Source: Candidatus Omnitrophota bacterium
Lineage (GTDB): Bacteria > Omnitrophota > Gorgyraeia > Gygaellales > Profunditerraquicolaceae
Length of the DNA stretch: 55,176 nt
Assembly (NCBI GenBank): GCA_041308845.1
Contig: JBFZAT010000044.1
Coordinates: forward strand, 1 to 55,176
Direction of reading: 5' to 3'
Part shown: positions 1 through 55,176 of the stretch, one piece after another
How positions within the stretch are numbered: the stretch's first letter is position 1
Layout: each line of letters starts with the position of its first letter
Made by a program: the position numbers and the translations under genes
The notes under the pieces: model-generated
The model's input: only the letters and a program-made list of their open reading frames with translations
Databases searched by the model: none
What the model was told of the DNA's origin: nothing

Positions 1-5
1 GTATC

Positions 6-155
6 ATGAAGCGCGTATTTGCAGGTTTTATAATGTTAGCGATTTTAGCTGTAGCTGTCGCTCCGGCATGGGCAGGCGGGGGTAAGGTGCGTGGCGAAAA
101 AGGACTTGGAGAAGTTAACCGGGAGAATATTGACGCCCAAGGGAATCAAAATTAG
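6..155 (+). CDS. Small secreted peptide (49 aa), not in ORF track
   Basis: Manual translation MKRVFAGFIMLAILAVAVAPAWAGGGKVRGEKGLGEVNRENIDAQGNQN*; Sec signal with A-W-A cleavage site; followed by terminator; RBS lies outside window. Confidence 0.65.
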   Translation: MKRVFAGFIMLAILAVAVAPAWAGGGKVRGEKGLGEVNRENIDAQGNQN

Positions 156-184
156 TTATTAAAGTTAGTCTGGGTTAGAGAATG

Positions 185-233
185 ATGAGAAACCTTTGTC
201 TGCAGTTAGAGTCTGTAGGCAAAGGTTTCTCAT
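185..233 (+). terminator. Rho-independent terminator-like hairpin
   Basis: ATGAGAAACCTTTGTCTGCAG / CTGTAGGCAAAGGTTTCTCAT inverted repeat followed by TTT. Confidence 0.75.
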
Positions 234-377
234 TTTATAGAGGCATTCTGTCGAATGTTTTAATGCCTAAACTGCATTCTTAAGAATACTAATAACTACC
301 CGAGAAATCAATAAAAATTCCAGTGGTATTCCCTGCTTAGAGTATTAATTTTTACATCTTTTGTCATCCGTGCTATA

Positions 378-2054
378 ATGTTTGACAGTATGCAAAAGAT
401 GCGCTTATCGTTAATTGTGGGATTAACGTTTCTGGTTTATAGTCATCTACAGGCAGCTGACTTAAGCGGCCGTTATCGACCTATCCTTCAAGATGGGATT
501 CTTTGGGAAGAAAACTTCACTTATTTGGATGTTGAAGAATCCGGGCTTCACGGATCAGCCTTGTATAGTGATTTTAATTCTCACCTGCATTACCCCGCCC
601 TTGATTCAAAATTAAAATTTTTTATCGCTGAAAAAGCAGAATTTGAGTTGGCTTTCGACCAGTCTTTATCGACCCGGTTTAAACGTTATACTTTTAACGC
701 CGCCGGTGAACTTGCCGTTATTCAGCATTACAAAATAAATTATTTTCGTGATTATTCCTTGGCCATGCGTTTTAGAAATGACCCTTTTGAGATAACTGCA
801 TCTTTTTCGCAAAGAAATCAAAAGACCGCTTGGACAAGCGCGCCTTATCCGGCAGCGGCTAATTATTTTAGCTATATTCGGGCGCACTTCGAAGATTTTA
901 CGCTGGGTCTACGCTATCTTTCTTTTGAGAAGAGTAAAAAAGATTTGTCCGGTCTCAGCGCTTTTACTCAACCGTTACTGGATGCTCAACAGCTTAACAT
1001 CGAAACTCAGCTGGAATACCGTAATGGCCTTATGCGCAGGAATACCCCTTATTATGGAGGGGCCAATCTTGTTTATTTGAATTATTACCACCGCCTAGAG
1101 CCTCATTATACTCCTGGGCTGATTGTGCGTTTCGGGCTAGGCGATAATTTAGAAATCGAATCGGGCCTGGCCTATACCTGGCCATTTGATTACAATTTTA
1201 ATTTTAGGCAGCAAACTGTAACTGGAATTTCCCAGCTCTATGGTGAATATAAAATAGACAATAATTTCCAGTTCCCCCTACGTCTGCGCTACAGGCCTTC
1301 CAAAAGCGGGGAAGTCTGCGTATTTTCCAATTTTAAATTTATTAACCAAGAGCTTGCTTACCGGAAAGTAGATACGGCAGGGGGAATTACCGAGTATGAA
1401 CCGCAGGGGTTGACATATATCAATGCCACTCCGGGTATAAGCCTTGCTTATTTGTATGATAACAATAAGCCCATAGAAGATGACCGGTTATCCCGGGCAA
1501 CAAAAAAACTGTTAAGTCAGGGGCAATTTTTCGCAGAAGCTATCTATTACCGTGACCTGACATATTTGGATAGAAACAACAATGAACTTAAGCAAAATAT
1601 AATTGATCCTTATAATGTGTTTATTTACCCACTTGATTATTTTGTGGCTGGCACCGAATATGGGGCCTACTTTACTGGTAACTCTTCGGCCCAGGCGGCC
1701 GGAGTTTCTCCGCAGAATTTTAATTTTTACCAAATCAGTCTTAACTATGGAACAACCGATAAGTTGAATCTGAGAGGAAAGATTGGTTATCGCTCAGCCA
1801 GCCGGCTGGAGCATTTCGTACTGGGGGATCCTGCTTCATCGTTTTACTTGAGGAACAGAGCTTATAAATTTCAGCCTTTTTATTTTTTTGGCTTAGGGAT
1901 GGACGCCCGCCTGACAGAGAACAGCGTTTTTTCTCTGGGTGGGTATTTTGTCCCCCGCTATACTACTTTACTACAGATAGAAGGCCAGCCCAAAGAATTT
2001 AAATCGCAAGACAAATATTATTCCATCCAGGCAAGCCTGAAAATCCTTTTTTAA
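378..2054 (+). CDS. Hypothetical outer-membrane beta-barrel protein
   Basis: Signal peptide, Tyr/Phe-rich alternating beta-strand pattern, C-terminal ...ASLKILF. Confidence 0.6.
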   Translation: MFDSMQKMRLSLIVGLTFLVYSHLQAADLSGRYRPILQDGILWEENFTYLDVEESGLHGSALYSDFNSHLHYPALDSKLKFFIAEKAEFELAFDQSLSTRFKRYTFNAAGELAVIQHYKINYFRDYSLAMRFRNDPFEITASFSQRNQKTAWTSAPYPAAANYFSYIRAHFEDFTLGLRYLSFEKSKKDLSGLSAFTQPLLDAQQLNIETQLEYRNGLMRRNTPYYGGANLVYLNYYHRLEPHYTPGLIVRFGLGDNLEIESGLAYTWPFDYNFNFRQQTVTGISQLYGEYKIDNNFQFPLRLRYRPSKSGEVCVFSNFKFINQELAYRKVDTAGGITEYEPQGLTYINATPGISLAYLYDNNKPIEDDRLSRATKKLLSQGQFFAEAIYYRDLTYLDRNNNELKQNIIDPYNVFIYPLDYFVAGTEYGAYFTGNSSAQAAGVSPQNFNFYQISLNYGTTDKLNLRGKIGYRSASRLEHFVLGDPASSFYLRNRAYKFQPFYFFGLGMDARLTENSVFSLGGYFVPRYTTLLQIEGQPKEFKSQDKYYSIQASLKILF

Positions 2055-2119
2055 AAATAAAGAATATTTAAAGAAGCATGTTAATAGTAAATTTATTTTA
2101 ACTGATGGTTATCTTTTGG

Positions 2120-2686
2120 TTAAAAAGGAGGATAGTCAGGCGGAATAGGAGGCGGTTCGGGTGTCGGTTCCGGTTCCGGTGTCGGTTCTGGTATCGGAGT
2201 TGGCTCTGGAGCGGGTTCCGGAATAGGCTCAGGTGTCGGTTCCGGTACCGGATCAGGCTCAGGCTCGATCGGACGGATTACTCTCCCGTTATTCCCATAT
2301 AATGCTTTGCGGGCAGGATCTTTATCTTGGCCATATGGGGCAAGCATAATGACTTTGGCCATATTTCCTTGGCCGCGGATGTCTTTAGGGTTATAAGCCC
2401 AACGGGAGTGTTCAGTTTTATTCAGTGAATTTTCTATTCTGTATAGTGCCTGTTGTTTCTCCCTTTCGTTTTGAACTTCCCGTTCAGTAAAGGTTTGTTT
2501 TCCAAGATGCCGCATATTCATTATAGAGTTTCTTTCTGGCTTATGTGAAATTTTCGGTTGTGATTGCATTTCTTCTTTTTTAGATTGCCCCTTGTTATCG
2601 GTATCTTTGGCTTCGGCGGCCAGATAGGTTCCGGATATAATCAAAGGGAGCATAAGTAAAATTAAGCATGTTTTTGATAATTTCAT
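2120..2686 (-). CDS. Secreted protein with C-terminal Pro/Glu/Thr repeat tail
   Basis: N-terminal signal peptide; C-terminus EPEPDPVPEPTPEPIPEPAPEPTPIPEPTPEPEPTPEPPPIPP; downstream of a c-di-GMP riboswitch. Confidence 0.8.
   Translation of the reverse strand: MKLSKTCLILLMLPLIISGTYLAAEAKDTDNKGQSKKEEMQSQPKISHKPERNSIMNMRHLGKQTFTEREVQNEREKQQALYRIENSLNKTEHSRWAYNPKDIRGQGNMAKVIMLAPYGQDKDPARKALYGNNGRVIRPIEPEPDPVPEPTPEPIPEPAPEPTPIPEPTPEPEPTPEPPPIPPDYPPF
2135..2268 (-). repeat. Low-complexity coding repeat (PEPT/PEPE units)
   Basis: Degenerate GGTTCCGGTGTC-type units on + strand encoding the Pro-Glu-Pro-Thr tail. Confidence 0.8.
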
Positions 2687-2698
2687 CGCCGTATCTCC

Positions 2699-2732
2699 AA
2701 AAAAAACCTACTTCTTCTAAGAAGTAGGTTTT
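2699..2732 (-). terminator. Intrinsic terminator, expression platform of c-di-GMP riboswitch
   Basis: Minus strand AAAACCTACTTCTT-AG-AAGAAGTAGGTTTTTTTT, between aptamer and the start codon at 2686. Confidence 0.8.
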
Positions 2733-2773
2733 AAAAGACGCATTTACCGTCCAGGTGGATCATTGCTGGAAGT

Positions 2774-2856
2774 TCTTCGGAAGCCAGGCTATCCTATTTA
2801 TAGGACCCTATAGCTTTGCGTCCCCTTCTTACGAAGAGTTTGCCTTTATCGAAACC
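2774..2856 (-). ncRNA. c-di-GMP-I (GEMM) riboswitch aptamer
   Basis: Minus strand reads ...GATAAAGGCAAACTCTTCGTAAGAAGGGGACGCAAAGCTATAGGGTCCTATAAATAGGATAGCCTGGCTTCCGAA; has GGCAAAC, GACGCAAAGC and P2/P3 of RF01051; G at the G20-equivalent position. Confidence 0.9.
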
Positions 2857-3050
2857 CCTTTGTTCCTATTTAATTATAACATATAATCCGGCAGAAAACC
2901 ATGTTTATTAGCATAAGTGGTTGTCCTATAACATGCTGGAAGATATAAAGTTATAAGATTTATTTGGTTAGCTCCGAACGGTTAAGCCTCTAATAGCATA
3001 AGTAGTTCATTTTACTTGACTTTGGTATAGTATGGAGTAAGATTAACTTA

Positions 3051-3608
3051 ATGAAAAAAATAGCCTTTATTTTTTTCTGTATCCTCTTGATGCGTGTTTC
3101 TGCTTTTGCCGCCTCTGCTGAAGATGTCAGGGGGATAGAGGAGGAAAAAAGAAAAAGCTTAGTTCCTACTGAAGCCCAGCAATATCCTGCTGCAGCAATC
3201 TATGAGCCAAAACTAGATAGAGAGAATTACGCCTTTCTTTCTGGGCTCTATAATAAAAAAGTGAGTAGCATTGGCGATGCTTGCCGGTCTATCAGTATAG
3301 TTTTGGGTACTGAAGAGCAGTTTGTGCAAGAAAATTTTTTGCCTTCCTATATAATAATAAAAGAAAAATCCGATTATCAAAATCCGTTACGTAAAGGTCA
3401 AGTTGCTTATATGCTGTGTAAAGCGCTTAATATAAAAGGCGGGTTGTGGCTGCGGTTATTGGGTTTAAAGCAGCGTTATGCACTAAGAGAATTAGTGTAT
3501 GAAGGGATTATGTTTCCGGGGAATATACATGATTTTATGAGCGGCAGGGAATTAATGATTACTTTAACTCAAACAGCCGATTATCTGACCGGTACTGATG
3601 ATAAATAA
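3051..3608 (+). CDS. Secreted hypothetical protein with SLH-like segment
   Basis: Signal peptide; LRKGQVAYMLCKALNI resembles S-layer-homology motif; overlaps next gene. Confidence 0.55.
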   Translation: MKKIAFIFFCILLMRVSAFAASAEDVRGIEEEKRKSLVPTEAQQYPAAAIYEPKLDRENYAFLSGLYNKKVSSIGDACRSISIVLGTEEQFVQENFLPSYIIIKEKSDYQNPLRKGQVAYMLCKALNIKGGLWLRLLGLKQRYALRELVYEGIMFPGNIHDFMSGRELMITLTQTADYLTGTDDK

Positions 3609-5001
3609 TTATTCTATGCCTAGGGGAATGTTGTGCAGTGTCTGCATTTTATTGTTTTTTGGTTTTTTGAGTTTAGTTTTTGCTGATGAAACCTCCCGGC
3701 GTATTCAAGAGGAGGCTAGGGAGAAGCTGCTATCTACAGAAACTTCGAATACTCTGAGCCAATACCCTTGGGGTTTTGATTACGGCGGGTGGGTTAATTT
3801 TCTTTTTATTGATTATAAGGATGACGATAATAATGCTGCGCTTGCCGATACCATTGATTACGTTACATATTGGGATCTGCGGCCATGGATTAAGGTAACT
3901 TTTACTGAAAGCGACCAGCGGCAACATACTTTGTATGCGCGGATAAAGAATTTACACTCATCTTCCAGGCCTAAAGAGACAGCCGAAGGTAGGGACCATG
4001 ACGGGCCGCATTTGGATTATGGGTATTTTTCTTTGGATTTTACCCCGCTTAAGATAAGGGCAGGCAGGCAATATTTTACTATCGGGCAGGGCCTTGCCTA
4101 TAGCGATGTTAATGACGGCTTGGAAGCAATATTATTTTTGCCGCAAGCCAAGATAAAAGGATTTTTTGCCCGTACCCTTGCGCATCAGGAAAATATTGAT
4201 ACATCTGTTCCCGGATACGATAAGTCAAGCGAGCGCAACTTCTATGGCTTAGAGTATAACTATACCGGGATCGCCAGCCATAATTTCTATAGTTTTATAG
4301 TTGTGCAACAGGATTTAAGCAAGGAACGACCGCAGGATGCCGAACATGATTACGCTTACGATTCCCAATATATAGGAATCGGGGCCAGGGGGAGTTTTCC
4401 TTTTCGAGTTTCATACTGGCTAGAGGGGATTAAAGAGAGCGGAAATAGTTTTATCTATGAAGGTAACAGCAAACAAGATATTGATGCCTGGGCAGGAGTT
4501 TTTGCCCTCTCTTATGACCCGGATATCTATGGCCATCCTTCGGTTTTTTTCAAATACGCTTATGGCTCCGGAGATAAAGATAGAGCCAGCGTGACGGATA
4601 CTTTCGGCGGAAATGCTTCAGGCAAAGACCGGAATTTTCTTTATTTCGGCTATATCCCGGCCGGGTATGCTTTAGCTCCGCGGTTGTCTAATTTGTATTT
4701 TTTTAAAACCGGATTTACTGTCAAGCCGTTAGAAAAAATCAGATTTTTTAAGCGCTGTTCATTCGGAGTGGATTATTACCGGTACTATAAAGCTAAAAAA
4801 AGCGGGAGTGTGTACGATAGCCAAGCGGTCAATGCGTATCGGGATATCGGAGATGAAGTTGATGTTACGATTGATTGGGATATTTTTTCCGACTTTAATT
4901 TTACCCTCCGTTACGGTTATTTTCTACCCGGCAAAGCCTATTCTACTTCGGCTAATGATAAGGAAAGCTATTTTTCGGTCAGTACAAGTATTTTCTTTTA
5001 G
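3598..5001 (+). CDS. Alginate export (AlgE-like) family outer-membrane porin
   Basis: Signal peptide; LDYGYF..., IRAGRQYFTIGQGL, YAYGSGD, IGDEVD, C-terminal Phe typical of Alginate_exp barrels. Confidence 0.7.
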   Translation: MINNYSMPRGMLCSVCILLFFGFLSLVFADETSRRIQEEAREKLLSTETSNTLSQYPWGFDYGGWVNFLFIDYKDDDNNAALADTIDYVTYWDLRPWIKVTFTESDQRQHTLYARIKNLHSSSRPKETAEGRDHDGPHLDYGYFSLDFTPLKIRAGRQYFTIGQGLAYSDVNDGLEAILFLPQAKIKGFFARTLAHQENIDTSVPGYDKSSERNFYGLEYNYTGIASHNFYSFIVVQQDLSKERPQDAEHDYAYDSQYIGIGARGSFPFRVSYWLEGIKESGNSFIYEGNSKQDIDAWAGVFALSYDPDIYGHPSVFFKYAYGSGDKDRASVTDTFGGNASGKDRNFLYFGYIPAGYALAPRLSNLYFFKTGFTVKPLEKIRFFKRCSFGVDYYRYYKAKKSGSVYDSQAVNAYRDIGDEVDVTIDWDIFSDFNFTLRYGYFLPGKAYSTSANDKESYFSVSTSIFF

Positions 5002-5156
5002 AATATTCTTGATATATTTTCTTGATATATTGAGGTGTTGTATTTATAATTAGATGGATAATAGAGAGAAGTCTTTTCGGTGGACATCTGAACTAGGTAA
5101 CAATTCTGCCAGTTTTTAAGAATGGAATTTTAACTATAGAATAGAGGAGGTGGATT

Positions 5157-5543
5157 ATGTTTAAAAGTTGCATGGTTTTTATAAATACTATTGTTATATT
5201 AAGTGCAGTTTCTATTGTTCTGGCGCAAGATACATCTTGGGGAACGACTTTTAAATCTGCGGTGCAGAAAGCCGCAGAGGGAGCAGTCCAAAAGATAACC
5301 CCGGAAGCTCAACAGACCGTTGATCAGGCTAAGAATCTGGAAACTTCCGCTAAGCAGGAGAATTTTATTATTGCCAAGGCTAAAGAATATCTGGCCGCGG
5401 GTAATTATCAGACCGCTTTGGATTTAGCTAATTACGTTAAGACATTATTTAATTCAAAATCTTTAGATGTAAATACAATCATCGCTGACGCCCAGGCTGG
5501 GCTAATCAAGATGGTGCAGGAAAAAGCTGTAGTTGCTAATTAG
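5157..5543 (+). CDS. Secreted hypothetical protein
   Basis: GGAGG RBS, signal peptide (VLA-Q), helical Ala/Lys-rich body. Confidence 0.7.
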   Translation: MFKSCMVFINTIVILSAVSIVLAQDTSWGTTFKSAVQKAAEGAVQKITPEAQQTVDQAKNLETSAKQENFIIAKAKEYLAAGNYQTALDLANYVKTLFNSKSLDVNTIIADAQAGLIKMVQEKAVVAN

Positions 5544-5571
5544 TCTTTGGCCGCAGCAATCTTGTTTTAAC

Positions 5572-6300
5572 ATGAAAACAAAAATTACTTTATTAGCTTT
5601 TTTTGTTCTAACATCTGTCATTTCTTATCCGCTAGCGGTGGCTTCAGCTCAAGCTAATCCGGAAAGGAGCCAACTGATGAACCAAGCTAAAGCAGAACCT
5701 TTTGTATTGCCGGCGCTTCCTTATAAAGAAAATGCTTTGGAACCGGTTATTTCTGAAAGAACTTTAAGTTTTCATTACGGTAAACATCATCGCGGGTATT
5801 TGAATAAATTAAACGAACTTGTTGAGGGCACTGAATTGGCTGAGGTTGGGATTGAAGAGTTGATCGAAAAAACGGCTAATAAAGCTGATCAAGCCGCCAT
5901 CTTTAATAATGCTGCCCAGGTCTGGAACCATACTTTCTATTGGAATAGCTTAAGGCCGGCAGGAGGTGGTCAGCCAGCTGGAAGCATAGCTAAGCGGATC
6001 GTTGCTGATTTCGGCAGCTTTGAAAATTTTGTAAAACAATTCTCTGAAATGGGTGCGGCCCAGTTTGGCAGTGGTTGGGTTTGGCTGGTAGAAGAAGATG
6101 GGGTGCTGAAGATAATTAGAACCAGCAATGCTGAAAATCCGATTTCTCAAAAAAAAGGCAGGGCGATTTTGGTGCTGGATGTATGGGAGCATGCTTATTA
6201 TTTAGATTATCAGAATAGAAGATTAGATTATTTAAAGGTAATAATCGATAAGTTGATTAATTGGGAATTTGCTGAGGAAAATTTAAATCGCAATAAATAA
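5572..6300 (+). CDS. sodB: Fe-type superoxide dismutase with N-terminal signal peptide
   Basis: LPALPY, HYGKHH, FNNAAQVWNHTFYW, FGSGW, DVWEHAYY; start moved to ATG 5572 (MKTKITLLAFF...). Confidence 0.93.
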   Translation: MKTKITLLAFFVLTSVISYPLAVASAQANPERSQLMNQAKAEPFVLPALPYKENALEPVISERTLSFHYGKHHRGYLNKLNELVEGTELAEVGIEELIEKTANKADQAAIFNNAAQVWNHTFYWNSLRPAGGGQPAGSIAKRIVADFGSFENFVKQFSEMGAAQFGSGWVWLVEEDGVLKIIRTSNAENPISQKKGRAILVLDVWEHAYYLDYQNRRLDYLKVIIDKLINWEFAEENLNRNK

Positions 6301-6313
6301 ATTCACTCAGTTT

Positions 6314-6346
6314 GGCTATGATTGCTGAGTCAGTCGTAGCCTTTTT
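6314..6346 (+). terminator. Intrinsic terminator after sodB
   Basis: GGCTATGATTG / CAGTCGTAGCC stem then TTTTT. Confidence 0.75.
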
Positions 6347-6429
6347 ATTCTTTATTGGTTCTAAAACAGGTCTAATATACTCAAAATATCTTTATTGTAT
6401 AAAATTAGCATAATATATTCTTAGCCTTA

Positions 6430-7332
6430 ATGTTAAGATTAGGATTGTGTTGTAAATTTTATAAAGAACCTATTCGTTTCCGTACTTCGACTGCCAGGTA
6501 TCTGAAGGGTTTTAGCCGTTTGGTGCAGAAAGAAAAGATCTCCGGACTATGTTTAGCTAACGCTGAGGCTCTGCTGCAGGCCATTGAGTATTGTGGCCGG
6601 AATAATATCGGCTGTTTTCGGGTCAACAGCCAAATTTTACCTTTAAAGACTCATCCGGATATCGGATACCAGATAACTGATCTAGCTGCCTGTCAGCAAA
6701 TTAAGCAGGTATTTTCTAGGTGTAAAGAAGCAGCGTTCAAGCTAAATGTGCGGTTAACTTTTCATCCTGATCAATTTATACTTTTAAGTTCTGCCGGTAC
6801 TGATATTGTACAAAATTCAATAGCCGAGCTTGATTATCAAGCCCAGGTAAGTGAATTGATTGGCGCGGATGTAATTAATATTCATGGCGGAGGCGCCTAT
6901 GGTGATAAAATAACTGCTTTGAAGCGCCTGGGGAAGAACTTTTCAAAATTAAATCAGCGGATCCGGGCCCGGCTTACTCTTGAGAATGATGATCGGGTGT
7001 ATACCCCAGCTGACTTATTACCGTTTTGTAAAGAATACGGCATTCCTTTAGTTTATGATCTGCATCATCACCGGTGTTTACCTGATAGTTTGAGTGTTGC
7101 CCAGGCCAGCCGGCAGGCTTTAAAAACCTGGAATCGAGAGCCGTTATTCCATCTTTCCAGCCCCAAGTGTGGTTGGGGTCAAGCCCATCCCGGTTGGCAT
7201 CATGATTATATTGATTTTAATGATTTTCCCGTGGAATGGAGAAAGTTGACGATTACCGTTGAAGTAGAGGCCAAGGCTAAAGAGTTAGCCGTAAAAAAGC
7301 TTTATAAAGATTTACATAAAAATATCAAGTAA
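6430..7332 (+). CDS. uvsE: UV DNA damage endonuclease (UvsE/UvdE)
   Basis: RLGLCC, FRVNSQILP, HPDQF, HGGG, LENDD, DLHHH, HHDYI, VEAKAKE. Confidence 0.92.
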   Translation: MLRLGLCCKFYKEPIRFRTSTARYLKGFSRLVQKEKISGLCLANAEALLQAIEYCGRNNIGCFRVNSQILPLKTHPDIGYQITDLAACQQIKQVFSRCKEAAFKLNVRLTFHPDQFILLSSAGTDIVQNSIAELDYQAQVSELIGADVINIHGGGAYGDKITALKRLGKNFSKLNQRIRARLTLENDDRVYTPADLLPFCKEYGIPLVYDLHHHRCLPDSLSVAQASRQALKTWNREPLFHLSSPKCGWGQAHPGWHHDYIDFNDFPVEWRKLTITVEVEAKAKELAVKKLYKDLHKNIK

Positions 7333-7390
7333 GCTGTTTGCGGTTTTATCCGAATTTTGGCAGGCTAGAAGTAAATATAAGGAGGTTGCG

Positions 7391-7954
7391 ATGAAACTAA
7401 CTATTTTAAAAGTATCTTTATTTTTATTCTGTTTGTTTATTCCCGGCTCGATTTGCTCGGAAACTGCCGGGCAAAATCAGCAGAAGGTATTGGTAGTTTA
7501 TTATTCCCGGACCGGCCACACTCAGCTAGTTGCTGAAAAGCTGGCTAAAAAACATAATGCGGACCTCGAGCGGCTAGTTGATCAGAAAAAAAGGACTGGG
7601 CCGGCGGGATTTACCGCCGCAGGCAAAGACGCAGTTACTAAAAAAGTTACGGTTCTTGGCCGGCTTAAACATAATCCTAAAGATTATGATATGATATTGA
7701 TCGGAGGGCCTTCTTGGTTTGGTAATGTTACTCCCGCGGTCCGAACATTTATTATGCAGAATGATTTAACCGGCAAGAAAATCGGTTTATTTGGGCTTTG
7801 TCATCTTACTGGCGTAGAAGAAGCAATCCGGCAGGCGGAGGATTTGATAGCTGAAGGCATTGTTAATAAAATACCTACTCTGCCGTTACGCGAACGTGAG
7901 CTTGCTCCGGAAATTCTGGATCAGAAAATAGATGCTTTCTCCGCCCTATTCTAG
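7391..7954 (+). CDS. Flavodoxin-like protein with signal peptide
   Basis: VYYSRTGHT FMN loop, YDMILIGGPSW, GKKIGLF; hydrophobic N-terminal leader. Confidence 0.8.
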   Translation: MKLTILKVSLFLFCLFIPGSICSETAGQNQQKVLVVYYSRTGHTQLVAEKLAKKHNADLERLVDQKKRTGPAGFTAAGKDAVTKKVTVLGRLKHNPKDYDMILIGGPSWFGNVTPAVRTFIMQNDLTGKKIGLFGLCHLTGVEEAIRQAEDLIAEGIVNKIPTLPLRERELAPEILDQKIDAFSALF

Positions 7955-7960
7955 ACTAGT

Positions 7961-8008
7961 AAGACGTTTTACATAACAGATTGCAAGATTTAGCTATATG
8001 AAAGAAAT
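7961..8008 (+). repeat. Bipartite dif-like motif, copy 1 (forward)
   Basis: AAGACGTTTTACATAAC-N18-ATATGAAAGAAAT, 7 bp after flavodoxin stop. Confidence 0.8.
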
Positions 8009-8029
8009 ACTAATAGTGCATTTATAAAT

Positions 8030-8077
8030 AATTGTTTCGTAATTTTCCTTATTTGAGATAGTTAGGTAAAACGTCTT
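8030..8077 (-). repeat. Bipartite dif-like motif, copy 2 (reverse)
   Basis: Reverse complement AAGACGTTTTACCTAAC-N18-TTACGAAACAATT, 13 bp before ATG 8091. Confidence 0.85.
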
Positions 8078-8090
8078 GTATTTTTAAAAC

Positions 8091-9014
8091 ATGAGTGATG
8101 ATAAAGATATTGTAATGGCAATTGGAGGTTTTTTCTTCGGGATATGGTCTTTTTTCGATGGTTTTAAGCGTTTACGCAAGAAAAGATTGATCCAGAATAT
8201 TCCCACCTCGACAATTAGGGGTATGGCAATTGGTTTGGTTGAGTTAACTGGAAAAGTCGATAGCGATATTGTTTTTCGTAGTCCACTTACTGATAATGAG
8301 TGCGTATTATATAAATATTTAATTGAAGTATATCGTAGTAGCGGTAGATCCGGAGAGTGGGTTAAACTTGCGGCAGGAGATAGTTTTTATTCGCCTTTTT
8401 CTCTTAATGATGGAACAGGCAAAGTTATGGTCTTTCCGCAAGGGGCGGAATTAATTATTCCCTTAGACTATCAGTTTAAAACTGGATACGGCAAGACGAT
8501 GCCTGAGAATCTAATACATTTTATGAAACAACATGGAATATCTTATAAGGATTGGTTGGGCCAACGCAGATTACGTTTTCAGGAGTGGTTTATCCGGCCA
8601 CAGGAAACAGTTTACATTTTAGGTTCAGCGATTAAAAAAGACATTCCTCAAGTTCTTCCTAAGGATGAGTTGATGCGCCGGATTGATGAATTAAAATCAA
8701 ACCCCGGGCAAATGTTGGAGATAGATTTAAATAAAGACGGCAAGGTCAGTCTGGAAGAATGGGATCTGGCTGTGAATAGGCTGGAGCAGGGTTTACTTAA
8801 TAAGGTATGGGAAAATAATCAGGTGGATAATAGTGTTGATGTTATAATTGGCAAGGGAGAAGTGGAAAAGGTTTTTATGATTTCTGATCATAGCGAAAAG
8901 GAATTAGTTGGGTCATTAAGCAGAAGGTGTTTTTGGGGTATTTACGGAGGACCGGCGCTTAGTTTGGCGGCATTGGTTTATTTATTATTTAGATTAAATA
9001 TTTTAAGATTTTAA
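8091..9014 (+). CDS. GIDE-domain membrane protein with EF-hand-like loop
   Basis: N- and C-terminal TMs; IQNIPTSTIRGMAIGLVELTG, FSLNDGTGKV; DLNKDGKVSLEE loop; adjacent to LemA. Confidence 0.7.
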   Translation: MSDDKDIVMAIGGFFFGIWSFFDGFKRLRKKRLIQNIPTSTIRGMAIGLVELTGKVDSDIVFRSPLTDNECVLYKYLIEVYRSSGRSGEWVKLAAGDSFYSPFSLNDGTGKVMVFPQGAELIIPLDYQFKTGYGKTMPENLIHFMKQHGISYKDWLGQRRLRFQEWFIRPQETVYILGSAIKKDIPQVLPKDELMRRIDELKSNPGQMLEIDLNKDGKVSLEEWDLAVNRLEQGLLNKVWENNQVDNSVDVIIGKGEVEKVFMISDHSEKELVGSLSRRCFWGIYGGPALSLAALVYLLFRLNILRF

Positions 9015-9028
9015 ATGAAAGGAGGCAG

Positions 9029-9604
9029 TTGATGATCGGAATTATTGTTTTTGGCGTATTGTTTTTTGTCGTTATTGGTCTGATTATGTATTTTGTTTCT
9101 ATCTACAACGGTTTAGTGGTGCTGGCTCGTAATATCGCCAAAGCCTGGGCCAATATCGATGTCCTACTTAAGCAGCGTCGTGATGAAATACCTAAATTAA
9201 TCAGTATTTGCGAAGGGTATATGAAGTATGAGCGGGAAACACTGGAACGGATTACTGCTGCTCGTACTGCTTGTATGCAGGCCAAAGGGGTGGCTGAATC
9301 TGCACAAAAAGAAGGGGAGCTAAGTGGTTTATTAACTAAACTGTTTGCTGTGGCGGAGAATTACCCTGATTTGAAAACAAATCAAAATTTTATGCAATTA
9401 CAGCAGCGGGTCAGTTATCTGGAAAGTCAAATCTCTGACCGCAGAGAATTTTATAATGATTCAGTAAATAGCTACAATATAAGAATACATCAAATCCCGG
9501 ATATGTTTGTAGCCGGAATGCTGAATTATACGGATAAAGAATTATTTAAAGTGAGCGATGAAGACCGTAAGGATGTGGATATTAAATTTGAGTTTCCGAA
9601 ATAG
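9029..9604 (+). CDS. lemA: LemA family protein
   Basis: N-terminal TM, YNGLV, WANIDVLLKQRRDEIP, AENYPDLK, RREFYNDSV. Confidence 0.92.
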   Translation: MMIGIIVFGVLFFVVIGLIMYFVSIYNGLVVLARNIAKAWANIDVLLKQRRDEIPKLISICEGYMKYERETLERITAARTACMQAKGVAESAQKEGELSGLLTKLFAVAENYPDLKTNQNFMQLQQRVSYLESQISDRREFYNDSVNSYNIRIHQIPDMFVAGMLNYTDKELFKVSDEDRKDVDIKFEFPK

Positions 9605-9805
9605 ATTTTGTTTTAATTCTGTGATTAGGAGAGGGCAGTCTGTCCGTTTTTTAGTAAGTACCATTTAGCCAAATAAAATTAGTCCATTCAGGTATTTTGT
9701 AGAAGGGGTGTATTTATTGTTAAATTTGTAGTGGTTCTACGGTTAAGATCTCAGAAACTTAGTATCGCAGAAGAATTATTGAGGTGTAGTATTAATCGGA
9801 TAAGT

Positions 9806-9853
9806 AATTGTTTCTTAAGTATCTGATTATTATCAGGTTATATAAAACGTCTT
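9806..9853 (-). repeat. Bipartite dif-like motif, copy 3 (reverse)
   Basis: Reverse complement AAGACGTTTTATATAAC-N18-TTAAGAAACAATT, 17 bp before ATG 9871. Confidence 0.85.
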
Positions 9854-9870
9854 GTGTTGGGGGGGGGGTA

Positions 9871-10155
9871 ATGATTGGGCTGCGGAAATGGATTTTGATT
9901 TGTTTGATATTATTATTTCCCTGGCAAGTTATTTTTGCGCAAGCTCTTGATCCGATTACCCGATATGAGGAAGATAGCATAAAAAGGGAACAGGTAGCGA
10001 TTGATCGGGATAACCGCAATGCTGAACTGCAGAGAGAATTAAATGCAGAATTAGACAGGTTTAAAAAGCTCTTGGCCTCTACGGCGGACAAAGAGTCGCT
10101 GACCAAGCTTAAAGAAAACCAATCCATACTTATCAAGTTTAACCTTTCCCAGTAA
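9871..10155 (+). CDS. Small secreted hypothetical protein (94 aa)
   Basis: ATG 9871 after G-rich RBS; signal peptide (IFA-Q); helical body; bracketed by motif copies 3 and 4. Confidence 0.65.
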   Translation: MIGLRKWILICLILLFPWQVIFAQALDPITRYEEDSIKREQVAIDRDNRNAELQRELNAELDRFKKLLASTADKESLTKLKENQSILIKFNLSQ

Positions 10156-10201
10156 GACGTTTTATCCAAACTTTTATTTCCCAATAGTTTATTAAACATT
10201 G
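10154..10201 (+). repeat. Bipartite dif-like motif, copy 4 (forward)
   Basis: AAGACGTTTTATCCAAA-N18-TTATTAAACATTG; overlaps TAA stop at 10153-10155. Confidence 0.8.
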
Positions 10202-10211
10202 TTTAAATCAA

Positions 10212-10240
10212 GGAACTTTCTTTCCTTTGTTATTGTCTAA
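10212..10240 (+). promoter_or_regulatory. ECF (sigmaE-type) promoter
   Basis: GGAACT-N17-GTCTAA, same elements as 11746-11774. Confidence 0.75.
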
Positions 10241-10260
10241 TAGTTAGAAAGGAGAGAAAT

Positions 10261-10668
10261 ATGTGTAAAAAAAATTGGGTAAACAAAAGTTGTTTAATTG
10301 CAGGTTTTTGTGCAATAACTGTGTTTTTTACTTCACCAGCTTCTGCCGCTCAGAGGCATCATGATCGTCATGCCAGGCCGCATCAAAAGGGTGCATTTAG
10401 TTTTGCGCTTTCCTTGTTTTTCCCCTCCCAGAGAGTAGTACTGAACACTGTGCCTGGCTATTATAGCAGCTTTATTGTTCGGGAACCGGTAGTTGTCCAA
10501 CCGCAACCATATTATGCTGGATCAATTATTATAAATGTACCTAATATTTATGGTGGGTATACTGCTGTGCGGTTGGTAAAGCATAGTTATGGTTATCTTG
10601 GGCCCCAAGGAGAATATTATCCTGGTTATCCTACGGTTTATCAATTAGCGGCTCTTTATGGAAGATAA
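10261..10668 (+). CDS. Secreted hypothetical protein, first gene of ECF operon
   Basis: Signal peptide, His/Arg-rich patch, Tyr/Pro/Gly-rich C-terminus. Confidence 0.7.
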   Translation: MCKKNWVNKSCLIAGFCAITVFFTSPASAAQRHHDRHARPHQKGAFSFALSLFFPSQRVVLNTVPGYYSSFIVREPVVVQPQPYYAGSIIINVPNIYGGYTAVRLVKHSYGYLGPQGEYYPGYPTVYQLAALYGR

Positions 10669-10711
10669 GTTTTGTTTTGGTTAATTGCATCATTCAGGAT
10701 ATAATAAAGGC

Positions 10712-11269
10712 ATGCCAGAGGTGGTTTTAGAAACATTAAAACTTGTAGTTGCAGGTGATCCGGCTGCTTTTGAGCAGGTGTATAAGGCAATGAGTGGGTT
10801 TGTTTATAATGTTGCCCTAAGGATTACTCGTAATAACGCAGATGCCCAAGAGGTGACTCAAGATGTTTTCTTGAAGTTATACCATAGCTTGAAAGATTTT
10901 CAATTCCGTTCAGCTTTTAAAACTTGGGTATACAGAATTACGGTGAATACAGCGATTAATCGTTACCGTAGGTCTGCGCGGGAATTAAAAAACCGGGTAG
11001 CGAATGATCTTCTTATCGAGTCGCTGCCGGGTACTAGTTCAGCTTCTGCAAGTTTAACGCAAAGTGACCATGAAGCCAGGTTGAATGATTTATTATCCAA
11101 GTTAAGCCCGGAGCATAGGGTATGTTTGATCTTGAGAGAGATTGAGGGGTTAAGTTATCAGGAGATTGCCGCTGCCTTAAAAATCCCGATGAATACCGTA
11201 CGCTCCCGCTTAAAGCGCGGGCGCCAAGCATTGATTGAAGAAGGTAGGAAGGGAGAGCAGATATTATGA
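10712..11269 (+). CDS. ECF RNA polymerase sigma factor (sigma24 family)
   Basis: AQEVTQDVFLK, FKTWVYRITVN, LREIEGLSYQEIA, NTVRSRLKRGR. Confidence 0.93.
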   Translation: MPEVVLETLKLVVAGDPAAFEQVYKAMSGFVYNVALRITRNNADAQEVTQDVFLKLYHSLKDFQFRSAFKTWVYRITVNTAINRYRRSARELKNRVANDLLIESLPGTSSASASLTQSDHEARLNDLLSKLSPEHRVCLILREIEGLSYQEIAAALKIPMNTVRSRLKRGRQALIEEGRKGEQIL

Positions 11270-11745
11270 GATGCGCTCAGGTAAAAAAACTTTTAAGCAC
11301 TGATTATTTGGACGGTTTAGCTGATCAGAAAACCCTTCAGGCCATAAAGGATCACCTTGGCGTTTGTGCTTTATGCCGGCAGACAGAGCAGGCGCTGGTT
11401 AAAACACGTGTTATTCTAAAGAATAGCCTTCGCTTGGAGCCTCCGGCAGAAATTTGGGAGAATATTCAATCAAAAATATTGCAAGAAGAATTAAGCCGGG
11501 TTTCTCAGCCGAAAGTAAGTTTCCTTGGGTGGCTTGAACGGTTATTGAGGCCTAAGCCGGTTTTAGCAGCGGCGACCATCATGGCGGTCATGTTGGTAAT
11601 GGCGGCTTTAAACTTCACTAGTTTCCGTCGAAAAGTGGTGATCCAGGATAACGGCGAAGAAACCGTCTTTTTATATTACAATGACTACCAGGAATATGCT
11701 TCTAGGGTTGATCTGGGGACAGATATCGAAGAGTATTTTTTATAA
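11266..11745 (+). CDS. Zinc-finger (zf-HC2/ZAS) anti-sigma factor
   Basis: HLGVCALC (HxxxCxxC), single TM, overlaps sigma stop. Confidence 0.85.
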   Translation: MRCAQVKKLLSTDYLDGLADQKTLQAIKDHLGVCALCRQTEQALVKTRVILKNSLRLEPPAEIWENIQSKILQEELSRVSQPKVSFLGWLERLLRPKPVLAAATIMAVMLVMAALNFTSFRRKVVIQDNGEETVFLYYNDYQEYASRVDLGTDIEEYFL

Positions 11746-11774
11746 GGAACTTTTGCAGAAGTTTTATTGTCTAA
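11746..11774 (+). promoter_or_regulatory. ECF (sigmaE-type) promoter
   Basis: GGAACT-N17-GTCTAA upstream of Spy/CpxP gene. Confidence 0.75.
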
Positions 11775-11794
11775 GTTAATGAAAGGGGTGAAAT

Positions 11795-12277
11795 ATGAAA
11801 AAGAAAATGGGATACCTAATGTTAGTAACAGTAAGTTTTTTGTTGGTGACCGCTGTGGCTTATGCTCAAGAAAACAAGGAAACTAAAAGGCAGGGCCGTT
11901 CCGGGCAACCGCGGCAAGAAGAAACGATTTTCGAACAGCTTAATCTTACTCCTGAACAGAAGCAAAGATTAGAAGATAATCGCCAGGCACAGCGGCAGCA
12001 GGCGCAAGAGGTCATCGCTACCCTGAAAGATAAGCGTAAAAATCTCCAGGAAATTTTGAAGAATCCTTCAACTACCCGCTCTAGCGTACGGGAGATTGCC
12101 GATGATATTAAGGCGCTCCAGGCCAAGCAGACTGATCTTAGGTTAGATGGCATATTTTCGGTAAAAGAAATTTTAACGACAGAGCAGTATGTTAAATTCC
12201 AGGGGTTGATGGAAGAGCGTGCTGAAAAAATGCGTGGAGCGATTAAGCAATATAAACGTCCGGTTAAAAATCGGTAG
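11795..12277 (+). CDS. Spy/CpxP family periplasmic protein
   Basis: Signal peptide, LNLTPEQ and ILTTEQ (LTxxQ) motifs. Confidence 0.85.
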   Translation: MKKKMGYLMLVTVSFLLVTAVAYAQENKETKRQGRSGQPRQEETIFEQLNLTPEQKQRLEDNRQAQRQQAQEVIATLKDKRKNLQEILKNPSTTRSSVREIADDIKALQAKQTDLRLDGIFSVKEILTTEQYVKFQGLMEERAEKMRGAIKQYKRPVKNR

Positions 12278-12297
12278 AGTTCTCTGCGTTAAACAGT

Positions 12298-12330
12298 AAG
12301 GGAGGCTTTTAGATAAGCCTCCCTTTATTC
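12298..12330 (+). terminator. Intrinsic terminator
   Basis: AAGGGAGGCTT / AAGCCTCCCTT stem then T-rich tail. Confidence 0.75.
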
Positions 12331-12509
12331 TACTATTTTATTTCCGGCCTGCGATAACAAACCGCTTGACTAACCTGCATTAAATACGTAAAATAAAAAC
12401 ATACGTAGAAGCTCCAGTCAAAGCATTAATAACCGTCTAAATCAAAACTAGGCAATTTTAGAAATCTATTGATTGCCTTTGATTTTAATATAACTAAAAG
12501 GGGGTGGAG

Positions 12510-12833
12510 ATGTCCATTATTAAGGAATTTAAGGATTTTGCAATTAAGGGGAATGCTGTTGATATGGCGGTAGGTATTATTATCGGTGCAGCGTTTGGTA
12601 AAATAATAAATTCTCTGGTGAATGATATCATTATGCCCCCCATTGGGATGTTAATTGGAGGAGTTGATTTTAAAAATTTAGTTATTACGCTTAAGGTAGC
12701 AACAGATACAACTCCTATGGTAGCCATTAGGTATGGAGCTTTTATTAATAATGTTATAGATTTTACGATCGTTGCGGCATCTATTTTTGTGGTAGTCAGG
12801 GCTATCACGGCATTGAAGAAAAAGACGGTTTAA
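12510..12833 (+). CDS. mscL: Large-conductance mechanosensitive channel (short form)
   Basis: [48 protein letters not shown]. Confidence 0.93.
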
Positions 12834-12864
12834 TTCCAGAACAAAAGAAAGGATAGGAACAGTA

Positions 12865-13542
12865 ATGAAAAAAATCATTATCGGGATTATTACGTTTTCT
12901 CTATGCTTAGTGATTTTTGTTTTGGTGGCCAGGAATTTTATAGTTAAAACCGCGGTTACCAAAGCAGTTACGGCATTAACCGGGTTGAAAGTTGAAATCC
13001 AGAAAATTGATATCGGACTGTGGAGTTCTACGCTGGAGATTAATTCGTTAAAAGTTTATAATCCCGTAGGCTTTACGGATAAGATTATGGTGGATATACC
13101 TTTAGTTTACGTTGACTATAGTTTAGGTGGATTTTTTAAGAATCGGGTGCAGCTTAATAAAATCAAAATTGAAATTAAAGAGCTTGCGGTTATTATCAAT
13201 GAACAGGGGAAACTTAATTATAATTCTTTAGCCATGTTGATGCCTAAAACCGGCGGCGGTAAATCTCCGGAAGTAAAAATTAATGAACTTTACCTAAAAA
13301 TCGGGAAAGTATGGTATAAGAGCTATTTGCGGCTGGCCGGGACTAAGCAAATGGAGTTTAATGCTAACATTGAAGAAACATTTAAAGATGTGACTAACCC
13401 CTCGCAATTAGCCAGCGATATTCTTAAAAAGATTCTTGCGCGGGTAGGCATTTCAGATTTAGCCAAATTTGATGTTTCCGGTGTAAGTAAGTTATCCGTA
13501 GGAGAAGCAAAAGACAGTTTAAAGAATATATTTACACAATAA
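12865..13542 (+). CDS. AsmA-like membrane-anchored protein
   Basis: N-terminal TM, beta-rich body, INEQGKLNYNSL typical of AsmA-family segments. Confidence 0.6.
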   Translation: MKKIIIGIITFSLCLVIFVLVARNFIVKTAVTKAVTALTGLKVEIQKIDIGLWSSTLEINSLKVYNPVGFTDKIMVDIPLVYVDYSLGGFFKNRVQLNKIKIEIKELAVIINEQGKLNYNSLAMLMPKTGGGKSPEVKINELYLKIGKVWYKSYLRLAGTKQMEFNANIEETFKDVTNPSQLASDILKKILARVGISDLAKFDVSGVSKLSVGEAKDSLKNIFTQ

Positions 13543-13596
13543 ATTTACCGGGTAGATAAAGTCAGAAAGTTTTTTAGCTAGTCTAGCTAGCCTAAG

Positions 13597-14925
13597 GTGA
13601 AGAGAATGAAACAAAAAATTGTCGATTTTATAAAACGGGATATCTGGCGGATTAAAACTGCTAAAATTCCGCGTAAACAGTTTTTCTTAATTAAGAATGC
13701 AAGAATCGCGATTCTTGCGCTGCGCGGTTTTAATGAAGACAAATGTTCTTTACGTTCTTCGGCTTTAACTTTTTATACCCTTTTATCGATCGTGCCGATT
13801 TTTGCCATGGCTTTCGGGGTGGCTAAAGGTTTTGGTTTCGAAAAATTATTAGAAAAACATATTCTGGAAAATTTTCCCACCCAAAATGATGTTATTGTCA
13901 ACGTAATAAATTTTGCTAATACCATGCTGGAAAACACCAAAGGTGGTTTGATTGCCGGTATCGGAGTTATAGTTTTATTCTGGGCAGTGATCAAGGTTTT
14001 GAGTAATATCGAGAAGTCTTTTAATGACATTTGGGGGGTAAAAAAGATGCGGGATTTGGGGCGCCGGCTGAGTGATTATCTTTCGGTTATGCTGATTTGC
14101 CCGATTTTTTTAATTGTTTCCAGTGGTTTGACTGTTTTTGTGCGGTCGCAAACGGTGATGATCCTTGAAAAAATATCATTCTTGGGTCCGGTCAGCCAAC
14201 TAATTTATTTTCTTTTAGAGTTTCTTCCTTATACGGTGATGTGGGCGGTATTCACCTTTATTTATATCTTTATTCCTAATACTAAAGTGAATTGGAAATC
14301 CGGGTTGATCGCCGGTATTCTGGCGGGGACTATTTACCAGTTTGTACAGTTGCTTTATGTTAATTTTCAAATTGGGGCGGCTAAGTATAATGCGATATAT
14401 GGCAGTTTTGCGGCCTTGCCGCTTTTTTTAGTTTGGCTACAGCTTTCTTGGCGTATAGTATTATTCGGAGCGGAGGTTTCTTTTGCCCACCAGAATGTCG
14501 ATACGTATGAATTTGAGCCGGATAGTTTAAGTGTTAGCCAATCTTTTAGAAAATTACTTACTTTAAGGGTGTCTAGTTTACTGGTTAAGAATTTTGCTAA
14601 AGGAGAGAATCCTTTAACTGCGGCTCAAATATCCCATGAATTGGAAATTCCGGTCAGGCTGTTGCGGGATATATTAAATGAACTCTTAAAGGCAAAAATT
14701 GTCGCAGAGATTAAAACGGAAGAAGGTAAAGCTTTAGCTTATAATCCGGGATGTGATATAAATCTTATGACGATTAAGTTTGTTTTAGATAGGATTGATG
14801 AAAATGGCTCTGATAATATCCCTGTGCCCCAGACTAAAGAGATCGCCAAGATCAGTGGGTCTTTGCAGGCTTTCAGCGAATTAATTCAAAAGTCTTCGGC
14901 TAATCTTTTCCTTAAAGATATTTAA
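13597..14925 (+). CDS. YihY/BrkB family membrane protein with C-terminal Rrf2-like HTH
   Basis: SSALTFYTLLSIVP, IEKSFNDIWGV, YGSFAALPLFLVWL; C-terminal wHTH. Confidence 0.88.
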   Translation: MKRMKQKIVDFIKRDIWRIKTAKIPRKQFFLIKNARIAILALRGFNEDKCSLRSSALTFYTLLSIVPIFAMAFGVAKGFGFEKLLEKHILENFPTQNDVIVNVINFANTMLENTKGGLIAGIGVIVLFWAVIKVLSNIEKSFNDIWGVKKMRDLGRRLSDYLSVMLICPIFLIVSSGLTVFVRSQTVMILEKISFLGPVSQLIYFLLEFLPYTVMWAVFTFIYIFIPNTKVNWKSGLIAGILAGTIYQFVQLLYVNFQIGAAKYNAIYGSFAALPLFLVWLQLSWRIVLFGAEVSFAHQNVDTYEFEPDSLSVSQSFRKLLTLRVSSLLVKNFAKGENPLTAAQISHELEIPVRLLRDILNELLKAKIVAEIKTEEGKALAYNPGCDINLMTIKFVLDRIDENGSDNIPVPQTKEIAKISGSLQAFSELIQKSSANLFLKDI

Positions 14926-14957
14926 AGTGATGTCGTTAGTTTTAATCGAAAGGGGGA

Positions 14958-15650
14958 GTGATGAAAGCATATTGTGCTGAGTTTTGCGGAACGTTTTGGT
15001 TAGTTTTAGGTGGTTGTGGCAGCGCGGTTCTGGCGGCGGCTTTCCCTGGTTTAGGTATAGGACTTTTGGGAGTGTCTTTGGCTTTTGGTTTAACGGTCTT
15101 AACCATGGCTTATGCCATTGGCCATATTTCTGGTTGCCATCTTAATCCTGCTGTTTCCATTGGCCTGTGGGCTAGCGGTCGTTTCCCGGCTAAAAAATTG
15201 ACTCCTTATATTATTGCTCAGGTTTTAGGTGGGATTGTTGCCGGGGGAGTGCTTTATCTTATTGCTTCCGGTCAGTCCGGCTTCAGCCTGGCTTCGGGTT
15301 TTGCTTCCAATGGTTATGGTCTTCATTCCCCGGGAGGTTATTCTTTGTTGGCGGCGTTAATTACAGAGATAGTGATGACTATGTTTTTCTTATTTGTAAT
15401 ATTAGGAGCTACCGATAAAAGAGCACCTCAAGGTTTTGCTCCACTAGCGATTGGCTTGTGCCTGACTTTAATACATCTAATCAGTATTCCTGTTACCAAT
15501 ACGTCGGTTAATCCGGCGCGTAGTACTGGCGTGGCTTTGTTTGTTGGTGATTGGGCAGTTGCTCAACTGTGGTTATTTTGGGTAGCCCCAATAATCGGCG
15601 CAATAATCGGCGCATTTATATTTCGTTCTATTAACCAAATTAAAGATTAA
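14958..15650 (+). CDS. aqpZ: Aquaporin Z
   Basis: [39 protein letters not shown]. Confidence 0.96.
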
Positions 15651-15651
15651 T

Positions 15652-15681
15652 CAAACATAAGCAAACATAAGCAAACATAAG
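15652..15681 (+). repeat. Tandem triplication of CAAACATAAG (left arm of motif copy 5)
   Basis: CAAACATAAG x3 directly after aqpZ stop. Confidence 0.9.
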
Positions 15682-15726
15682 ACGCTTTATGTAAATACTT
15701 AACCTTTATTGGCTTATGAAACAAAT
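15679..15726 (+). repeat. Bipartite dif-like motif, copy 5 (forward)
   Basis: AAGACGCTTTATGTAAA-N18-TTATGAAACAAAT. Confidence 0.85.
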
Positions 15727-15746
15727 GTTAATATATTAAAAGAAGT

Positions 15747-15794
15747 ATTTGTTTCGTTAGTCATTGATTTTTAATGGTTTATATAAAACGTCTG
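15747..15794 (-). repeat. Bipartite dif-like motif, copy 6 (reverse)
   Basis: Reverse complement CAGACGTTTTATATAAA-N18-TAACGAAACAAAT, 22 bp before ferritin ATG. Confidence 0.85.
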
Positions 15795-15816
15795 TTATTG
15801 CTGAAAGGAGTGGTAA

Positions 15817-16308
15817 ATGGAAATAAAGGATAAGATAACAAAGGCGATTAATAAACAGATTAATGCTGAACTTTATTCGTCGTATTTGTATTTGGCGATG
15901 GCGGCTTATTTCGAATCCAGGAATTGGTCGGGTTTTGCTCATTGGATGAGGTTACAGGCTCAAGAAGAGAATATCCACGCTATGAAGTTCTACGATTATG
16001 TTTTAGAGCGCGGCGGGGAAATAAAACTGGAGGATATTAAGGCTGAAGATGCGGAGTGGAAATCACCGCTAGAAGTTTTTGAGGCGGTTTATGAGCACGA
16101 ATTAAAAGTGACCGCTTTAATTAATGATCTGCTGAAGTTAGCGCGTCAGGAAGATGACGCTGCTACGGAGTCTATGCTGAAGTGGTTTATTGACGAGCAA
16201 GTTGAAGAGGAGACGCATGCTAAGCAGATTGTAGATAAGCTTAAGCTGATCAAGGATTCGGCAAATGGATTATTTATGCTTGATCATCAATTGGGCGAAA
16301 GAAAATAA
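15817..16308 (+). CDS. ftnA: Non-heme ferritin
   Basis: QINAELYSSYLYLAMA, QAQEENIHA, YEHELKVT, FIDEQVEEE. Confidence 0.93.
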   Translation: MEIKDKITKAINKQINAELYSSYLYLAMAAYFESRNWSGFAHWMRLQAQEENIHAMKFYDYVLERGGEIKLEDIKAEDAEWKSPLEVFEAVYEHELKVTALINDLLKLARQEDDAATESMLKWFIDEQVEEETHAKQIVDKLKLIKDSANGLFMLDHQLGERK

Positions 16309-16425
16309 ATAAAGATAAGATTGTTTTAATACTTCAACTTGTTGGCAACGGAGTTTAATTAATAAAGTTGTTGTGTTGGAATTAAGTTCTGTTATAGTAA
16401 TCGTTAAGTAAATAAGAGGATAAGA

Positions 16426-16512
16426 GGTCTGGAGATGTTTAGCATATCCAGAGGGTATCGATGGTCGGGCCGCCATCTTGCATGTAGATGCAGGATGGCT
16501 TTTGATTTTTTT
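16426..16512 (+). ncRNA. Monovalent-cation riboswitch-like RNA (Na+ DUF1646 / nhaA-I type) with overlapping terminator, copy 1
   Basis: GGTCTGGAGATG..CATATCCAGA hairpin, GATGGTCGGGCCGCC core, GCCATCTTGCAT/ATGCAGGATGGC terminator + T tract; upstream of mscS; class assigned from memory of consensus. Confidence 0.7.
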
Positions 16513-16541
16513 GGTAGCCCAATTCAAAAAGGAAATAATTA

Positions 16542-17570
16542 ATGAACGATTATTTATTCTCTGGAGTTTTATTATTGAGTGCGCTAGCTGCCGGATGGTT
16601 TTTGTATGTTTCTATTGCCATTCTGCTTAAACGCGGATTACGTTTTATATATTTAAAAGGTTTTAAGCTTCATCTAGAGTATCTCAAGCCTCCTTTACGT
16701 CTATTGATTCCTGTCTTCTTTGTTTCCGCGGTGTTTTCTTCATTGCTCCTGCCGCCGAAGTCCGTTTTTTTATTTAGCCATTTGATCCACATAGTTTTAA
16801 TTGCTTCTTTCGGTTGGGCGGCGGTAAAGATTATCCATATTCTACGCGACTCAGGGTTAGAGCGTTATAATATTAACGTCAAAGACAATGCCCGGGCCCG
16901 CGGTATGCATACGCAGATACGCTTAATGGCCAACATAATTATTATCTTGGTTATTATTTTTACTGTCGCCCTTATTCTGATGACTTTTCCGGAAGTCAGG
17001 CAGGTCGGGTTGACTATTTTGGCTTCGGCTGGAATTATCGGTATAGTTATTGGGTTTGCTGCCCAAAAAACACTGGGTAATTTGATTGCTGGTATTCAGA
17101 TCGCGATCACTCAGCCGATTAGAATCGATGATGTTGTGATCGTGGAAAATGAATGGGGTAAAATTGAAGAGATAACACTTACTTACGTAGTAGTGCGGGT
17201 TTGGGATTTACGGCGTTTGATCGTGCCGATTGGTTATTTTCTGGAGAAACCTTTCCAGAACTGGACGCGTACTTCGGCAGATTTACTGGGGTCAGTGATG
17301 ATTTTTGCAGATTATACCGTACCGGTAAAAGAAATTCGTATTGAATTAACCAATATACTTAAAAACAGCCCGCTTTGGGATAGAAAAGTTAATGTATTAC
17401 AGCTTACAGATATGAATGAAAAGGCAATTCAGTTGCGGGCGTTGATGAGCGCAGAAGATGCTTCAATATTATGGGATTTACGTTGTGAAGTCAGAGAGAA
17501 ACTTTTGGAATTTTTACAGAAAAAGTTTCCGGAATGCCTGCCGCGAGTGCGCTTAGTCACGCAAGCCTAA
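16542..17570 (+). CDS. MscS family mechanosensitive channel
   Basis: ASAGIIGIVIGFAAQKTLGNLIAG, PIRIDDVV, GKIEEITLTYV. Confidence 0.92.
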   Translation: MNDYLFSGVLLLSALAAGWFLYVSIAILLKRGLRFIYLKGFKLHLEYLKPPLRLLIPVFFVSAVFSSLLLPPKSVFLFSHLIHIVLIASFGWAAVKIIHILRDSGLERYNINVKDNARARGMHTQIRLMANIIIILVIIFTVALILMTFPEVRQVGLTILASAGIIGIVIGFAAQKTLGNLIAGIQIAITQPIRIDDVVIVENEWGKIEEITLTYVVVRVWDLRRLIVPIGYFLEKPFQNWTRTSADLLGSVMIFADYTVPVKEIRIELTNILKNSPLWDRKVNVLQLTDMNEKAIQLRALMSAEDASILWDLRCEVREKLLEFLQKKFPECLPRVRLVTQA

Positions 17571-17571
17571 T

Positions 17572-17619
17572 AAGACGTTTTATCTAATCTTTTATTTTGT
17601 AATAGTTTACGAAACAATC
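17572..17619 (+). repeat. Bipartite dif-like motif, copy 7 (forward)
   Basis: AAGACGTTTTATCTAAT-N18-TTACGAAACAATC, 1 bp after mscS stop. Confidence 0.85.
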
Positions 17620-17651
17620 ACAACAACTGTAAATTCAACTATTTTTTATCA

Positions 17652-18698
17652 ATGAAGACTATAAAAAAAAATGGTCATTTGGTTAGGGCTAAGATAATTT
17701 GTACGCTGGGGCCGGCGTCTTCCAATGAAACGGTGATCAGGAAGATGATGCTTGGCGGCATGGATGTTGGACGTCTGAACTTTTCTCATGGTAAACCCCA
17801 GGAATTAGTTCGCAGGATAGAGTTGATTCGGCTTTTAAATTTAAAATATCGACGGCGCTTAAAAATTCTGGGAGACCTGCAGGGGCATCGTATCAGGGTC
17901 GGGGAGCTTAGTCTGCCGCTTGAACTCAAACAACGCAGGACTTTATGGCTTACTCAACAAAGATTAAAGGGTACTTCAGAAAAAATTTCTTTTGATTATC
18001 AGGGGTCGCTGCGGGGAATAAAGAATGGACAACATATATTTATTGACGATGGCAATCTTTGCCTGGAAGTAATCGGTCGGAGTAAAAATAGTTTAAAGGT
18101 AAAGGTAATCATCGGCGGTTTATTGAAGTCATACAAGGGAATTAATAGTCCCCAGACCAAGCTTGATTTCGGGGGGATTAGTCAGAAAGATGTAAAGGAT
18201 ATACTTTTTTGCGCAGCTAATGGTATTGAGTATATTGCGCAGTCATTTGTACGCAGTAAGAAAGACATTTTAGATGTAAAAAAAGTGTTGGGACAAAATT
18301 CACCCTGCCAGATTATTGCTAAAATTGAATGCCGGGAAGGTATTAAAAATATTGATGATATAATTAAGTTAGCCGACGGTATTATGATTGCTCGAGGGGA
18401 TATGGGCGTATCTTTGCCCGTGTACGAAATCCCGATTATTCAGAAAATGATTATAAAAAAATGCAACCGGGCTGGAAAATTCGTTATTACCGCAACCCAA
18501 ATGCTCGAGAGTATGACCGAAAACCTACGGCCTACCCGGGCCGAAGTAACTGATGTGGCTAATGCCATAATTGACGGTACTGATTTTGTTATGCTTTCGG
18601 CTGAGTCTGCAGTGGGTAGATACCCGGTAGAAGCAGTGTCCATGATGAACAGTATAATTAAATATACAGAACGGCATTATTGCAAGGTTAAATATTAA
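17652..18698 (+). CDS. pyk: Pyruvate kinase lacking the C-terminal domain
   Basis: [48 protein letters not shown]; only 348 aa. Confidence 0.92.
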
Positions 18699-18829
18699 AT
18701 TTTGAGGCCATTTGTATCTTTTTACTTTCGAAATCTATGGATTAGAATTTGTCTGGTAGGTTGGTTAATTTATGTTACTATGGAGACTGTAAAATGAGTA
18801 GATTAAAATTATCTAAACCGGAGTTTACG

Positions 18830-19420
18830 ATGAATAAGTTAAGAAAATATTTTATCACCGGTTTGGTGGTAGTGGTACCGGTGCTGTTGACGATTTTCGT
18901 TCTGGCCGCTTTATTCCGCTTTACTGACAATATCCTAGGTCGATTTCTGAATGTTTACCTAGAAAATACCTTAGGATTTTATATCCCCGGCTTGGGTATT
19001 CTTTTGTTTATTTTAGTTATACTCTTAGCTGGATTATTGGCGAACCGTTACATTGGTAAAAGAATTTTTCCTTTAATCGATAAATGGTTCTCTGATTTGC
19101 CTTTAATCAGGAATATTTATCCTGCTTTTAAACAGGTTATTTCATTTGTTCTGATACAAAAAGAATTTGGGTTTAAAAAAGTGGTCCTGGTAGAATATCC
19201 CTCCGCTGGCATATGGTCATTAGGTTTCTTGACTAATGAGGAATTGCAGAAAATTAACCAAGTTACCAATAAGCCGATGGTTTCAGTTTTTGTACCGACT
19301 TCGCCTGGTCCGTTTACCGGAATGGTTATTTTCGTCGCACAAGAAAATTTGAAGTTTCCTGATATCTCAATTGCTGACGCTTTTAGAATTATCATTTCTG
19401 GTGGAGTTTTCAGGCCTTAA
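18830..19420 (+). CDS. DUF502 family membrane protein
   Basis: RKYFITGLVVVVP, VVLVEYP, VFVPTSP; start placed at ATG 18830 after GGAG. Confidence 0.88.
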   Translation: MNKLRKYFITGLVVVVPVLLTIFVLAALFRFTDNILGRFLNVYLENTLGFYIPGLGILLFILVILLAGLLANRYIGKRIFPLIDKWFSDLPLIRNIYPAFKQVISFVLIQKEFGFKKVVLVEYPSAGIWSLGFLTNEELQKINQVTNKPMVSVFVPTSPGPFTGMVIFVAQENLKFPDISIADAFRIIISGGVFRP

Positions 19421-19423
19421 AAT

Positions 19424-19789
19424 ATGAAGAACGATTCCGATGCTTCGTTGATCTATTCTACTGACCGGGGGGCGATTTGCCCGGATTGTTCTCAGGCAGT
19501 TAGTGAGTGTATTTGCCGTCAAATCAAAAGAAATGTTTTGCCTGAATCCGGAGGTAAAATAATCATACGCCATGAGACTGCCGGCAGAAGGAATAAAGGT
19601 ATGACCATAATTTCCGGTTTGCCTTTAAGTCAGGAAGATTTAGAGAGATTAGCTAAAAAATTAAAGAGTACCTTGGGTACCGGCGGCGCAGTAAAGGATT
19701 ATACTATTGAATTGCAAGGGCAGCAGTGTGAAAAAGTCGCGGTGGCATTACGCAGGTTAGGGTACATGATAACTGCGATTAAAATTTAA
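19424..19789 (+). CDS. yciH: SUI1/YciH translation initiation factor family
   Basis: LIYSTDRG, CPDC...CIC, GRRNKGMTIISG, LKSTLGTGGAVKD, IELQG. Confidence 0.88.
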   Translation: MKNDSDASLIYSTDRGAICPDCSQAVSECICRQIKRNVLPESGGKIIIRHETAGRRNKGMTIISGLPLSQEDLERLAKKLKSTLGTGGAVKDYTIELQGQQCEKVAVALRRLGYMITAIKI

Positions 19790-19794
19790 TAAGT

Positions 19795-19842
19795 ATTTGT
19801 TTTATAACTAACTGAATCTAATCAATTTGCGTACAACGTCTT
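19795..19842 (-). repeat. Bipartite dif-like motif, copy 8 (reverse)
   Basis: Reverse complement AAGACGTTGTACGCAAA-N18-TTATAAAACAAAT. Confidence 0.8.
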
Positions 19843-19916
19843 ATAAGGAAGAAATTTATTGCAATTGGGATTTTTTATGTTAGAGTAACAATGAATAAAT
19901 TAAAGTGATTTTAAGT

Positions 19917-19997
19917 GGTCTGGAGATGCGCAAGTATTTCTGGAGGATTTTGATGGTCGGGCCGCCATCTTGCATATAAATGCAGGGTGGTTTTTTT
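19917..19997 (+). ncRNA. Monovalent-cation riboswitch-like RNA with overlapping terminator, copy 2
   Basis: GGTCTGGAGATGC-GCAA-GTATTTCTGGA hairpin, GATGGTCGGGCCGCC core, GCCATCTTGCAT/ATGCAGGGTGGT terminator + T tract. Confidence 0.7.
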
Positions 19998-20032
19998 ATA
20001 CGTACTTATAATATATAGCAGGCTTAAATAAA

Positions 20033-20377
20033 ATGAAATTTATATTGACTTCATTGCTTGGGATATTAGTTATAATCCTAGGATTAAGCGTTTATAATTT
20101 GCAAAAAGAATTTTCTAACGCCAGAGAAAGTGCTATATTCTATAGCCAAAGAAGTGATGATCTGCAGAGTGAATTAATGCGGTTGTCTAAGGAATGCGCT
20201 CAAAAAGAAGAGTTTTTAGTGGAAATCGAAGAATCTATTACAAAGCTTGAAAATAAAATCCAACTAGAAAACTTAGAGCGTTCTATCCCTAAAAAAACCT
20301 GGGATGAAATTAAGCCGATTATTGACCGGTTAAGGGTGTTTCAGGAATCAAGGCAAGATAGTAAACTATCAAATTGA
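20033..20377 (+). CDS. Membrane-anchored coiled-coil hypothetical protein
   Basis: N-terminal TM then heptad-rich helix. Confidence 0.7.
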   Translation: MKFILTSLLGILVIILGLSVYNLQKEFSNARESAIFYSQRSDDLQSELMRLSKECAQKEEFLVEIEESITKLENKIQLENLERSIPKKTWDEIKPIIDRLRVFQESRQDSKLSN

Positions 20378-20387
20378 GGGAGGAATA

Positions 20388-20603
20388 ATGATGATAAAAA
20401 GGATAGTTATTATTAGTTTTACCTTGGTCAATGTGATGCTCTGGTTTTTGAGCGGTTGCACCTTTATGATTAAAGGCGAACATCAGTCAAAATATTATGG
20501 AGTAAATGAACAGCGCGATAATGAATTTTTGGATCAGATCCTGCAAAGGCAGGAAGAGATATATCAAGCCAGGAAAATTTCGCTAGGCAATAAAAATCCA
20601 TGA
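20388..20603 (+). CDS. Small lipoprotein
   Basis: GGAGG RBS; FLSGC lipobox. Confidence 0.7.
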   Translation: MMIKRIVIISFTLVNVMLWFLSGCTFMIKGEHQSKYYGVNEQRDNEFLDQILQRQEEIYQARKISLGNKNP

Positions 20604-21259
20604 GACTAATTGCGGCCAAATTAAAATCAGTTTTACTGCTGGCGTTTATTTTGACTGCTATTTTTTACCTAGCTAAAAATCAGTTAGAGCATTATCTGTT
20701 GAATAAAATTATTGCGCGGTTAAGCGCGGATTCCCGGGTGGCTGAGGTGGTAGTTACTCAGGTTAAGCCCGATGTCAAAACAAAAAAGATTTATACAACG
20801 ATTAAGTTTTTAGAATACGATGTTCAGCTTAACCCTCTGGAACCAAAATATTTCACTTTTTCCGGGAATGTCATTCAGTTTCAGTCCATGGTAGTAAGAT
20901 TCGATGATTTTTACGTCAAAAAAGGGCATCCTTTAAAAGGTAAAAGCGCCTATTTATTTATGAAAGTTTTTAGGTTGACTGAGCAGGGGGTAGAATCTTT
21001 TGATATTGTTAAAGTAAGTGAAATTCCTTCCGGTTATGATTTGCCTAGTGTCCGGAATAATTTTGAAAAGAAAATCTGGCAGAAGTTCTGGGAATACGCG
21101 CTTAATCCCGCGAAAGCAGCCAAATTGGGAATTAAGAACGTTCAGATTGAAGCCCCGGGAACCAAGTTTATTCCCGGAATTATTTATACGATAAAAATTG
21201 AGCATGATGGGGGTTTACGCATCGATACCCAGCCGATCGCTCCGATTTTAAAAAATTGA
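20600..21259 (+). CDS. Membrane-anchored hypothetical protein
   Basis: N-terminal TM, beta-rich body, overlaps neighbours by 4 bp. Confidence 0.75.
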   Translation: MRLIAAKLKSVLLLAFILTAIFYLAKNQLEHYLLNKIIARLSADSRVAEVVVTQVKPDVKTKKIYTTIKFLEYDVQLNPLEPKYFTFSGNVIQFQSMVVRFDDFYVKKGHPLKGKSAYLFMKVFRLTEQGVESFDIVKVSEIPSGYDLPSVRNNFEKKIWQKFWEYALNPAKAAKLGIKNVQIEAPGTKFIPGIIYTIKIEHDGGLRIDTQPIAPILKN

Positions 21260-21819
21260 AAAAAAATAGTTTCTACTTTCGAGTCGTTCTTTTATTTTTT
21301 ACGGTTTTGATTTCCGGATGCCTAAGGATATCTATGGGGCCTGGCAGTGATAATTTTCCTGGGCTGGAGACTGTGCAAAAAACAGTTGGGCCAAAATGCA
21401 GCACTTCTGATTGGCGTTATATTACTTTGCATCATAGTGCAACCCTGGAAGGCAACGCGGAATGTTTTGACCGGAATCATCTGGCCCGCAATTTGGGCGG
21501 TCTTTTTTATCATTTTGTAATTGGTAACGGCACGCTTTCTGGAAATGGAGAAATCGAAACCGGGTGGCGTTGGCAAAAACAGGAAGCGGCTAACCGTCTG
21601 GCGGACATTCAAATTTGTTTGGTGGGTAATTTCAGCCAGGAAACAGTAGGCCCTGAACAACTGGAGGCTTTGATAAAGTTAATCAAGGTTTTGCGTCAAC
21701 AGTATAATGTGCCGCTAGGGAATATAAGACGGCATAAAGATATCGCCGGCCGGGCCACTGAATGCCCAGGTACTAATTTTCCGTTTGAGCAGTTGTTAGC
21801 CGCATTAAATAAGGTTTAA
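21256..21819 (+). CDS. N-acetylmuramoyl-L-alanine amidase (Amidase_2/PGRP-like) lipoprotein
   Basis: LISGC lipobox; ITLHHS, YHFVIGNG, ICLVGNF, RRHKDI, TECPG. Confidence 0.88.
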   Translation: MKKNSFYFRVVLLFFTVLISGCLRISMGPGSDNFPGLETVQKTVGPKCSTSDWRYITLHHSATLEGNAECFDRNHLARNLGGLFYHFVIGNGTLSGNGEIETGWRWQKQEAANRLADIQICLVGNFSQETVGPEQLEALIKLIKVLRQQYNVPLGNIRRHKDIAGRATECPGTNFPFEQLLAALNKV

Positions 21820-21875
21820 TCAGGTTTTGATAATCTGCGCAGAGTTATAGTCCGAGCGCTGAAGCGAGGTGACGA

Positions 21876-22406
21876 ATTAAAAAGATTATTCTTTTTTTAA
21901 TCATCGCTCTTTTTTTAGTTCCTTTTTTTTCGCATTCTTTTAAGTATTTTAAACAAGCGTTTGATCAGAGGAAAAAACAAATCGAACAGAAAAAAACTCC
22001 GGAGATAAAAGATTTTTCCGGAACAGAGACGGCTGAAGGGTCTTTAGGGGGTGCAGAGGAAGATCCCGTCTTTACCGAAAGCATGGAGGCTCCGTTTTGG
22101 CCGGATAATGAAAAAACTCCGCCAGCATTTATTCAGCCTGAAGTAAAAATTACGCAACAGCCAGAAAATAAAAAACCGGATCTTCAGGATAAAGTGGCGA
22201 GTTATCCTTTTAAATCTAAAACTCAGATGAGAAAAATTCAGACGGCTTTGAAAAATGCCGGTTTTTATAAAGGAAAGATTGATGGTAAAACCGGACCGCA
22301 AACAAAAAGCGCGATAAAGGCGTTCCAGAAATCAAAAAAATTAAAACCGGATGGATTAGTCGGTAAAAAAACCTGGGTAGAATTGAGCAAATATTTAAAA
22401 AATTAA
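21876..22406 (+). CDS. Peptidoglycan-binding domain protein, probable ATT start (176 aa)
   Basis: Frame open from ATT 21876 (GAGGTGA RBS just upstream) through a TM leader into ORF 22083; IQTALKNAGFYKGKIDGKTG PG-binding domain. Confidence 0.75.
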   Translation: MKKIILFLIIALFLVPFFSHSFKYFKQAFDQRKKQIEQKKTPEIKDFSGTETAEGSLGGAEEDPVFTESMEAPFWPDNEKTPPAFIQPEVKITQQPENKKPDLQDKVASYPFKSKTQMRKIQTALKNAGFYKGKIDGKTGPQTKSAIKAFQKSKKLKPDGLVGKKTWVELSKYLKN

Positions 22407-22419
22407 AAAGGAGGTAATA

Positions 22420-22806
22420 ATGTTCTTAAAATCATTAACTTTAATATCGGTGCTGATGTTGCTTGTTGGTTGCGCTAGCAGCCCGAAGAAAACGGAAGTA
22501 CAATTACAGCCGTCTACTAGCTACCAGCAGGTAATCTCTGCCCAGGGGTATGAAGAGAGCTGGCCGGCAGTAGACTATGAGAAACCGGTTAAAAAAGCTT
22601 ATTCCGGAGTAGCTGTGCATTTGAGCCTCAAGCAGATTCAGCGGGCATTAAAAAACGCTGGATTTTATCAGGGGGTAATTGATGGTAGAATCGGAGCCAG
22701 GACCAAAGAAGCTATTGTCAAGTTCCAGAAAGCCAATGGCCTTAAGCCTGACGGTATTGTAGGCAAAAGGACTACTGCAGCTTTAAATAAATACCTTACA
22801 CTTTAA
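22420..22806 (+). CDS. Peptidoglycan-binding lipoprotein
   Basis: LLVGC lipobox; IQRALKNAGFYQGVIDGRIG...LKPDGIVG. Confidence 0.88.
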   Translation: MFLKSLTLISVLMLLVGCASSPKKTEVQLQPSTSYQQVISAQGYEESWPAVDYEKPVKKAYSGVAVHLSLKQIQRALKNAGFYQGVIDGRIGARTKEAIVKFQKANGLKPDGIVGKRTTAALNKYLTL

Positions 22807-22809
22807 AGG

Positions 22810-23736
22810 ATGAAAATTAATAAAAGTTTATTTTTAGTCGTCTGTGTTTTGTTTCTGTGTGCCGGGATATATTCTGAGCGGCGATATTTTACGCATCTGC
22901 AAAAGGCTAAACAGGAGCGCCGGCTAGGTGAGGCCAGAAGAACTGCCTGGCGAGGGTTGCAAGAAAGCATCAAAAGTCAGATCAGCCAGTTTAACGGGCA
23001 GGTGGGAATATTGGTTAAGGATTTAGAAACCGGCTGGGAACTTTCTTATGAGAAGAACAGGTTATTCCCTTCAGCCAGCCTGGCTAAGGTTCCATTGATG
23101 GCAGCAGCGTTTCTGGCCGCAGAGCAAGGCCGGATAAAACTAGGGAATAATCTTAAATTAAAGCCAGCGGATAAACTTGCTGGTTCAGGGATATTAAAAA
23201 ATATGCCCGTGGATTCTACTTTTAGCCTGGAACGGTTGATCGGTTTAATGATTTATGAAAGCGATAATACCGCCACGAATATGATTACCAATCTAGTTGG
23301 CGTTGATTATCTTAATCATACTTTTAAGGCTTTCGGGTTGAAGAATACCGAGCTTTCGCGTAAGATAGCCGACTATCGCTTGCGCAATAAGGGGATTGAA
23401 AATTATACTACCGCTGAAGACATGGCTTTACTGTTGGAAAAGATCTACCGGCGTACACTGGGGAATAAAGTTGTTTCAGATCGTTGCATCAACACTTTAA
23501 AATTAACCCGTTTAAATGACCGCCTGCCGAAATATTTACCGGCAGAGTTAACAGTAGCGCATAAAACCGGTCTTGAACGGGATGTTTGTCATGATGCCGG
23601 GATAGTGTTTAGCCGCAATGGCGATTTTATCATTGTAGTTCTTACTGGGAATGTTAATTCTAGCGGCCTAAGTTCTAAAGAATTTATCGCCCGGATTGCT
23701 TGGTTGGTGAATAACTATTTTGAGCAGTTACGATAA
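22810..23736 (+). CDS. Serine hydrolase, class A beta-lactamase-like fold (Beta-lactamase2/PBP)
   Basis: SASLAK (SxxK), ESDN (SDN), HKTG; N-terminal anchor. Confidence 0.85.
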   Translation: MKINKSLFLVVCVLFLCAGIYSERRYFTHLQKAKQERRLGEARRTAWRGLQESIKSQISQFNGQVGILVKDLETGWELSYEKNRLFPSASLAKVPLMAAAFLAAEQGRIKLGNNLKLKPADKLAGSGILKNMPVDSTFSLERLIGLMIYESDNTATNMITNLVGVDYLNHTFKAFGLKNTELSRKIADYRLRNKGIENYTTAEDMALLLEKIYRRTLGNKVVSDRCINTLKLTRLNDRLPKYLPAELTVAHKTGLERDVCHDAGIVFSRNGDFIIVVLTGNVNSSGLSSKEFIARIAWLVNNYFEQLR

Positions 23737-23808
23737 AATAGTTGCTTAGTGCTGGAAGTTGCCTATAATAAGAAGTAAAATTAATATTTATCAGAGAAAG
23801 GGGGGGAT

Positions 23809-24153
23809 ATGAGAAGGAATGTTTTATTAGCATTGGCATTAGTTGTTGTTTTTTCTTCAAGATTGGTTTTAGCCGCAGATAAAGGATTAGCTTTAGGGGG
23901 ATTGGAAAAAGACGCCAAAAAAGCGAAGATTGAGACAAAAAAATCTACCCAGCAGGCTGAACAGGATCTGGAGAAAGCTAAAAAACAGGCTGAGCTTGAA
24001 GCTAAGAAAAAGCAGAAAGAGGCTGAGCTGAAGCAAAAGAAAGCCCAGCAGGAAGCAGACAAGAAAAAGAAGGAATTGGAGAAAAAAAAGAAGCAAGCTG
24101 AAAAGGAAGCCCAAGCCAGGAAGAAATCGTTGCAGAAAGAATGGGGAAAATAA
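23809..24153 (+). CDS. Secreted Lys/Glu/Gln/Ala-rich helical protein
   Basis: Signal peptide then repeated KKQAExEAxKK-type units. Confidence 0.75.
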   Translation: MRRNVLLALALVVVFSSRLVLAADKGLALGGLEKDAKKAKIETKKSTQQAEQDLEKAKKQAELEAKKKQKEAELKQKKAQQEADKKKKELEKKKKQAEKEAQARKKSLQKEWGK

Positions 24154-24183
24154 AATTAATTGATTCTTGAAGTTTGTTTGCCT

Positions 24184-24214
24184 AAAAGGGCTGGATATTA
24201 ATCCAGCCCTTTTT
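24184..24214 (+). terminator. Intrinsic terminator (possibly bidirectional)
   Basis: AAAAGGGCTGGAT / ATCCAGCCCTTTTT. Confidence 0.85.
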
Positions 24215-24312
24215 CGTAGGTCATAATAGCGACATAATATTTTGAACCATAATAATCTTGAACCTAAAGGCGATTAAGCCTATAATTAATTTGTCGGGCT
24301 AAAAAAATTCTA

Positions 24313-26058
24313 GTGATGATGGATATCTTGCTTATTACTCCACCTATATTTGCATCAGATACCTTCTTAATGGCCAATCCTTTATTGTTGGGGGTATTGC
24401 AAAAGAATGGACTGTCGGCCAGGCATCTGGATTTGAATTTTGATTTTAGGCAATTTGTCGGCAGCTGCTTAAAAATCAGTAAACCTGCTAATTTTAAAAA
24501 ACATCCGGGCCCAGTTTATTCCAAGCAGCTGGGATTAAGGATTCTGAATGATTATCTGCGCAGCCTTCCTAAAGCTAGTTATTATGGAATTAGCCAAACT
24601 AATCCGGAAAATTCTCTCTTTCAGCAAGCCGAACAATTCCATCCGGAAGTTGCCACCTACCATTCTTTATTATGCAATAATTTCCCTAAATTTATCGAGT
24701 TATTAAATGATCGAATCCATAACCCGTTCTATTTCTTCTACCGAAGGATCAAGATCATTGCGGCCATCCGAGTGTATCGTACTTACGCCGTTGGAATATC
24801 CCTGACTTCGCCTTCTCAATTCTTAAGCGCATTAACGCTGGCTGTACTTTTACGGAGATATTTGCCGCACTGCCATATTATATTCGGCGGTTCATATATT
24901 ACTGGTTACCGGGATGAATTTGCTTATCAGCGTACAATATCTAAACTTTGGGATAACTTAGTTATGGGCGAAGGAGAAACGCCGCTGGTTGCTTTATTAA
25001 AGTGTTTAAAAAAAACTAAGAGCGCGGATTTTAGCGGTATTCCTAATTTAATCTATAAACAAAAAGGTAGCTTTGAGCCTAAATTTTCAAATGCTGTTAC
25101 TTGGGAAAATATAGATAAACTTCCTACACCGGTCTACCCGGCGTATTCGCAAGGGAATCCGCCTGCCCTTCTTTATATTCAGGCTTCCAGGTCTTGTTAT
25201 TGGGGTAAATGTCGTTATTGTGTCCACCTGAATAATGCTTATCCGAAATATAGAATCAGAAATCCCAGATTGGTTGTTGAAGATATCGCTAGTTTGCAAA
25301 AACGACATCAGCTAAACAGTTTTTATTTTACTGATACTACTGTTTCTCCTGCAATGATTAAGCAATTGTCCGATGGGATAATCTCCAGGGGGTTGAAGGT
25401 AAGATTGGGCTGTTTTTGCAGATTAGAAAGAGGTTTTTCTTCTCGGTTGTTAACCCAGGCTTTTAGAGCCGGCTTTAATTCAATAAATTTCGGGTTGGAA
25501 ACTGTTAACCCGCGTTTAGCCAGCCTAATCTGCAAAGGTTATAATAATATTGAAGAAATTGATAGAATTATTCATGATGCTCATCGGGCGGGAATTATTC
25601 CGCTCGTCCATGCGATATTCGGATTACCGACTGAAAGAGAGCATGAAACTATGCAAACCTATAATTTTCTCAAAGAACGTATAAATATTTGTCAGCCGAT
25701 TATTGAGATCTTCAGGCTAGAGAAAAACACTGTTTTTTTTAACGAGCATAAAAAATTCGGGATAGAGATTATTAGAAGTAATGATCTGGAGCTATTTAAT
25801 AATTCTTTTCGTTACCGTTTTAGCGACCCGCGGGCGATTGGCTTTAGAAAAGCGCTTCAAATAAGGTCTCGATTCTATCGAGAAATCGCTGCCGGCGCAG
25901 GGGCTAAAGGTCAGCGATTGGCTCAGCAGGCTGCCGAATTAATAAAAACCGGAGCGGTTTTAAGTAAAGTTAACTTTAGTTTCGGTAGCAATAAGGCCAG
26001 GGTGAGCAGGTATATTCTTAGTAGTATTAAAGGGGATTTTATTATTCTTTCAGCATAA
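24313..26058 (+). CDS. B12-binding radical SAM protein
   Basis: CYWGKCRYC (CxxxCxxC); N-terminal ILLITPP, VGIS, IFGG cobalamin-binding-like domain. Confidence 0.85.
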   Translation: MMMDILLITPPIFASDTFLMANPLLLGVLQKNGLSARHLDLNFDFRQFVGSCLKISKPANFKKHPGPVYSKQLGLRILNDYLRSLPKASYYGISQTNPENSLFQQAEQFHPEVATYHSLLCNNFPKFIELLNDRIHNPFYFFYRRIKIIAAIRVYRTYAVGISLTSPSQFLSALTLAVLLRRYLPHCHIIFGGSYITGYRDEFAYQRTISKLWDNLVMGEGETPLVALLKCLKKTKSADFSGIPNLIYKQKGSFEPKFSNAVTWENIDKLPTPVYPAYSQGNPPALLYIQASRSCYWGKCRYCVHLNNAYPKYRIRNPRLVVEDIASLQKRHQLNSFYFTDTTVSPAMIKQLSDGIISRGLKVRLGCFCRLERGFSSRLLTQAFRAGFNSINFGLETVNPRLASLICKGYNNIEEIDRIIHDAHRAGIIPLVHAIFGLPTEREHETMQTYNFLKERINICQPIIEIFRLEKNTVFFNEHKKFGIEIIRSNDLELFNNSFRYRFSDPRAIGFRKALQIRSRFYREIAAGAGAKGQRLAQQAAELIKTGAVLSKVNFSFGSNKARVSRYILSSIKGDFIILSA

Positions 26059-26224
26059 TTTATGGGTTTGAGGGTTGAGCGGGCAATAATCTATCTCGAT
26101 AAATATTGTATCTGCATTTAATTGTGCTAAAATAATAGCCTCAAGCGTTTTTTACCTCTAAGACCATCTTGATGGGTATGCTGTAAAGTAATATTTCCAG
26201 AGATTCACTAAAGGTGTTGATAAA

Positions 26225-28459
26225 ATGAGAAGAGTCCTTTTATTTATTCTACCAATACTCATTATAGTGGCTTTAGCTTTTACGCTTTTTGGTTTCTTCC
26301 AGGTGCGTTTTGAAGAAGAGAAACTGATTGATGATCTGAAACGTAAAGCCAAAAGCATTGCTGAAAGTATGGAGTTATCGGTTCGCCATGTCCTTTTAGC
26401 CGATGATTTAAAAAGCGCTGATTATCTGGCTGAGAAATTCGAAAGCCGGCAAAGGCTGCAAGGCTGCGCAATCTATGATAAAGACGGCAATATAATAGCC
26501 TTGACCAGAAGGTTAAGCGATTGGAGGCAGAAAAACAGGCCTTATATTGCCGATATCATGAAAAATAAAACTCCCCGGGGAGAATTGGAGTTATTTAAAG
26601 ATTACCAGGTTTATAGTTATATCCTTCCAATTGTTAATGACGACGGGCAGTTTTTGGGTATGGTGGAGGTGATTCATGACACTTCTTATGTTTTCGCCAG
26701 GCTCACCGAGCTTTGGAAGCATATCAGTTCAACGTTGGTTATCCTGGTTGTAGTAATTTTTCTTATTGCTATTGTTCTGCACCGGCAGATTTTTGCCCTT
26801 CCCATACAACGCCTAACCGATTGGTTTAAGTATTTTCAAAGGGGAGAAATCGATAAAGCCCATCCGATTAAAGAAAAAGGAGACTTAGGTAAGCTGGCCA
26901 GTGAAGTAGAGCAGGTGGCTTTAAGTATTAGGGTGGCGCGGCGCTCGATATCAGATGAAGCACATGTCCGTATGCAGAAAGAAGAAATTTGGACTGAAGC
27001 TAAACTTAAGGACCTGATCCATGCAAAACTGGGAGATAATTCTTTTTTTGTGGTTTCCAACCGGGAACCATTTATGCATGTTTTTGATGAAGAATTAGGT
27101 AAAGCGGTATGTATCCGGCCGGCCAGTGGGGTGGTTACGGCTATTCATCCGATACTTTCTGCCTGCGGTGGCACGTGGGTTGCTCACGGTAGCGGTAATT
27201 CTGATAAAAAATTTGTTAACTCTAAAGATAAGCTGGGCGTGCCTTGCGAAGATAACCGTTATATTCTTAAAAGAGTCTGGTTAGATAAGCAGCAGGAGCA
27301 GGGATATTATTACGGTTTTTCGAATGAAGGATTATGGCCGCTTTGTCATAATACGCATACCCGACCGGTTTTTAAGGAATTTGATTGGAGGATGTATAAA
27401 GAGGTCAACCAGAAGTTTGCCGACAGTGTTTTAGAAGAATTGCCGGCCAGCAGCCCGTTTATCTTTGTGCAAGATTATCATTTTACACTTTTGCCCAAGA
27501 TGATAAAAGACAAGCGCCCGGATGCCAAAGTAGCTTTATTCTGGCATATTCCTTGGCCGACGCCGGAAGCTTTTATGATTTGTCCTTATCAGGGCGAGAT
27601 TCTAGAGGGGATGCTGGGAAGCGATCTGATCGGTTTTCATGTTCAGAATCATTGTAATAATTTTCTTGATACCGCTAATCGCCTGCTGGAGTCCCGCGTA
27701 GATACCGAAAAATTTAGTATTGTGCGTGCGGGTAAAGAGACTTTTATTAGGGCTTTCCCGATCAGTATTAATCCGCAGATCAACGACAATTCATTTAAGC
27801 GAGATCCGGTCAGGCAGATCGAGAAGTTAAAACAGGAGTTTGAGCTGGAAAATAAGATCGTGGCAGTCGGAGTAGACCGCATTGATTACACTAAAGGCAT
27901 CGTGGAAAGAATTTTAGCTATCGACAGGTTCCTGGATAAATATCCGGAGTACAAAAAGAAATTTGTTTTTATCCAGCTGGCTGCCCCCAGCCGTACGCAT
28001 ATCAAGCGCTACCATGATTTAATCGGAGAAATTGATGAGCGGGTAGAGAAAATTAACTGGAAGCATGTGGAGGCAGGTTGGAAGCCGATTGTCTACCTGA
28101 AGAAACATTTTTCTCAAGAGGATATCCATCCTTATTATCAGCTGGCTGATATTTGTATCGTTAGCTCTTTACATGATGGAATGAATCTTGTGGCTAAAGA
28201 ATATGTTGCCGAGAAAGATGATTTATCCGGATGCTTGATCTTAAGCCAGTTCACCGGAGCCGCCCGTGAACTTACCGATGCGCTCCTGGTTAATCCCTAT
28301 TCAATCGAGGAGTTTGCCGATAGCATAAAATTGGCTATTGAGATGCCCAAAGAAGAGAAGCGCAAGCGTATGGAGAGTATGCGTAAGATAATTACTAAGA
28401 ACAATATTTACCGTTGGGCAGCTAATATTATCACGGAATTAGTTGCTTTAAAAGTTTAA
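26225..28459 (+). CDS. otsA: Trehalose-6-phosphate synthase (GT20) fused to N-terminal membrane sensor/HAMP-like module
   Basis: VVSNREPF, YYGFSNEGLWP, QDYH, HIPWP, GVDRIDYTKG, DGMNLVAKEY; ~270-aa N-terminal TM-periplasmic-TM-HAMP region. Confidence 0.9.
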   Translation: MRRVLLFILPILIIVALAFTLFGFFQVRFEEEKLIDDLKRKAKSIAESMELSVRHVLLADDLKSADYLAEKFESRQRLQGCAIYDKDGNIIALTRRLSDWRQKNRPYIADIMKNKTPRGELELFKDYQVYSYILPIVNDDGQFLGMVEVIHDTSYVFARLTELWKHISSTLVILVVVIFLIAIVLHRQIFALPIQRLTDWFKYFQRGEIDKAHPIKEKGDLGKLASEVEQVALSIRVARRSISDEAHVRMQKEEIWTEAKLKDLIHAKLGDNSFFVVSNREPFMHVFDEELGKAVCIRPASGVVTAIHPILSACGGTWVAHGSGNSDKKFVNSKDKLGVPCEDNRYILKRVWLDKQQEQGYYYGFSNEGLWPLCHNTHTRPVFKEFDWRMYKEVNQKFADSVLEELPASSPFIFVQDYHFTLLPKMIKDKRPDAKVALFWHIPWPTPEAFMICPYQGEILEGMLGSDLIGFHVQNHCNNFLDTANRLLESRVDTEKFSIVRAGKETFIRAFPISINPQINDNSFKRDPVRQIEKLKQEFELENKIVAVGVDRIDYTKGIVERILAIDRFLDKYPEYKKKFVFIQLAAPSRTHIKRYHDLIGEIDERVEKINWKHVEAGWKPIVYLKKHFSQEDIHPYYQLADICIVSSLHDGMNLVAKEYVAEKDDLSGCLILSQFTGAARELTDALLVNPYSIEEFADSIKLAIEMPKEEKRKRMESMRKIITKNNIYRWAANIITELVALKV

Positions 28460-28473
28460 TTTGCGAGGTAGAA

Positions 28474-29529
28474 ATGGATGAGGATTTATTTTTAAAATTG
28501 GCTAGCTGGGCGCGCATGTTTACCCCGGTAATTATTTTTTTCGTTGTTTTCTTTCTAGGGTTGATGGTTAAAAAAATAATTTTTAGCCGTTTCTTGCTTT
28601 GGGCTAAAAAAACTTCCACCCAGCTGGATGATTTATTTATCCAGGTGCTTAAAGGGCCGTCTTTAGTTTTATGCTTGATTTTAGCTTTATATTTTGCGGT
28701 GCAATTTTCCAAGCTACCAGAAAATATTATATTAGTTATAAATAAAAGTATTCTTATCCTCGGGATCATTTCGGTGGTTTTGGCATTAACTAATCTGTTA
28801 TCTGAGCTGATCAAGATTTATTCTTTCCGGGGTGATTGTCCTCTTCCGATCAACAGTCTTACCCATAACATCGTCAGGATTTTTGTTTTTTCCATCGGCA
28901 TCCTGATTATTTTGAACAGTTTGGGTATTTCTATTACTCCGATATTAGCGACTTTAGGGGTGGGGGGTTTAGCAGTAGCGTTAGCCTTGCAGGACACTCT
29001 GACTAATCTTTTTGCCGGTTTTCATATTACGGTGGCTAAGCAGATCAAGGTCGGAGATTATATTAAGCTGGAGTCAGGAGAAGAGGGTTATGTAGTAGAT
29101 ATTAACTGGCGTTCGACGATGATCAAAATGCTGCCGAACAATCTGGTGCTTATCCCGAATGATAAATTAAATAAAGCCATCGTTACAAACTATTATGCGC
29201 CGGATAAAGAAATGGCGGTTTTAGTGAACTTAGGGGTGCATTATAAAAGCGATTTGGAAAAAGTAGAGCGGGTTACCTGTGCAGTGGCTAAATCTGTGAT
29301 GACCGAGGTCAGCGGTGGGGTAGAACATTTTGAGCCATTTATTCGCTATAATGCTTTTGCGGATTCCAGTATTAATTTCACTGTAATTTTAAGAGCCAGA
29401 GAATTTGTTGATCAATATTTGATCAAGCACGAGTTTATTAAAAGATTGCATAAGAGGTATCTTCAAGAAGGGATAAATATTCCTTATCCGATCAGGGCGA
29501 TAAATTATGAACAGGAGAAGGCAGATTAA
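28474..29529 (+). CDS. MscS family mechanosensitive channel
   Basis: LGVGGLAVALALQDTLTNLFAG, IKVGDYI, GYVVDINWRST. Confidence 0.92.
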   Translation: MDEDLFLKLASWARMFTPVIIFFVVFFLGLMVKKIIFSRFLLWAKKTSTQLDDLFIQVLKGPSLVLCLILALYFAVQFSKLPENIILVINKSILILGIISVVLALTNLLSELIKIYSFRGDCPLPINSLTHNIVRIFVFSIGILIILNSLGISITPILATLGVGGLAVALALQDTLTNLFAGFHITVAKQIKVGDYIKLESGEEGYVVDINWRSTMIKMLPNNLVLIPNDKLNKAIVTNYYAPDKEMAVLVNLGVHYKSDLEKVERVTCAVAKSVMTEVSGGVEHFEPFIRYNAFADSSINFTVILRAREFVDQYLIKHEFIKRLHKRYLQEGINIPYPIRAINYEQEKAD

Positions 29530-29537
29530 GGCTAAAA

Positions 29538-30347
29538 ATGCGTTACTTCTTTACGGACGCGGAAAAAATAAAAAAGATTCTGGAGAATAACTATTTATTT
29601 TTGTTCTTAGATTGCGATGGCACGCTGGCGCCGATTGTTAATCTTCCCCATCAGGCGGTGATTGCCAAAGAAACAAAAAGAATACTTAATCTTTTATCTA
29701 AAAGTAAAAACTGCCGGGTGGCAATCATTAGCGGAAGATCGCTGGGGGATTTGAAGAAGAAGGTTAACCTGAGAAATATCATTTATTCAGGCAACCATGG
29801 TTTACAGATTCAGGGACCTAAGTTAAAATACGAACTGCCACTGCCGCTAGATTATAGAAAAGCATTGCCGCAGATTAAGGCTCAGCTTAAAAAAAAGCTT
29901 AGCGGTATCAAAGGCATACTGCTGGAGGATAAAAAGTTTTCTTTGGCTTTGCATTTTAGGCTGGCGGATAAGCATCGGCTGCCGCTAGTCAAAACCGTTT
30001 TCCATGAGATTACTGCGGTTTATTTAGTCAGAGATCAGATTAAAGTTAAATCCGGCAAACAGGTTTTGGAAGTTAGGCCTCCGCTACCCTGGGATAAAGG
30101 CAAGGCGGTGCTGTGGCTATTAGCTAGACAGGAAATTTTCCTAAAAGATAAAAAATTTTTTCCGATTTATATCGGAGATGACCTTACCGATGAGGATGCT
30201 TTTGCGGCGTTGAAAAATAAAGGTTTGACTGTTTTAGTAGGGTTGCCTGGATCTTCTCAGGCGCAATATTATATTAAAGATGTCCAGGAGGTAAAGGATT
30301 GCTTAAAGTTTATTCTTAATATCACAACCAGTAAAAATTATGCCTGA
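29538..30347 (+). CDS. otsB: Trehalose-6-phosphate phosphatase (HAD)
   Basis: FLDCDGTL, ISGR, GNHG, WDKGKAV, GDDLTDEDAF. Confidence 0.92.
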   Translation: MRYFFTDAEKIKKILENNYLFLFLDCDGTLAPIVNLPHQAVIAKETKRILNLLSKSKNCRVAIISGRSLGDLKKKVNLRNIIYSGNHGLQIQGPKLKYELPLPLDYRKALPQIKAQLKKKLSGIKGILLEDKKFSLALHFRLADKHRLPLVKTVFHEITAVYLVRDQIKVKSGKQVLEVRPPLPWDKGKAVLWLLARQEIFLKDKKFFPIYIGDDLTDEDAFAALKNKGLTVLVGLPGSSQAQYYIKDVQEVKDCLKFILNITTSKNYA

Positions 30348-31014
30348 GATTATAAAAGCTAAAGAACCGTTTAAATTTTATACCCGCTTGCATTTGACTG
30401 AATTAACCGGGTTAAGGGCAACTACTTTAAGCCAGCTTCTGGCCTTAATTAAAAAGGTGCCCGGTTCCTGTATCTATCATCATACGCATAGATTTCTGCA
30501 GCAGCATCAATTTTTTTCTCCTGAACCGCCGAATGATTTCGCTTATTGGGTGACTGAAATATTAGGAGAAATCGAGCTTGGCGAACGCCTGGCAAGTATA
30601 GATATAATAGAATTTTCCAGAATTCATGATCTGCGGGAAAAAATTATTGCGGTGATTGAAGGTTATTTGAAAGAGGAGCGTTTCGCCCAACTTAAGTTTG
30701 CCCGGGAAGGGGAGGAGTTCCATTTCATAAAATCGGTAAGTTTTGTCGTTCCGACAAACTATATTGTGGATAACCTGCTAGATTTTGTTGAAATAATGAA
30801 AAAGATTACTTTTGACTCAATTTATTTCCATATTTTCGAAGCGCGTCTGCGCTTGGAAAAGAAAGATAATGATTTTTCTAACTGGATAGATCATTCGCTA
30901 GGAGACCAGGCGCTGGCCGATGAGATTAGCGCGTTGGATCCTTACACCCGGACCCTGGATGATTTACGCGCGGCGATTATTAATATTATCGAGAAAAAAC
31001 TAACACAACGATGA
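30340..31014 (+). CDS. DUF5752 family protein
   Basis: IYHHTH, NDFAYWV..LGERLA repeated as NDFSNWI..ALADEI; usual neighbour of TreT. Confidence 0.8.
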   Translation: MPEIIKAKEPFKFYTRLHLTELTGLRATTLSQLLALIKKVPGSCIYHHTHRFLQQHQFFSPEPPNDFAYWVTEILGEIELGERLASIDIIEFSRIHDLREKIIAVIEGYLKEERFAQLKFAREGEEFHFIKSVSFVVPTNYIVDNLLDFVEIMKKITFDSIYFHIFEARLRLEKKDNDFSNWIDHSLGDQALADEISALDPYTRTLDDLRAAIINIIEKKLTQR

Positions 31015-32222
31015 ATAAACTGGAAGAATATATACCGATTGTAGGGCAATCTGTGATTGACGATTTAAAGTTGATCGCTACGCGCTTAGAAAATAAAACT
31101 ATCCAGCATATCAATTCGACTTCGGTAGGAGGCGGAGTGGCGGAGATTCTTACCCGGATGGTGCCCTTGCTTCAGGAATTAGGGGTGAATACACGCTGGG
31201 ATTTAATTAAAGGCGGCGAACAATTCTTCGAAGTGACCAAAAAATTCCATAATGCTTTGCATGGCCACCCGGAAGAGATAGCTAAAAAAGATTTTGATAC
31301 TTTTTTGGAAACCAGCCAACGCAATATCGATGAGCTGAATACAGACAATGATATTGTTTTTGTCCATGACCCTCAGCCGATTGCGCTAATTAATAAAAAA
31401 CAGGATAATAAATGGCTTTGGCGTTGTCATGTGGATGTTTCTAATCCTAATGCTAAGGTTTGGGATTTTCTTATGGAGTATATTGTGCGTTACGATGCAG
31501 CCGTATTTTCTGCTCCGAGTTTTTCGCCTAGATTGCCGATTCGCCAATTTTTGATTTCTCCTTCTATTGATCCTCTAAGCGATAAAAATAGGGAGTTGCC
31601 GCAGGAGGTAATCGAAAAGGTATTGTTAAAATACCAGATTCCCCAGGATAAACCGATTATTACTCAGATATCGCGTTTCGATCGCCTTAAGGATCCTTTA
31701 GGTGTAATTGAAGCTTATAAAGAAGTTAAAAAACATATTAACTGTCGGCTGGTTTTAGCCGGAGGTGGGGCTGCTGATGATCCGGAAGGGGCGATGATTT
31801 TTACTCAAGCAATGGAAAAGGCCAAGAATGATAAAGACATCCATATTTTACTGCTGGCGCAGAATGATATTGAGATTAACGCTTTGCAGAGAGCTTCTAC
31901 GGTAATTATACAAAAATCTATCCGGGAAGGTTTTGGTTTAACCGTTGCGGAGGCTTTATGGAAGGCTAAGCCGGTAGTTGCTTCTAACGTGGGGGGGATA
32001 CCCTTACAGGTTAAACATAAATATTCCGGCCTGCTATGTCATTCTGTTTCAGGAGCGGCTTTTGCGATTAAGCAGCTTTTGAATAGCCCGGCCTATGCGC
32101 TGCGCTTAGGGGAAAACGGGCGGGAACATATCCGGAACAATTTTTTGATTACCCGGCATCTAAAGAGCTACCTGCTCTTATTTCATTCTTTGTATCACCG
32201 AGAGGATGTTGTTTATTTATAG
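31011..32222 (+). CDS. treT: Trehalose synthase TreT-like GT4 glycosyltransferase
   Basis: HINSTSVGGGVAEIL, VHDPQP, WRCHVD, SRFDRLKDP, EGFGLTVAEALWK. Confidence 0.85.
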   Translation: MNKLEEYIPIVGQSVIDDLKLIATRLENKTIQHINSTSVGGGVAEILTRMVPLLQELGVNTRWDLIKGGEQFFEVTKKFHNALHGHPEEIAKKDFDTFLETSQRNIDELNTDNDIVFVHDPQPIALINKKQDNKWLWRCHVDVSNPNAKVWDFLMEYIVRYDAAVFSAPSFSPRLPIRQFLISPSIDPLSDKNRELPQEVIEKVLLKYQIPQDKPIITQISRFDRLKDPLGVIEAYKEVKKHINCRLVLAGGGAADDPEGAMIFTQAMEKAKNDKDIHILLLAQNDIEINALQRASTVIIQKSIREGFGLTVAEALWKAKPVVASNVGGIPLQVKHKYSGLLCHSVSGAAFAIKQLLNSPAYALRLGENGREHIRNNFLITRHLKSYLLLFHSLYHREDVVYL

Positions 32223-32233
32223 GTAAAAATTAG

Positions 32234-32353
32234 ATGAAACTGAGCGGTTGGATTTTTATGATTCTTTCTTGGGCGGCGATCATGGCATTGGCAATATTTT
32301 GTTTTACTAAAATATTCAAACAATCCTCCGGGGTTAATAGGCAAGAGAAATAA
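32234..32353 (+). CDS. Small single-pass membrane peptide (39 aa), not in ORF track
   Basis: MKLSGWIFMILSWAAIMALAIFCFTKIFKQSSGVNRQEK*; resembles MetS-like small transporter subunits. Confidence 0.6.
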   Translation: MKLSGWIFMILSWAAIMALAIFCFTKIFKQSSGVNRQEK

Positions 32354-32380
32354 GGAATATAGACAGATTATAGCAGAGTA

Positions 32381-33010
32381 ATGCGGGAGGTTTTACAAAA
32401 AATGAACCCAGGGCAATTCTTAACTATTTTTATTTCTGCAGTTTTCGTGAACAATGTTATTTTATCGCGTTTTTTAGGATTGTGTCCTTTTGTAGCGATA
32501 TCCAAGAATACCAGGCAGGCCGCAGTGATGAGCATGGCGGTGACCTTTGTCACTACAGTATCTTCTGCGATCACCTGGCTGGTTTACCGGTTTCTTTTAG
32601 TTCCTTTTAAGCTGACTTATCTGCGTACTTTGGTTTTTATTTTAATCATTGCTGCTTTTGTGCAATTGGTAGAGATGATTATCAGAAAGTCCAGCCCGGC
32701 TCTTTACCGAGCTTTTGGTATTTATCTGGTTTTGATTACTACAAATTGCGCTGTATTGGGGATAGCGGTTTTGAATATTGATATGTTTTTTATTAATCAT
32801 CAAGCGGTGACCGGCAGTTTTATATTCTCAATCTTCCAGGGTTTGTCTGTGGGTATCGGATACACTTTAGCCATGCTTTTGATGTCGGGTATACGGGAAC
32901 GACTTGAGCTTTGTAATGCGCCTAAGGCATTGCAAGGTTTACCTTTGGCTTTTATTGTGGCTTCTGTGATGAGTATTGCTTTTATGGGGTTCAGCGGATT
33001 TAAATTTTAA
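32381..33010 (+). CDS. rnfA: Rnf electron transport complex subunit A (RnfA/RsxA)
   Basis: NNVILSRFLGLCPF, FGIYLVLITTNCAVLG, GIRERLE, GLPLAFI. Confidence 0.88.
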   Translation: MREVLQKMNPGQFLTIFISAVFVNNVILSRFLGLCPFVAISKNTRQAAVMSMAVTFVTTVSSAITWLVYRFLLVPFKLTYLRTLVFILIIAAFVQLVEMIIRKSSPALYRAFGIYLVLITTNCAVLGIAVLNIDMFFINHQAVTGSFIFSIFQGLSVGIGYTLAMLLMSGIRERLELCNAPKALQGLPLAFIVASVMSIAFMGFSGFKF

Positions 33011-33176
33011 AAATATTTGTTAAAATTGCCCCAGTTACAATTTTGCGCTCGCCCGCATTCTTTACTCCCAGAGTTCCCGTGATGGTTGTATAATTTTCTG
33101 CCTAATCTTTTTTACCAAAAGTATGACAAAAGCCAAAGTAATCGTCGGTTAAGCTATGCAGACCAAGAAGGTTTAG

Positions 33177-33821
33177 ATGTATCGTTCAAAGAAAGAATTA
33201 TTGAATAAATGTATTACTAGGAAAATTACCGCGCATGTTAAGGCTTTAGGAGGTTGCCGGCGGTGCCCGCAGATGTATCCGCCGCCAGTTAGCGGTGCTG
33301 CGGTAGCCAGTAAAATTTTATTGATTGGTCAGGCTCCCGGGGATAAAGAGCCTAAGTTGGGCCGTCCTTTTGCCTGGACCGCCGGGAAAAATCTTTTTAG
33401 TTGGTTTAATCATGCGGCAGGGATTAATGAGGAACAGTTTCGCTCCGCAGTATATATGGCGGCAGTCTGCCGGTGTTTCCCTGGTAAACATCCTTTAGGC
33501 GGAGACCGGGTGCCGTCGCCGCAGGAAGTACTGAATTGCTCTGTTTGGCTTAAGCGTGAGTTGGCTATTTTGCAGCCAAGATTAGTGATTCCGGTAGGTA
33601 AATTAGCGATTGCCCAGTTTCTGCCGCCGCAGAAATTAAACCAGGTGATCGGAAGAAAGTTTTTAATAGACCGGGACGGAATTTCTTTTGATCTTATTCC
33701 TTTGCCTCATCCATCAGGTGCTTCGCCTTGGCATCGTCAGAAACCGGGAAAACTCCTGCTTAAGAAAGCTTTGCAACTTATTGTTAGCCACCCGGTTTTT
33801 AATTTTAAACCTGGGGATTGA
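33177..33821 (+). CDS. Uracil-DNA glycosylase family protein
   Basis: CRRCP, LIGQAPG, GRPFAWTAG, RCFPG, LPHPSG. Confidence 0.88.
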   Translation: MYRSKKELLNKCITRKITAHVKALGGCRRCPQMYPPPVSGAAVASKILLIGQAPGDKEPKLGRPFAWTAGKNLFSWFNHAAGINEEQFRSAVYMAAVCRCFPGKHPLGGDRVPSPQEVLNCSVWLKRELAILQPRLVIPVGKLAIAQFLPPQKLNQVIGRKFLIDRDGISFDLIPLPHPSGASPWHRQKPGKLLLKKALQLIVSHPVFNFKPGD

Positions 33822-33909
33822 GTTTTTGAGCCGAAGACTTAATCTTACTTGGCAATATTTTATACTGGTGGTATAATTATAATTTAATTCTTTTTATTTG
33901 TAATCCAGA

Positions 33910-34371
33910 ATGTCTATCGGTCAGATGCGCCTGGTTATCTTAATTAGCATAATTATTTTAGGAGCAGCTGCCGGGGGTGATTGTCGGTCAGCGGCTGGCG
34001 TATTTGAGCAACTAAAGCAAGAACTTCAATCTGCGGGAGTATCGGATCAATTTATCAAGGTCGCCGAGGATCCGGTTAATCGGATGATTACTTGGGCATC
34101 TGAAACCGCTGATATAAAAACCGTTTTATTAGATCTATGGGGTCAAGGAATAAAAGGCAGGGCCTTGAAGAATGCGTTGGCAGCTGTAGCTGAGCTGGTG
34201 GCTAGTGGAGATAATACTCTGGAGGCCGCCAGGATTGCTTCGCAGGCAGCGCATAAAGCAGAATTAGAGGGTTTAAGCGGTTTCGGCGTGGGGATGAAAG
34301 TTAAGCAAGCCGTTCAGGATAGAAAAAAATACCTTAGGGATATCCAGCAGCAGCATCTGAGTAGCTATTAG
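33910..34371 (+). CDS. Secreted helical hypothetical protein
   Basis: Hydrophobic leader, Ala-rich helices; leads a tightly spaced 4-gene cluster. Confidence 0.6.
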   Translation: MSIGQMRLVILISIIILGAAAGGDCRSAAGVFEQLKQELQSAGVSDQFIKVAEDPVNRMITWASETADIKTVLLDLWGQGIKGRALKNALAAVAELVASGDNTLEAARIASQAAHKAELEGLSGFGVGMKVKQAVQDRKKYLRDIQQQHLSSY

Positions 34372-34378
34372 TAAAAGG

Positions 34379-35266
34379 TTGTCTATGTCTGATTCCTCCA
34401 GCTTTACTAAATATTCGCCTAGCGGTTCTGCTATTGTTAAAGGCATGATTGAGCTGGGCAGATTTTTGATTCCTTACCGGATTTATGAAAGTGAGGGTCC
34501 GCATATTATCTGTCTTAACGGGGTCCAGCAGTCGATGGGTATGTGGCATACTCTGGTGGAGCGTTATACTCCGCATTATCGGCTGGTACTGTTTGATTTT
34601 CCAAATCAGGGCAGAGGCAAGGTGCTTTCCGGTCCGGCTTTAGTTAGTTTAGATGAACAGGTGGATATCTTACGCGAGGTGATTAAAGCCACCGGTACTA
34701 ACAACCGAGCCTCTTTATGTGCTGCCTCCTGGGGAGGGATAATCGCCTTGGCCTTTGCCGCCCGCTACCCTAACCAGTTAAAGCAGCTTTGTTTGGCTAG
34801 CCTGGGAACCAAAGCTAATGATGCGATGGTCCGGACAATTAAGAAAGGTTTTAGCGTTGACCCGAAAAACAGAAAAAAAATGGCAGATATCTTAATTGAT
34901 AGTTTCGGCCAGAATCTTCCTAAGCATATTAAGAATAAAATTATTAGTCAGTTTCATTCTATGAGTCAGGAGAATCTCAATGCTTTTTATGAACATGGGT
35001 TAGCAGTGGTTTCGGCTAAAAAAATAGGAGATTTGATTAAGCTTGGGGATATCCGGGAAAAAACCTTCTTGATTTACGGAGAAAAGGATACGATTATTGA
35101 TTTAGAGGATGTGAAATTCCTCGCTTCACAAATTCCCAATTGTCAGGTGAGGATTATAAAAAACGTCGGGCATTTTCTACACATGGAGCAGATAGATATT
35201 TTTGATATTTATGCGGATATTCTGCCGGTGCCGCCTTTGGTCGAAAATAGGAGATTTAAGCAGTGA
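34379..35266 (+). CDS. Alpha/beta hydrolase
   Basis: LFDFPNQG, AASWGG nucleophile elbow, GEKD, GHFLH. Confidence 0.85.
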   Translation: MSMSDSSSFTKYSPSGSAIVKGMIELGRFLIPYRIYESEGPHIICLNGVQQSMGMWHTLVERYTPHYRLVLFDFPNQGRGKVLSGPALVSLDEQVDILREVIKATGTNNRASLCAASWGGIIALAFAARYPNQLKQLCLASLGTKANDAMVRTIKKGFSVDPKNRKKMADILIDSFGQNLPKHIKNKIISQFHSMSQENLNAFYEHGLAVVSAKKIGDLIKLGDIREKTFLIYGEKDTIIDLEDVKFLASQIPNCQVRIIKNVGHFLHMEQIDIFDIYADILPVPPLVENRRFKQ

Positions 35267-36000
35267 ACTCTGCCAGGGCTAAATCTATTTTTGCCAGCTT
35301 AACTCAGTTTCTTTGTTCAGTTTGTATCTATTTTGTGGGCATCTGCGTAATGGCTTTGGCTGTCTGGCCGGGTGTTTTATTAATGCATTATGTTTGGGGC
35401 AGTGTTTTTAGCTTTCCGGCAATCTTTAAATTTGGATTAATCGCTCTAAGTTTAGTGTTAGCTTTTTTTATTTACGGTTTCAGCCTCATTTTGATATTAG
35501 GTTTATTAAGAATAATCTTTAGGCTGCAGCTGCAGGAAGGGGAGTACCGCATTGCTTCTTTTGGATTATACCGGTGGATGTTTATTAATGGGCTATACAT
35601 GGTAGCCGCGATTACTTTCATGGATTTTATTTTATTGACTCCGTTTTCGATTATATTTTTCCGTTTAATGGGGGCTAAAATCGGCAAGAATGTCCAAATC
35701 AATTCCAAAAAGTGCTTTGATTTATCCTTACTTGAAGTCGGAGACAATACGGTAATCGGTGGATACTCGACAATTATGTGCCACACTTTTGAGCGCAACC
35801 GGTTAATTCTGCGTAAAGTTAAAATCGGCAAGAATGTGGTTATTGGTTTGAATTCCGTGGTAATCTGCGGAGCCGAGATTGGCGACGGGGCATTTATTAC
35901 TGCCGGGGCGGTTTTAGGCAAGAATAAACAGGTTGCTGCTCACAGTGTTTATGCCGGCGTCCCCGCGGAATCGGTTAAGGAAAGAAGAACGCGTTATTAA
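35263..36000 (+). CDS. Membrane protein with C-terminal hexapeptide (LbH) acyltransferase-like domain
   Basis: Two to three TMs, FFRLMGAKIGKNV, VKIGKNVVIG, EIGDGAFITAGAVL, VYAGVPA. Confidence 0.8.
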   Translation: MNSARAKSIFASLTQFLCSVCIYFVGICVMALAVWPGVLLMHYVWGSVFSFPAIFKFGLIALSLVLAFFIYGFSLILILGLLRIIFRLQLQEGEYRIASFGLYRWMFINGLYMVAAITFMDFILLTPFSIIFFRLMGAKIGKNVQINSKKCFDLSLLEVGDNTVIGGYSTIMCHTFERNRLILRKVKIGKNVVIGLNSVVICGAEIGDGAFITAGAVLGKNKQVAAHSVYAGVPAESVKERRTRY

Positions 36001-36021
36001 TTATAAAAAAGAGGAGCATCG

Positions 36022-37182
36022 ATGCATATTTTTTTAACCGGAGCAACCGGATTTCTTGGCACAGTTCTTTTACGAGATTTACTTATTAAAGGGCATACGG
36101 TGACCGCCTTGGCCCGGGCTAAACATGGAGTAAGCGCTTTAAATAGAATTAAGGGGCGCTTGTTTGATTACGATGCGGAATTTGATTTTGCTCAGGTTAT
36201 TGGACGCTCCTTGCACATTGCCGAACAGGGTTCGTTTAAGGAACATTTTGGGTTAGATAAGCAAGTTTTCCTTAAATATGCCAGCCAGGCAGATATGATT
36301 ATTCATAATGCTGCTTGCACCGAGCTAGAAGCTGATTGGAGTATTTATGAGACAGTTAATATCAAAGGAACTAAGACGGCTATTGAGTTTGCTGCTTTAA
36401 CCCCGAGCAGATGCTTGGCCTATACTAGTTCAGCTTATGTCGCCGGAACTCAAAGCGGCAGGGTTTATGAGGAGGAGTTGGTCGCCGGCGGTAGTTTCCG
36501 CAACGGCTATGAAAAAAGCAAAGCTATTTCCGAGAATGAGGTACGTCTGGCTGCTTCTAGCGGCATAATCCGTTCGATGATTTTTAGGCCGAGCATTATT
36601 GTGGGCAGTTCTAGAAACGGGTGGATGTGCGAGGAGCACCATTTTTTTGATTTTATCTTCCGGCTTTCCTTAATCCATAAAATTATTCTTAAGCAACTTT
36701 CTGCTTTAAAGCTTAAAGTGGATTATCGATTTCGAATCCCCGGAGACCCCCAAACTACTAAGAATTTTGTTCCGGTTGACTACGTGGCAAATTCGATTAC
36801 TCTGCTCATTGAAAAAAGCCAAGCCTGGGGAAAATCTTTCCACTTGACTCATCCGCGGCCGCTTAAACTTAAACTGCTGGAAGGTTATATTCAGAAAGCC
36901 TTAGGCTGGCTAGAAATTACGCTTTGCTCAAAAGAGGAGATTAAAAACCTTTCGCCGCTAGAAAAAAAATTTTTCCGTTCCACGCAGATTTATGAAAAGT
37001 ATTTTTGGCAGGAGCCTTTTTTTGACCAGAGTAACTTAGAAGGAGTTTTAGGCAGCCGTCTTCCGGTACCGGAACCAATATCTCAGGAGTTGATTAGCCA
37101 GATCATTGAGTTTATTAAAGTCAAGCACTTACATAGAAAAAAAATTAAAATGGATCGGGTTAAACAGCCAATGAGTGTTTAG
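36022..37182 (+). CDS. Extended SDR (fatty acyl/thioester reductase-like, NAD_binding_4)
   Basis: LTGATGFLG, HNAA, SSAYVAG, NGYEKSK, FRPSIIVG, VPVDYV. Confidence 0.85.
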   Translation: MHIFLTGATGFLGTVLLRDLLIKGHTVTALARAKHGVSALNRIKGRLFDYDAEFDFAQVIGRSLHIAEQGSFKEHFGLDKQVFLKYASQADMIIHNAACTELEADWSIYETVNIKGTKTAIEFAALTPSRCLAYTSSAYVAGTQSGRVYEEELVAGGSFRNGYEKSKAISENEVRLAASSGIIRSMIFRPSIIVGSSRNGWMCEEHHFFDFIFRLSLIHKIILKQLSALKLKVDYRFRIPGDPQTTKNFVPVDYVANSITLLIEKSQAWGKSFHLTHPRPLKLKLLEGYIQKALGWLEITLCSKEEIKNLSPLEKKFFRSTQIYEKYFWQEPFFDQSNLEGVLGSRLPVPEPISQELISQIIEFIKVKHLHRKKIKMDRVKQPMSV

Positions 37183-37346
37183 AAGATTCTGGATTCAAAA
37201 AAATCTTGACTTTTCTATTAGTCGGTTATATCATTCTTATATGGTTCATCAAGATTTAGTCAGAAAAAAATCAGCAGCAATTTTTTAAAAAAGATTGCTG
37301 CTTTGTTTTGGCCTGCTTTCAGATAGTCTAACTAAAAGGAGGGGAG

Positions 37347-37511
37347 ATGAAGATACTCAAGATTATTTTGGCAATTGTTTTTCCGCCGGTAGCTGCATTC
37401 ATGCAGGTTGGTTTAACTAACCATTTTTGGATCAATATCGTACTTTGCCTATTTTTCTACCTGCCCGGGATTTTGCATGCGCTTTGGCTGGTGTTGACGG
37501 ACAAGAAATAA
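37347..37511 (+). CDS. YqaE/Pmp3 family small membrane protein (54 aa), not in ORF track
   Basis: MKILKIILAIVFPPVAAFMQVGLTNHFWINIVLCLFFYLPGILHALWLVLTDKK*; AAGGAGG RBS. Confidence 0.92.
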   Translation: MKILKIILAIVFPPVAAFMQVGLTNHFWINIVLCLFFYLPGILHALWLVLTDKK

Positions 37512-37552
37512 GAGCTGCGGTTTTTTAATTTTGCTGTTTATTGTTTATATGG

Positions 37553-37588
37553 AAAGCGCCCTGATAAAAAATCTTGTCAGGGCGCTTT
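37553..37588 (+). terminator. Intrinsic terminator-like hairpin
   Basis: AAAGCGCCCTGATA / TGTCAGGGCGCTTT. Confidence 0.7.
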
Positions 37589-37726
37589 AAAATATTATGG
37601 TTTTTTCACGTAAAATCCTTGTTTTTAGCATCTAATTCTGGGGTTGTGCCCCTGGAACTTGTTTTAACAGTTTTTGATAATTCTTCACAATTTTAATCTT
37701 AAAAAAACAAAGTAAAAAAAGATAAT

Positions 37727-38521
37727 ATGAAAACTGCGATTTATTATTTTTCGTCAACGGGAAATTCTTTAGTCGTAGCAAAAGAACTCGTTTCCGGTTT
37801 AGCTCAAGCAGAACTTATTCCGATTACCCAAGCTTTAAAAAATCCGGATGCCCGAAACTATGATGTAATTGGATTTGTTTATCCGGTTTATATGTTCGGT
37901 TTACCCCTGATTGTCAGGGATTTTTTAAGAACCTTAAACATAAAGCCCGAAGCTTATATTTTTAGCGTGGCTACTTTGGGAGGTTTAGCGGGGAGAGCGC
38001 ACAGTCTAGCTAAAAAAATTTTAAAAAAACGCGGCTTGGATTTAGCCTGTGGTTTTTCGGTGCAAATGCCGGGTAACTATGTTCCTTTGTACGAAGCATT
38101 CTCAAAAGAGCGGCAGGCGGAGATGTTTAAGCAGCAAAAAATAAAAACCCGTTTGATTTTAGACTTAGTGCGTCAGAGAAAATCCGGCCTTATAGAAGAG
38201 AAGCCTTTTTTCTTGAACCTTTTACTTTATAAAATACTCTATTGGCGAGGTTCTGCGCAGATTCCGTTTTCTGCCAGAGATTTCTGGATTACTGAAAAAT
38301 GTACCCAATGCGGTATTTGCGCTCAGGTTTGCCCAGTAGGAAATATTCGTTTAAAAAATGGTCAGCCGGTCTGGTTGGCTCACTGTCAGCATTGCCTGGG
38401 ATGTTTACAATGGTGTCCGGTAGAAGCTATCCAATATAAAAAATCAACCCTGGGCAAAAAACGCTACCGCCATCCGGAAATTGAAATCGTAGAGATTATT
38501 GCTCAGAGTCAGCAAGGTTGA
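37727..38521 (+). CDS. EFR1-type flavodoxin-ferredoxin fusion
   Basis: YFSSTGNS, GFVYPVY, CTQCGICAQVCP, CQHCLGCLQWCP. Confidence 0.88.
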   Translation: MKTAIYYFSSTGNSLVVAKELVSGLAQAELIPITQALKNPDARNYDVIGFVYPVYMFGLPLIVRDFLRTLNIKPEAYIFSVATLGGLAGRAHSLAKKILKKRGLDLACGFSVQMPGNYVPLYEAFSKERQAEMFKQQKIKTRLILDLVRQRKSGLIEEKPFFLNLLLYKILYWRGSAQIPFSARDFWITEKCTQCGICAQVCPVGNIRLKNGQPVWLAHCQHCLGCLQWCPVEAIQYKKSTLGKKRYRHPEIEIVEIIAQSQQG

Positions 38522-38549
38522 TATTTAGATTTTTTACAGAGAATAATAG

Positions 38550-38888
38550 ATGGCTGCGGACGAAATTAAAAGAAGAGCTAAGCGTTATGAATGTTTGCAA
38601 GAAATCAAGGTGCGCTTCAGCGGACAGGATAATGACACAGTCCTAGCGCTTAAGGACATCAGTAGTTTAGGTTTAAGAGTGATTGTAGCCAGGCTAGTTA
38701 AACCCGGAGATTTTTTGGAAATTAAAATGCAAGTCCATGGCCGGAATATCTGCTGTAAAGGAAAAGTAATTTGGGCCTTGTTGCTTAGGCCCAGCTTAGG
38801 CAATATCAGTTCTTTTGATGCCGGGATAGAATTTCTGGAGTTAAATAGCCAGGATAAAGAATTTTTGGAGAAATTAACCGGTGCATAA
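38550..38888 (+). CDS. Stand-alone PilZ domain protein
   Basis: RRAKR (RxxxR) and DISSLG (DxSxxG). Confidence 0.85.
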   Translation: MAADEIKRRAKRYECLQEIKVRFSGQDNDTVLALKDISSLGLRVIVARLVKPGDFLEIKMQVHGRNICCKGKVIWALLLRPSLGNISSFDAGIEFLELNSQDKEFLEKLTGA

Positions 38889-39186
38889 AAGCATTAATCT
38901 TCGGCTAACTCTTGTATCTACGGTTCTACTTTCGCTGGCGGGGGTTATAGTTGCTTTTATGATACAGTCTCAGGCCAGTTATTCGGTAAATTCTTGCAGT
39001 TATCTTGATCCGCTTATTGTGGATATCTGGGCCATGGTTTTTGCTGTTTTTTTAATATTAGAAGGGTACCTGGATATCTTTCGCTATTGCGATTATCCTT
39101 TGAAAAAACAAATTACGAAATCAATCCGCATCGGGATAGGTTTTGCTATTTCAACCATACATATCATGCAATTTCTGCACAAGTAG
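38881..39186 (+). CDS. Small multi-pass membrane hypothetical protein
   Basis: Three hydrophobic segments; overlaps PilZ gene. Confidence 0.65.
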   Translation: MHKSINLRLTLVSTVLLSLAGVIVAFMIQSQASYSVNSCSYLDPLIVDIWAMVFAVFLILEGYLDIFRYCDYPLKKQITKSIRIGIGFAISTIHIMQFLHK

Positions 39187-39298
39187 AATTAAAAAGAATA
39201 ATATTAATTGTCCAGTTAACTTATATAAAATTCAGTTAGATTGAGCTGGAGCTAAAGTTGTTCTGGGGCAATGATTTAGTTCAAACAGGAGGGTAAAG

Positions 39299-39676
39299 GT
39301 GATAAGAAAAATCTTGAGCATTTCTATAATATTTTTGATTATTTTAAGCCTCGGGGGGTGTGCTAGGACCTCCGGTTTACATCCTGAAACTAAAGGCCCG
39401 AAGCTCATCCTGAATGCTTCTTATGCCCAGGGCCTATTGTTAGCTAAAGAGGCGCTAAAAGCAGAGCCAATTCGATTCGAAAATGCGATTTTCACTCCAG
39501 ATCTGGTAAGGTTAAAGGGATTTTATACTGACGGTAGAATCCTGGAGCTGGCAATCTCTAAAATTAGCGATGTTGAATCTAACCTCTGGGTGCATGTTGA
39601 TAATTCTGTTACAGCTGATAGTGATGGGTTAAGAATCCTTGAGATAATTATGCAGTATTCCAATCAGCGCAAGTAA
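39299..39676 (+). CDS. Hypothetical lipoprotein
   Basis: GGAGG RBS, GTG start, SLGGC lipobox. Confidence 0.7.
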   Translation: MIRKILSISIIFLIILSLGGCARTSGLHPETKGPKLILNASYAQGLLLAKEALKAEPIRFENAIFTPDLVRLKGFYTDGRILELAISKISDVESNLWVHVDNSVTADSDGLRILEIIMQYSNQRK

Positions 39677-39728
39677 GGTTATTTGTCCTCTAGCTGCATA
39701 TCTGGGATAAATAATGCCGATTTAATTA

Positions 39729-39757
39729 TTGACCCGCTTTTGCCCCCTGAGTATAAT
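39729..39757 (+). promoter_or_regulatory. Sigma70-type promoter
   Basis: TTGACC-N17-TATAAT. Confidence 0.65.
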
Positions 39758-39984
39758 GTAATCATAGCTGAGGATGGAGTAATTAAAAAAGGAAGTGAAG
39801 TAAATAGACCAGTCGCTAATTTCTAGAATGATTATTTTGTTGGCCCAAGTTAGTTATAATGCAGAAGCTTGGGTTTTTATTTTAAGAGTTTTTAAGCGCT
39901 TATAAGCAGCTTCAATAGGGCATAAGGTTAATCAGTTTATTTATACTTCCCAGTTTTTATTTACAGATAAACGGTAGATTGTTC

Positions 39985-40013
39985 TTGTTATATGTGAACA
40001 AGCCTTATATAAT
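39985..40013 (+). promoter_or_regulatory. Sigma70-type promoter proximal to MoxR operon
   Basis: TTGTTA-N17-TATAAT, 33 bp before ATG 40047. Confidence 0.5.
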
Positions 40014-40046
40014 TAATTGGTTAATAATCTAAGCTAAGGAGGCTTT

Positions 40047-40973
40047 ATGTATAACGAAGAGATAAAGAAACTAATCGAGAATGTTGAAAAAGTTATCGTG
40101 GGTAAAACGGAAGTGGTTAAGCTATTGACGGTAGGAATTCTCACCAATGGCCATATTCTTATCGATGATGTCCCCGGAATGGGTAAAACCATGCTTTCTT
40201 TGGCATTAGCCAAATCTATTAATGCCGATTTTAAAAGAATCCAGTTTACTCCTGACCTTTTGCCTTCGGATGTTACCGGTGGTTTTATCTATAGTCCTAA
40301 AACCGGGGAATTTGATTTTAAAAAAGGCCCGGTTTTTACGAATATTCTTTTGGCTGATGAAATTAACCGGACGACTCCCCGCACGCAATCTGCGCTTTTG
40401 GAGTGTATGCAGGAGCGTTCTGTTTCTATTGATTGCAAGACTTTTATTCTGCCTAAGCCTTTTATGGTGGTGGGCACACAAAACCCGATCGAATACCAGG
40501 GGACTTACCCTTTACCGGAAGCCCAATTGGACAGGTTTTTAATGAAGATTAATGTTGGTTACCTATCTTTAGAAGAAGAAAAGCGGGTGACTATTGGTCA
40601 GAAGTTGCAGCATCCGATTGAAAATCTACAGCCGGTTCTAACCGTAGATGCGGTTTTAGGATTACAGGAGAAGATAAAAAATGTCGAAATTACGACTACT
40701 GTGCTTAATTATATCGTCAGCTTGGTTTCTGCTACCCGTAAAAAAGAAGAGGTGCGTTTAGGTGCCAGTCCGCGGGCTTCGATTGCGCTGATGAAAGCTA
40801 GTTGTGCCTGGGCTTTTATTGAAGGCCGGGATTATGTGATCCCCGAAGACGTGATTAAACTTGCGTATTGGGTGCTTGGTCACCGGATCATATTACATCC
40901 TAAGGCTTTGGTGGCCGAAAAGACACCCGCATCAATTATTACTGAAATTGTGCGTAGTATCCCGGTTTCCTAA
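40047..40973 (+). CDS. MoxR family AAA+ ATPase
   Basis: DDVPGMGKT, RIQFTPDLLPSDVTG, LADEINRTTPRTQSALLE, TQNPIEYQGTYPLPEAQLDRF. Confidence 0.96.
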   Translation: MYNEEIKKLIENVEKVIVGKTEVVKLLTVGILTNGHILIDDVPGMGKTMLSLALAKSINADFKRIQFTPDLLPSDVTGGFIYSPKTGEFDFKKGPVFTNILLADEINRTTPRTQSALLECMQERSVSIDCKTFILPKPFMVVGTQNPIEYQGTYPLPEAQLDRFLMKINVGYLSLEEEKRVTIGQKLQHPIENLQPVLTVDAVLGLQEKIKNVEITTTVLNYIVSLVSATRKKEEVRLGASPRASIALMKASCAWAFIEGRDYVIPEDVIKLAYWVLGHRIILHPKALVAEKTPASIITEIVRSIPVS

Positions 40974-40976
40974 AAT

Positions 40977-42206
40977 ATGTTAAAAACTTTTCGATTGAAA
41001 TGGTTTCTTTTGGGATTTTTCTTTATTTCCAACCTGTTGATCGGATTAAAGACTACGCGGGAATTTTTCTTTTTCTTTGCTTATTTTTTGCTTTCCGCGG
41101 TTGTTATTAGCCTGCTCTGGTTACTTTTAACTTATTTCTCGGTTTACCTGCAGTTATCCAGAAAAATGATCAGCCGGGTTACTGAAGATGACATTCTGGA
41201 TGTTTCCACGCAGATCTTTAACGATAGTTTTCTACCGGTTTTTAATTTGGTCCTGGAAGATAACTTTTCCTGCCCGCAGCCTAACCGTGAAAAGAAAAGA
41301 TTTTTTTTAGGTTATCTGGGGGCCAAATCTTCCCGGGAAATTCAGTATAACTACCTTTGCTCTCAAAGAGGTGAATACAGGACTGGGCCTTTGGTGGTCT
41401 ATTTCTTTGACCCTCTAAACTTATTTTTCTTTAAGCGATCTTTTCAGATTTATTCCAAAGTCATCGTTTATCCGAAAATATTCAGAATTGAGAAATTCCC
41501 TCCTTTGACTAGAAGCGTACTGCCTTGGTTTGGGATTGAGACTGCGCGTTCTAGCGGAGATGAGGATGAGTTCTATGGAGTGCGGGAGTATAAAGAGGGC
41601 GAATCGGTAAAAAAGATCCATTGGATCTCCAGCGCCCGTAAAAATAAACTTATCGTAAAACAATTCCAACTGCAGAGTTTTTTCGGGACAACGATCGTTT
41701 TTAATCTGGAGAAAGAAAAGAATTTAGGCCAAGGCAAAGAATCCGTAGCCGAATATATTATTAAAATTGCCGCCAGCGTAGCGCATTATCTCACCGAAAG
41801 GGGAGTTTCTATTGAGCTGTTGGCGCATATCGGGGAGATGGTACATTTGCCATTTAATAAAGGGCAGGAACATCTGGAGGATATTCTTAAGGTATTAGCT
41901 GTTGCCCAAGCCGAAAGCCGGATTAGTTTAAGGGAGGCTTTTGAAGAATTTGCCCGCTACATTCCTAATAATTCCAGCTTGATCGTGGTGATGTCTGACC
42001 AGGATTATGCTGATCTACCTCGGATGGTCTCTTTATATAGCCGGGGTGTTTCTTTAATTCCTTTAATTGTTGTAGCGGATACTTTTCTGCCGGTTTTTGA
42101 CAAAGTGAAAATAATCCGTCAAACAAAAATTAAGATTTCCAACCTAGTTAATATGCAGGCTAAGTTTTTTTCCCAAGGCGATAATTTATCCGAGGTATTT
42201 ATTTAA
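40977..42206 (+). CDS. DUF58 domain membrane protein
   Basis: Two N-terminal TMs, RGEYRTGP, DPLNLF, EFYGVREYKEGESVKKIHWISSAR. Confidence 0.9.
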   Translation: MLKTFRLKWFLLGFFFISNLLIGLKTTREFFFFFAYFLLSAVVISLLWLLLTYFSVYLQLSRKMISRVTEDDILDVSTQIFNDSFLPVFNLVLEDNFSCPQPNREKKRFFLGYLGAKSSREIQYNYLCSQRGEYRTGPLVVYFFDPLNLFFFKRSFQIYSKVIVYPKIFRIEKFPPLTRSVLPWFGIETARSSGDEDEFYGVREYKEGESVKKIHWISSARKNKLIVKQFQLQSFFGTTIVFNLEKEKNLGQGKESVAEYIIKIAASVAHYLTERGVSIELLAHIGEMVHLPFNKGQEHLEDILKVLAVAQAESRISLREAFEEFARYIPNNSSLIVVMSDQDYADLPRMVSLYSRGVSLIPLIVVADTFLPVFDKVKIIRQTKIKISNLVNMQAKFFSQGDNLSEVFI

Positions 42207-45200
42207 GTGATTATACAGATGGAGCAGAAAGACGAAAGATTACTTTTAGAGCTGGGATTGACTTGGGCGGCGGTGATTACAGCGGGATTTTTACTAAAAA
42301 CTACTATTTTCTGGCCCTATCAGCTGCTTTTAATTTTCGGTACAATCGTTGGTTTTGCTTTTGGCTGGTATAATCGTCAAGGAAAAATTAATGCGGTGAA
42401 GTATTTTACCGACGCAGCGATCCTGATTACTGTGGCCTGGATCGGCTACCGTGTGTATAGATCTACTTTCCTGTACAAAGAAGTTATCGCTATTCTCACT
42501 CAGGGAATAATTATCCTGCAGATAATTTTTAGTTTTAATTTCAGCTCACCCGGTAAAATAGCTTTTATCCGAATTTTAAGCCTATTAGTTTTTATGACTT
42601 CCCCAGTTTTTGCCTTTATTTATAATATACCCTTGGCGCTTGCTTATTTGTTAGTTTGGCTAGGTATATTGCGTTTTCAATTCAAAGGATTTGCGCAATC
42701 TTTTCCGGAAGAGGCGCCTGGGCGCTATTATTCCTGGATGACTTCACTGACCTGTTTTCTGTTAGTTGCAATTATGGCCTGGTTTATCTCATCGAATGTT
42801 TATTTAGGCAGGATTAAACAAGGAGTGTTGCTTGATGAAGATTTGCAAGACAGCGGCCCCAGCGGTGGTCAAGATTCTAACCAAGCGGATAAATTTTATA
42901 GTTTGCAAGATGACCTGCAGGCCCAGATTATTGATTTAGCGGCAAAATTAGGTTCTTATGAAAAAAGCCGCCAACTTATTTATTTATTTTCAGAGTTGAT
43001 CAAAGAATCTTTGAAGACCATGGAAACAGATAAGGCCGAAATTGGTTTAGTCGATATTCTCAAACGTCAAGGGGCGGGGTTAGAAGGTAGCGCTGCAGCT
43101 ATGACCTTAGCTAAGGAGTATTTGAATCAAAAAAACTCTCGGCAGATGGAACAGAATAAAGAGGGTATTGTGGATATGCTGAAGAAACATCCTCTAGGCA
43201 TGATCGATAAAATCAAAATTATCAGCTTGGCCAATAAAATTCAGCAAGCTAGTTCTTATCAACAATTGAAAGATAACCGACGGGCATTGCAGAATACGAT
43301 TCAGAATTCAGCGTTAGGGAAAAATATAAAAAAAGACCTGAGCAGTTTTGGGCGTAAGCTGGCGGATTCAAAAGCTTATGAATTTTACCGGCGGAAGATT
43401 AAAAAATTAGACCAAAGAATCCCTGCTTTGAGCCAACCTAGCGAAAGAAAAATTATGGACACCTTTGAGGACCTTAAGCATACTCAAAGTTTAAATGATT
43501 TTAAGCAGACCGCTAAAGAAATCCGTCAGCTAAAAAATGACCAGAATATTTCCGGCCAGCCGACTGGAAAAGAAGCGATTAAAGATTTAGAAGAAGCGGC
43601 GCGGTTAAAGCTGGATTTAATTTTTGCGGAAAAAACCGAGCAGGTAAGGAGTGCAGCGTTACGCAAGCAGGATGTTGGTGCTTTTACGGAGGAGTTCGAT
43701 AAAAAAATGGATGGGGCGGTAAATGCCCAGATTTACCTGGAATTTATCCAAGAATTCTCCGGGCTTAGCCAACAGAATAAGAATAATAATTTAGGTTTAG
43801 CAGATGATTTAGAGCAGGTGCTGGATTTAAAAACCGAAGTTCACAAGCAGATAGAAAAAAACCGTTTAGATAATTGGATGGAGAAGGGTGTGCCTGTCCA
43901 GGCAAAGCAAGAAGTTACTGAGTCCTTAGAGATCTTAGAGGAGCAGGAGAAAAGCGCTGATTTAGAGAGTCAGTTGGGAGAATTAGTCGATAAAGTTAGA
44001 GGATTAGAAAAAAAAGGTGAAGTATCGCCTGCGATTGCCGCCGGTTTAGTGAAGGCCGCTACAGATTTTAAAAATCTTCTGGAGGAGAAACTACAGGCCC
44101 AGGCAGAACTAAAAAGCGGGAGAGAAACGGACAGCAGCCTGGAAAAATATGATTATTTCGAACAACTGCAGCAAGCGATTACCGAGTCCTCTTTAAATAA
44201 TCAAAACAAAGAAACGTTGAGGGCTTTATCCGAACAGCTGATTCAATCTCAGAGTTTATCCGAGTTGGAAGAGGTTAAAGAAGGATTAGATAATAAAGTT
44301 TCTTCTTTAGCCTTGCAAGGGGCTTTTGATAAAAATCGTAAGAACCAATTAAATGAACTTAAAACCCTCTTGGCCAATCTGGAGAGAAGAATTGATAATT
44401 TAGAAAATCTGACTGCCGCACAGATCAGCCAGCTGCAGGGATATTTAAACCGGCTGCAGCAGGCCAAGGATCTGCGCGAGTTAGAAAACATCGCTCAGGA
44501 GTTCGCCCAGGCTATCGGCGCCAATCCGGCTTTAGATAAACAGGAGCAGGCCAGAATGCTGGCGGACCTGCAGAAATTAAAAGAAATCATCCGTTCCCTG
44601 CTGGGGAAAAAGGTGCTCACTCCGGAAGAATTCAAAGAGGTAAACCGGATTAACGAAAAAGTTAATCAGGTGGCTGAAATTAAAAGACAGTTTTTATCTA
44701 GCCAGTTTTTAACAGAAATTTTGGAGAGAATAGAAGCCTTAAGTGCCCAGGATGAAAAAAAGGCTCAAGAGCTACAGAATAAATTAGATCAGTTGCGTGA
44801 GAGTAAAGCTCCCGAGGAAGTAGAAAAGATAATCGCGGATTTAAAAAATATTATTAATAAAGAGAGTGAGCAAAAGAATAAAGTTAAACCTAAGGATGAA
44901 GAAAACCAGCCAGAGTTTAAAATTTATATTATTGCTGCGCCGCTAATCGTTGCACCGGGTAAAACCGTGCCCTTGAAGGTAATCGCTATTTATAATAACG
45001 GATATATTAAAGAATTAAGCAGGGATGTGGAGTGGTTTTCAACAAATCCCCAGGTTGCCTGGGTTGATGATTTTAACTTTTTACGCCCATTAGCTTTGGG
45101 TAGAACTAAGATTAAAGTTGTTTACAAAAGGGCAGTTAGCCAAGACACGGATGTTCACGTCGTCGAAGACTTGGATTCCCAAACTGTCCAGTCGATTAAG

Positions 45201-45218
45201 CGGGAGATTGGGCAATAA
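42207..45218 (+). CDS. Large multi-TM protein with long helical repeat region and C-terminal Ig-like (Big_2) domain
   Basis: ~6 N-terminal TMs, ~700 aa E/K/L/Q-rich helices, C-terminal VPLKVIAIYNNG...VEWFSTNPQVA. Confidence 0.75.
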   Translation: MIIQMEQKDERLLLELGLTWAAVITAGFLLKTTIFWPYQLLLIFGTIVGFAFGWYNRQGKINAVKYFTDAAILITVAWIGYRVYRSTFLYKEVIAILTQGIIILQIIFSFNFSSPGKIAFIRILSLLVFMTSPVFAFIYNIPLALAYLLVWLGILRFQFKGFAQSFPEEAPGRYYSWMTSLTCFLLVAIMAWFISSNVYLGRIKQGVLLDEDLQDSGPSGGQDSNQADKFYSLQDDLQAQIIDLAAKLGSYEKSRQLIYLFSELIKESLKTMETDKAEIGLVDILKRQGAGLEGSAAAMTLAKEYLNQKNSRQMEQNKEGIVDMLKKHPLGMIDKIKIISLANKIQQASSYQQLKDNRRALQNTIQNSALGKNIKKDLSSFGRKLADSKAYEFYRRKIKKLDQRIPALSQPSERKIMDTFEDLKHTQSLNDFKQTAKEIRQLKNDQNISGQPTGKEAIKDLEEAARLKLDLIFAEKTEQVRSAALRKQDVGAFTEEFDKKMDGAVNAQIYLEFIQEFSGLSQQNKNNNLGLADDLEQVLDLKTEVHKQIEKNRLDNWMEKGVPVQAKQEVTESLEILEEQEKSADLESQLGELVDKVRGLEKKGEVSPAIAAGLVKAATDFKNLLEEKLQAQAELKSGRETDSSLEKYDYFEQLQQAITESSLNNQNKETLRALSEQLIQSQSLSELEEVKEGLDNKVSSLALQGAFDKNRKNQLNELKTLLANLERRIDNLENLTAAQISQLQGYLNRLQQAKDLRELENIAQEFAQAIGANPALDKQEQARMLADLQKLKEIIRSLLGKKVLTPEEFKEVNRINEKVNQVAEIKRQFLSSQFLTEILERIEALSAQDEKKAQELQNKLDQLRESKAPEEVEKIIADLKNIINKESEQKNKVKPKDEENQPEFKIYIIAAPLIVAPGKTVPLKVIAIYNNGYIKELSRDVEWFSTNPQVAWVDDFNFLRPLALGRTKIKVVYKRAVSQDTDVHVVEDLDSQTVQSIKREIGQ

Positions 45219-45222
45219 ACTT

Positions 45223-47424
45223 ATGAAGAAAATAATCCCGGTAATTATTTTTTTGGCGGCAATTATATATTTGTACCCGGTCAAGGCTGCTACGGTTGAG
45301 CAATATCGGCAGATTGATACCAGTCGGGGCAAGGTAATCGTCGGTTTAGATAAAGAAAAAGCTTTGGAGATGTTCGGTCCACCGGCCTCTAAAAGTGCTG
45401 GCCTTTGGTATTATGCAACGCCTCCATCTCCATTTTTTGTCAGCTTCTCTGAAACTCCGAGCATACTTTTATATCCTAATTTTTACCAGGCTACGGTGGG
45501 GATTCCTATGGAGTTTAAAGCTTTCTTAAGTTTGCCGGATTTTGAAATTAAGGAGATTACTTCAGAGGTGCAATTAATATTTGAACGTCCGGAGACCGCC
45601 CGCTTAGTCGCCCCTGGAGTGGTGGTCCCCAAAAAAGCAGGAGAGTATTCTTTGTTAGCGGTATATCAGAAGATTATGAGTAACCCGCTTTCGCTCCAGG
45701 TAAAAGAAGCTGAAAAAAGTGAAAAGAAAGAGTTAGAGAAGGAGAAGTTATTGAGCATTGACCTTTTGCCTTATCGGCCGGTAGTCTCATTGGAAGGTTC
45801 GGTGGATTTTATCGCTCTAGGCACATTTTATAGTAATGATTTGAATGAATATTCAGTCAGAGATATAAGCCAAGATGTTGACTGGTTAATGCGCCTGCGT
45901 CCGCGTTTAGGTTGGAATAGGCAAGATGGCTACCGGGTGTATTTTTCAGAACAGGGGTTAGCAGATGTTGTTTCTAAACATATGCAGATAGAAAGCTCTA
46001 ATCAGCGCGTAGAGATTAGAGACAGGGTTGATTCCGGTTTTAAAAGATTAAAACATATTCTTGTTTTACCGGAAAGCATGATAGTCCTACTGAATAATGA
46101 AATAAAGGTCAGGGTTTTTGGCACCTATGAAGATAATACCGTTTCGGAATTAACCCGGGAAGTGAAATGGAAAATATCCGACCCGGAGATATTAGCTTCA
46201 CTTAAAAACGGGAGTTTTTACACTAAGAGCGAAGGGGTAACCGAAGTAGTTGCCACTAAGGATGGTTTAGAAGGCCTACCGATTAAGGTAGCGGTAGTAA
46301 ATAAAAGCGCACATTTTCTGGATGCGGCTGCGATTTTTAATTCTATCCCCCCGGAAGCTCCCGAGCGTAATCCGCTGGAGGAAATTAAGCAGAATGTCGA
46401 TAAACTTAAAAAAGATTTCTTAATCAAGCAGAAAGAGCTGAAAGAAATTAAGATTGAACCTAATTTATTAGAGATCAGCTTAGGCGAGCAAGCCAGTTTT
46501 ACTGCTACCGGAATTTATGATGACGGCAGCACAAGTGACTTAACTGTACTGGGCAGCTGGGGCACTCTAGACCAAAACGTAGCCAGGGTATCCGCAGGCA
46601 ATGTTTCTTCTATTAGTCTGGGGCAGACCAGCGCTTATGTTGAGTATAAAGGTGTACGTAGTGAATACGCCAGTGTAATTGTAATCGAACCCAGATTAGT
46701 TTCTTTATTATTGACTCCAGATAGTCTGAGGCTTTCCCGGGATCAAAAAGCCCGCTTAAAAGTAATAGGCAATTATTATGATCAGTCAAAGCGCGACTTA
46801 ACCGAACAGGTTAGTTGGATGATTGCTCCGGCGGCGGTAGTGAGGATAGACCAAGCAATACTGAGACCGCTAAAATTTGGCCGGGCCGAAGTTTATGCAG
46901 AATATTCGAAGATTCGGAGTAATCCGGCTAGTGTCCAGGTGGTTTTGACTTTAGGTTGGTTACTTTGGTTATTAATAAAAATTAGTTTTACGTTATTTTT
47001 GTTGTTATTATTATTTATTCTAATATTATATTTGATAGCAGAACGAAAACGCAAAAAGCTGATTTCATTGAAAGATGACCCGCGGGTTTTTATCTTGGAA
47101 TTAAATGAAAATGCCAAGAAATTAATCGCTATTTTCGGACTGCGTTACGATATTTATACCTCTCCGTTATTTTTTGCCGGATTGGTCCAGCGCAAGTTTT
47201 TAGTGCCGGATAACGATTTTTTGAATTTTACGGTGAAATTTGAAGAAGCTAAGTATAGCCACCATGTTTTACAGAAAAAAGATTTAGTGTCAGCGGTCAA
47301 TGATTACAATAGATTTTTTACCGGATTATGTAAAACACAGCCCTGGGCACTTGCTTATTACCGTCAGGGATTAGCCTTGTTGCATGCTCGGCCGATTTTA
47401 TTTAAGTTAACCGACCAATTCTAA
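45223..47424 (+). CDS. Secreted/anchored protein with multiple Big_2 Ig-like domains, C-terminal TM and small C-terminal domain
   Basis: Start at ATG 45223 (signal peptide); repeated FxAxGxYxD...VxW...VA units; TM near C-terminus. Confidence 0.75.
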   Translation: MKKIIPVIIFLAAIIYLYPVKAATVEQYRQIDTSRGKVIVGLDKEKALEMFGPPASKSAGLWYYATPPSPFFVSFSETPSILLYPNFYQATVGIPMEFKAFLSLPDFEIKEITSEVQLIFERPETARLVAPGVVVPKKAGEYSLLAVYQKIMSNPLSLQVKEAEKSEKKELEKEKLLSIDLLPYRPVVSLEGSVDFIALGTFYSNDLNEYSVRDISQDVDWLMRLRPRLGWNRQDGYRVYFSEQGLADVVSKHMQIESSNQRVEIRDRVDSGFKRLKHILVLPESMIVLLNNEIKVRVFGTYEDNTVSELTREVKWKISDPEILASLKNGSFYTKSEGVTEVVATKDGLEGLPIKVAVVNKSAHFLDAAAIFNSIPPEAPERNPLEEIKQNVDKLKKDFLIKQKELKEIKIEPNLLEISLGEQASFTATGIYDDGSTSDLTVLGSWGTLDQNVARVSAGNVSSISLGQTSAYVEYKGVRSEYASVIVIEPRLVSLLLTPDSLRLSRDQKARLKVIGNYYDQSKRDLTEQVSWMIAPAAVVRIDQAILRPLKFGRAEVYAEYSKIRSNPASVQVVLTLGWLLWLLIKISFTLFLLLLLFILILYLIAERKRKKLISLKDDPRVFILELNENAKKLIAIFGLRYDIYTSPLFFAGLVQRKFLVPDNDFLNFTVKFEEAKYSHHVLQKKDLVSAVNDYNRFFTGLCKTQPWALAYYRQGLALLHARPILFKLTDQF

Positions 47425-47426
47425 CT

Positions 47427-47642
47427 ATGCAAAATCAAATATTCTTGGATAAATTGAAACGGGCTTATATGATGGAAGAGGAAATGGCGGGAATGTTTAT
47501 CGACTTATGTCAGGCCGGAGATTTACCTGCAGATTTAGCTGAATCAAAGCGTAAACGCTTAGAACAGGTTCTTTTACGGATTAAGGCTGATACGTTACGG
47601 CACAAGAAAATTCTATCGGGAATCATTGGAGAGCGCAGCTGA
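47427..47642 (+). CDS. Two-helix half-ferritin-like peptide 1
   Basis: RAYMMEEEM helix and IKADTLRH helix; translationally coupled. Confidence 0.6.
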   Translation: MQNQIFLDKLKRAYMMEEEMAGMFIDLCQAGDLPADLAESKRKRLEQVLLRIKADTLRHKKILSGIIGERS

Positions 47643-47644
47643 CT

Positions 47645-47836
47645 ATGGACCGGAAAGTGATTGCTGCTCGGTTACGCCAACTTTTAACTGCGGATAAGAA
47701 CGCCTGGGCGATTTATTCGGAATTAGCTCTCCTGGCTCCTGAGCCTAAATTGCGCGCGGTATTTCTTGGCCTGGCTGAAGAAGAAAAGCATCATACAGTT
47801 CTGGATGAAGAGATGCTGATACTTTTGGAGAGTTAA
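47645..47836 (+). CDS. Two-helix half-ferritin/rubrerythrin-like peptide 2
   Basis: AWAIYSELA...LRAVFLGLAEEEKHH (ExxH). Confidence 0.65.
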   Translation: MDRKVIAARLRQLLTADKNAWAIYSELALLAPEPKLRAVFLGLAEEEKHHTVLDEEMLILLES

Positions 47837-47838
47837 GG

Positions 47839-49179
47839 GTGGCTGGGCAAAAACGCTTAATTGAATGGTCTAAATTAATAGAAGTTTATATCCTGCTTTT
47901 GGTTATTCCCTGTATAATTTTTTATTACCTGGGGTTACATTATCCGGCTTTTTTGAAATTTTCGTATTATTTCGTATTGTCTCTTTTTATTTGTCAGGCT
48001 GCTCTTTCTTATATTTATTCTGCCAGCGCATTTAAGCGGAAAAGATTCAAGTCTCTGCCTACGGCTAAACATGAGCGGGTACCGAAAACTACATTTGTTG
48101 TCAGCGCTTATCTTCCTAATGAAGCAGAAGTTATTGAAGATACCCTGGTGAATATCCTAGAGAATGTTTTACGCCCAGCGGATGGGATCGAAGTAATTTT
48201 AGCTTATAATACTCCGCTGATGGAGCCGTTGGAGCTGCGTTTGCGGGCTCTGGCCTACAAGTGGCCGGAGCTTATTCTAGCCAATGCTTACGGTTCTAAG
48301 AGTAAAAGCCAGAATTTAAATTATGCCCTTGAGGTAGCCAGCGGCGAAATGATTGTTTTGCTAGATGCCGACCATTTAGTTTCCGCCGGTTGTCTATCTT
48401 GCGCCTGGCGTTGGTTGGATGAAGGTTATGATATTGTTCAGGGCCGGTGTAAGATTCGCAACGGTAGAAATAGCCTGGTCGCGGCTTTAGTGGAGGTAGA
48501 ATTCGAAGCGATTTACGGAGTAAGCCATTATGCTAAATCTAAACTTTTTGACTCAGCGCTTTTCGGTGGAACTAACGGTTATTGGCGTAGTTCGGTAATT
48601 AAAAAAATTCAGTTTAAAGAAGATCGGTTGACTGAAGATATTGATGCAACTTTAAGGGCGATTTTGGCCGGTTATCGGATTGTCCATGATCGTTCGATTG
48701 TTTCTTCTGAGTTGGCTCCTCAGACTTGGAGCGGCCTCTGGTTTCAGCGCAAGCGTTGGGCTCAGGGCTGGTTTCAATGTTCCATGCAGCATCAATGGCC
48801 GATATTTAGGAGTAGATATCTTAATATTTATCAAAAATTTATGTGGACAACGCTGCTGGTTTGGCGGGTAATTTATGATGTTTTAGGGCATTTACTCTTA
48901 CCGATTGTGATTGCTTTTTGGATTTCTCGCGGCAGAATAGTCCTACCGATGAATAACTTTATCTGGTTTGCTTTATTTTTTACTTTGCTCAGCGGCCCTT
49001 TTGAAGCGGCGGTTGCCTATAAAAATTCTTTTTTACCTCGGGCACCGGTTAGTTCTTTTTTGTTCTATGCTTTTTTTACTTTTCCTTATACGATGTTTAA
49101 AAATTCAATCCAAGTCGTAGCTATTCGCGATGAGTTGTTGGGACTGCGGGAGTGGGTAGTTTCATCAAGAAAAAGATGA
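47839..49179 (+). CDS. Processive GT2 polysaccharide synthase (cellulose synthase/PgaC-like)
   Basis: LLDADH (DxD), LTEDI (TED), QRKRW (QxxRW); N- and C-terminal TMs; no PilZ. Confidence 0.88.
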   Translation: MAGQKRLIEWSKLIEVYILLLVIPCIIFYYLGLHYPAFLKFSYYFVLSLFICQAALSYIYSASAFKRKRFKSLPTAKHERVPKTTFVVSAYLPNEAEVIEDTLVNILENVLRPADGIEVILAYNTPLMEPLELRLRALAYKWPELILANAYGSKSKSQNLNYALEVASGEMIVLLDADHLVSAGCLSCAWRWLDEGYDIVQGRCKIRNGRNSLVAALVEVEFEAIYGVSHYAKSKLFDSALFGGTNGYWRSSVIKKIQFKEDRLTEDIDATLRAILAGYRIVHDRSIVSSELAPQTWSGLWFQRKRWAQGWFQCSMQHQWPIFRSRYLNIYQKFMWTTLLVWRVIYDVLGHLLLPIVIAFWISRGRIVLPMNNFIWFALFFTLLSGPFEAAVAYKNSFLPRAPVSSFLFYAFFTFPYTMFKNSIQVVAIRDELLGLREWVVSSRKR

Positions 49180-50861
49180 TTAAATATTGCCTTCGATTTA
49201 CACTTATATTTCTATCCGTTTTATCGATTACGGTTACTGCTTTTGCGGATGAAGCTTTTGATCTCCAACTTAGTCAGGCCCGTAGTTTAGTAGAACAAAA
49301 ATCTTACGCATCGGCTTTACAGGTTTACTCCGGTATTAGCTCGCAACTGTATAATGACCCGGGTTTGATTATTGAATGGGCCCGTGTTTATACCTACAAC
49401 AATCAGCATATAGAAGCGATTAAACTTTTTGAGCAGATTCGCCAGGCTTATCCACAAGAAGCTAGCCCAATATTACGAGAATTGGCTGATCAGTATCGCT
49501 GGAGCGGCCAGGTTTTTAAAGCCCTGGAAATTTATAAGGAACTGCTGAAACTTGAACCGGATAATACCGAGGCTTTACTGGGCAAGGCGGAAATTTTAAG
49601 TTTTCAGGATAAACTCGAAGAAGCTTATGTTTTATACCAATCGGTCTTGGATAAAAATTCGGGAAATCTTAATGCACTTAATGCTCAAGCTAAGATTTTA
49701 GTTTGGCAGGGATACCATCGTCAGGGGCTTAGCCGGTATGAAGAGGTGCTTAATCTTGATCCCAGGAATCCCGACGCTTTGGAAGGGATGGCTTTTGCTT
49801 GGCATTGGCTGGGTAATGATGCGAATGCTTTGGATAAACTTAATCAGCTTTTAGAGTTTGAGCCTAGTCGGCAAGCGGCTACTGAATTGTACGCCCGGAT
49901 TAAAGGTTCTGGCCATCCTTTTGTTAAAAAAAGCGTCAGCTTCACTAATGATAGCACTCCGCAGACCGTAGTAGCAGGATCTTGGCGCTCTGGTGCGCAT
50001 TTGAATAATTTGACCTCGATTGATGTTTTTTATGAACATCAAGATTTAAACAAAAAAGGGGCATTGGTCTCCAGATTATCTGCGCATCGGCAGGGTTTAG
50101 GTTTAAACAGTGTTTTTGGTTCAGCTTATGAATTTCATGTCTTTCTTTACGAGTCTCAATATAATAAAGTCGATTTTCATCCATTAACCACAAACACCTG
50201 GCTTACTTACAGGCCCGATGACTATTGGCGTTTTGATTTAGCTTATGAACGGGAAACATTCCAGGATAATGATGCTTTATTTTATAAAATTATCACTGAT
50301 AGTCCATCAATCTCCGTGGATTTTAAGCCGAACCGTTTTTGGTTCTTTAATTTAAAATATAAACGTAGCTATTTTAACGATGATAACCGCCAAGATCAAA
50401 TTTTTACTAAAATTGAATATCGCTTTTCACATAAGCCGTTTATTAAGTTATACTATAATTATTATTATTCAGGATGGAGTGAGCCGGAGTTGGACCATGG
50501 ATATTTCAACCCGCGTAGCCTGCGCGCACATAGTTTAGGCGCCTATACCGGTTTAGAAATTACCCCAAGATTGTTTTTTGAAGCCAAGGCTTCCGGTGGT
50601 TATGAATTTCAGCGCCAGCCAGATAATCAGCATAAAAAATCAGACCATCCGACTGCTTATATTGCGGCCAGCTTTAATTATCGCTTAGGGCGCAATTGGC
50701 TTATTTCTGCTTTTGGTGATTTTTTTACTACCTGGCCAGATCATGGCCAGCGTTCCTACCAGAAAAGAGGGGCTTATCTTAGTCTGACTTACAACTTCGG
50801 AGCCGCTCCGCTTTTGTCGGGCAATACCACTTTGCCCTACCGGAGCACGGGGACTGATTAA
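49176..50861 (+). CDS. TPR-repeat plus C-terminal beta-barrel outer-membrane protein (PgaA/BcsC/YaiO-like)
   Basis: Signal peptide; several TPRs (YKELLKLEPDNTEALLGKA); GYFNPR; ATGA overlap with GT2 stop. Confidence 0.8.
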   Translation: MIKYCLRFTLIFLSVLSITVTAFADEAFDLQLSQARSLVEQKSYASALQVYSGISSQLYNDPGLIIEWARVYTYNNQHIEAIKLFEQIRQAYPQEASPILRELADQYRWSGQVFKALEIYKELLKLEPDNTEALLGKAEILSFQDKLEEAYVLYQSVLDKNSGNLNALNAQAKILVWQGYHRQGLSRYEEVLNLDPRNPDALEGMAFAWHWLGNDANALDKLNQLLEFEPSRQAATELYARIKGSGHPFVKKSVSFTNDSTPQTVVAGSWRSGAHLNNLTSIDVFYEHQDLNKKGALVSRLSAHRQGLGLNSVFGSAYEFHVFLYESQYNKVDFHPLTTNTWLTYRPDDYWRFDLAYERETFQDNDALFYKIITDSPSISVDFKPNRFWFFNLKYKRSYFNDDNRQDQIFTKIEYRFSHKPFIKLYYNYYYSGWSEPELDHGYFNPRSLRAHSLGAYTGLEITPRLFFEAKASGGYEFQRQPDNQHKKSDHPTAYIAASFNYRLGRNWLISAFGDFFTTWPDHGQRSYQKRGAYLSLTYNFGAAPLLSGNTTLPYRSTGTD

Positions 50862-50905
50862 CAGAATAACAAGTATTCTATTTTTACCATTTATTTTTTA
50901 TCTAA

Positions 50906-52471
50906 ATGATCAATAAAATCGAAAAACTCGATAATTTAAAATATTCTGCCCATGAAATCCAGGAATGTATTAATTTATTGAAAGATTTAGTCGCCGATAG
51001 CCAGCAGTTGGCTTTTTTAAGCAGAGAGCAAAGGATTGAGCTGATCACGGTAACCGGACAACTCTCCCGGCCCAACCGGGAGGAGATTAGGAAGCGTAAA
51101 AGGGATTGCCAGCGGCTTAAAAAACAAAAGATTAATAGTTATGAGCGTATTATCCGCGCCTCTACCGGTATTCGTAGCGCCCGACTGTCGACGGTATTCT
51201 CTGCTCCCGGACAGATTAGCGGTGTTGAGCTGGATGCGCAGCCGCAGCCGGAGTTGCTTATTCCCCGAGCTTGTTATATCTGTAAAGATGAATTTAAAAG
51301 GGTGCATTTTTTTTATGATGCTTTATGTCCGCGCTGTGCAGAGTTTAATTATCAAAAACGCTTCCAAACCGCTTCGCTTGACGGACAGGTAGCTTTGATC
51401 ACCGGTTCACGCTTGAAGATCGGTTATCAGGCAGCGCTGATGATGTTGCGGGCCGGGGCCAGAGTAATCGCTACTACGCGTTTTCCGGTGGATTCTGCCT
51501 TGCGTTATAGCCGGGAAACAGATTTTAAGCAATGGAGCAAGCGCCTGCATATCTATGGGCTGGATTTACGTCATACCCCGAGTGTAGAAATTTTCTGCAA
51601 TTTTATCAGCCAGAAATATGAGCGTTTGGATATTTTAATCAATAACGCCGCCCAGACGGTCAGGCGCCCACCGGGATTCTACGCGCATTTAATGGATAAT
51701 GAGAATATAAAATTCGCTGATTTACCGCCAGCGGCGCGTTTATTATTAGAGGGGTATCAGGAGTGTAAACAAAAAATCTTAAGCGCGGGTAGTAATTCAG
51801 CCACTGCCGTATCGGCAGACCTGCAGCTGCCTATCGGTTGGCATCAAAGGGGTCCGGGTGTTGGCCTGCTGGCTTCGGCACGACTTTCCCAGATCCCTTA
51901 TGTTTATGACCATGCTTTACCGGCGGAGAAAGTTTTTCCTCAAGGTAAGTTAGATGCCGATTTACAGCAGATAGATTTACGTCAAGTCAATAGTTGGAGG
52001 CTTTGTTTAGGCCAAGTTCCTACTGCCGAAATGATTGAAATCCAGTTAGTTAACGCCATCGCTCCTTTTGTACTATGTAATAAATTATTGACTTTAATGA
52101 AACGTCAAAATACCGGGCAGAAACATATTGTTAATGTTTCTGCCATGGAGGGTAAGTTCACTCGCTATATTAAGACTGAGCGCCATCCGCACACCAATAT
52201 GGCTAAAGCGGCCTTGAACATGTTAACACATACTTCAGCCAGCGATTTGGCTAAATGCGGAATTTTTATGAATTCGGTGGATACCGGCTGGGTAACGGAT
52301 GAAGATCCAGCCGCCCTTTCTTTGCGTAAACAGCAATGGCATGATTTCCAGCCGCCCTTAGATATCGTCGATGGGGCAGCTAGAGTCTGCGATCCGTTCT
52401 TTGACGGGATCAATACCGGCAAGCATTGGTGCGGTAAGTTCTTGAAAGACTATTTTCCGGTAGCTTGGTAA
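50906..52471 (+). CDS. SDR family oxidoreductase with extended Cys-containing N-terminus
   Basis: [41 protein letters not shown]; CYIC...LCPRC. Confidence 0.85.
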
Positions 52472-52594
52472 GGCTAGAATATCCTTGATATAAACCCAGA
52501 TTAATATATAATAATTAAAGATCAGTTAACTCTTCTTAATTTTAGGAATTTGACCTCACCGGTTTTTGTAAACTAATTCCCGACAGAAAGAATA

Positions 52595-53680
52595 TTGATG
52601 AAAACCGAATTACAAAATTTATGTATTGGAGATTTAAAGATCCGGCTGCCGATTATTCAAGGAGGTATGGGGGTGCGGGTCTCTAACTCATCCTTGGTAG
52701 CTGCGGTATCCAATGAAGGTGCGTTGGGAGTAATTGCGGCTGTGGGATTAGGAGAGGAGGTAGAAAATAAAGAATTGGGGTATCTTGAGCGTTCCCGTTT
52801 ATCTTTTACCGAGAGTATCCGCCGCACCCGGCAAAAAACTAAAAATCCTTTTGGCGTTAATATAATGTGTGTTTTGACTAATTATGAAGACTTAGTTAAT
52901 GTCGCCCAGCAGGAATCTGTAGACGTAATTATTTCGGGGGCGGGATTACCGTTGAGACTACCTTCTTTGATCAAAAATAATAAAACTAAATTGATTCCGA
53001 TTGTTTCCAGCGCCCGGGCGGCTCGTATTATTTGTAGTACTTGGCAGAGAAGATATAAGCGCCTTCCGGATGCCTTGATTGTAGAAGGGCCTTTAGCCGG
53101 AGGGCATTTAGGATATAGTTTAGCTGAACTGGAAGATAAAGAAAATTTTTCTCTGGAAAATATCCTGGTAGAAGTAATTAATGTCGTGCAAGGTTTCCAA
53201 AGCAAAACCATTAAGATCCCGGTGATTGCTGCCGGAGGAATTTTCGACGGTAAAGATATCGCTAAGTTTATGCGTTTAGGGGCCAGTGGAGTGCAAATGG
53301 GGACGCGTTTTGTTTGTACGCATGAATGCGACGTGGATTTAGCCTATAAAGAAACATATTTATCCGCTAAACCCGAGGATATTGTAGTGATCCAGAGTCC
53401 GGTGGGGTTGCCGGGCAGAGTTATCCGCAATGATTTTGTTAAACGGATTATTCTGGGCGAACGGATGGATTTTAATTGCCAGTATCATTGTTTATATACT
53501 TGTGATCCTAAAAAAGTTAATTATTGTATCGCTAAAGCCCTGTTAAATGCTTCCCGCGGCCAATTAGATAAGGGTTTTGCTATGTGTGGAAGTAATGCTC
53601 ACCGCATTCAAAAGTTAGTTTCGGTAAAAGAATTGATCACCGAGCTGGTTACCGGCGCCCAGGCAGCTTTAAATTCCTGA
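52595..53680 (+). CDS. Nitronate monooxygenase/FabK-like flavoenzyme
   Basis: PIIQGGMGV, VEGPLAGGHLG, IAAGGIFDG, GVQMGTRF. Confidence 0.9.
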   Translation: MMKTELQNLCIGDLKIRLPIIQGGMGVRVSNSSLVAAVSNEGALGVIAAVGLGEEVENKELGYLERSRLSFTESIRRTRQKTKNPFGVNIMCVLTNYEDLVNVAQQESVDVIISGAGLPLRLPSLIKNNKTKLIPIVSSARAARIICSTWQRRYKRLPDALIVEGPLAGGHLGYSLAELEDKENFSLENILVEVINVVQGFQSKTIKIPVIAAGGIFDGKDIAKFMRLGASGVQMGTRFVCTHECDVDLAYKETYLSAKPEDIVVIQSPVGLPGRVIRNDFVKRIILGERMDFNCQYHCLYTCDPKKVNYCIAKALLNASRGQLDKGFAMCGSNAHRIQKLVSVKELITELVTGAQAALNS

Positions 53681-53917
53681 AACTCAAATTTAAAACTCTT
53701 CTGATTAAAGCAACTCCTATTCTTCTGTTCGTTAAGCCTAATTTCATAGAATTAGTCTAAGTAGCTTATTTTATAAATGCTGGTTTATGTTCCTGCAATC
53801 TTTTATAGCAATCTTATAAAGTTGCTTTATAATACATTTAGGAAGTAAACTAAATATGGCGGCGCTGGAGCTCATCGCAACATGGCGATATGAATAATAT
53901 GCAGCCGCATTAAATCC

Positions 53918-55036
53918 ATGCAGGTATACACTCAATTTGAAAATAAGCCTTTTTTATTCCAGGATCCGGAATTTATAATTTCTTGTTCTGACCCAGCTTT
54001 ATTTAAATCTGTCTTTGGAGATATCGAGCGGGCGCTTAGTCGAGGGTATTACTTAGCCGGGTTTTTATCTTATGAAGCAGGATATTGTTTCGAGGAAAAA
54101 TTATTTCAGGCCTGTAAGTATGATTTCCCGCTTATTCATCTGGGCGCCTATAAAAGTGTAGGCCGGTATAAGCTCAGCGCACCGGCAGGGGAGTACCGCA
54201 TAGCTAACCTGCGTTTGAATTTGGATCAGAAACAGTATGCGTCAAATATTAATACTATCCGTGATTATATTGCACAGGGCGAGGTTTATCAAATTACCTA
54301 TTGCCTGAAACTGCTGTTTGAATTTTACGGCGATCCGCTTACACTGTATTATCAACTTTTAAAGCAGCAACCGGTGCCCTATCCTGCTTATCTGGAAACT
54401 GAAAAATTCCGGATTCTTTCTTTATCTCCGGAATTATTTATTAAAAAACAATCTACGCATTTAATTACTAAGCCGATGAAAGGCACTTGGCCGCGGGGTA
54501 ATAATCTAGTTTCCGATCTATTAGCGCCGTTGCGCCTTAAGTATGACCGAAAAAACCGGGCAGAAAACGTTATGATTGCTGATCTTTTAAGAAATGATTT
54601 AGGGAGGTTTGGTGCCGGGATCAAAGCTCCTACGCTGTTTGAGGTAGCCAGATATAGAACTCTTTGTCAGATGACTTCTACGGTAACGGCTAAAGTTAAG
54701 CCGGATATTTCGATCTACGATCTTTTTGCCGGGATTTTTCCTTCGGGGTCGGTCACCGGAGCTCCGAAAATCCGTTCTATGGAGATAATCAATAAGCTAG
54801 AGCAAGATCACCGTAAAATTTATACCGGAGCTATCGGTTTTATCGCTCCGGATAAAGACATGTTCTTTAATATTCCGATCCGTACACTTTTAATTCCTGT
54901 ATCTGGTTATTCGGCCGAAATGGGTATTGGAGGAGGGATTGTATGGGATTCTACTCCGCAAGGGGAATGGAATGAAGGGCTGCTCAAGGCCAAATTCCTT
55001 ACCGAACTGGCGGGAAAACCTTTCAAACCAGATTAA
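53918..55036 (+). CDS. pabB: Aminodeoxychorismate synthase component I (chorismate-binding, short form)
   Basis: FLSYEAG, GEVYQI, SLSPELF, KPMKGT, NVMIADLLRNDLG, FPSGSVTGAPK, GIGGGIVWDS. Confidence 0.85.
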   Translation: MQVYTQFENKPFLFQDPEFIISCSDPALFKSVFGDIERALSRGYYLAGFLSYEAGYCFEEKLFQACKYDFPLIHLGAYKSVGRYKLSAPAGEYRIANLRLNLDQKQYASNINTIRDYIAQGEVYQITYCLKLLFEFYGDPLTLYYQLLKQQPVPYPAYLETEKFRILSLSPELFIKKQSTHLITKPMKGTWPRGNNLVSDLLAPLRLKYDRKNRAENVMIADLLRNDLGRFGAGIKAPTLFEVARYRTLCQMTSTVTAKVKPDISIYDLFAGIFPSGSVTGAPKIRSMEIINKLEQDHRKIYTGAIGFIAPDKDMFFNIPIRTLLIPVSGYSAEMGIGGGIVWDSTPQGEWNEGLLKAKFLTELAGKPFKPD

Positions 55037-55084
55037 GACCCAGAATTCATCGGTTACAATTTAAAAACAGTGATTAAATTGTAT

Positions 55085-55112
55085 TTGACAAACTGGGTAA
55101 ACAGAGTATAAT
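55085..55112 (+). promoter_or_regulatory. Consensus sigma70 promoter for a gene beyond the window
   Basis: TTGACA-N16-TATAAT. Confidence 0.75.
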
Positions 55113-55176
55113 AAAACAAAGATTAGAAGATTTTTATGCCGCTAAGGGAGGGCCACAACTAACCTTTGCGGTTTTT

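Follow-up and report, generated by a model that had tools for sequence, protein, structure and literature searches.

Short bipartite repeats in a stress-gene region of Candidatus Omnitrophota are probably REP/REPIN-type elements with a RAYT-like transposase

The stretch of DNA that we analyzed (the window, 55,176 nucleotides or 55 kb) carries a bipartite motif of 48 bp in exactly eight copies, all of them intergenic and all between positions 7961 and 19842 (Table 1). The window consensus consists of a first box, box1 (AAGACGYTTTAYNTAA), 18 nt, and a second box, box2 (TTAYRAAACAAWT). The region in which the copies cluster is rich in stress genes. Copy 1, with box1 at its left, lies 6 nt past the stop codon of a flavodoxin-like gene, and box1 of copy 2 ends 13 nt ahead of the ATG at 8091 (GIDE/LemA genes). 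Box1 of copy 3 ends 16 nt ahead of the ATG at 9870, with a G10 tract in between, and the first bases of copy 4 share the TAA stop (10153-10155) of a 95-aa ORF (9870-10155). Copy 5 starts 28 nt past the stop of an aquaporin gene, and box1 of copy 6 ends 22 nt ahead of the ferritin ATG at 15817. Copy 7 begins 1 nt past the stop of an MscS-like gene and ends 32 nt before a pyruvate-kinase-like gene, and copy 8 lies 5 nt past the stop of a SUI1 gene. Beyond box1 of copy 8 come 16 nt, a promoter-like site (TTGCAA-N16-TAGAGT) and then an nhaA-I riboswitch at 19916-19970. An ECF sigma operon is also found among the genes of the cluster.

Table 1. Positions of the repeat copies and of an overlapping tandem repeat in the window.
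Feature	Position	Strand	Basis or remark
REP-like copy 1; left arm of doublet 7961-8077	7961..8008	+	consensus search, family matrix
REP-like copy 2; right arm of 117-bp doublet	8030..8077	-	consensus search, folding
REP-like copy 3; single	9806..9853	-	consensus search, family matrix
REP-like copy 4; single, degenerate box2	10154..10201	+	position-weight scan, 24 bits
REP-like copy 5; left arm of doublet 15679-15794	15679..15726	+	consensus search
REP-like copy 6; right arm of 116-bp doublet	15747..15794	-	consensus search, folding
REP-like copy 7; single	17572..17619	+	consensus search
REP-like copy 8; single	19795..19842	-	consensus search
10-nt tandem repeat (CAAACATAAG x 3.4)	15648..15681	+	reaches first 3 nt of copy 5 box1

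The descriptive part of the first-pass annotation, which had reported eight sites in a gapless 48-nt register with a non-conserved spacer of 18 nt, stands: the register is correct, and a consensus search with up to 3 mismatches finds seven copies where 0 are expected from 100 dinucleotide shuffles. The degenerate eighth copy (copy 4) was recovered by a position-weight scan of the window. With a matrix built from 108 family members (see below), the eight copies score 24-48 bits while every other position of the 55 kb stays below 8 bits, in agreement with the earlier impression that there are no copies outside 7.9-19.9 kb. The placement relative to genes had also been described correctly, with forward copies at stop codons (beginning -2 to +28 nt relative to them) and reverse copies 13, 16 and 22 nt before ATGs; the coordinates first given for the reverse copies are their right-hand (box1) ends. 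The orientation is + - - + + - + -, so that the alternation noted from 15679 onward holds for that part only. Inside 7.9-20.1 kb, a region set post hoc, copies occupy 6 of 8 intergenic gaps of at least 60 nt, versus 0 of 17 outside it.

The motif belongs to a family confined to a lineage of Candidatus Omnitrophota, with about 110 copies in 57 Omnitrophota metagenome contigs. Position-weight scans found 109 copies in 375 kb, 108 of them unique, and a scan with an exact pattern matched 3 Omnitrophota genome loci and 59 metagenome contigs; from the sensitivity of that pattern (3/53), the number of copies per genome can be put, as a rough estimate, in the tens. Almost all copies (93/97) are intergenic, and box1 is turned toward stop and start codons alike, a REP-like placement; an occasional copy lies in frame inside a coding N-terminus (locus L034). 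The first-pass annotation had the sites bracket stress-gene modules, a specificity that does not extend to the family: elsewhere copies adjoin SHMT, PGK, TIM, DNA ligase, EF-G, S1, purB, cold-shock genes, TA pairs and others, a mixture of housekeeping and accessory genes without a common theme. The nearest relatives of the ferritin and pyruvate-kinase genes of the window (about 80-88% amino acid identity) have other neighbours and zero motif copies. The window copies are probably mere passengers that occupy intergenic gaps among stress genes, and probably do not delimit modules of a dedicated exchange system.

Across the 108 unique copies, the same bipartite profile recurs: an invariant outer box (AAGACGYTTTAYNTAAC), a free spacer of 17-18 nt and an inner box (GTTAYRAAACAATT). 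Between orthologous copies, 4% of box positions differ versus 26% of spacer positions, showing that the boxes are under purifying selection. Single units are weakly palindromic (GTTTT-AY-GTAAC ... GTTAC-AAAAC), and they fold no better than shuffled sequence (mean MFE -3.6 kcal/mol, mean z -0.3). Most often, two units are paired in inverted orientation, outer boxes outermost, to give a doublet of about 116 bp; the others are single. In the window, copies 1 and 2 and copies 5 and 6 form such doublets, with spacers of 21 and 20 bp, respectively, a feature absent from the first-pass annotation. There are 34 inverted doublets in the family, 23 of them with a spacer of 18-21 bp. The folding energies of doublets range from -26 to -38 kcal/mol (z from -2.9 to -5.0), with 7961-8077 at -26 kcal/mol (z -2.9) and 15679-15794 at -32.3 kcal/mol (z -5.0). 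Copies of one genome carry unrelated spacers and hence show no sign of recent spread.

A gene for a protein of 223-236 aa lies between two inverted copies, with box1 outward, at six independent loci. In L056, L029 and L062, the flanked gene matches Pfam Y1_Tnp (E 1e-14 to 4e-16). The best NCBIfam model for the protein is NF047646, REP-associated tyrosine transposase (E 2e-20), with a score of 73 bits that is under the equivalog cut-off of 80; the IS200/IS605 model gives E 3e-3. The protein has a single PDB match, a weak one (E 0.012), to 4ER8, E. coli TnpAREP. Its HUH motif (H62-Y63-H64) and its catalytic Tyr122 in CGRYIERNPV are invariant. L078, L081 and L082 were fetched by protein homology alone and therefore constitute an independent test of the flanking: in all three, a forward copy lies 58-100 nt upstream of the transposase gene and a reverse copy overlaps or abuts its stop codon, both with box1 outward. 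The protein has more than 2,200 homologues, and those named among the best matches listed are from Omnitrophota/Omnitrophica. Contigs that carry a homologue are in many cases about 1 kb long, a length to be expected when a gene lies between repeats. The gene context recurs in several samples (9 and 4 contigs), which speaks for a fixed, probably single-copy gene. This arrangement of transposase and flanking copies is the REPtron or "TIRtron" architecture.

Together, our data suggest, with a probability of roughly 0.8, that the eight sites are REP/REPIN-type repeats of an Omnitrophota lineage, served in trans by a RAYT-like HUH/Y1 transposase. The repeat family is new and resides in an uncultivated phylum, while the kind of system, REP-type elements plus RAYT, is already known among the selfish or domesticated repeats of bacteria. 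We found no RAYT-like gene in the 55-kb window, and the pairing of the window copies with such an enzyme is suggested by their membership in the family. The cognate gene would lie elsewhere in the genome, with one outward-facing unit on each side. By analogy with E. coli TnpAREP and REPINs, the enzyme would bind the boxes and nick and rejoin single-stranded DNA at or beside the AGACG that is invariant at the outer end; in this way it would have seeded copies into intergenic DNA, where they may then have persisted. Side effects of the copies could include the supply of stop codons, a position just upstream of promoters, long hairpins in read-through transcripts and preferred sites of rearrangement. 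That the transposase acts on the repeats, and that these have any part in gene exchange or expression, is inferred.

The conservation pattern of the unit would also fit a double-strand DNA-binding protein, and the copies could be operators or upstream sites through which a transcription factor or nucleoid protein regulates adjacent promoters, such as those of a stress regulon with the ECF sigma operon, one regulator binding two boxes about three helical turns apart. The greater constraint on boxes than on spacers at orthologous sites, the tight spacing of boxes and doublet arms, the stress genes of the window and the lack of compensatory covariation, which was sought in the family copies for a hairpin and not found, all suit this explanation. 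Moreover, a sigma70-like -35 element starts 3-20 nt past box1 in 13 of 17 predicted cases, as opposed to 2 of 7 past box2, and the copies may have a regulatory role. However, box1 points toward stop codons as often as toward start codons (43 and 42 copies, often 30 nt or less away), in broad support of the earlier statement that these are not ordinary operators. Several copies are so close to an ATG (13-22 nt) that there is no room for a promoter, and the spacing, read directly from the sequence, is unsuited to an ECF -35/-10 promoter. The diversity of neighbouring genes and the motif-free ferritin and pyruvate-kinase genes of relatives argue against a regulon as well, and a regulon predicts none of the six loci with a bracketed Y1 transposase gene. 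We consider operators distinctly unlikely.

It is very unlikely that the units are MITEs or mobile insertion cassettes of a DDE-type insertion sequence, with the 48-bp arms as terminal inverted repeats and the doublets as cargo-less deletion derivatives. The uniform size of the doublets and their conserved terminal and subterminal boxes would suit such elements, as would the rve-family integrase gene that L007 carries at a distance of 260 bp from its doublet. Yet target-site duplications are absent from all 34 doublets, copies of one genome have interiors unrelated to each other, and no gene other than that of the Y1/HUH transposase lies repeatedly between the arms.

The first-pass annotation itself, which is partly supported overall, had taken the units for Xer/dif-like (pdif-type) sites of a tyrosine recombinase that bound exchangeable gene modules, with strand exchange in GACGTT. 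Box1 of the forward window copies does contain TAA-GACGTT-TTA, the orientation alternates in part, and the homology of related contigs stops within 6 nt of the outer end of box1 in 17 of 107 cases (2.7 expected) versus 2 of 107 at box2 ends, although part of this enrichment may come from alignments that simply stop where the conserved box ends. At the purB locus, relatives that are 91-96% identical carry different small genes between direct copies. That the sites coincide with breakpoints and variable gene segments in relatives supports the earlier reading in a broad sense, and it counts for the REP-type reading as well; the specific Xer/dif form is not supported. The would-be left arm, the 11 nt upstream of GACGTT, carries at most 0.3 bit per position in 108 copies, and even the base preceding AAGACG varies (C in 45, T in 33, A in 24). 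What looks like an arm in copy 5 belongs to a 10-nt tandem repeat peculiar to this copy, and a near-identical MAG contig (L001) has 20 nt less of it. Conservation spans 48 bp in two parts, unlike a dif site of 28-30 bp. No tyrosine recombinase or other recombinase was found encoded in the window, nor was there a recurrent tyrosine recombinase among the most frequent families listed from 164 neighbouring gene clusters. The earlier notion of cis elements for a DNA-processing enzyme acting in trans fits our data, but the enzyme that the motif flanks is an HUH/Y1 transposase, from a different superfamily and with a single-strand mechanism, and Xer sites are accordingly extremely unlikely. The chance that the doublets are integron-like attC sites, folded single-strand recombination sites after gene cassettes, is nearly negligible, despite the four conserved boxes and the variable centre of an imperfect dyad some 116 bp long and despite the direct copies that follow successive small genes upstream of purB (L008 and L047), since the GTTRRRY/RYYYAAC core pair at attC spacing is absent, the two arms have unrelated and unpaired segments of 17-18 nt between their boxes, half-sites are common as single copies, copies are scattered among housekeeping genes in both orientations, and no integron integrase was seen.

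Among known systems, pdif/Xer modules (Acinetobacter plasmids, chromosomal dif) share with the window sites that they are short, intergenic, partly alternating and served in trans; the Omnitrophota site differs in its bipartite 48 bp, its unconserved second arm and its enzyme superfamily. IS200/IS605 elements and palindrome-associated MITEs have the Y1/HUH domain, the single-strand mechanism, subterminal structured ends and the lack of target duplication in common with the Omnitrophota system. However, IS200/IS605 ends are not inverted copies of each other, the IS200 NCBIfam model scores far worse than the RAYT model on the Omnitrophota protein, and the Omnitrophota gene, unlike IS200/IS605, is probably fixed and single-copy. 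CGTC-tagged REPs (Rickettsia RPE-4/6, Neisseria dRS3; PMC3733652) also form doublets and clusters with an occasional in-frame copy in a coding N-terminus, and the Omnitrophota outer end (...AAAACGTCTT) reads CGTC on one strand, which is a resemblance only. Their stem-loops (8-9-bp stems, 4-5-nt loops), their CCA tail and the reported absence of a dedicated transposase (PMC3733652) set the Omnitrophota family apart.

The likeness to REP/BIME/REPIN sequences and RAYTs (E. coli TnpAREP, 4ER8; Pseudomonas; for the definition of REPINs, see 10.1101/2021.07.10.451892) goes further. Both comprise short extragenic repeats near gene ends, which are single or paired as inverted doublets that span about 100 bp around a variable spacer. 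In both, the outer end carries a short motif that does not vary, target duplications are absent, and the repeats flank an HUH/Y1 transposase gene in inverted orientation. In contrast to the compact, stable 20-40-nt hairpin of REPs with its GTAG tag, the Omnitrophota unit has 48 bp with two boxes around a free spacer and the tag AAGACG; its protein is longer (223-236 aa versus 165 aa for the 4ER8 chain), its copies apparently number tens and not hundreds, and its host belongs to an uncultivated PVC-related phylum. REPtrons, TIRtrons with their TIRYTs, REP dimers, stop-codon-providing REPs and intragenic REPs have all been described (Di Nocera, De Gregorio and Rocco 2013, PMC3733652). The TIRtrons of that study include none from Omnitrophota, and their TIRs (e.g. 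those sharing GGGGWSAS) are unrelated to our motif. In TIRtrons, RAYT-like genes lie between long terminal inverted repeats that are not canonical REPs, and the 3' end of a gene may extend into the repeat that follows it; TIR families are moderately abundant, with members present singly, as dimers or in groups, and the TIRYT proteins, in four groups, are told from RAYTs by their length (PMC3733652). It is this description that best fits the Omnitrophota system, with the repeats as the "TIR" family of a TIRtron.

The best explanation for the eight copies is that they are REP/REPIN-type (TIRtron-type) repeats of a RAYT-like Y1/HUH transposase in Candidatus Omnitrophota, that is, a new family of a known kind. 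The copies themselves were described correctly in the first-pass annotation. Seven match its consensus with at most three mismatches, compared with none in 100 dinucleotide-preserving shuffles, and the eighth (degenerate) copy was recovered by a position-weight scan. With a matrix built from 108 family members, the scores of the eight copies are 24-48 bits, while the rest of the 55,176-bp window stays below 8 bits, in agreement with the earlier statement that there are no copies outside 7.9-19.9 kb. All copies align without gaps as box1 (AAGACGYTTTAYNTAA), 18 unconserved nucleotides and box2, in the register that had been proposed. The reported placement relative to genes also holds: all eight copies are intergenic, the forward copies (box1 at left) start at -2 to +28 nt relative to a stop codon, the reverse ones stop short of start codons by 13, 16 and 22 nt, and a promoter-like site lies downstream of copy 8. 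Strict alternation of orientation applies to the last four copies, but not to the set as a whole. Two inverted doublets with box1 outward had not been remarked upon. Inside 7.9-20.1 kb, a region with boundaries chosen post hoc, 6/8 intergenic gaps contain copies, versus 0/17 outside. This clustering possibly reflects local spread, or tolerance by a loosely packed, separately regulated region.

Coordinates of repeat copies and associated features in the window and in related, mostly Omnitrophota metagenome contigs (L handles)
Sequence	Position (strand)	Feature	Detail
Window	2120-2686 (-)	Gene for 188-aa protein	Acidic repetitive tail
Window	2775-2853 (-)	c-di-GMP-I-GGC riboswitch match	65 bits, E 4e-13; upstream of gene 2120-2686
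Window	5533-32222	Co-directional stress-protection run
Window	7961-8008 (+)	Copy 1
Window	8030-8077 (-)	Copy 2
Window	7961-8077	Doublet, copies 1+2	117 bp
Window	9806-9853 (-)	Copy 3
Window	9857-9866	G10 homopolymer	Between copy 3 and ATG at 9870
Window	9870 (start)	95-aa ORF	Signal peptide/coiled coil
Window	10154-10201 (+)	Copy 4	Degenerate
Window	15648-15681	10-nt tandem repeat	CAAACATAAG x 3.4, reaching first bases of copy 5
Window	15679-15726 (+)	Copy 5
Window	15747-15794 (-)	Copy 6
Window	15679-15794	Doublet, copies 5+6	116 bp
Window	16425-16478 (+)	nhaA-I riboswitch match	40.0 bits; upstream of MscS-like gene at 16542
Window	17572-17619 (+)	Copy 7
Window	17572-19842	Candidate mobile segment
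Window	17652-18698	Pyruvate kinase	348 aa, barrel domain only
Window	19795-19842 (-)	Copy 8
Window	19916-19970 (+)	nhaA-I riboswitch match	41.7 bits; upstream of 114-aa ORF at 20033
L001	5041-5072	Same tandem repeat as window 15648-15681	Two units fewer (20 nt shorter)
L007	1011-1970	rve-family integrase
L017	6168-6242	75-nt insert	Inverted TCCCGAA...TTCGGGA ends
L017	6600-6700	Stutter against box1	ATTCTCAG repeats
L018	3823-5739	Large serine recombinase	Resolvase + Recombinase + Zn ribbon
L034	6520-6567	Single copy in frame	Within 521-aa ORF
L044	890-1068	Doublet	53-bp spacer
L047	7543-8926	Tandem duplication	668-bp period

The repeat extends well beyond the window. An exact-pattern scan of species-representative genomes returned 6 loci, 3 of them in Omnitrophota MAGs, a slightly looser pattern gave 59 loci in metagenome contigs, and matrix scans of the ascertained contigs yielded 109 copies in 375 kb. 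Two weak matches in viral contigs were judged to be due to chance. The copy number per genome is an estimate only, in the order of tens, derived from the sensitivity of the exact pattern (3/53) and its one or two matches per 0.4-0.9-Mb contig. The profile of the 108 unique copies reads AAGACG(T/C)TTTAYNTAAC, about 17 free positions, (A/G)GTTAYRAAACAATT and then a weakly conserved CYTT. In the related contigs, 93/97 unique copies are intergenic, with box1 facing stop codons in 43 cases and start codons in 42, often within 30 nt of a gene end. Since 85% of gene pairs are co-directional, there is no power to test for enrichment in convergent or divergent intergenic regions. Most often, copies form a forward-reverse doublet; 34 such pairs were counted, and the spacer measures 18-21 bp in 23 of these. 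The doublet in contig L044, with its unusually long spacer, is bordered on each side by inverted DnaA-box-like sequences (GTTATCCACAG / CTGTGGATAAC). The single copy in contig L034 lies in the N-terminal (signal-peptide) coding region, which recalls the Rickettsia palindromic elements within genes; the orthologue in contig L032 is without the copy and starts with a shorter signal peptide.

The associated enzyme emerged only when the genes bracketed by copies were clustered. In each of three unrelated contigs (L056, L029 and L062, the last with its left side lost at the contig end), a gene of one family, encoding about 230 amino acids, has a forward copy on one side and a reverse copy on the other. 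Pfam places the family in Y1_Tnp (E 1e-14 to 4e-16), a domain of IS200-like transposases. The best NCBIfam model is that for REP-associated tyrosine transposases (NF047646, E 2e-20, 73 bits, below the 80-bit equivalog cut-off), and the IS200/IS605 model reaches E 3e-3 only. Among solved structures, E. coli TnpAREP (4ER8, E 0.012) alone is matched, with an alignment that takes in both the HUH motif and the tyrosine motif YI..NPV. H62-Y63-H64 and Tyr122 in CGRYIERNPV are invariant in six family members. Judging by these matches, the transposase appears to be nearer to RAYTs than to IS200/IS605 TnpA. As an independent test, three contigs (L078, L081 and L082) were picked by protein identity alone (60-64% to the L056 protein). 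All three have a forward copy 58-100 nt upstream of the gene and a reverse copy that overlaps or abuts its stop codon, with box1 outward, so that six loci, none within the window, have a Y1/HUH gene between inverted repeats. The box1 variant depends on the lineage, yet is common to both flanking copies (AAGACGCTKTTGATAA in L081, TAGACGCTTTA in L082), a pattern that would be expected under co-evolution of enzyme and site. At E<=1e-10, the homologues in a database search number more than 2,200; of the best matches listed, those with a name come from Omnitrophota/Omnitrophica. Many homologues lie on contigs of about 1 kb, as expected of a gene lying between repeats. The same gene context was seen again in 9 and 4 contigs from different samples, which is suggestive of a fixed gene, perhaps single-copy and vertically inherited, rather than a jumping one.

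The window itself encodes no recombinase or transposase of any kind (Pfam; tblastn for the RAYT-like gene), and the general idea of a DNA enzyme that serves the sites in trans, and of a link to genome plasticity, was right. No family dominates the 164 gene clusters neighbouring the copies, and no recombinase recurs among the most frequent of them. The large serine recombinase of contig L018 and the rve-family integrase of contig L007 each lie within 1 kb of copies, at one locus only.

The conservation pattern speaks for sequence-specific recognition of two boxes, and not for a self-sufficient hairpin. At orthologous sites in related contigs (17 pairs), 4.1% of box positions differ, versus 25.8% of spacer positions, although these figures are somewhat biased, because the sites were detected with the box matrix. 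The predicted fold of a doublet is an extended hairpin (-26 to -38 kcal/mol, z -2.9 to -5.0), which is a property of any inverted repeat. Other results speak against selected pairing. Agreement between the spacers of the two arms is 0.40, versus 0.38 for shuffled partners. The fold of a single unit is no more stable than that of shuffled sequence (mean MFE -3.6 kcal/mol, mean z -0.3), which agrees better with the “TIR” variant than with the canonical REP. The unit carries an internal symmetry, GTTTT-AY-GTAAC / GTTAC-AAAAC, plus an invariant AGACG tag. No compensatory change was found in this symmetry, and 32 copies have C at position 7 against the invariant A at position 43. The anti-correlation of C7 and G40 variants, a candidate strand-specific hairpin signal, is not decisive (p = 0.07).

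Do the copies also promote rearrangements? Between related contigs, homology ends within 6 nt of the outer end of box1 at 17 of 107 internal ends, compared with 2.7 expected (maximum 11 in 1,000 randomisation runs), and at box2 in 2 only; alignments stopping where the conserved box ends may account for part of this enrichment. Upstream of purB, contigs that are 91-96% identical have different small genes, with a direct copy after each. One contig has a CopG-type TA-like trio, another (L047) the tandem duplication of a repeat copy, a 114-nt leader and an ORF6N-domain gene. The divergent 3' part of a secreted-protein gene stops exactly at a copy. Short tandem duplications ending ...AG|ACG adjoin box1 in the window and in contig L017, and the one next to copy 5 differs in length from its counterpart in L001, the near-identical MAG contig. 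These observations are compatible with replication slippage, or with nicking and joining of DNA, at box1's outer end; for a nick, the ends of the duplications suggest a position at or next to the invariant AGACG. The copies are thereby marked as rearrangement hot spots, but a dedicated cassette system is not demonstrated. L001 is the sole close relative of the window (99.65% identical, collinear). Near-identical sequence is contained in MAG GCA_041308905.1. In the next relatives (ferritin 84-90% amino acid identity, pyruvate kinase about 80%), the neighbouring genes differ and copies are absent, the equivalent places being taken by ordinary terminators and promoters. Separately, the L047 leader is similar to the one that separates the RAYT-like gene from its forward copy in L078 and L082, and the 75-nt insert of L017, present relative to contigs L027, L040 and L061 and located inside a 184-aa ORF, may be a different small palindromic insert.

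It is conceivable that segments between outward-facing units are moved, duplicated or swapped by the RAYT-like enzyme, and/or that the doublets are stress-responsive mRNA-stability or insulator elements, but we consider this unlikely. The candidate mobile segment in the window would carry pyruvate kinase, DUF502 and SUI1 genes in a forward...reverse layout like that of the transposase's own locus; in relatives, the candidate cargo would be the small TA/ORF6N genes enclosed by direct copies upstream of purB. If true, Omnitrophota would have a transposase-served gene-cassette system, and a stress-responsive role of the doublets would explain their concentration in a stress-gene region. As it stands, the stress genes of the window are not part of a demonstrated exchange system.

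Sigma70-like promoters lie 3-20 nt beyond box1 in 13/17 predictions, versus 2/7 beyond box2 (several orthologous groups); in the window, copy 8 shows this arrangement. Since a minority of copies have a promoter this close to box1, a regulatory side role is conceivable, and some may be upstream or insulating elements. Others, at 13-22 nt from a start codon, must be part of operon transcripts.

The original proposal of Xer/dif (pdif) sites, with strand exchange in GACGTT, is not supported. Xer/dif sites span 28-30 bp and have two conserved 11-bp inverted arms around a 6-8-bp centre. In the Omnitrophota unit, GACGTT is bordered by TAA and TTA only, and the T is not conserved. The second arm shows no conservation, each of the 14 positions ahead of AAGACG having at most 0.3 bit (108 copies). 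No integrase-family tyrosine recombinase was found in the window (Pfam), and the enzyme associated with the motif is from the HUH/Y1 superfamily. The proposed tie to stress-gene modules fails as well. Elsewhere, neighbour genes are of all sorts (SHMT, PGK, TIM, DNA ligase, EF-G, S1, purB, cold-shock proteins, response regulators, TA pairs, R-M genes), so that neither this link nor a simple transcription-factor regulon model stands; with box1 toward stop and start codons about equally, the sites are not ordinary operators, as had been argued before. Integron attC sites have R''/L''...L'/R' core sites (RYYYAAC/GTTRRRY), a folded hairpin and one-orientation arrays beside intI. Here, the sequence between the boxes in one arm is unrelated to that in the other, copies are dispersed in both orientations and no intI was seen. 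A MITE of a DDE transposon is contradicted by the lack of visible target-site duplications at any of the 34 doublets. A structured RNA is unlikely, given that no copy matches Rfam 15 at the gathering threshold or E<=1, that both orientations to transcription are equally common, and that covariation is absent. An ECF-sigma promoter (GAAAC...CGTC), considered because of the ECF sigma/anti-sigma pair within the cluster, does not match in element order and 32-nt spacing; a sigma70 or Bacteroidetes-type promoter inside the unit lacks a conserved -10/-35 at workable spacing, the promoter-like sites being beyond box1. An IHF-like WATCAANNNNTTR at positions 26-38, with moderate conservation of TCA and TTA only, merits no more than a remark.

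All genes of the region are on the plus strand, and ferritin homologues place the organism in Candidatus Omnitrophota. According to Pfam, the stress-type genes come, in order, as Fe/Mn-SOD, UvdE and flavodoxin; GIDE and LemA; an ECF sigma factor with anti-sigma factor and a Spy/LTXXQ protein; MscL (from the annotation of the identical gene on L001), DUF748, BrkB and aquaporin; ferritin and MscS; and a short pyruvate kinase, DUF502 and SUI1. Trehalose synthesis genes (OtsA/OtsB/TreT) and a second MscS are found further along, and the co-directional run also includes UDG. The two nhaA-I (Na+-responsive) riboswitch matches, both above the gathering score, fit the osmotic/salt-stress theme of the region. 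The G10 tract could be slippage-prone (phase-variable) or an assembly artefact. The pyruvate kinase is without its C-terminal domain, a short form that is kept at 73-80% identity in very many Omnitrophota contigs, in a different neighbourhood each time.

REPIN-RAYT systems feature in discussions of long-lived replicators with vertical inheritance; to our knowledge, they have been studied almost solely in Proteobacteria. A concrete repeat consensus and a cognate transposase family are now at hand for an uncultivated phylum. The motif accounts for assembly breaks near transposase genes, and is worth masking or annotating, lest it be taken for regulatory or recombination sites.

The architecture is that of REPtrons, and the closest variant is the TIRtron. 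In a TIRtron (Di Nocera et al., PMC3733652), a RAYT-like gene stands between long terminal inverted repeats, and the downstream repeat at times overlaps the gene's 3' end. TIRtron proteins and RAYTs are of different length, and the repeats form moderately abundant families, whose members occur alone, as dimers or in groups. REPs lying no more than 20 bp from an upstream stop codon, REP ends serving as stop codons and REPs in ORF N-termini have been described (PMC3733652), and all of these placements are found here (window 10153-10155, L008 4142-4144 and the in-frame copy of L034). A REPIN is a doublet that spans about 100 bp, in which the REPs are conserved and the spacer varies strongly (10.1101/2021.07.10.451892). 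Compared with canonical REPs, the Omnitrophota unit is 48 bp long and bipartite, has a weak single-unit hairpin and carries the tag AAGACG instead of GTAG; its transposase is longer than canonical RAYTs, and its copy number can only be estimated. With two conserved boxes, a free spacer and a weak hairpin, this atypical repeat stands between classical REPs and the little-studied TIRtrons, and makes recognition by Y1 transposases testable on a new substrate.

Follow-up and report, generated by a model that had tools for sequence, protein, structure and literature searches.

An RNA element of the nhaA-I family precedes a tightly packed operon of envelope and peptidoglycan genes in a metagenome-assembled genome of an uncultured Omnitrophota bacterium. 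Taking all lines of evidence together, the best explanation, which we consider probable, is a transcriptional ON riboswitch of this family that has Na+ as its ligand and governs one transcript through the whole envelope unit. That the element itself is a genuine nhaA-I-family ON riboswitch is close to certain. The features discussed here are listed in Table 1; the window refers to the whole 55,176-nt stretch of DNA analysed.

Table 1. Features of the riboswitch cassette, the downstream genes (O1-O8) and the mscS-side paralogue, in window coordinates.
Feature	Position	Strand	Description
Paralogous cassette	16371..17570	+	promoter 16371-16398, aptamer 16425-16478, terminator 16472-16499, mscS 16542-17570
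Riboswitch-cassette promoter	19859..19886	+	identified by consensus and conservation
nhaA-I-family aptamer	19916..19970	+	RF03057 match and own subtype model R1
Expression platform: intrinsic terminator	19964..19997	+	terminator scan; stem 19964-19991, T-tract 19991-19997
O1	20033..20377	+	114 aa, N-terminal TM helix and coiled coil; no family match
O2	20388..20603	+	71 aa small lipoprotein, lipobox LSGC; no family match
O3	20600..21259	+	219 aa, TM helix and beta-rich domain
O4	21256..21819	+	187 aa lipoprotein N-acetylmuramoyl-L-alanine amidase (Amidase_2)
O5	21876..22406	+	TM-anchored PG_binding_1 protein; Pfam PF01471
O6	22420..22806	+	128 aa lipoprotein, PG_binding_1; Pfam PF01471, 1.4e-18
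O7	22810..23736	+	308 aa secreted serine hydrolase, class A beta-lactamase/PBP-A kin
O8	23809..24153	+	114 aa secreted Lys/Glu-rich coiled-coil protein
Unit-closing intrinsic terminator	24188..24214	+	9-bp GC-rich stem then T5, -15.9 kcal/mol

The first-pass annotation had described a riboswitch-like element of Na+ (DUF1646) or Li+ (nhaA-I) type, and the element proved to be real. A cmscan search against Rfam matched it to nhaA-I (RF03057) at 41.7 bits (gathering score 37; E=5.9e-05 for the whole window), and the mscS-side aptamer also exceeded the gathering score, at 40.0 bits. A subtype covariance model built in this analysis (R1) scored the two aptamers at 75.8 and 73.5 bits, respectively, and found no third copy in the window. 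The DUF1646 side of the proposal fell away, as the covariance model of that motif (Na+-I) gave zero matches in 19850-20040 even at E values of up to 10. Hairpin P1 pairs 19920-19927 with 19936-19943, with the conserved GGAGG junction at 19942-19946, and P2 pairs 19952-19957 with 19964-19969 around a CGGGCC loop (19958-19963). Alignment to the RF03057 model identified the GG(G)U 5' end, the AGG junction and the CGGGCC hexaloop closed by U.G. The nucleotides found essential in the published mutants M2 (GG of GGAGG) and M3 (CG of the loop) (PMC9646797) have intact equivalents at 19945-19946 and 19958-19959. Compensatory changes were present at all 8 of 8 P1 pairs across 108 homologues among the matches listed, with 96.6% of cells paired, and slid controls had 31-63% of cells paired. 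The conserved GG(G)U, AGG and P2/hexaloop columns were invariant in alignment A5, which was itself chosen on P2 sequence. The aptamer lies on the sense strand in a 5' leader position; O1 begins 63 nt beyond it, and a promoter precedes it.

This conserved promoter, predicted to drive the cassette, has a -35 element (TTGCAA, 19859-19864) and an extended -10 element (TG-T-TAGAGT, 19878-19886) roughly 30 nt upstream of the aptamer, and the predicted transcription start is near 19893. The pattern TTGCA-N16/17-TGnTAnAnT also occurs before the mscS copy and before orthologous cassettes in four related loci (L001, L003, L004 and L204). Downstream of the loop, the terminator scan found a 12-bp hairpin followed by T7, the 5' arm of which is the 3' arm of P2 (GCCAUC). 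Its energy is -17.2 kcal/mol (-14.6 kcal/mol in an independent scan), and in the minimum-free-energy fold of the 90-nt leader it takes the place of P2. This overlap, with the terminator winning the fold, implies the ON-switch geometry that had been proposed from the sequence, and the 12-bp terminator of the mscS copy likewise reuses the P2 3' arm. P2 and its loop are identical in the two copies (GAUGGU-CGGGCC-GCCAUC), as are the P1 5' arms, so the near-identity of their cores was correctly noted. The P1 3' arms differ by one-sided wobble-to-Watson-Crick changes, and the mscS copy also has one G-A mismatch; of the 'compensatory or wobble' changes reported earlier, wobble is apt, whereas compensatory goes too far for these two copies.

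We assessed the ligand by comparison with the Na+-II riboswitch of Desulfobulbus propionicus, a variant nhaA-I RNA (White et al. 2022 Sci Rep, PMC9646797). This RNA is the sole validated Na+-II riboswitch, with a KD for Na+ of about 1.4 mM, and its terminator-P2 architecture gave Na+-dependent read-through in vitro (PMC9646797). The P1 base in the window (UGGUCU...GGAGG, first pair C-G) is not the Li+-I consensus (GGGUGC...GCAGG, first pairs G-C and C-G), and its signature GGU-C...G-AGG is common to the D. propionicus RNA. Among the matches listed, 102 of 108 aligned aptamers with this P2 have the same P1 base; an overlapping terminator accompanies 84 of these 102 copies and none of the 6 Li+-I-type copies. 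By these sequence features, the aptamer groups with the validated Na+-II riboswitch in the terminator-bearing subtype. In a metagenome survey, the genes found first after copies of this subtype were Cache-OtsA (at least 24), MscS (at least 8) and HflK (at least 6), joined among the matches listed by SNF symporters, Na+/H+ exchangers, OAD-beta, an Rnf/Nqr subunit, DUF1646 and TRAP DctQ; these tallies are indicative only, since a single exact P2 sequence was queried and first-gene calls were automatic. The regulon predicted for the subtype from such neighbours is one of sodium and osmotic functions. Because the subtype precedes Na+-transport and osmotic genes in metagenomes, Na+ is probably the physiological ligand.

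The nucleotide at the only specificity determinant tested for Na+-II RNA, position 54 (PMC9646797), complicates this assignment. Mapped via the published construct sequences, the equivalent of D. propionicus C54 is U at 19957 (and U at 16465 in the mscS aptamer), and the C54U mutant (M4) was no longer selective for Na+, responding to Li+ and NH4+ as well (PMC9646797). U is also found in all 108 environmental and Omnitrophota homologues among the matches listed; most of these were picked by a pattern containing U, and the 8 that were not picked in this way have U too. With U in place of C at this position, relaxed Na+/Li+ selectivity is possible. An unlikely extension of this would be a low-selectivity sensor of monovalent cations or ionic strength, responding to Na+, Li+ and NH4+ alike with general cation load as its signal; the natural sequence is indeed of the D. 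propionicus type with U54, as in M4, and a P-II-like gene lies downstream of some copies. However, Na+ would dominate such a sensor in cells anyway, the published variants are not triggered by K+, selectivity could be restored by other places where the sequence departs from that of D. propionicus, in the P2 stem and linker, and the regulon is Na+-centred. The match to the nhaA-I model, and a U at the position that is U in most Li+-I RNAs but C in the Na+-selective D. propionicus RNA (PMC9646797), would also fit an ordinary Li+-selective (Li+-I) riboswitch, with the operon as a lithium-toxicity response. We regard this as improbable given that the P1 base departs from the Li+-I consensus, that the platform is a terminator whereas most Li+-I RNAs are speculated to control ribosome access (PMC9646797), and that envelope and peptidoglycan genes lie downstream instead of nhaA or another cation exporter. 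Copies of the subtype, moreover, precede Na+-pump, Na+-symporter and osmoprotection genes, and terminator-bearing variants have gene associations unseen with Li+-I (PMC9646797). The suggestion of a ligand variant in the first-pass annotation therefore survives in part: the features suggest a specificity unlike that of typical Li+-I, but most likely the already named Na+-II rather than a new ligand.

The downstream genes were as described from the sequence, namely three exported proteins without a family match, an Amidase_2 protein, two PG_binding_1 proteins and a Beta-lactamase2/PBP-A-like hydrolase, and all eight products of O1-O8 are exported or membrane-anchored. O2 stays adjacent to O3 in relatives. 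O3 has 2165 homologues, every named one from Omnitrophota, and occurs in 80 species loci; its sequence had no match in Pfam, NCBIfam or PDB, and its AF2 model (pLDDT 86.2) matched no solved structure (best Foldseek PDB E 0.045, TM 0.16). O3 is thus an Omnitrophota-wide protein with a confidently predicted fold. The amidase assignment of O4 is supported by Pfam PF01510 (6.1e-16) and the PDB amidase 6srt (2.2e-17). The first ATG of O5 is at 22083, and the reading frame has no canonical start codon upstream; frame analysis and an N-terminal TM segment homologous to the L001 protein indicate that translation probably starts at ATT 21876, just 3' of a GAGGTG Shine-Dalgarno sequence. O7, taken to be a hydrolase of the DD-peptidase type, has the SxxK, SDN and KTG motifs, a Pfam Beta-lactamase2 match (6e-60) and Tll2115 (2j7v) as its best PDB match, while its NCBIfam class A score (112.9) is under the cutoff of 200.

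Tight packing bears out a compact operon headed by the riboswitch: intergenic gaps within O1-O8 are at most 72 nt or the genes overlap. The terminator closing the unit is the sole strong one on the plus strand between 19998 and 24330, and a promoter-like site lies upstream of the gene after O8. Based on gene spacing and the lack of strong internal terminators, read-through into the amidase and peptidoglycan genes, in a single transcript reaching O7/O8, is likely. We give little credence to a riboswitch governing no more than O1-O3, perhaps with O4, with the PG-binding and PBP-like genes transcribed separately and no riboswitch-controlled wall remodelling. A 56-nt gap and a non-canonical start precede O5, which perhaps has its own promoter; O8 may have a weak one (TTGCTT-N16-TATAAT, 23742-23769) with a perfect -10; weak hairpins with T-runs occur at 21868-21908 and within O6 and O7; and genes beyond O3 vary among relatives. 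Yet there are zero strong terminators between 19998 and 24188, O5, O6 and O7 are spaced by 3-13 nt, and the order O1-(AsmA)-O2-O3-amidase-PGB-PBP-A is kept in L003 and L203, with parts in the same order in L204 (where the locus ends just past the amidase) and L205 (where no O1/O2 was called). It is also conceivable, though very improbable, that the element has decayed and now does no more than constitutively terminate or attenuate transcription of the upstream pyk-DUF502-SUI1 genes, given that no terminator was seen between SUI1 (ending at 19789) and the riboswitch and that L003 holds a decayed copy, which retains P2 and the terminator and lacks P1. In the window, however, all conserved aptamer positions, the P1 pairing and the element's own conserved promoter are intact.

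The gene context, which had been called unusual, is rare but previously reported for the known nhaA-I family. Peptidoglycan-related genes follow about 2-4 of roughly 120 environmental copies among the matches listed, and Weinberg 2017 already noted rare peptidoglycan-related associations; mscS is likewise a listed rare association of the nhaA-I motif. The riboswitch lies directly before O1 homologues in L004/L147 and L204, and it heads same-strand arrays with O1-O3 and peptidoglycan genes in L001, L005, L088 and L003. This link to the envelope cluster is present in at least three relatives and missing from most Omnitrophota; only 6 of the 80 O3-bearing species loci have such a riboswitch within 6 kb, making the link lineage-specific. 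Other peptidoglycan-linked contexts are a protein with two PG_binding_1 domains (L143) and a dapB ... O7-like ... mscS arrangement (L156).

In the mechanism we propose, transcription from the dedicated promoter would by default stop at the 12-bp terminator, formed at the expense of P2. A rise in a cytoplasmic monovalent cation, most likely Na+ with possible cross-response to Li+ or NH4+, would stabilise both hairpins, the GGAGG junction and the P2 loop, blocking the terminator so that RNA polymerase could read the eight-gene unit to its closing terminator. The riboswitch before mscS, 3.5 kb upstream, and a trehalose cluster close by (otsA, otsB and treT are in the same window) suggest that the unit belongs to a broader response to salt and osmotic stress, within which it adjusts cell wall and envelope, and salt-triggered cell-wall remodelling is what we infer. 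The case is concrete and testable: instead of transporters, a cation riboswitch would control PG-binding proteins and hydrolases of the cell wall, connecting ionic stress with envelope remodelling in a phylum of which few members have been cultured. It also flags O1-O3 as candidate salt-stress envelope factors, among them O3, confidently modelled, conserved across Omnitrophota and without a structural relative, while natural U54 versions of the Na+-II architecture could settle how Na+ and Li+ are told apart in the nhaA-I fold. More tentatively, the GGUC...GGAGG terminator-bearing subtype may be a Na+ sensor that is common in the environment, in Omnitrophota as well as in other uncultured low-GC lineages, rather than a rare deltaproteobacterial oddity, with selectivity set by the P1 base and not nucleotide 54. 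In one Omnitrophota clade, a mobile promoter-aptamer-terminator cassette may wire a multi-operon salt regulon of mscS, Cache-otsA, hflKC, a two-component system and the peptidoglycan/envelope remodelling cluster around the orphan-fold, phylum-specific O3.

Compared with known systems, the element most resembles the D. propionicus Na+-II riboswitch, sharing the two-hairpin nhaA-I aptamer, CGGGCC loop, GG junction, P1-base signature, an ON switch with an intrinsic terminator overlapping the P2 3' arm, and downstream genes other than nhaA. It differs in having U instead of C54, in its P2 stem (GAUGGU versus GUUAGC), in its target (an eight-gene envelope/peptidoglycan operon versus a single hypothetical gene) and in its Omnitrophota host, terminator-bearing variants having been reported in that study only from Deltaproteobacteria (PMC9646797). 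With typical Li+-I RNAs (nhaA-I, RF03057) it shares a model score above gathering, the U.G closing the P2 hexaloop, and GGGU and AGG; unlike them, it has a different P1 base, a terminator instead of an RBS-type platform, a low-GC, non-proteobacterial host, no nhaA gene, and a subtype regulon of Na+/osmotic genes rather than Li+ export. The Na+-I (DUF1646) motif (White et al. 2022 Nat Chem Biol, PMC9337991) is a separate family, the model of which was unmatched here, but it also acts as an ON switch through competition between P2 and a terminator, and it governs a comparable set of genes (Na+ transporters, OAD, DUF1646, osmoprotectant synthesis and dapB; PMC9337991). Riboswitches for c-di-AMP (ydaO) are unrelated in fold and ligand, yet they too are leader RNAs over osmotic-stress and wall-remodelling genes, including amidases and peptidoglycan hydrolases (PMC9337991).

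We asked Rfam cmscan, at gathering thresholds, which RNA families occur in the whole window, and obtained three matches: two to nhaA-I and one to c-di-GMP-I-GGC. The nhaA-I match preceding the eight genes O1–O8 (RF03057, 19916–19970, + strand) scored 41.7 bits (gathering score 37; E = 5.9e-05), and the copy preceding mscS (16425–16478, + strand) scored 40.0 bits. In a permissive scan of 19850–20040, DUF1646 (Na+-I) stayed unmatched up to E = 10, and no credible RNA family other than nhaA-I was found. Because its covariance model was unmatched, DUF1646/Na+-I membership was rejected, and of the two families put forward in the first-pass annotation only nhaA-I held. Downstream of the unrelated c-di-GMP-I-GGC riboswitch (RF03167, 2775–2853, − strand; 65 bits, gathering score 59), an ORF (2686..2120, − strand) codes for a secreted protein of 188 aa whose tail is Pro-rich (PEPxP-like).

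The two nhaA-I copies share an identical second hairpin (P2) and loop (GAUGGU CGGGCC GCCAUC) and an identical 5' arm of the first hairpin (P1), which bears out the near-identical core previously described. Their P1 3' arms differ by one-sided wobble/Watson–Crick changes and one mismatch, so that "wobble" was an accurate description of this pair but "compensatory" too strong. Compensatory changes did appear across the wider set. A model (R1), for which both window copies and six from Omnitrophota were combined with the published RNA of D. propionicus, found exactly two copies in the window (75.8 and 73.5 bits), and among 108 aptamers aligned to it, all eight P1 pairs showed compensatory changes, with 96.6% of cells paired. 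When the 3' partners were slid by 1–3 columns as a control, 31–63% of all cells paired, against 98.0% for the true structure. Covariation was assessed on P1 rather than P2, as most sequences had been retrieved by the P2 pattern. The riboswitch is real, probably functional, and a new member of a known family, of a Na+-II-like terminator subtype.

Both aptamers run into a 12-bp hairpin followed by a T-run (19964–19991 plus T7; 16472–16499), the 5' arm of which is the 3' arm of P2. The aptamer alone folds as P1 plus P2; once the following 30 nt are added, the minimum free energy fold trades P2 for the terminator (−17.2 kcal/mol for the riboswitch before O1). Terminator and P2 are thus mutually exclusive in the predicted fold, the ON-switch geometry that the annotation had recognized, and the RNA would act as an ON switch by anti-termination, a mechanism derived from the sequence together with a validated homologue. 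The predicted promoter 5' of the aptamer (see table) recurs in the same arrangement 5' of the mscS copy and of orthologous cassettes in four relatives' loci (L001, L003, L004, L204), and the evolutionary unit is therefore a promoter–aptamer–terminator cassette. Between the SUI1 or ferritin genes and the riboswitch cassettes (window 19789–19916 and 16308–16425) there is no terminator, so the riboswitch terminators may also end SUI1 and ferritin transcripts. A decayed copy in L003 (2400–2470), 5' of an mscS-like gene preceding O1, has kept P2 and the terminator and lost P1.

Features of the riboswitch operon and its neighbourhood
Feature	Position	Strand	Description
Promoter	19859–19886	+	TTGCAA-N16-TG-T-TAGAGT, ~30 nt 5' of aptamer, conserved; predicted
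mscS	16542–17570		predicted riboswitch-controlled
O1	20033–20377		TM helix + coiled coil
O2	20388–20603		small lipoprotein
O3	20600–21259		TM helix + beta-rich domain
O4	21256–21819		Amidase_2 lipoprotein; PDB match amidase 6srt
O5	21876–22406		TM helix + PG_binding_1
O6	22420–22806		lipoprotein + PG_binding_1
O7	22810–23736		Beta-lactamase2 fold
O8	23809–24153		secreted Lys/Glu-rich protein
Trehalose/osmoprotection cluster	26225–32222		Cache-OtsA (26225), second MscS (28474), OtsB, DUF5752, TreT

The predicted target of the riboswitch is an Omnitrophota operon of envelope and peptidoglycan genes, and O1–O7 agree with the gene content first listed: three family-less envelope proteins, an amidase, two PG_binding_1 proteins and a Beta-lactamase2-fold protein. 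The best solved relative of the last, O7, is cyanobacterial Tll2115, and its NCBIfam class A score (112.9) falls below the cutoff of 200. The O5 frame, open from 21873, contains a TM segment that has its homologue at the N-terminus of the L001 orthologue; because it holds no ATG, GTG or TTG before 22083 and an ATT at 21876 sits 5 nt after a GAGGTG Shine–Dalgarno sequence, translation probably begins at this rare start, an assembly error being the possible alternative. Genes O1–O8 overlap or are separated by at most 72 nt, and a hairpin/T-run scan of 19800–24330 detected two strong + strand terminators: that of the riboswitch and one after O8 (24188–24209, −15.9 kcal/mol), beyond which the next gene is preceded by a promoter match (10/12). 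Given the short gaps, the lack of a strong internal terminator and this promoter match, a single transcript from ~19893 to ~24214 is the simplest reading and, in our judgement, a likely one.

Searches of Pfam, NCBIfam and PDB sequences returned nothing above noise for O1–O3. O3 is conserved throughout the phylum: it has at least 2165 homologues (48–75% identity), every named one from Omnitrophota, and a scan of GTDB species genomes gave 80 loci, nearly all titled Omnitrophota (some are labelled otherwise, e.g., "uncultured Planctomycetales" or "uncultured bacterium"). On these grounds the window is assigned to an Omnitrophota MAG. Given 21 close sequences, AF2 produced a poor model of O3 (pLDDT 53.6), while one from 80 sequences reached pLDDT 86.2; in it, an N-terminal helix leads into a beta-rich domain that carries two helices. 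Foldseek found no match to it among PDB structures (best E 0.045, TM 0.16), nor did a profile search find one among PDB sequences. Since the model is confident and neither structure nor sequence comparison with the PDB gave a relative, O3 is predicted to be an orphan envelope fold. O3 often adjoins OmpR-type regulators, PG_binding proteins, MscS or AsmA.

Only six of the 80 Omnitrophota O3 loci carried the riboswitch within 6 kb, all six being close relatives. The expectation that it accompanies O3 phylum-wide was accordingly rejected, and the link is clade-specific. Besides the window, the riboswitch lies directly 5' of an O1 homologue in L004, arranged as in metagenome locus L147, and in L204 (riboswitch, O1, AsmA, O2, O3, LysM-amidase). 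The latter was the only one of four further O3 relatives with the riboswitch before O1: L201/L202 and L205 lacked it within 5 kb, and the L203 locus breaks off in the upstream histidine kinase gene. In other relatives the neighbouring genes behind the cassette, co-oriented with it, are those for an OmpR regulator, a kinase and a receiver and then PG-binding, O1, O2 and O3 genes (L001, L005, L088); hflKC (L003, L008); an mscS-like gene then O3 (L008); or Cache-otsA (L020). The cluster O1-(AsmA)-O2-O3-amidase-PGB-PBP-A is conserved in the clade with or without the riboswitch. The "unusual gene context" noted at first is rare but not new: Weinberg et al. (2017) had mentioned rare peptidoglycan-related nhaA-I associations. 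We also found the riboswitch 5' of a protein with two PG_binding_1 domains (L143) and of dapB, which an O7-like hydrolase and mscS follow (L156). A conserved secreted protein of ~273 aa (no Pfam family; motif GERVFENECASK...WNEGEDF) recurs beside PG_binding genes downstream of riboswitches (L143 998–1819; L001 3927–4754; L203 7963–8781).

In a metagenome scan, the exact P2 core (GATGGTCGGGCCGCCATCT) was present in at least 120 loci. Of the 108 aptamers aligned to R1, most of them from the matches listed, 102 had a P1 base of D. propionicus type and six one of Li+-I (typical nhaA-I) type; an overlapping terminator accompanied 84 of the former and none of the latter, and median locus GC was 0.43 versus 0.605. 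By automatic ORF calls on the metagenome loci, the first gene encoded Cache-OtsA (at least 24 loci), MscS (at least eight), HflK (at least six), an SNF symporter or the similar small upstream ORFs (together at least five), or an OmpR-type regulator or kinase (at least four); others encoded Na+/H+ exchangers, OAD-beta, an Rnf/Nqr subunit, DUF1646, TRAP DctQ, and CitMHS/NhaD-like and P-II-like proteins. Two Na+-II-like aptamers occur in each of L157, L188, L114, L127, L130, L139, L149, L087 and L198: kilobases apart in L139, L149 and L198, and in tandem ~130 nt apart, each with its own terminator, in L157 (334–482) and L188 (820–975), similar to tandem arrangements mentioned previously (PMC9646797).

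The neighbourhood of the window riboswitch is itself an osmoadaptation island. Its OtsA has an N-terminal Cache sensor domain, and neither Rfam cmscan nor R1 placed a riboswitch before this otsA (26225); in the L020 orthologue, as in the metagenome loci counted above, Cache-OtsA lies directly 3' of a Na+-II-like riboswitch. From this setting we infer a salt-linked physiological meaning for the riboswitch operon.

Which ion is sensed depends on the type of nhaA-I RNA. These RNAs have been validated as Li+ sensors (Li+-I), speculated to act mostly on the ribosome-binding site, while "rare variants" with intrinsic terminators, which precede hypothetical genes, are confined to Deltaproteobacteria and have gene associations absent from Li+-I, were named Na+-II; the one from D. 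propionicus has a KD of ~1.4 mM for Na+ and shows Na+-dependent read-through (White et al. 2022, PMC9646797). In the literature searched, no later paper dealt with the structure or reclassification of Na+-II or nhaA-I. Mapped onto the published template sequences of that study, the window RNAs share with D. propionicus Na+-II the P1 base (GGU-C...G-AGG), which differs from the Li+-I consensus (GGGUGC...GCAGG), the terminator platform, and the residues whose loss marks M2 (GG of GGAGG) and M3 (CG of the loop), both of them inactive mutants. However, they carry U rather than C at the position-54 equivalent (19957, 16465), as do eight copies not chosen by the P2 pattern, and C54U broadened the D. 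propionicus response to Li+, Na+ and NH4+ (PMC9646797); with U54, selectivity may be relaxed. We somewhat favor Na+ as the predicted ligand, mainly because the first genes of the subtype make up a sodium and osmotic regulon like that reported for Na+-I (PMC9337991). The host also sets these RNAs apart: nhaA-I has been reported from Alpha- to Deltaproteobacteria (PMC9646797), and Omnitrophota lie outside that range. This taxon, the combination of a natural U54 with a Na+-type regulon, and an output at the cell wall are the points of interest, none of them at odds with current understanding.

Follow-up and report, generated by a model that had tools for sequence, protein, structure and literature searches.

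The window analysed here, a 55,176-nucleotide stretch of contig JBFZAT010000044.1 from a Candidatus Omnitrophota bacterium (assembly GCA_041308845.1), contains one open reading frame (26225-28459, forward strand) of 744 residues in which a predicted sensor module is fused to the N-terminus of an OtsA-type trehalose-6-phosphate synthase. Six parts were recognised in the protein, in the order TM1, Cache/PDC, TM2, HAMP, helical joint and GT20/OtsA, and the gene is the first of an MscS/OtsB/DUF5752/TreT operon (Table 1). Searches with profiles and structural models confirmed this arrangement as a TM/Cache/TM/HAMP module joined to GT20 within a single predicted protein. The fusion was the sole GT20 gene found in the genome (1.41 Mb, 92% complete), and a paralogous kinase with the same input module was ruled out there, as only the fusion itself matched (E<=0.001). 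An assembly or frameshift artefact was ruled out by occurrence of the same frame in 94 genomes, and an OtsA-OtsB fusion by the N-terminal position of the extension, the lack of a Trehalose_PPase domain in the protein and the presence of OtsB as a separate gene. Genes for peptidoglycan remodelling were also noted a few kb upstream of the fusion in the window.

Table 1. Predicted features of the sensor-OtsA fusion gene and of the genes that follow it (positions in the window; residues of the fusion protein).
Feature	Position	Strand	Basis or remark
Shine-Dalgarno AAGGTG	26211..26216	+	8 nt 5' of ATG; read from sequence
Whole sensor-OtsA fusion gene	26225..28459	+	744 aa; orthologues ~745 aa
TM1, residues ~4-25	26234..26299	+	Hydropathy; AF2 continuous helix 2-59
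Single Cache/PDC-like domain, WalK-like, extracytoplasmic, residues ~26-166	26300..26722	+	Pfam dCache_3, 5is1 profile match, Foldseek 4ywz
TM2, residues ~167-186	26723..26782	+	Hydropathy; AF2 helix 154-205
HAMP domain, residues ~187-240	26783..26944	+	Orthologue Pfam matches, Af1503/Tsr, WalK model, conserved residues
Helical joint, residues 241-273	26945..27043	+	AF2; soluble relatives; fixed spacing
GT20/OtsA catalytic domain, residues 274-739	27044..28441	+	Pfam, 5jij, substrate residues
MscS-type mechanosensitive channel, next gene	28474..29529	+	Pfam MS_channel domains 1-3
OtsB, trehalose-6-phosphate phosphatase	29538..30347	+	TIGR00685 164.5 bits vs cut-off 68
DUF5752 protein	30340..31014	+	Pfam E 3e-69
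TreT-like GT4 glycosyltransferase	31011..32222	+	Pfam TreT_GT1 + Glycos_transf_1; NCBIfam TreT 375 bits, under equivalog cut-off

The initial annotation had described about 270 residues with the layout of a histidine-kinase input ahead of the GT20 domain, and this description agreed both with the start of the Pfam GT20 match at residue 274 and with the homology of the preceding region, in sequence and in fold, to the TM/Cache/TM/HAMP input of WalK. Hydropathy indicated two hydrophobic segments, the first of which was assigned a cytoplasmic N-terminus of sequence MRR. A cleavable signal peptide was rejected for this segment, no cleavage-type motif being seen by eye and the AF2 helix being continuous. 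The inter-helix loop of approximately 140 residues scored 28-31 bits with Pfam dCache_3 (cut-off 25.7), over half of the profile only, and just under the cut-off with sCache_3_2. A single-sequence PDB search with the N-terminus gave nothing better than E>0.1, and a profile of 21 orthologues matched the WalK extracellular domain 5is1 with an E-value of 3.7e-5. In Foldseek comparisons, the AlphaFold model (pLDDT 77) matched crystal structures of WalK sensor domains with TM-scores of 0.74-0.77 and rmsd values of 2.6-3.1 Å (best for 4ywz, TM-score 0.77) at a sequence identity of 21-22%, followed by matches to KinD, DcuS and CitA, and a comparison with a model of the full WalK input module gave a TM-score of 0.72 over 260 columns. 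These matches assign to the region between the two TM helices a PDC fold, which is characterised by a long N-terminal helix followed by a five-stranded sheet with flanking helices. A double Cache domain was rejected, since the size of the loop, the half-profile match to dCache_3 and the fold match to WalK all point to a single Cache/PDC-like domain. The only invariant residues of the domain in the 21-orthologue alignment were F72 and G80, and no conserved ligand-pocket motif was recognised among the orthologues. Identity between classes was 14-32% in this domain, and the loop was more conserved than the TM helices. Weak Pfam matches to CHASE8 and SMP_2 were noted for several orthologues, and a match to the NCBIfam model 'HK near YfiR-like' was also seen.

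Pfam HAMP (PF00672) failed to match the window protein, even as sub-fragments at E<=10, but matched 11 of 21 orthologues (best E 5e-5). Orthologue P0124 exceeded the cut-off of 25 bits with a score of 26.5 over residues 188-236, which correspond to the HAMP position in the window protein. The family profile aligned in register with the HAMP structures of Af1503 and Tsr over positions 192-241, with marginal E-values of 0.01-0.02, and the NCBIfam WalK model aligned residues 5-245 with its own TM-sensor-TM-HAMP part at an E-value of 5e-11. The hallmark residues P193, G207, L224/E227 and A232 were invariant or almost so, with AS1 starting at P193, the connector at G207 and AS2 at about residue 220. 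A helix-connector-helix directly after the last TM segment was seen in the AF2 monomer model (helix 154-205, loop 206-219, helix 220-250), in which residues 200-255 were weakly modelled (pLDDT 47-68). These results indicate that the motif PIQRLTDW...GEI...GDLGKLA, noted earlier as HAMP-like, is the AS1-connector-AS2 of a predicted HAMP domain, and the proposed domain search revealed homology to both Cache and HAMP. No Pfam or NCBIfam match to DHp (HisKA) or HATPase_c was noted downstream of HAMP, where GT20 fills residues 274-739. The kinase-like part is limited to the input module and the protein is therefore not a histidine kinase.

In the joint between HAMP and enzyme, the extension of AS2 reaches the invariant pair W256-T257, which is followed in the AF2 model by a helix of residues 258-269. 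Enzymes of the OtsA subfamily concerned natively begin with this helix, as is seen in the soluble members, which start at the W-T/N helix as MW(T/N)..L. It stops 11 residues short of R280, which corresponds to Arg9 of E. coli OtsA, a residue that binds glucose-6-phosphate. W256-T257 and the SNREP strand were spaced by 22 residues in each of 132 proteins compared, and P193 and W256 by 63 residues in 121 of the 132. By these alignments, the point at which the sensor is attached is precisely the helix with which the enzyme natively begins.

The catalytic domain was covered nearly end to end by Pfam Glyco_transf_20 (profile positions 3-471 of 473, E 1.8e-126, score 423 bits, cut-off 32.5). Its closest solved relative was the OtsA structure 5jij (E 3.7e-90), and it was 35% identical to E. 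coli OtsA, for which eleven substrate-binding residues have been listed (PMC1769515). Ten of these eleven were kept in the alignment, Trp40 having no unambiguous counterpart. Thus, Arg9, Gly22, Tyr76, Trp85 and Asp130 of the E. coli enzyme correspond to R280, G302, Y362, W371 and D417 of the window protein, and His154, Arg262, Arg300, Asp361 and Glu369 correspond to H441, R552, R590, D651 and E659. All ten were invariant among 30 diverse sequences. The catalytic domain is accordingly intact as far as sequence can tell and is predicted to be a trehalose-6-phosphate synthase.

Of 301 Omnitrophota genomes sampled, 94 had a strong match to the N-terminal module (E<=1e-17), in frames of about 745 residues (nearly all 740-780), among which N-terminal identity dropped to 22-26%. 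Since 190 of the same 301 genomes carried any GT20 gene, the fusion was present in approximately half of the GT20-bearing genomes; the rest use a soluble or other form, which indicates that the pathway can do without the sensor. The same full-length form was noted in proteins of Acidobacteriota and Bdellovibrionota, and further clusters of proteins of much the same length were seen, most often from Methylomirabilota and Acidobacteriota. The two-TM layout, with a loop of 130-165 residues and a cytoplasmic linker of 70-95 residues, was kept even where the loop sequence had diverged beyond recognition, and two-TM forms fell within one clade (support 0.96-0.985). This distribution indicates that the fusion is old and conserved. 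A literature search, beyond the reach of which lay most papers in subscription journals, found no description of a TM/Cache/TM/HAMP-OtsA architecture, and the design of the fusion seems to be conserved but unstudied.

Other members of the same OtsA subfamily were found to carry different membrane modules. Fusions to MscS-like modules have arisen twice and fusions to Na+/H+ exchanger modules occur in two separate lineages, with both kinds of module placed at the same junction point as the sensor of the window protein. Fusion of this enzyme subfamily to other membrane modules that serve osmotic or ion homeostasis has thus been recurrent and independent.

The surroundings of the gene point in a similar direction. 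Among 20 related loci, OtsB was beside the fusion in all 20, the DUF5752 and TreT-like pair was present in 14 and MscS adjoined the fusion in eight. A riboswitch lay directly upstream of the operon in nine of the 20 relatives, of the nhaA-I (Na+-type) class at seven loci and of the c-di-AMP class at two. An Rfam search of positions 24100-26400 at a permissive threshold gave no riboswitch upstream of the window gene, and a scan for promoters and terminators was uninformative. Overall, the predicted gene context of the fusion is one of osmotic or ionic stress.

The reading that we favour, with a probability of roughly 60%, is that the fusion protein is a dimeric receptor-enzyme of the inner membrane in which an envelope, salt or osmotic signal would gate trehalose-6-phosphate synthesis. 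HAMP domains act as parallel dimers, and a homodimer is therefore probable. The extracytoplasmic WalK-like Cache/PDC domain and the two membrane helices would pass on a conformational signal, most likely one of salt, osmotic or envelope stress, and this signal would travel via the cytoplasmic HAMP four-helix bundle and the fixed-length joint. Movement of the enzyme's own N-terminal helix, in which the joint terminates, would switch the enzyme on or off and with it the conversion of UDP-glucose and glucose-6-phosphate to trehalose-6-phosphate, from which the co-transcribed OtsB would then free trehalose. The parts of this reading that we infer are dimerisation, control of activity by the N-terminal module, which way the switch works and what signal drives it; candidate signals include a solute or ligand, salt, the state of the membrane, envelope or peptidoglycan status and a partner protein. 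The proposal of the initial annotation that an external signal directly gates the enzyme is thus supported in part, through the architecture, the intact catalytic domain, the age of the fusion and its gene context. An architecture of this kind may let the envelope turn on synthesis of a protectant without gene regulation.

A receptor-enzyme that, in the manner of WalK and YfiN-type receptors, answers to a non-osmotic signal, such as a periplasmic ligand, products of peptidoglycan turnover or a partner protein, and that ties trehalose-6-phosphate synthesis to envelope or growth status, was considered unlikely. WalK, the closest structural relative of the sensor, is no osmosensor, and WalK extracellular domains were the best matches of the sensor in both sequence and fold, although an identity of 21-22% is uninformative on the ligand. 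The weak CHASE8, SMP_2 and 'HK near YfiR-like' matches and the peptidoglycan-remodelling genes upstream are consistent with such a signal, whereas the operon partners and the riboswitches of relatives suggest that control is by salt or osmotic conditions. Also against it, the modules fused to this enzyme in parallel cases are those of MscS and Na+/H+ exchangers. Rapid divergence of the loop sequence between lineages, with constant layout, is typical of ligand-specific sensors; on the other hand, a periplasmic partner gene conserved across the 20 related loci was not found.

It is quite improbable, in our estimate, that the N-terminal module is a mere membrane tether or dimerisation scaffold that has lost signalling and only places OtsA, for example, near MscS or a supply of substrate. 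Co-localisation could explain the transporter and channel fusions equally well. A tether, however, would need no more than one helix, whereas a folded loop of 130-165 residues, a second helix and the HAMP hallmarks have been kept across phyla. Similarly, the low identity of the periplasmic domain between classes and the weak HAMP scores would fit a tether, while the strictly fixed 22-residue spacing to the catalytic domain and the greater conservation of the loop than of the TM helices would not. Synthesis of another GT20 product, such as glucosylglycerol-phosphate, with the sensor controlling a different solute, seems very improbable indeed, since OtsA models scored highest, ten of the eleven residues listed as binding glucose-6-phosphate and UDP-glucose in the E. 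coli enzyme were kept (Trp40 being unmapped) and in 20/20 loci the gene is followed by a trehalose-phosphatase, one that scores above its equivalog cut-off, even though the GgpS model also matched (E 5.7e-94) and the score of 431.8 bits with the OtsA equivalog TIGR02400 was under the curated cut-off of 564.85, a naming threshold that is neither a fold nor a motif criterion.

If the gated receptor-enzyme is taken further, HAMP transmembrane signalling would directly gate a GT-B glycosyltransferase, giving a single-protein 'osmostat' through which the envelope sets the level of compatible-solute synthesis without kinase, second messenger or transcription, and the N-terminal helix of the OtsA subfamily would serve as a handle for regulation, repeatedly wired in evolution to Cache-HAMP modules, MscS-like channels and Na+/H+ exchangers, including mechanosensitive or ion-coupled control of the enzyme. 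This extension is tentative and we would not give it even odds. No precedent for control of a GT-B fold enzyme by a HAMP bundle was found.

Soluble OtsA/TPS enzymes (E. coli 1gz5 and 1uqu, Mycolicibacterium thermoresistibile 5jij) share the GT20 catalytic domain and the OtsB partner with the fusion, which carries a 255-residue N-terminal TM/Cache/TM/HAMP module not known from any characterised OtsA and on that account is predicted to be membrane-bound. Known regulation of OtsA is by K+ or allosteric metabolites, with no fused receptor. When osmotic conditions shift, bacteria adjust their compatible-solute synthesis within seconds, and the explanations given for this are mostly indirect effects such as K+ stimulation and transcription. 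A receptor fused to the enzyme that opens the trehalose pathway would, if the favoured reading is true, provide a direct and experimentally tractable link between an envelope signal and metabolic flux. The input of WalK (YycG; 4ywz, 5is1, 7dud, model 9a5d) has the same order of TM1, single Cache/PDC, TM2 and HAMP; compared with WalK, to which it is about 22% identical, the fusion lacks the PAS, DHp and ATPase domains of the cytoplasmic part as well as a response regulator, and its output is a metabolic glycosyltransferase. The logic by which a two-TM sensor and HAMP drive a fused catalytic domain is common to the fusion, the mycobacterial adenylyl cyclase Rv3645 and the CHASE8-HAMP-GGDEF cyclases (YfiN/DgcN). 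The outputs of these cyclases are second messengers made by obligate dimers across the active site, whereas that of the fusion is a GT-B enzyme of compatible-solute and primary metabolism. Gating of the kind proposed would add such an enzyme to the HAMP outputs and would bear on how HAMP is read out by enzymes without a dimeric active site. In class I TPS of plants and yeast, an N-terminal extension or subunits serve as a regulatory handle on the GT20 domain, but these eukaryotic extensions are soluble, unrelated in sequence and without TM, Cache or HAMP.

Members of the family are common among uncultured phyla (Omnitrophota, Acidobacteriota, Bdellovibrionota and probably Methylomirabilota), and since its database label is simply 'trehalose-6-phosphate synthase', the regulatory half is overlooked where stress physiology is inferred from metagenomes. 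Control of a trehalose-6-phosphate synthase at the protein level, by a GT, has been reported for the TPSP-GT-MSC trehalose operon of Thermoproteus tenax (Zaparty et al. 2013, PMC3634074). There, as in the window, a single stress module combines the synthase gene with those of a GT4-type glycosyltransferase and a mechanosensitive channel. The T. tenax enzyme is soluble, fused to the phosphatase and controlled by complex formation (PMC3634074), whereas that of the window is fused to a predicted membrane receptor.

The window gene for the trehalose-6-phosphate (T6P) synthase with an N-terminal receptor-like module (sensor-OtsA) carried a ribosome-binding site, AAGGTG, 8 nt 5' of its ATG and was the sole GT20 gene detected in the source genome, that of an uncultured Candidatus Omnitrophota (1.41 Mb, 92% complete). 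The approximately 140 residues between the membrane helices matched Pfam dCache_3 above the gathering score, over half of the profile only, and sCache_3_2 slightly under its score. The TM-sensor-TM-HAMP portion of the NCBIfam model for the sensor histidine kinase WalK aligned with residues 5-245 (E 5e-11), and a profile made from the N-terminal modules of 21 orthologues matched the crystal structure of the WalK extracellular domain (5is1, E 3.7e-5) as well as, in register at positions 192-241, the HAMP domains of Tsr and Af1503 (E 0.01-0.02). Pfam HAMP gave no match in the window protein itself and matched 11 of the 21 orthologues (best E 5e-5); in the orthologue P0124, a 50%-cluster representative, it exceeded the Pfam cut-off at the equivalent position (residues 188-236).

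Coordinates of features in the window and, where indicated, residues of sensor-OtsA
Feature	Position	Strand	Remarks
c-di-GMP-I-GGC riboswitch	2775-2853	-	Rfam, above gathering score
nhaA-I riboswitch	16425-16478	+	Rfam, above gathering score; precedes another operon
nhaA-I riboswitch	19916-19970	+	Rfam, above gathering score; precedes another operon
B12-binding radical SAM protein	24313-26058	+	RiPP C-methyltransferase-like by NCBIfam, below cut-offs; immediately upstream of trehalose operon
sensor-OtsA fusion gene	26225-28459	+	ORF, 744 aa
Membrane helices of sensor-OtsA	residues about 4-25 and 167-186		hydropathy
Glyco_transf_20 domain of sensor-OtsA	residues 274-739		Pfam, E 1.8e-126
MscS	28474-29529		directly after sensor-OtsA
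OtsB	29538-30347		after MscS
DUF5752	30340-31014		overlaps end of OtsB
TreT-like GT4	31011-32222		overlaps end of DUF5752

An AlphaFold model of residues 1-275 (pLDDT 77) began with a long helix (2-59), ahead of a PDC-type alpha/beta domain (62-152); another long helix (154-205) came next, then a loop and helices 220-254 and 258-272. The top Foldseek match of this model was a full-length WalK model (TM 0.72 across 260 columns), followed by crystal structures of the WalK extracellular domain (TM 0.74-0.77, rmsd 2.6-3.1 A) and then by the sensor domains of KinD, DcuS and CitA. Thus, the arrangement proposed in the initial annotation, i.e., TM, Cache-like region, TM and HAMP-like region ahead of GT20, was borne out, with the refinement that only one Cache/PDC domain lies outside the membrane. 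When the whole protein was modelled as a monomer (pLDDT 83), the Cache and GT20 domains were confident and residues 200-255 weak, as would be expected if this segment folds solely as a dimer; the model itself gives no positive support for a dimer.

These features are best read, with a probability of about 0.6, as those of a dimeric receptor-enzyme whose Cache/TM/HAMP module would control T6P synthesis in response to salt, osmotic or envelope stress; what we infer is gating, the direction in which it works and the nature of the signal. Sensor-OtsA combines known kinds of protein, HAMP receptors and OtsA. Full-text literature searches returned no account of a sensor (TM/Cache/HAMP)-T6P synthase architecture, and an Omnitrophota paper merely listed 'trehalose synthesis'. 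The WalK likeness of the sensor might point instead to the same kind of receptor-enzyme sensing a particular periplasmic ligand or the state of the cell wall, which we consider rather unlikely.

Soluble relatives of this OtsA subfamily start with a short helix, M-W-(T/N)-x-x-x-L, that precedes the SNREP strand by about 20 residues, and the same motif, W256-T257 of sensor-OtsA, was invariant both among the 21 orthologues and in an alignment of 30 diverse family members. The receptor module is therefore grafted onto the enzyme's own N-terminus. Among 132 family proteins, many of them closely related, the spacing from W-T to SNR was 22 residues in all and that from the HAMP proline to W-T was 63 in 121, small indels being present outside Omnitrophota. 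The native N-terminal helix ends 11 residues ahead of R280, the counterpart of the glucose-6-phosphate (G6P)-binding Arg9 of E. coli OtsA, and we infer from this a hint of how a pull on, or rotation of, this helix could affect acceptor binding. A module serving as a mere tether or scaffold seems less probable still than one reading a periplasmic ligand.

Fusion to membrane modules was recurrent in this enzyme subfamily. Two-TM N-terminal extensions were present in 24 of the 150 best 50%-identity representatives, with loops of 130-165 aa (one of 301 aa) and cytoplasmic linkers of 70-95 aa even where the loops lacked sequence similarity. The extracytoplasmic loop of 301 aa, roughly double the ordinary length, belongs to P0122 (913 aa), which shows exchange or expansion of the sensor part with TM2-HAMP-OtsA kept. 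In a FastTree phylogeny of the catalytic domain, the 2-TM forms fell in one clade (support 0.96-0.985), with some short or truncated entries interspersed. Fused at the same N-terminal point was an MscS-like channel domain in P0136 (851 aa) and P0166 (725 aa), and P0171 (919 aa) and P0184 (917 aa) carried there, by Pfam, the full membrane domain of a Na+/H+ exchanger (CPA), N-terminal to GT20; P0168 (744 aa) is probably another exchanger fusion, judging from its tree position beside P0171. Since each MscS fusion was sister to a different soluble form and the exchanger fusions lay in two separate lineages, these fusions look independent in origin. That this enzyme has repeatedly been joined to membrane proteins concerned with osmotic and ion homeostasis speaks for functional coupling and against chance.

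Catalytic residues were mapped by alignment to E. coli K-12 OtsA with the residue list quoted in PMC1769515. Arg9, Gly22, Tyr76, Trp85 and Asp130 of the E. coli enzyme corresponded to R280, G302, Y362, W371 and D417 of sensor-OtsA, and His154, Arg262, Arg300, Asp361 and Glu369 to H441, R552, R590, D651 and E659; all ten substrate-binding counterparts were invariant among the 30 diverse family members, and the mapping of Trp40 was ambiguous. The closest solved relative was mycobacterial OtsA (5jij, E 3.7e-90). The OtsA equivalog score was under the NCBI naming threshold and the operon phosphatase scored above the T6PP threshold; that the domain makes a different GT20 product is very improbable.

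Residues 1-275 were searched against 301 Omnitrophota genomes translated in six frames and gave 96 strong matches (E <= 1e-17), distributed over 94 genomes and nearly all lying within open frames of 740-780 aa, with identity falling to 22-26% in other classes. Any GT20 gene was present in 190 of the same genomes; thus, about half of the sampled trehalose-capable Omnitrophota use the sensor-fused form, and the rest had frames of approximately 490-520 aa or other long forms. Two genomes (G087 and G176) each carried two separate fusion copies. In a word-based protein search, 864 proteins matched the N-terminal region; nearly all of the best 120 had a length of about 745 aa (a few records were shorter or partial), and the name given was simply 'trehalose-6-phosphate synthase', to which one JGI name added 'HAMP domain-containing protein'. 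Full-length relatives also occurred among records named Acidobacteriota and Bdellovibrionota, and Atlas clusters of 740-757 aa with GT20 only were commonest in Omnitrophota, Methylomirabilota and Acidobacteriota.

The genes from sensor-OtsA to the TreT-like GT4 were closely spaced or overlapping throughout. Among 20 related loci, OtsB adjoined the fusion in all; DUF5752 together with TreT did so in 14, as did an MscS homologue in 8. In every case DUF5752 was paired with the TreT-like gene, and the two often overlapped (30340-32222 in the window and the same 14 loci). In Thermoproteus tenax, too, a T6P synthase shares an operon with a GT4 protein and a mechanosensitive channel, and the GT activates the synthase (PMC3634074); by analogy, the DUF5752/TreT-like pair might have a regulatory role instead of providing a second trehalose route.

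A riboswitch lay directly upstream of the operon in 9 of the 20 loci, of the nhaA-I (Na+/Li+) class in L002, L003, L004, L007, L011, L018 and probably L020 and of the c-di-AMP class in L015 and L016. An Rfam search of window positions 24100-26400 gave no match even at E<=1, leaving the region upstream of sensor-OtsA (26059-26224) without a riboswitch. The B12-binding radical SAM gene adjoined the fusion in none of the 20 loci. Locus L003 also contained a group I intron match (1960-2199, + strand, 62 bits) approximately 900 bp 3' of the TreT-like gene, and L012 a tRNA match of unusual length (1025-1126, + strand, 102 nt).
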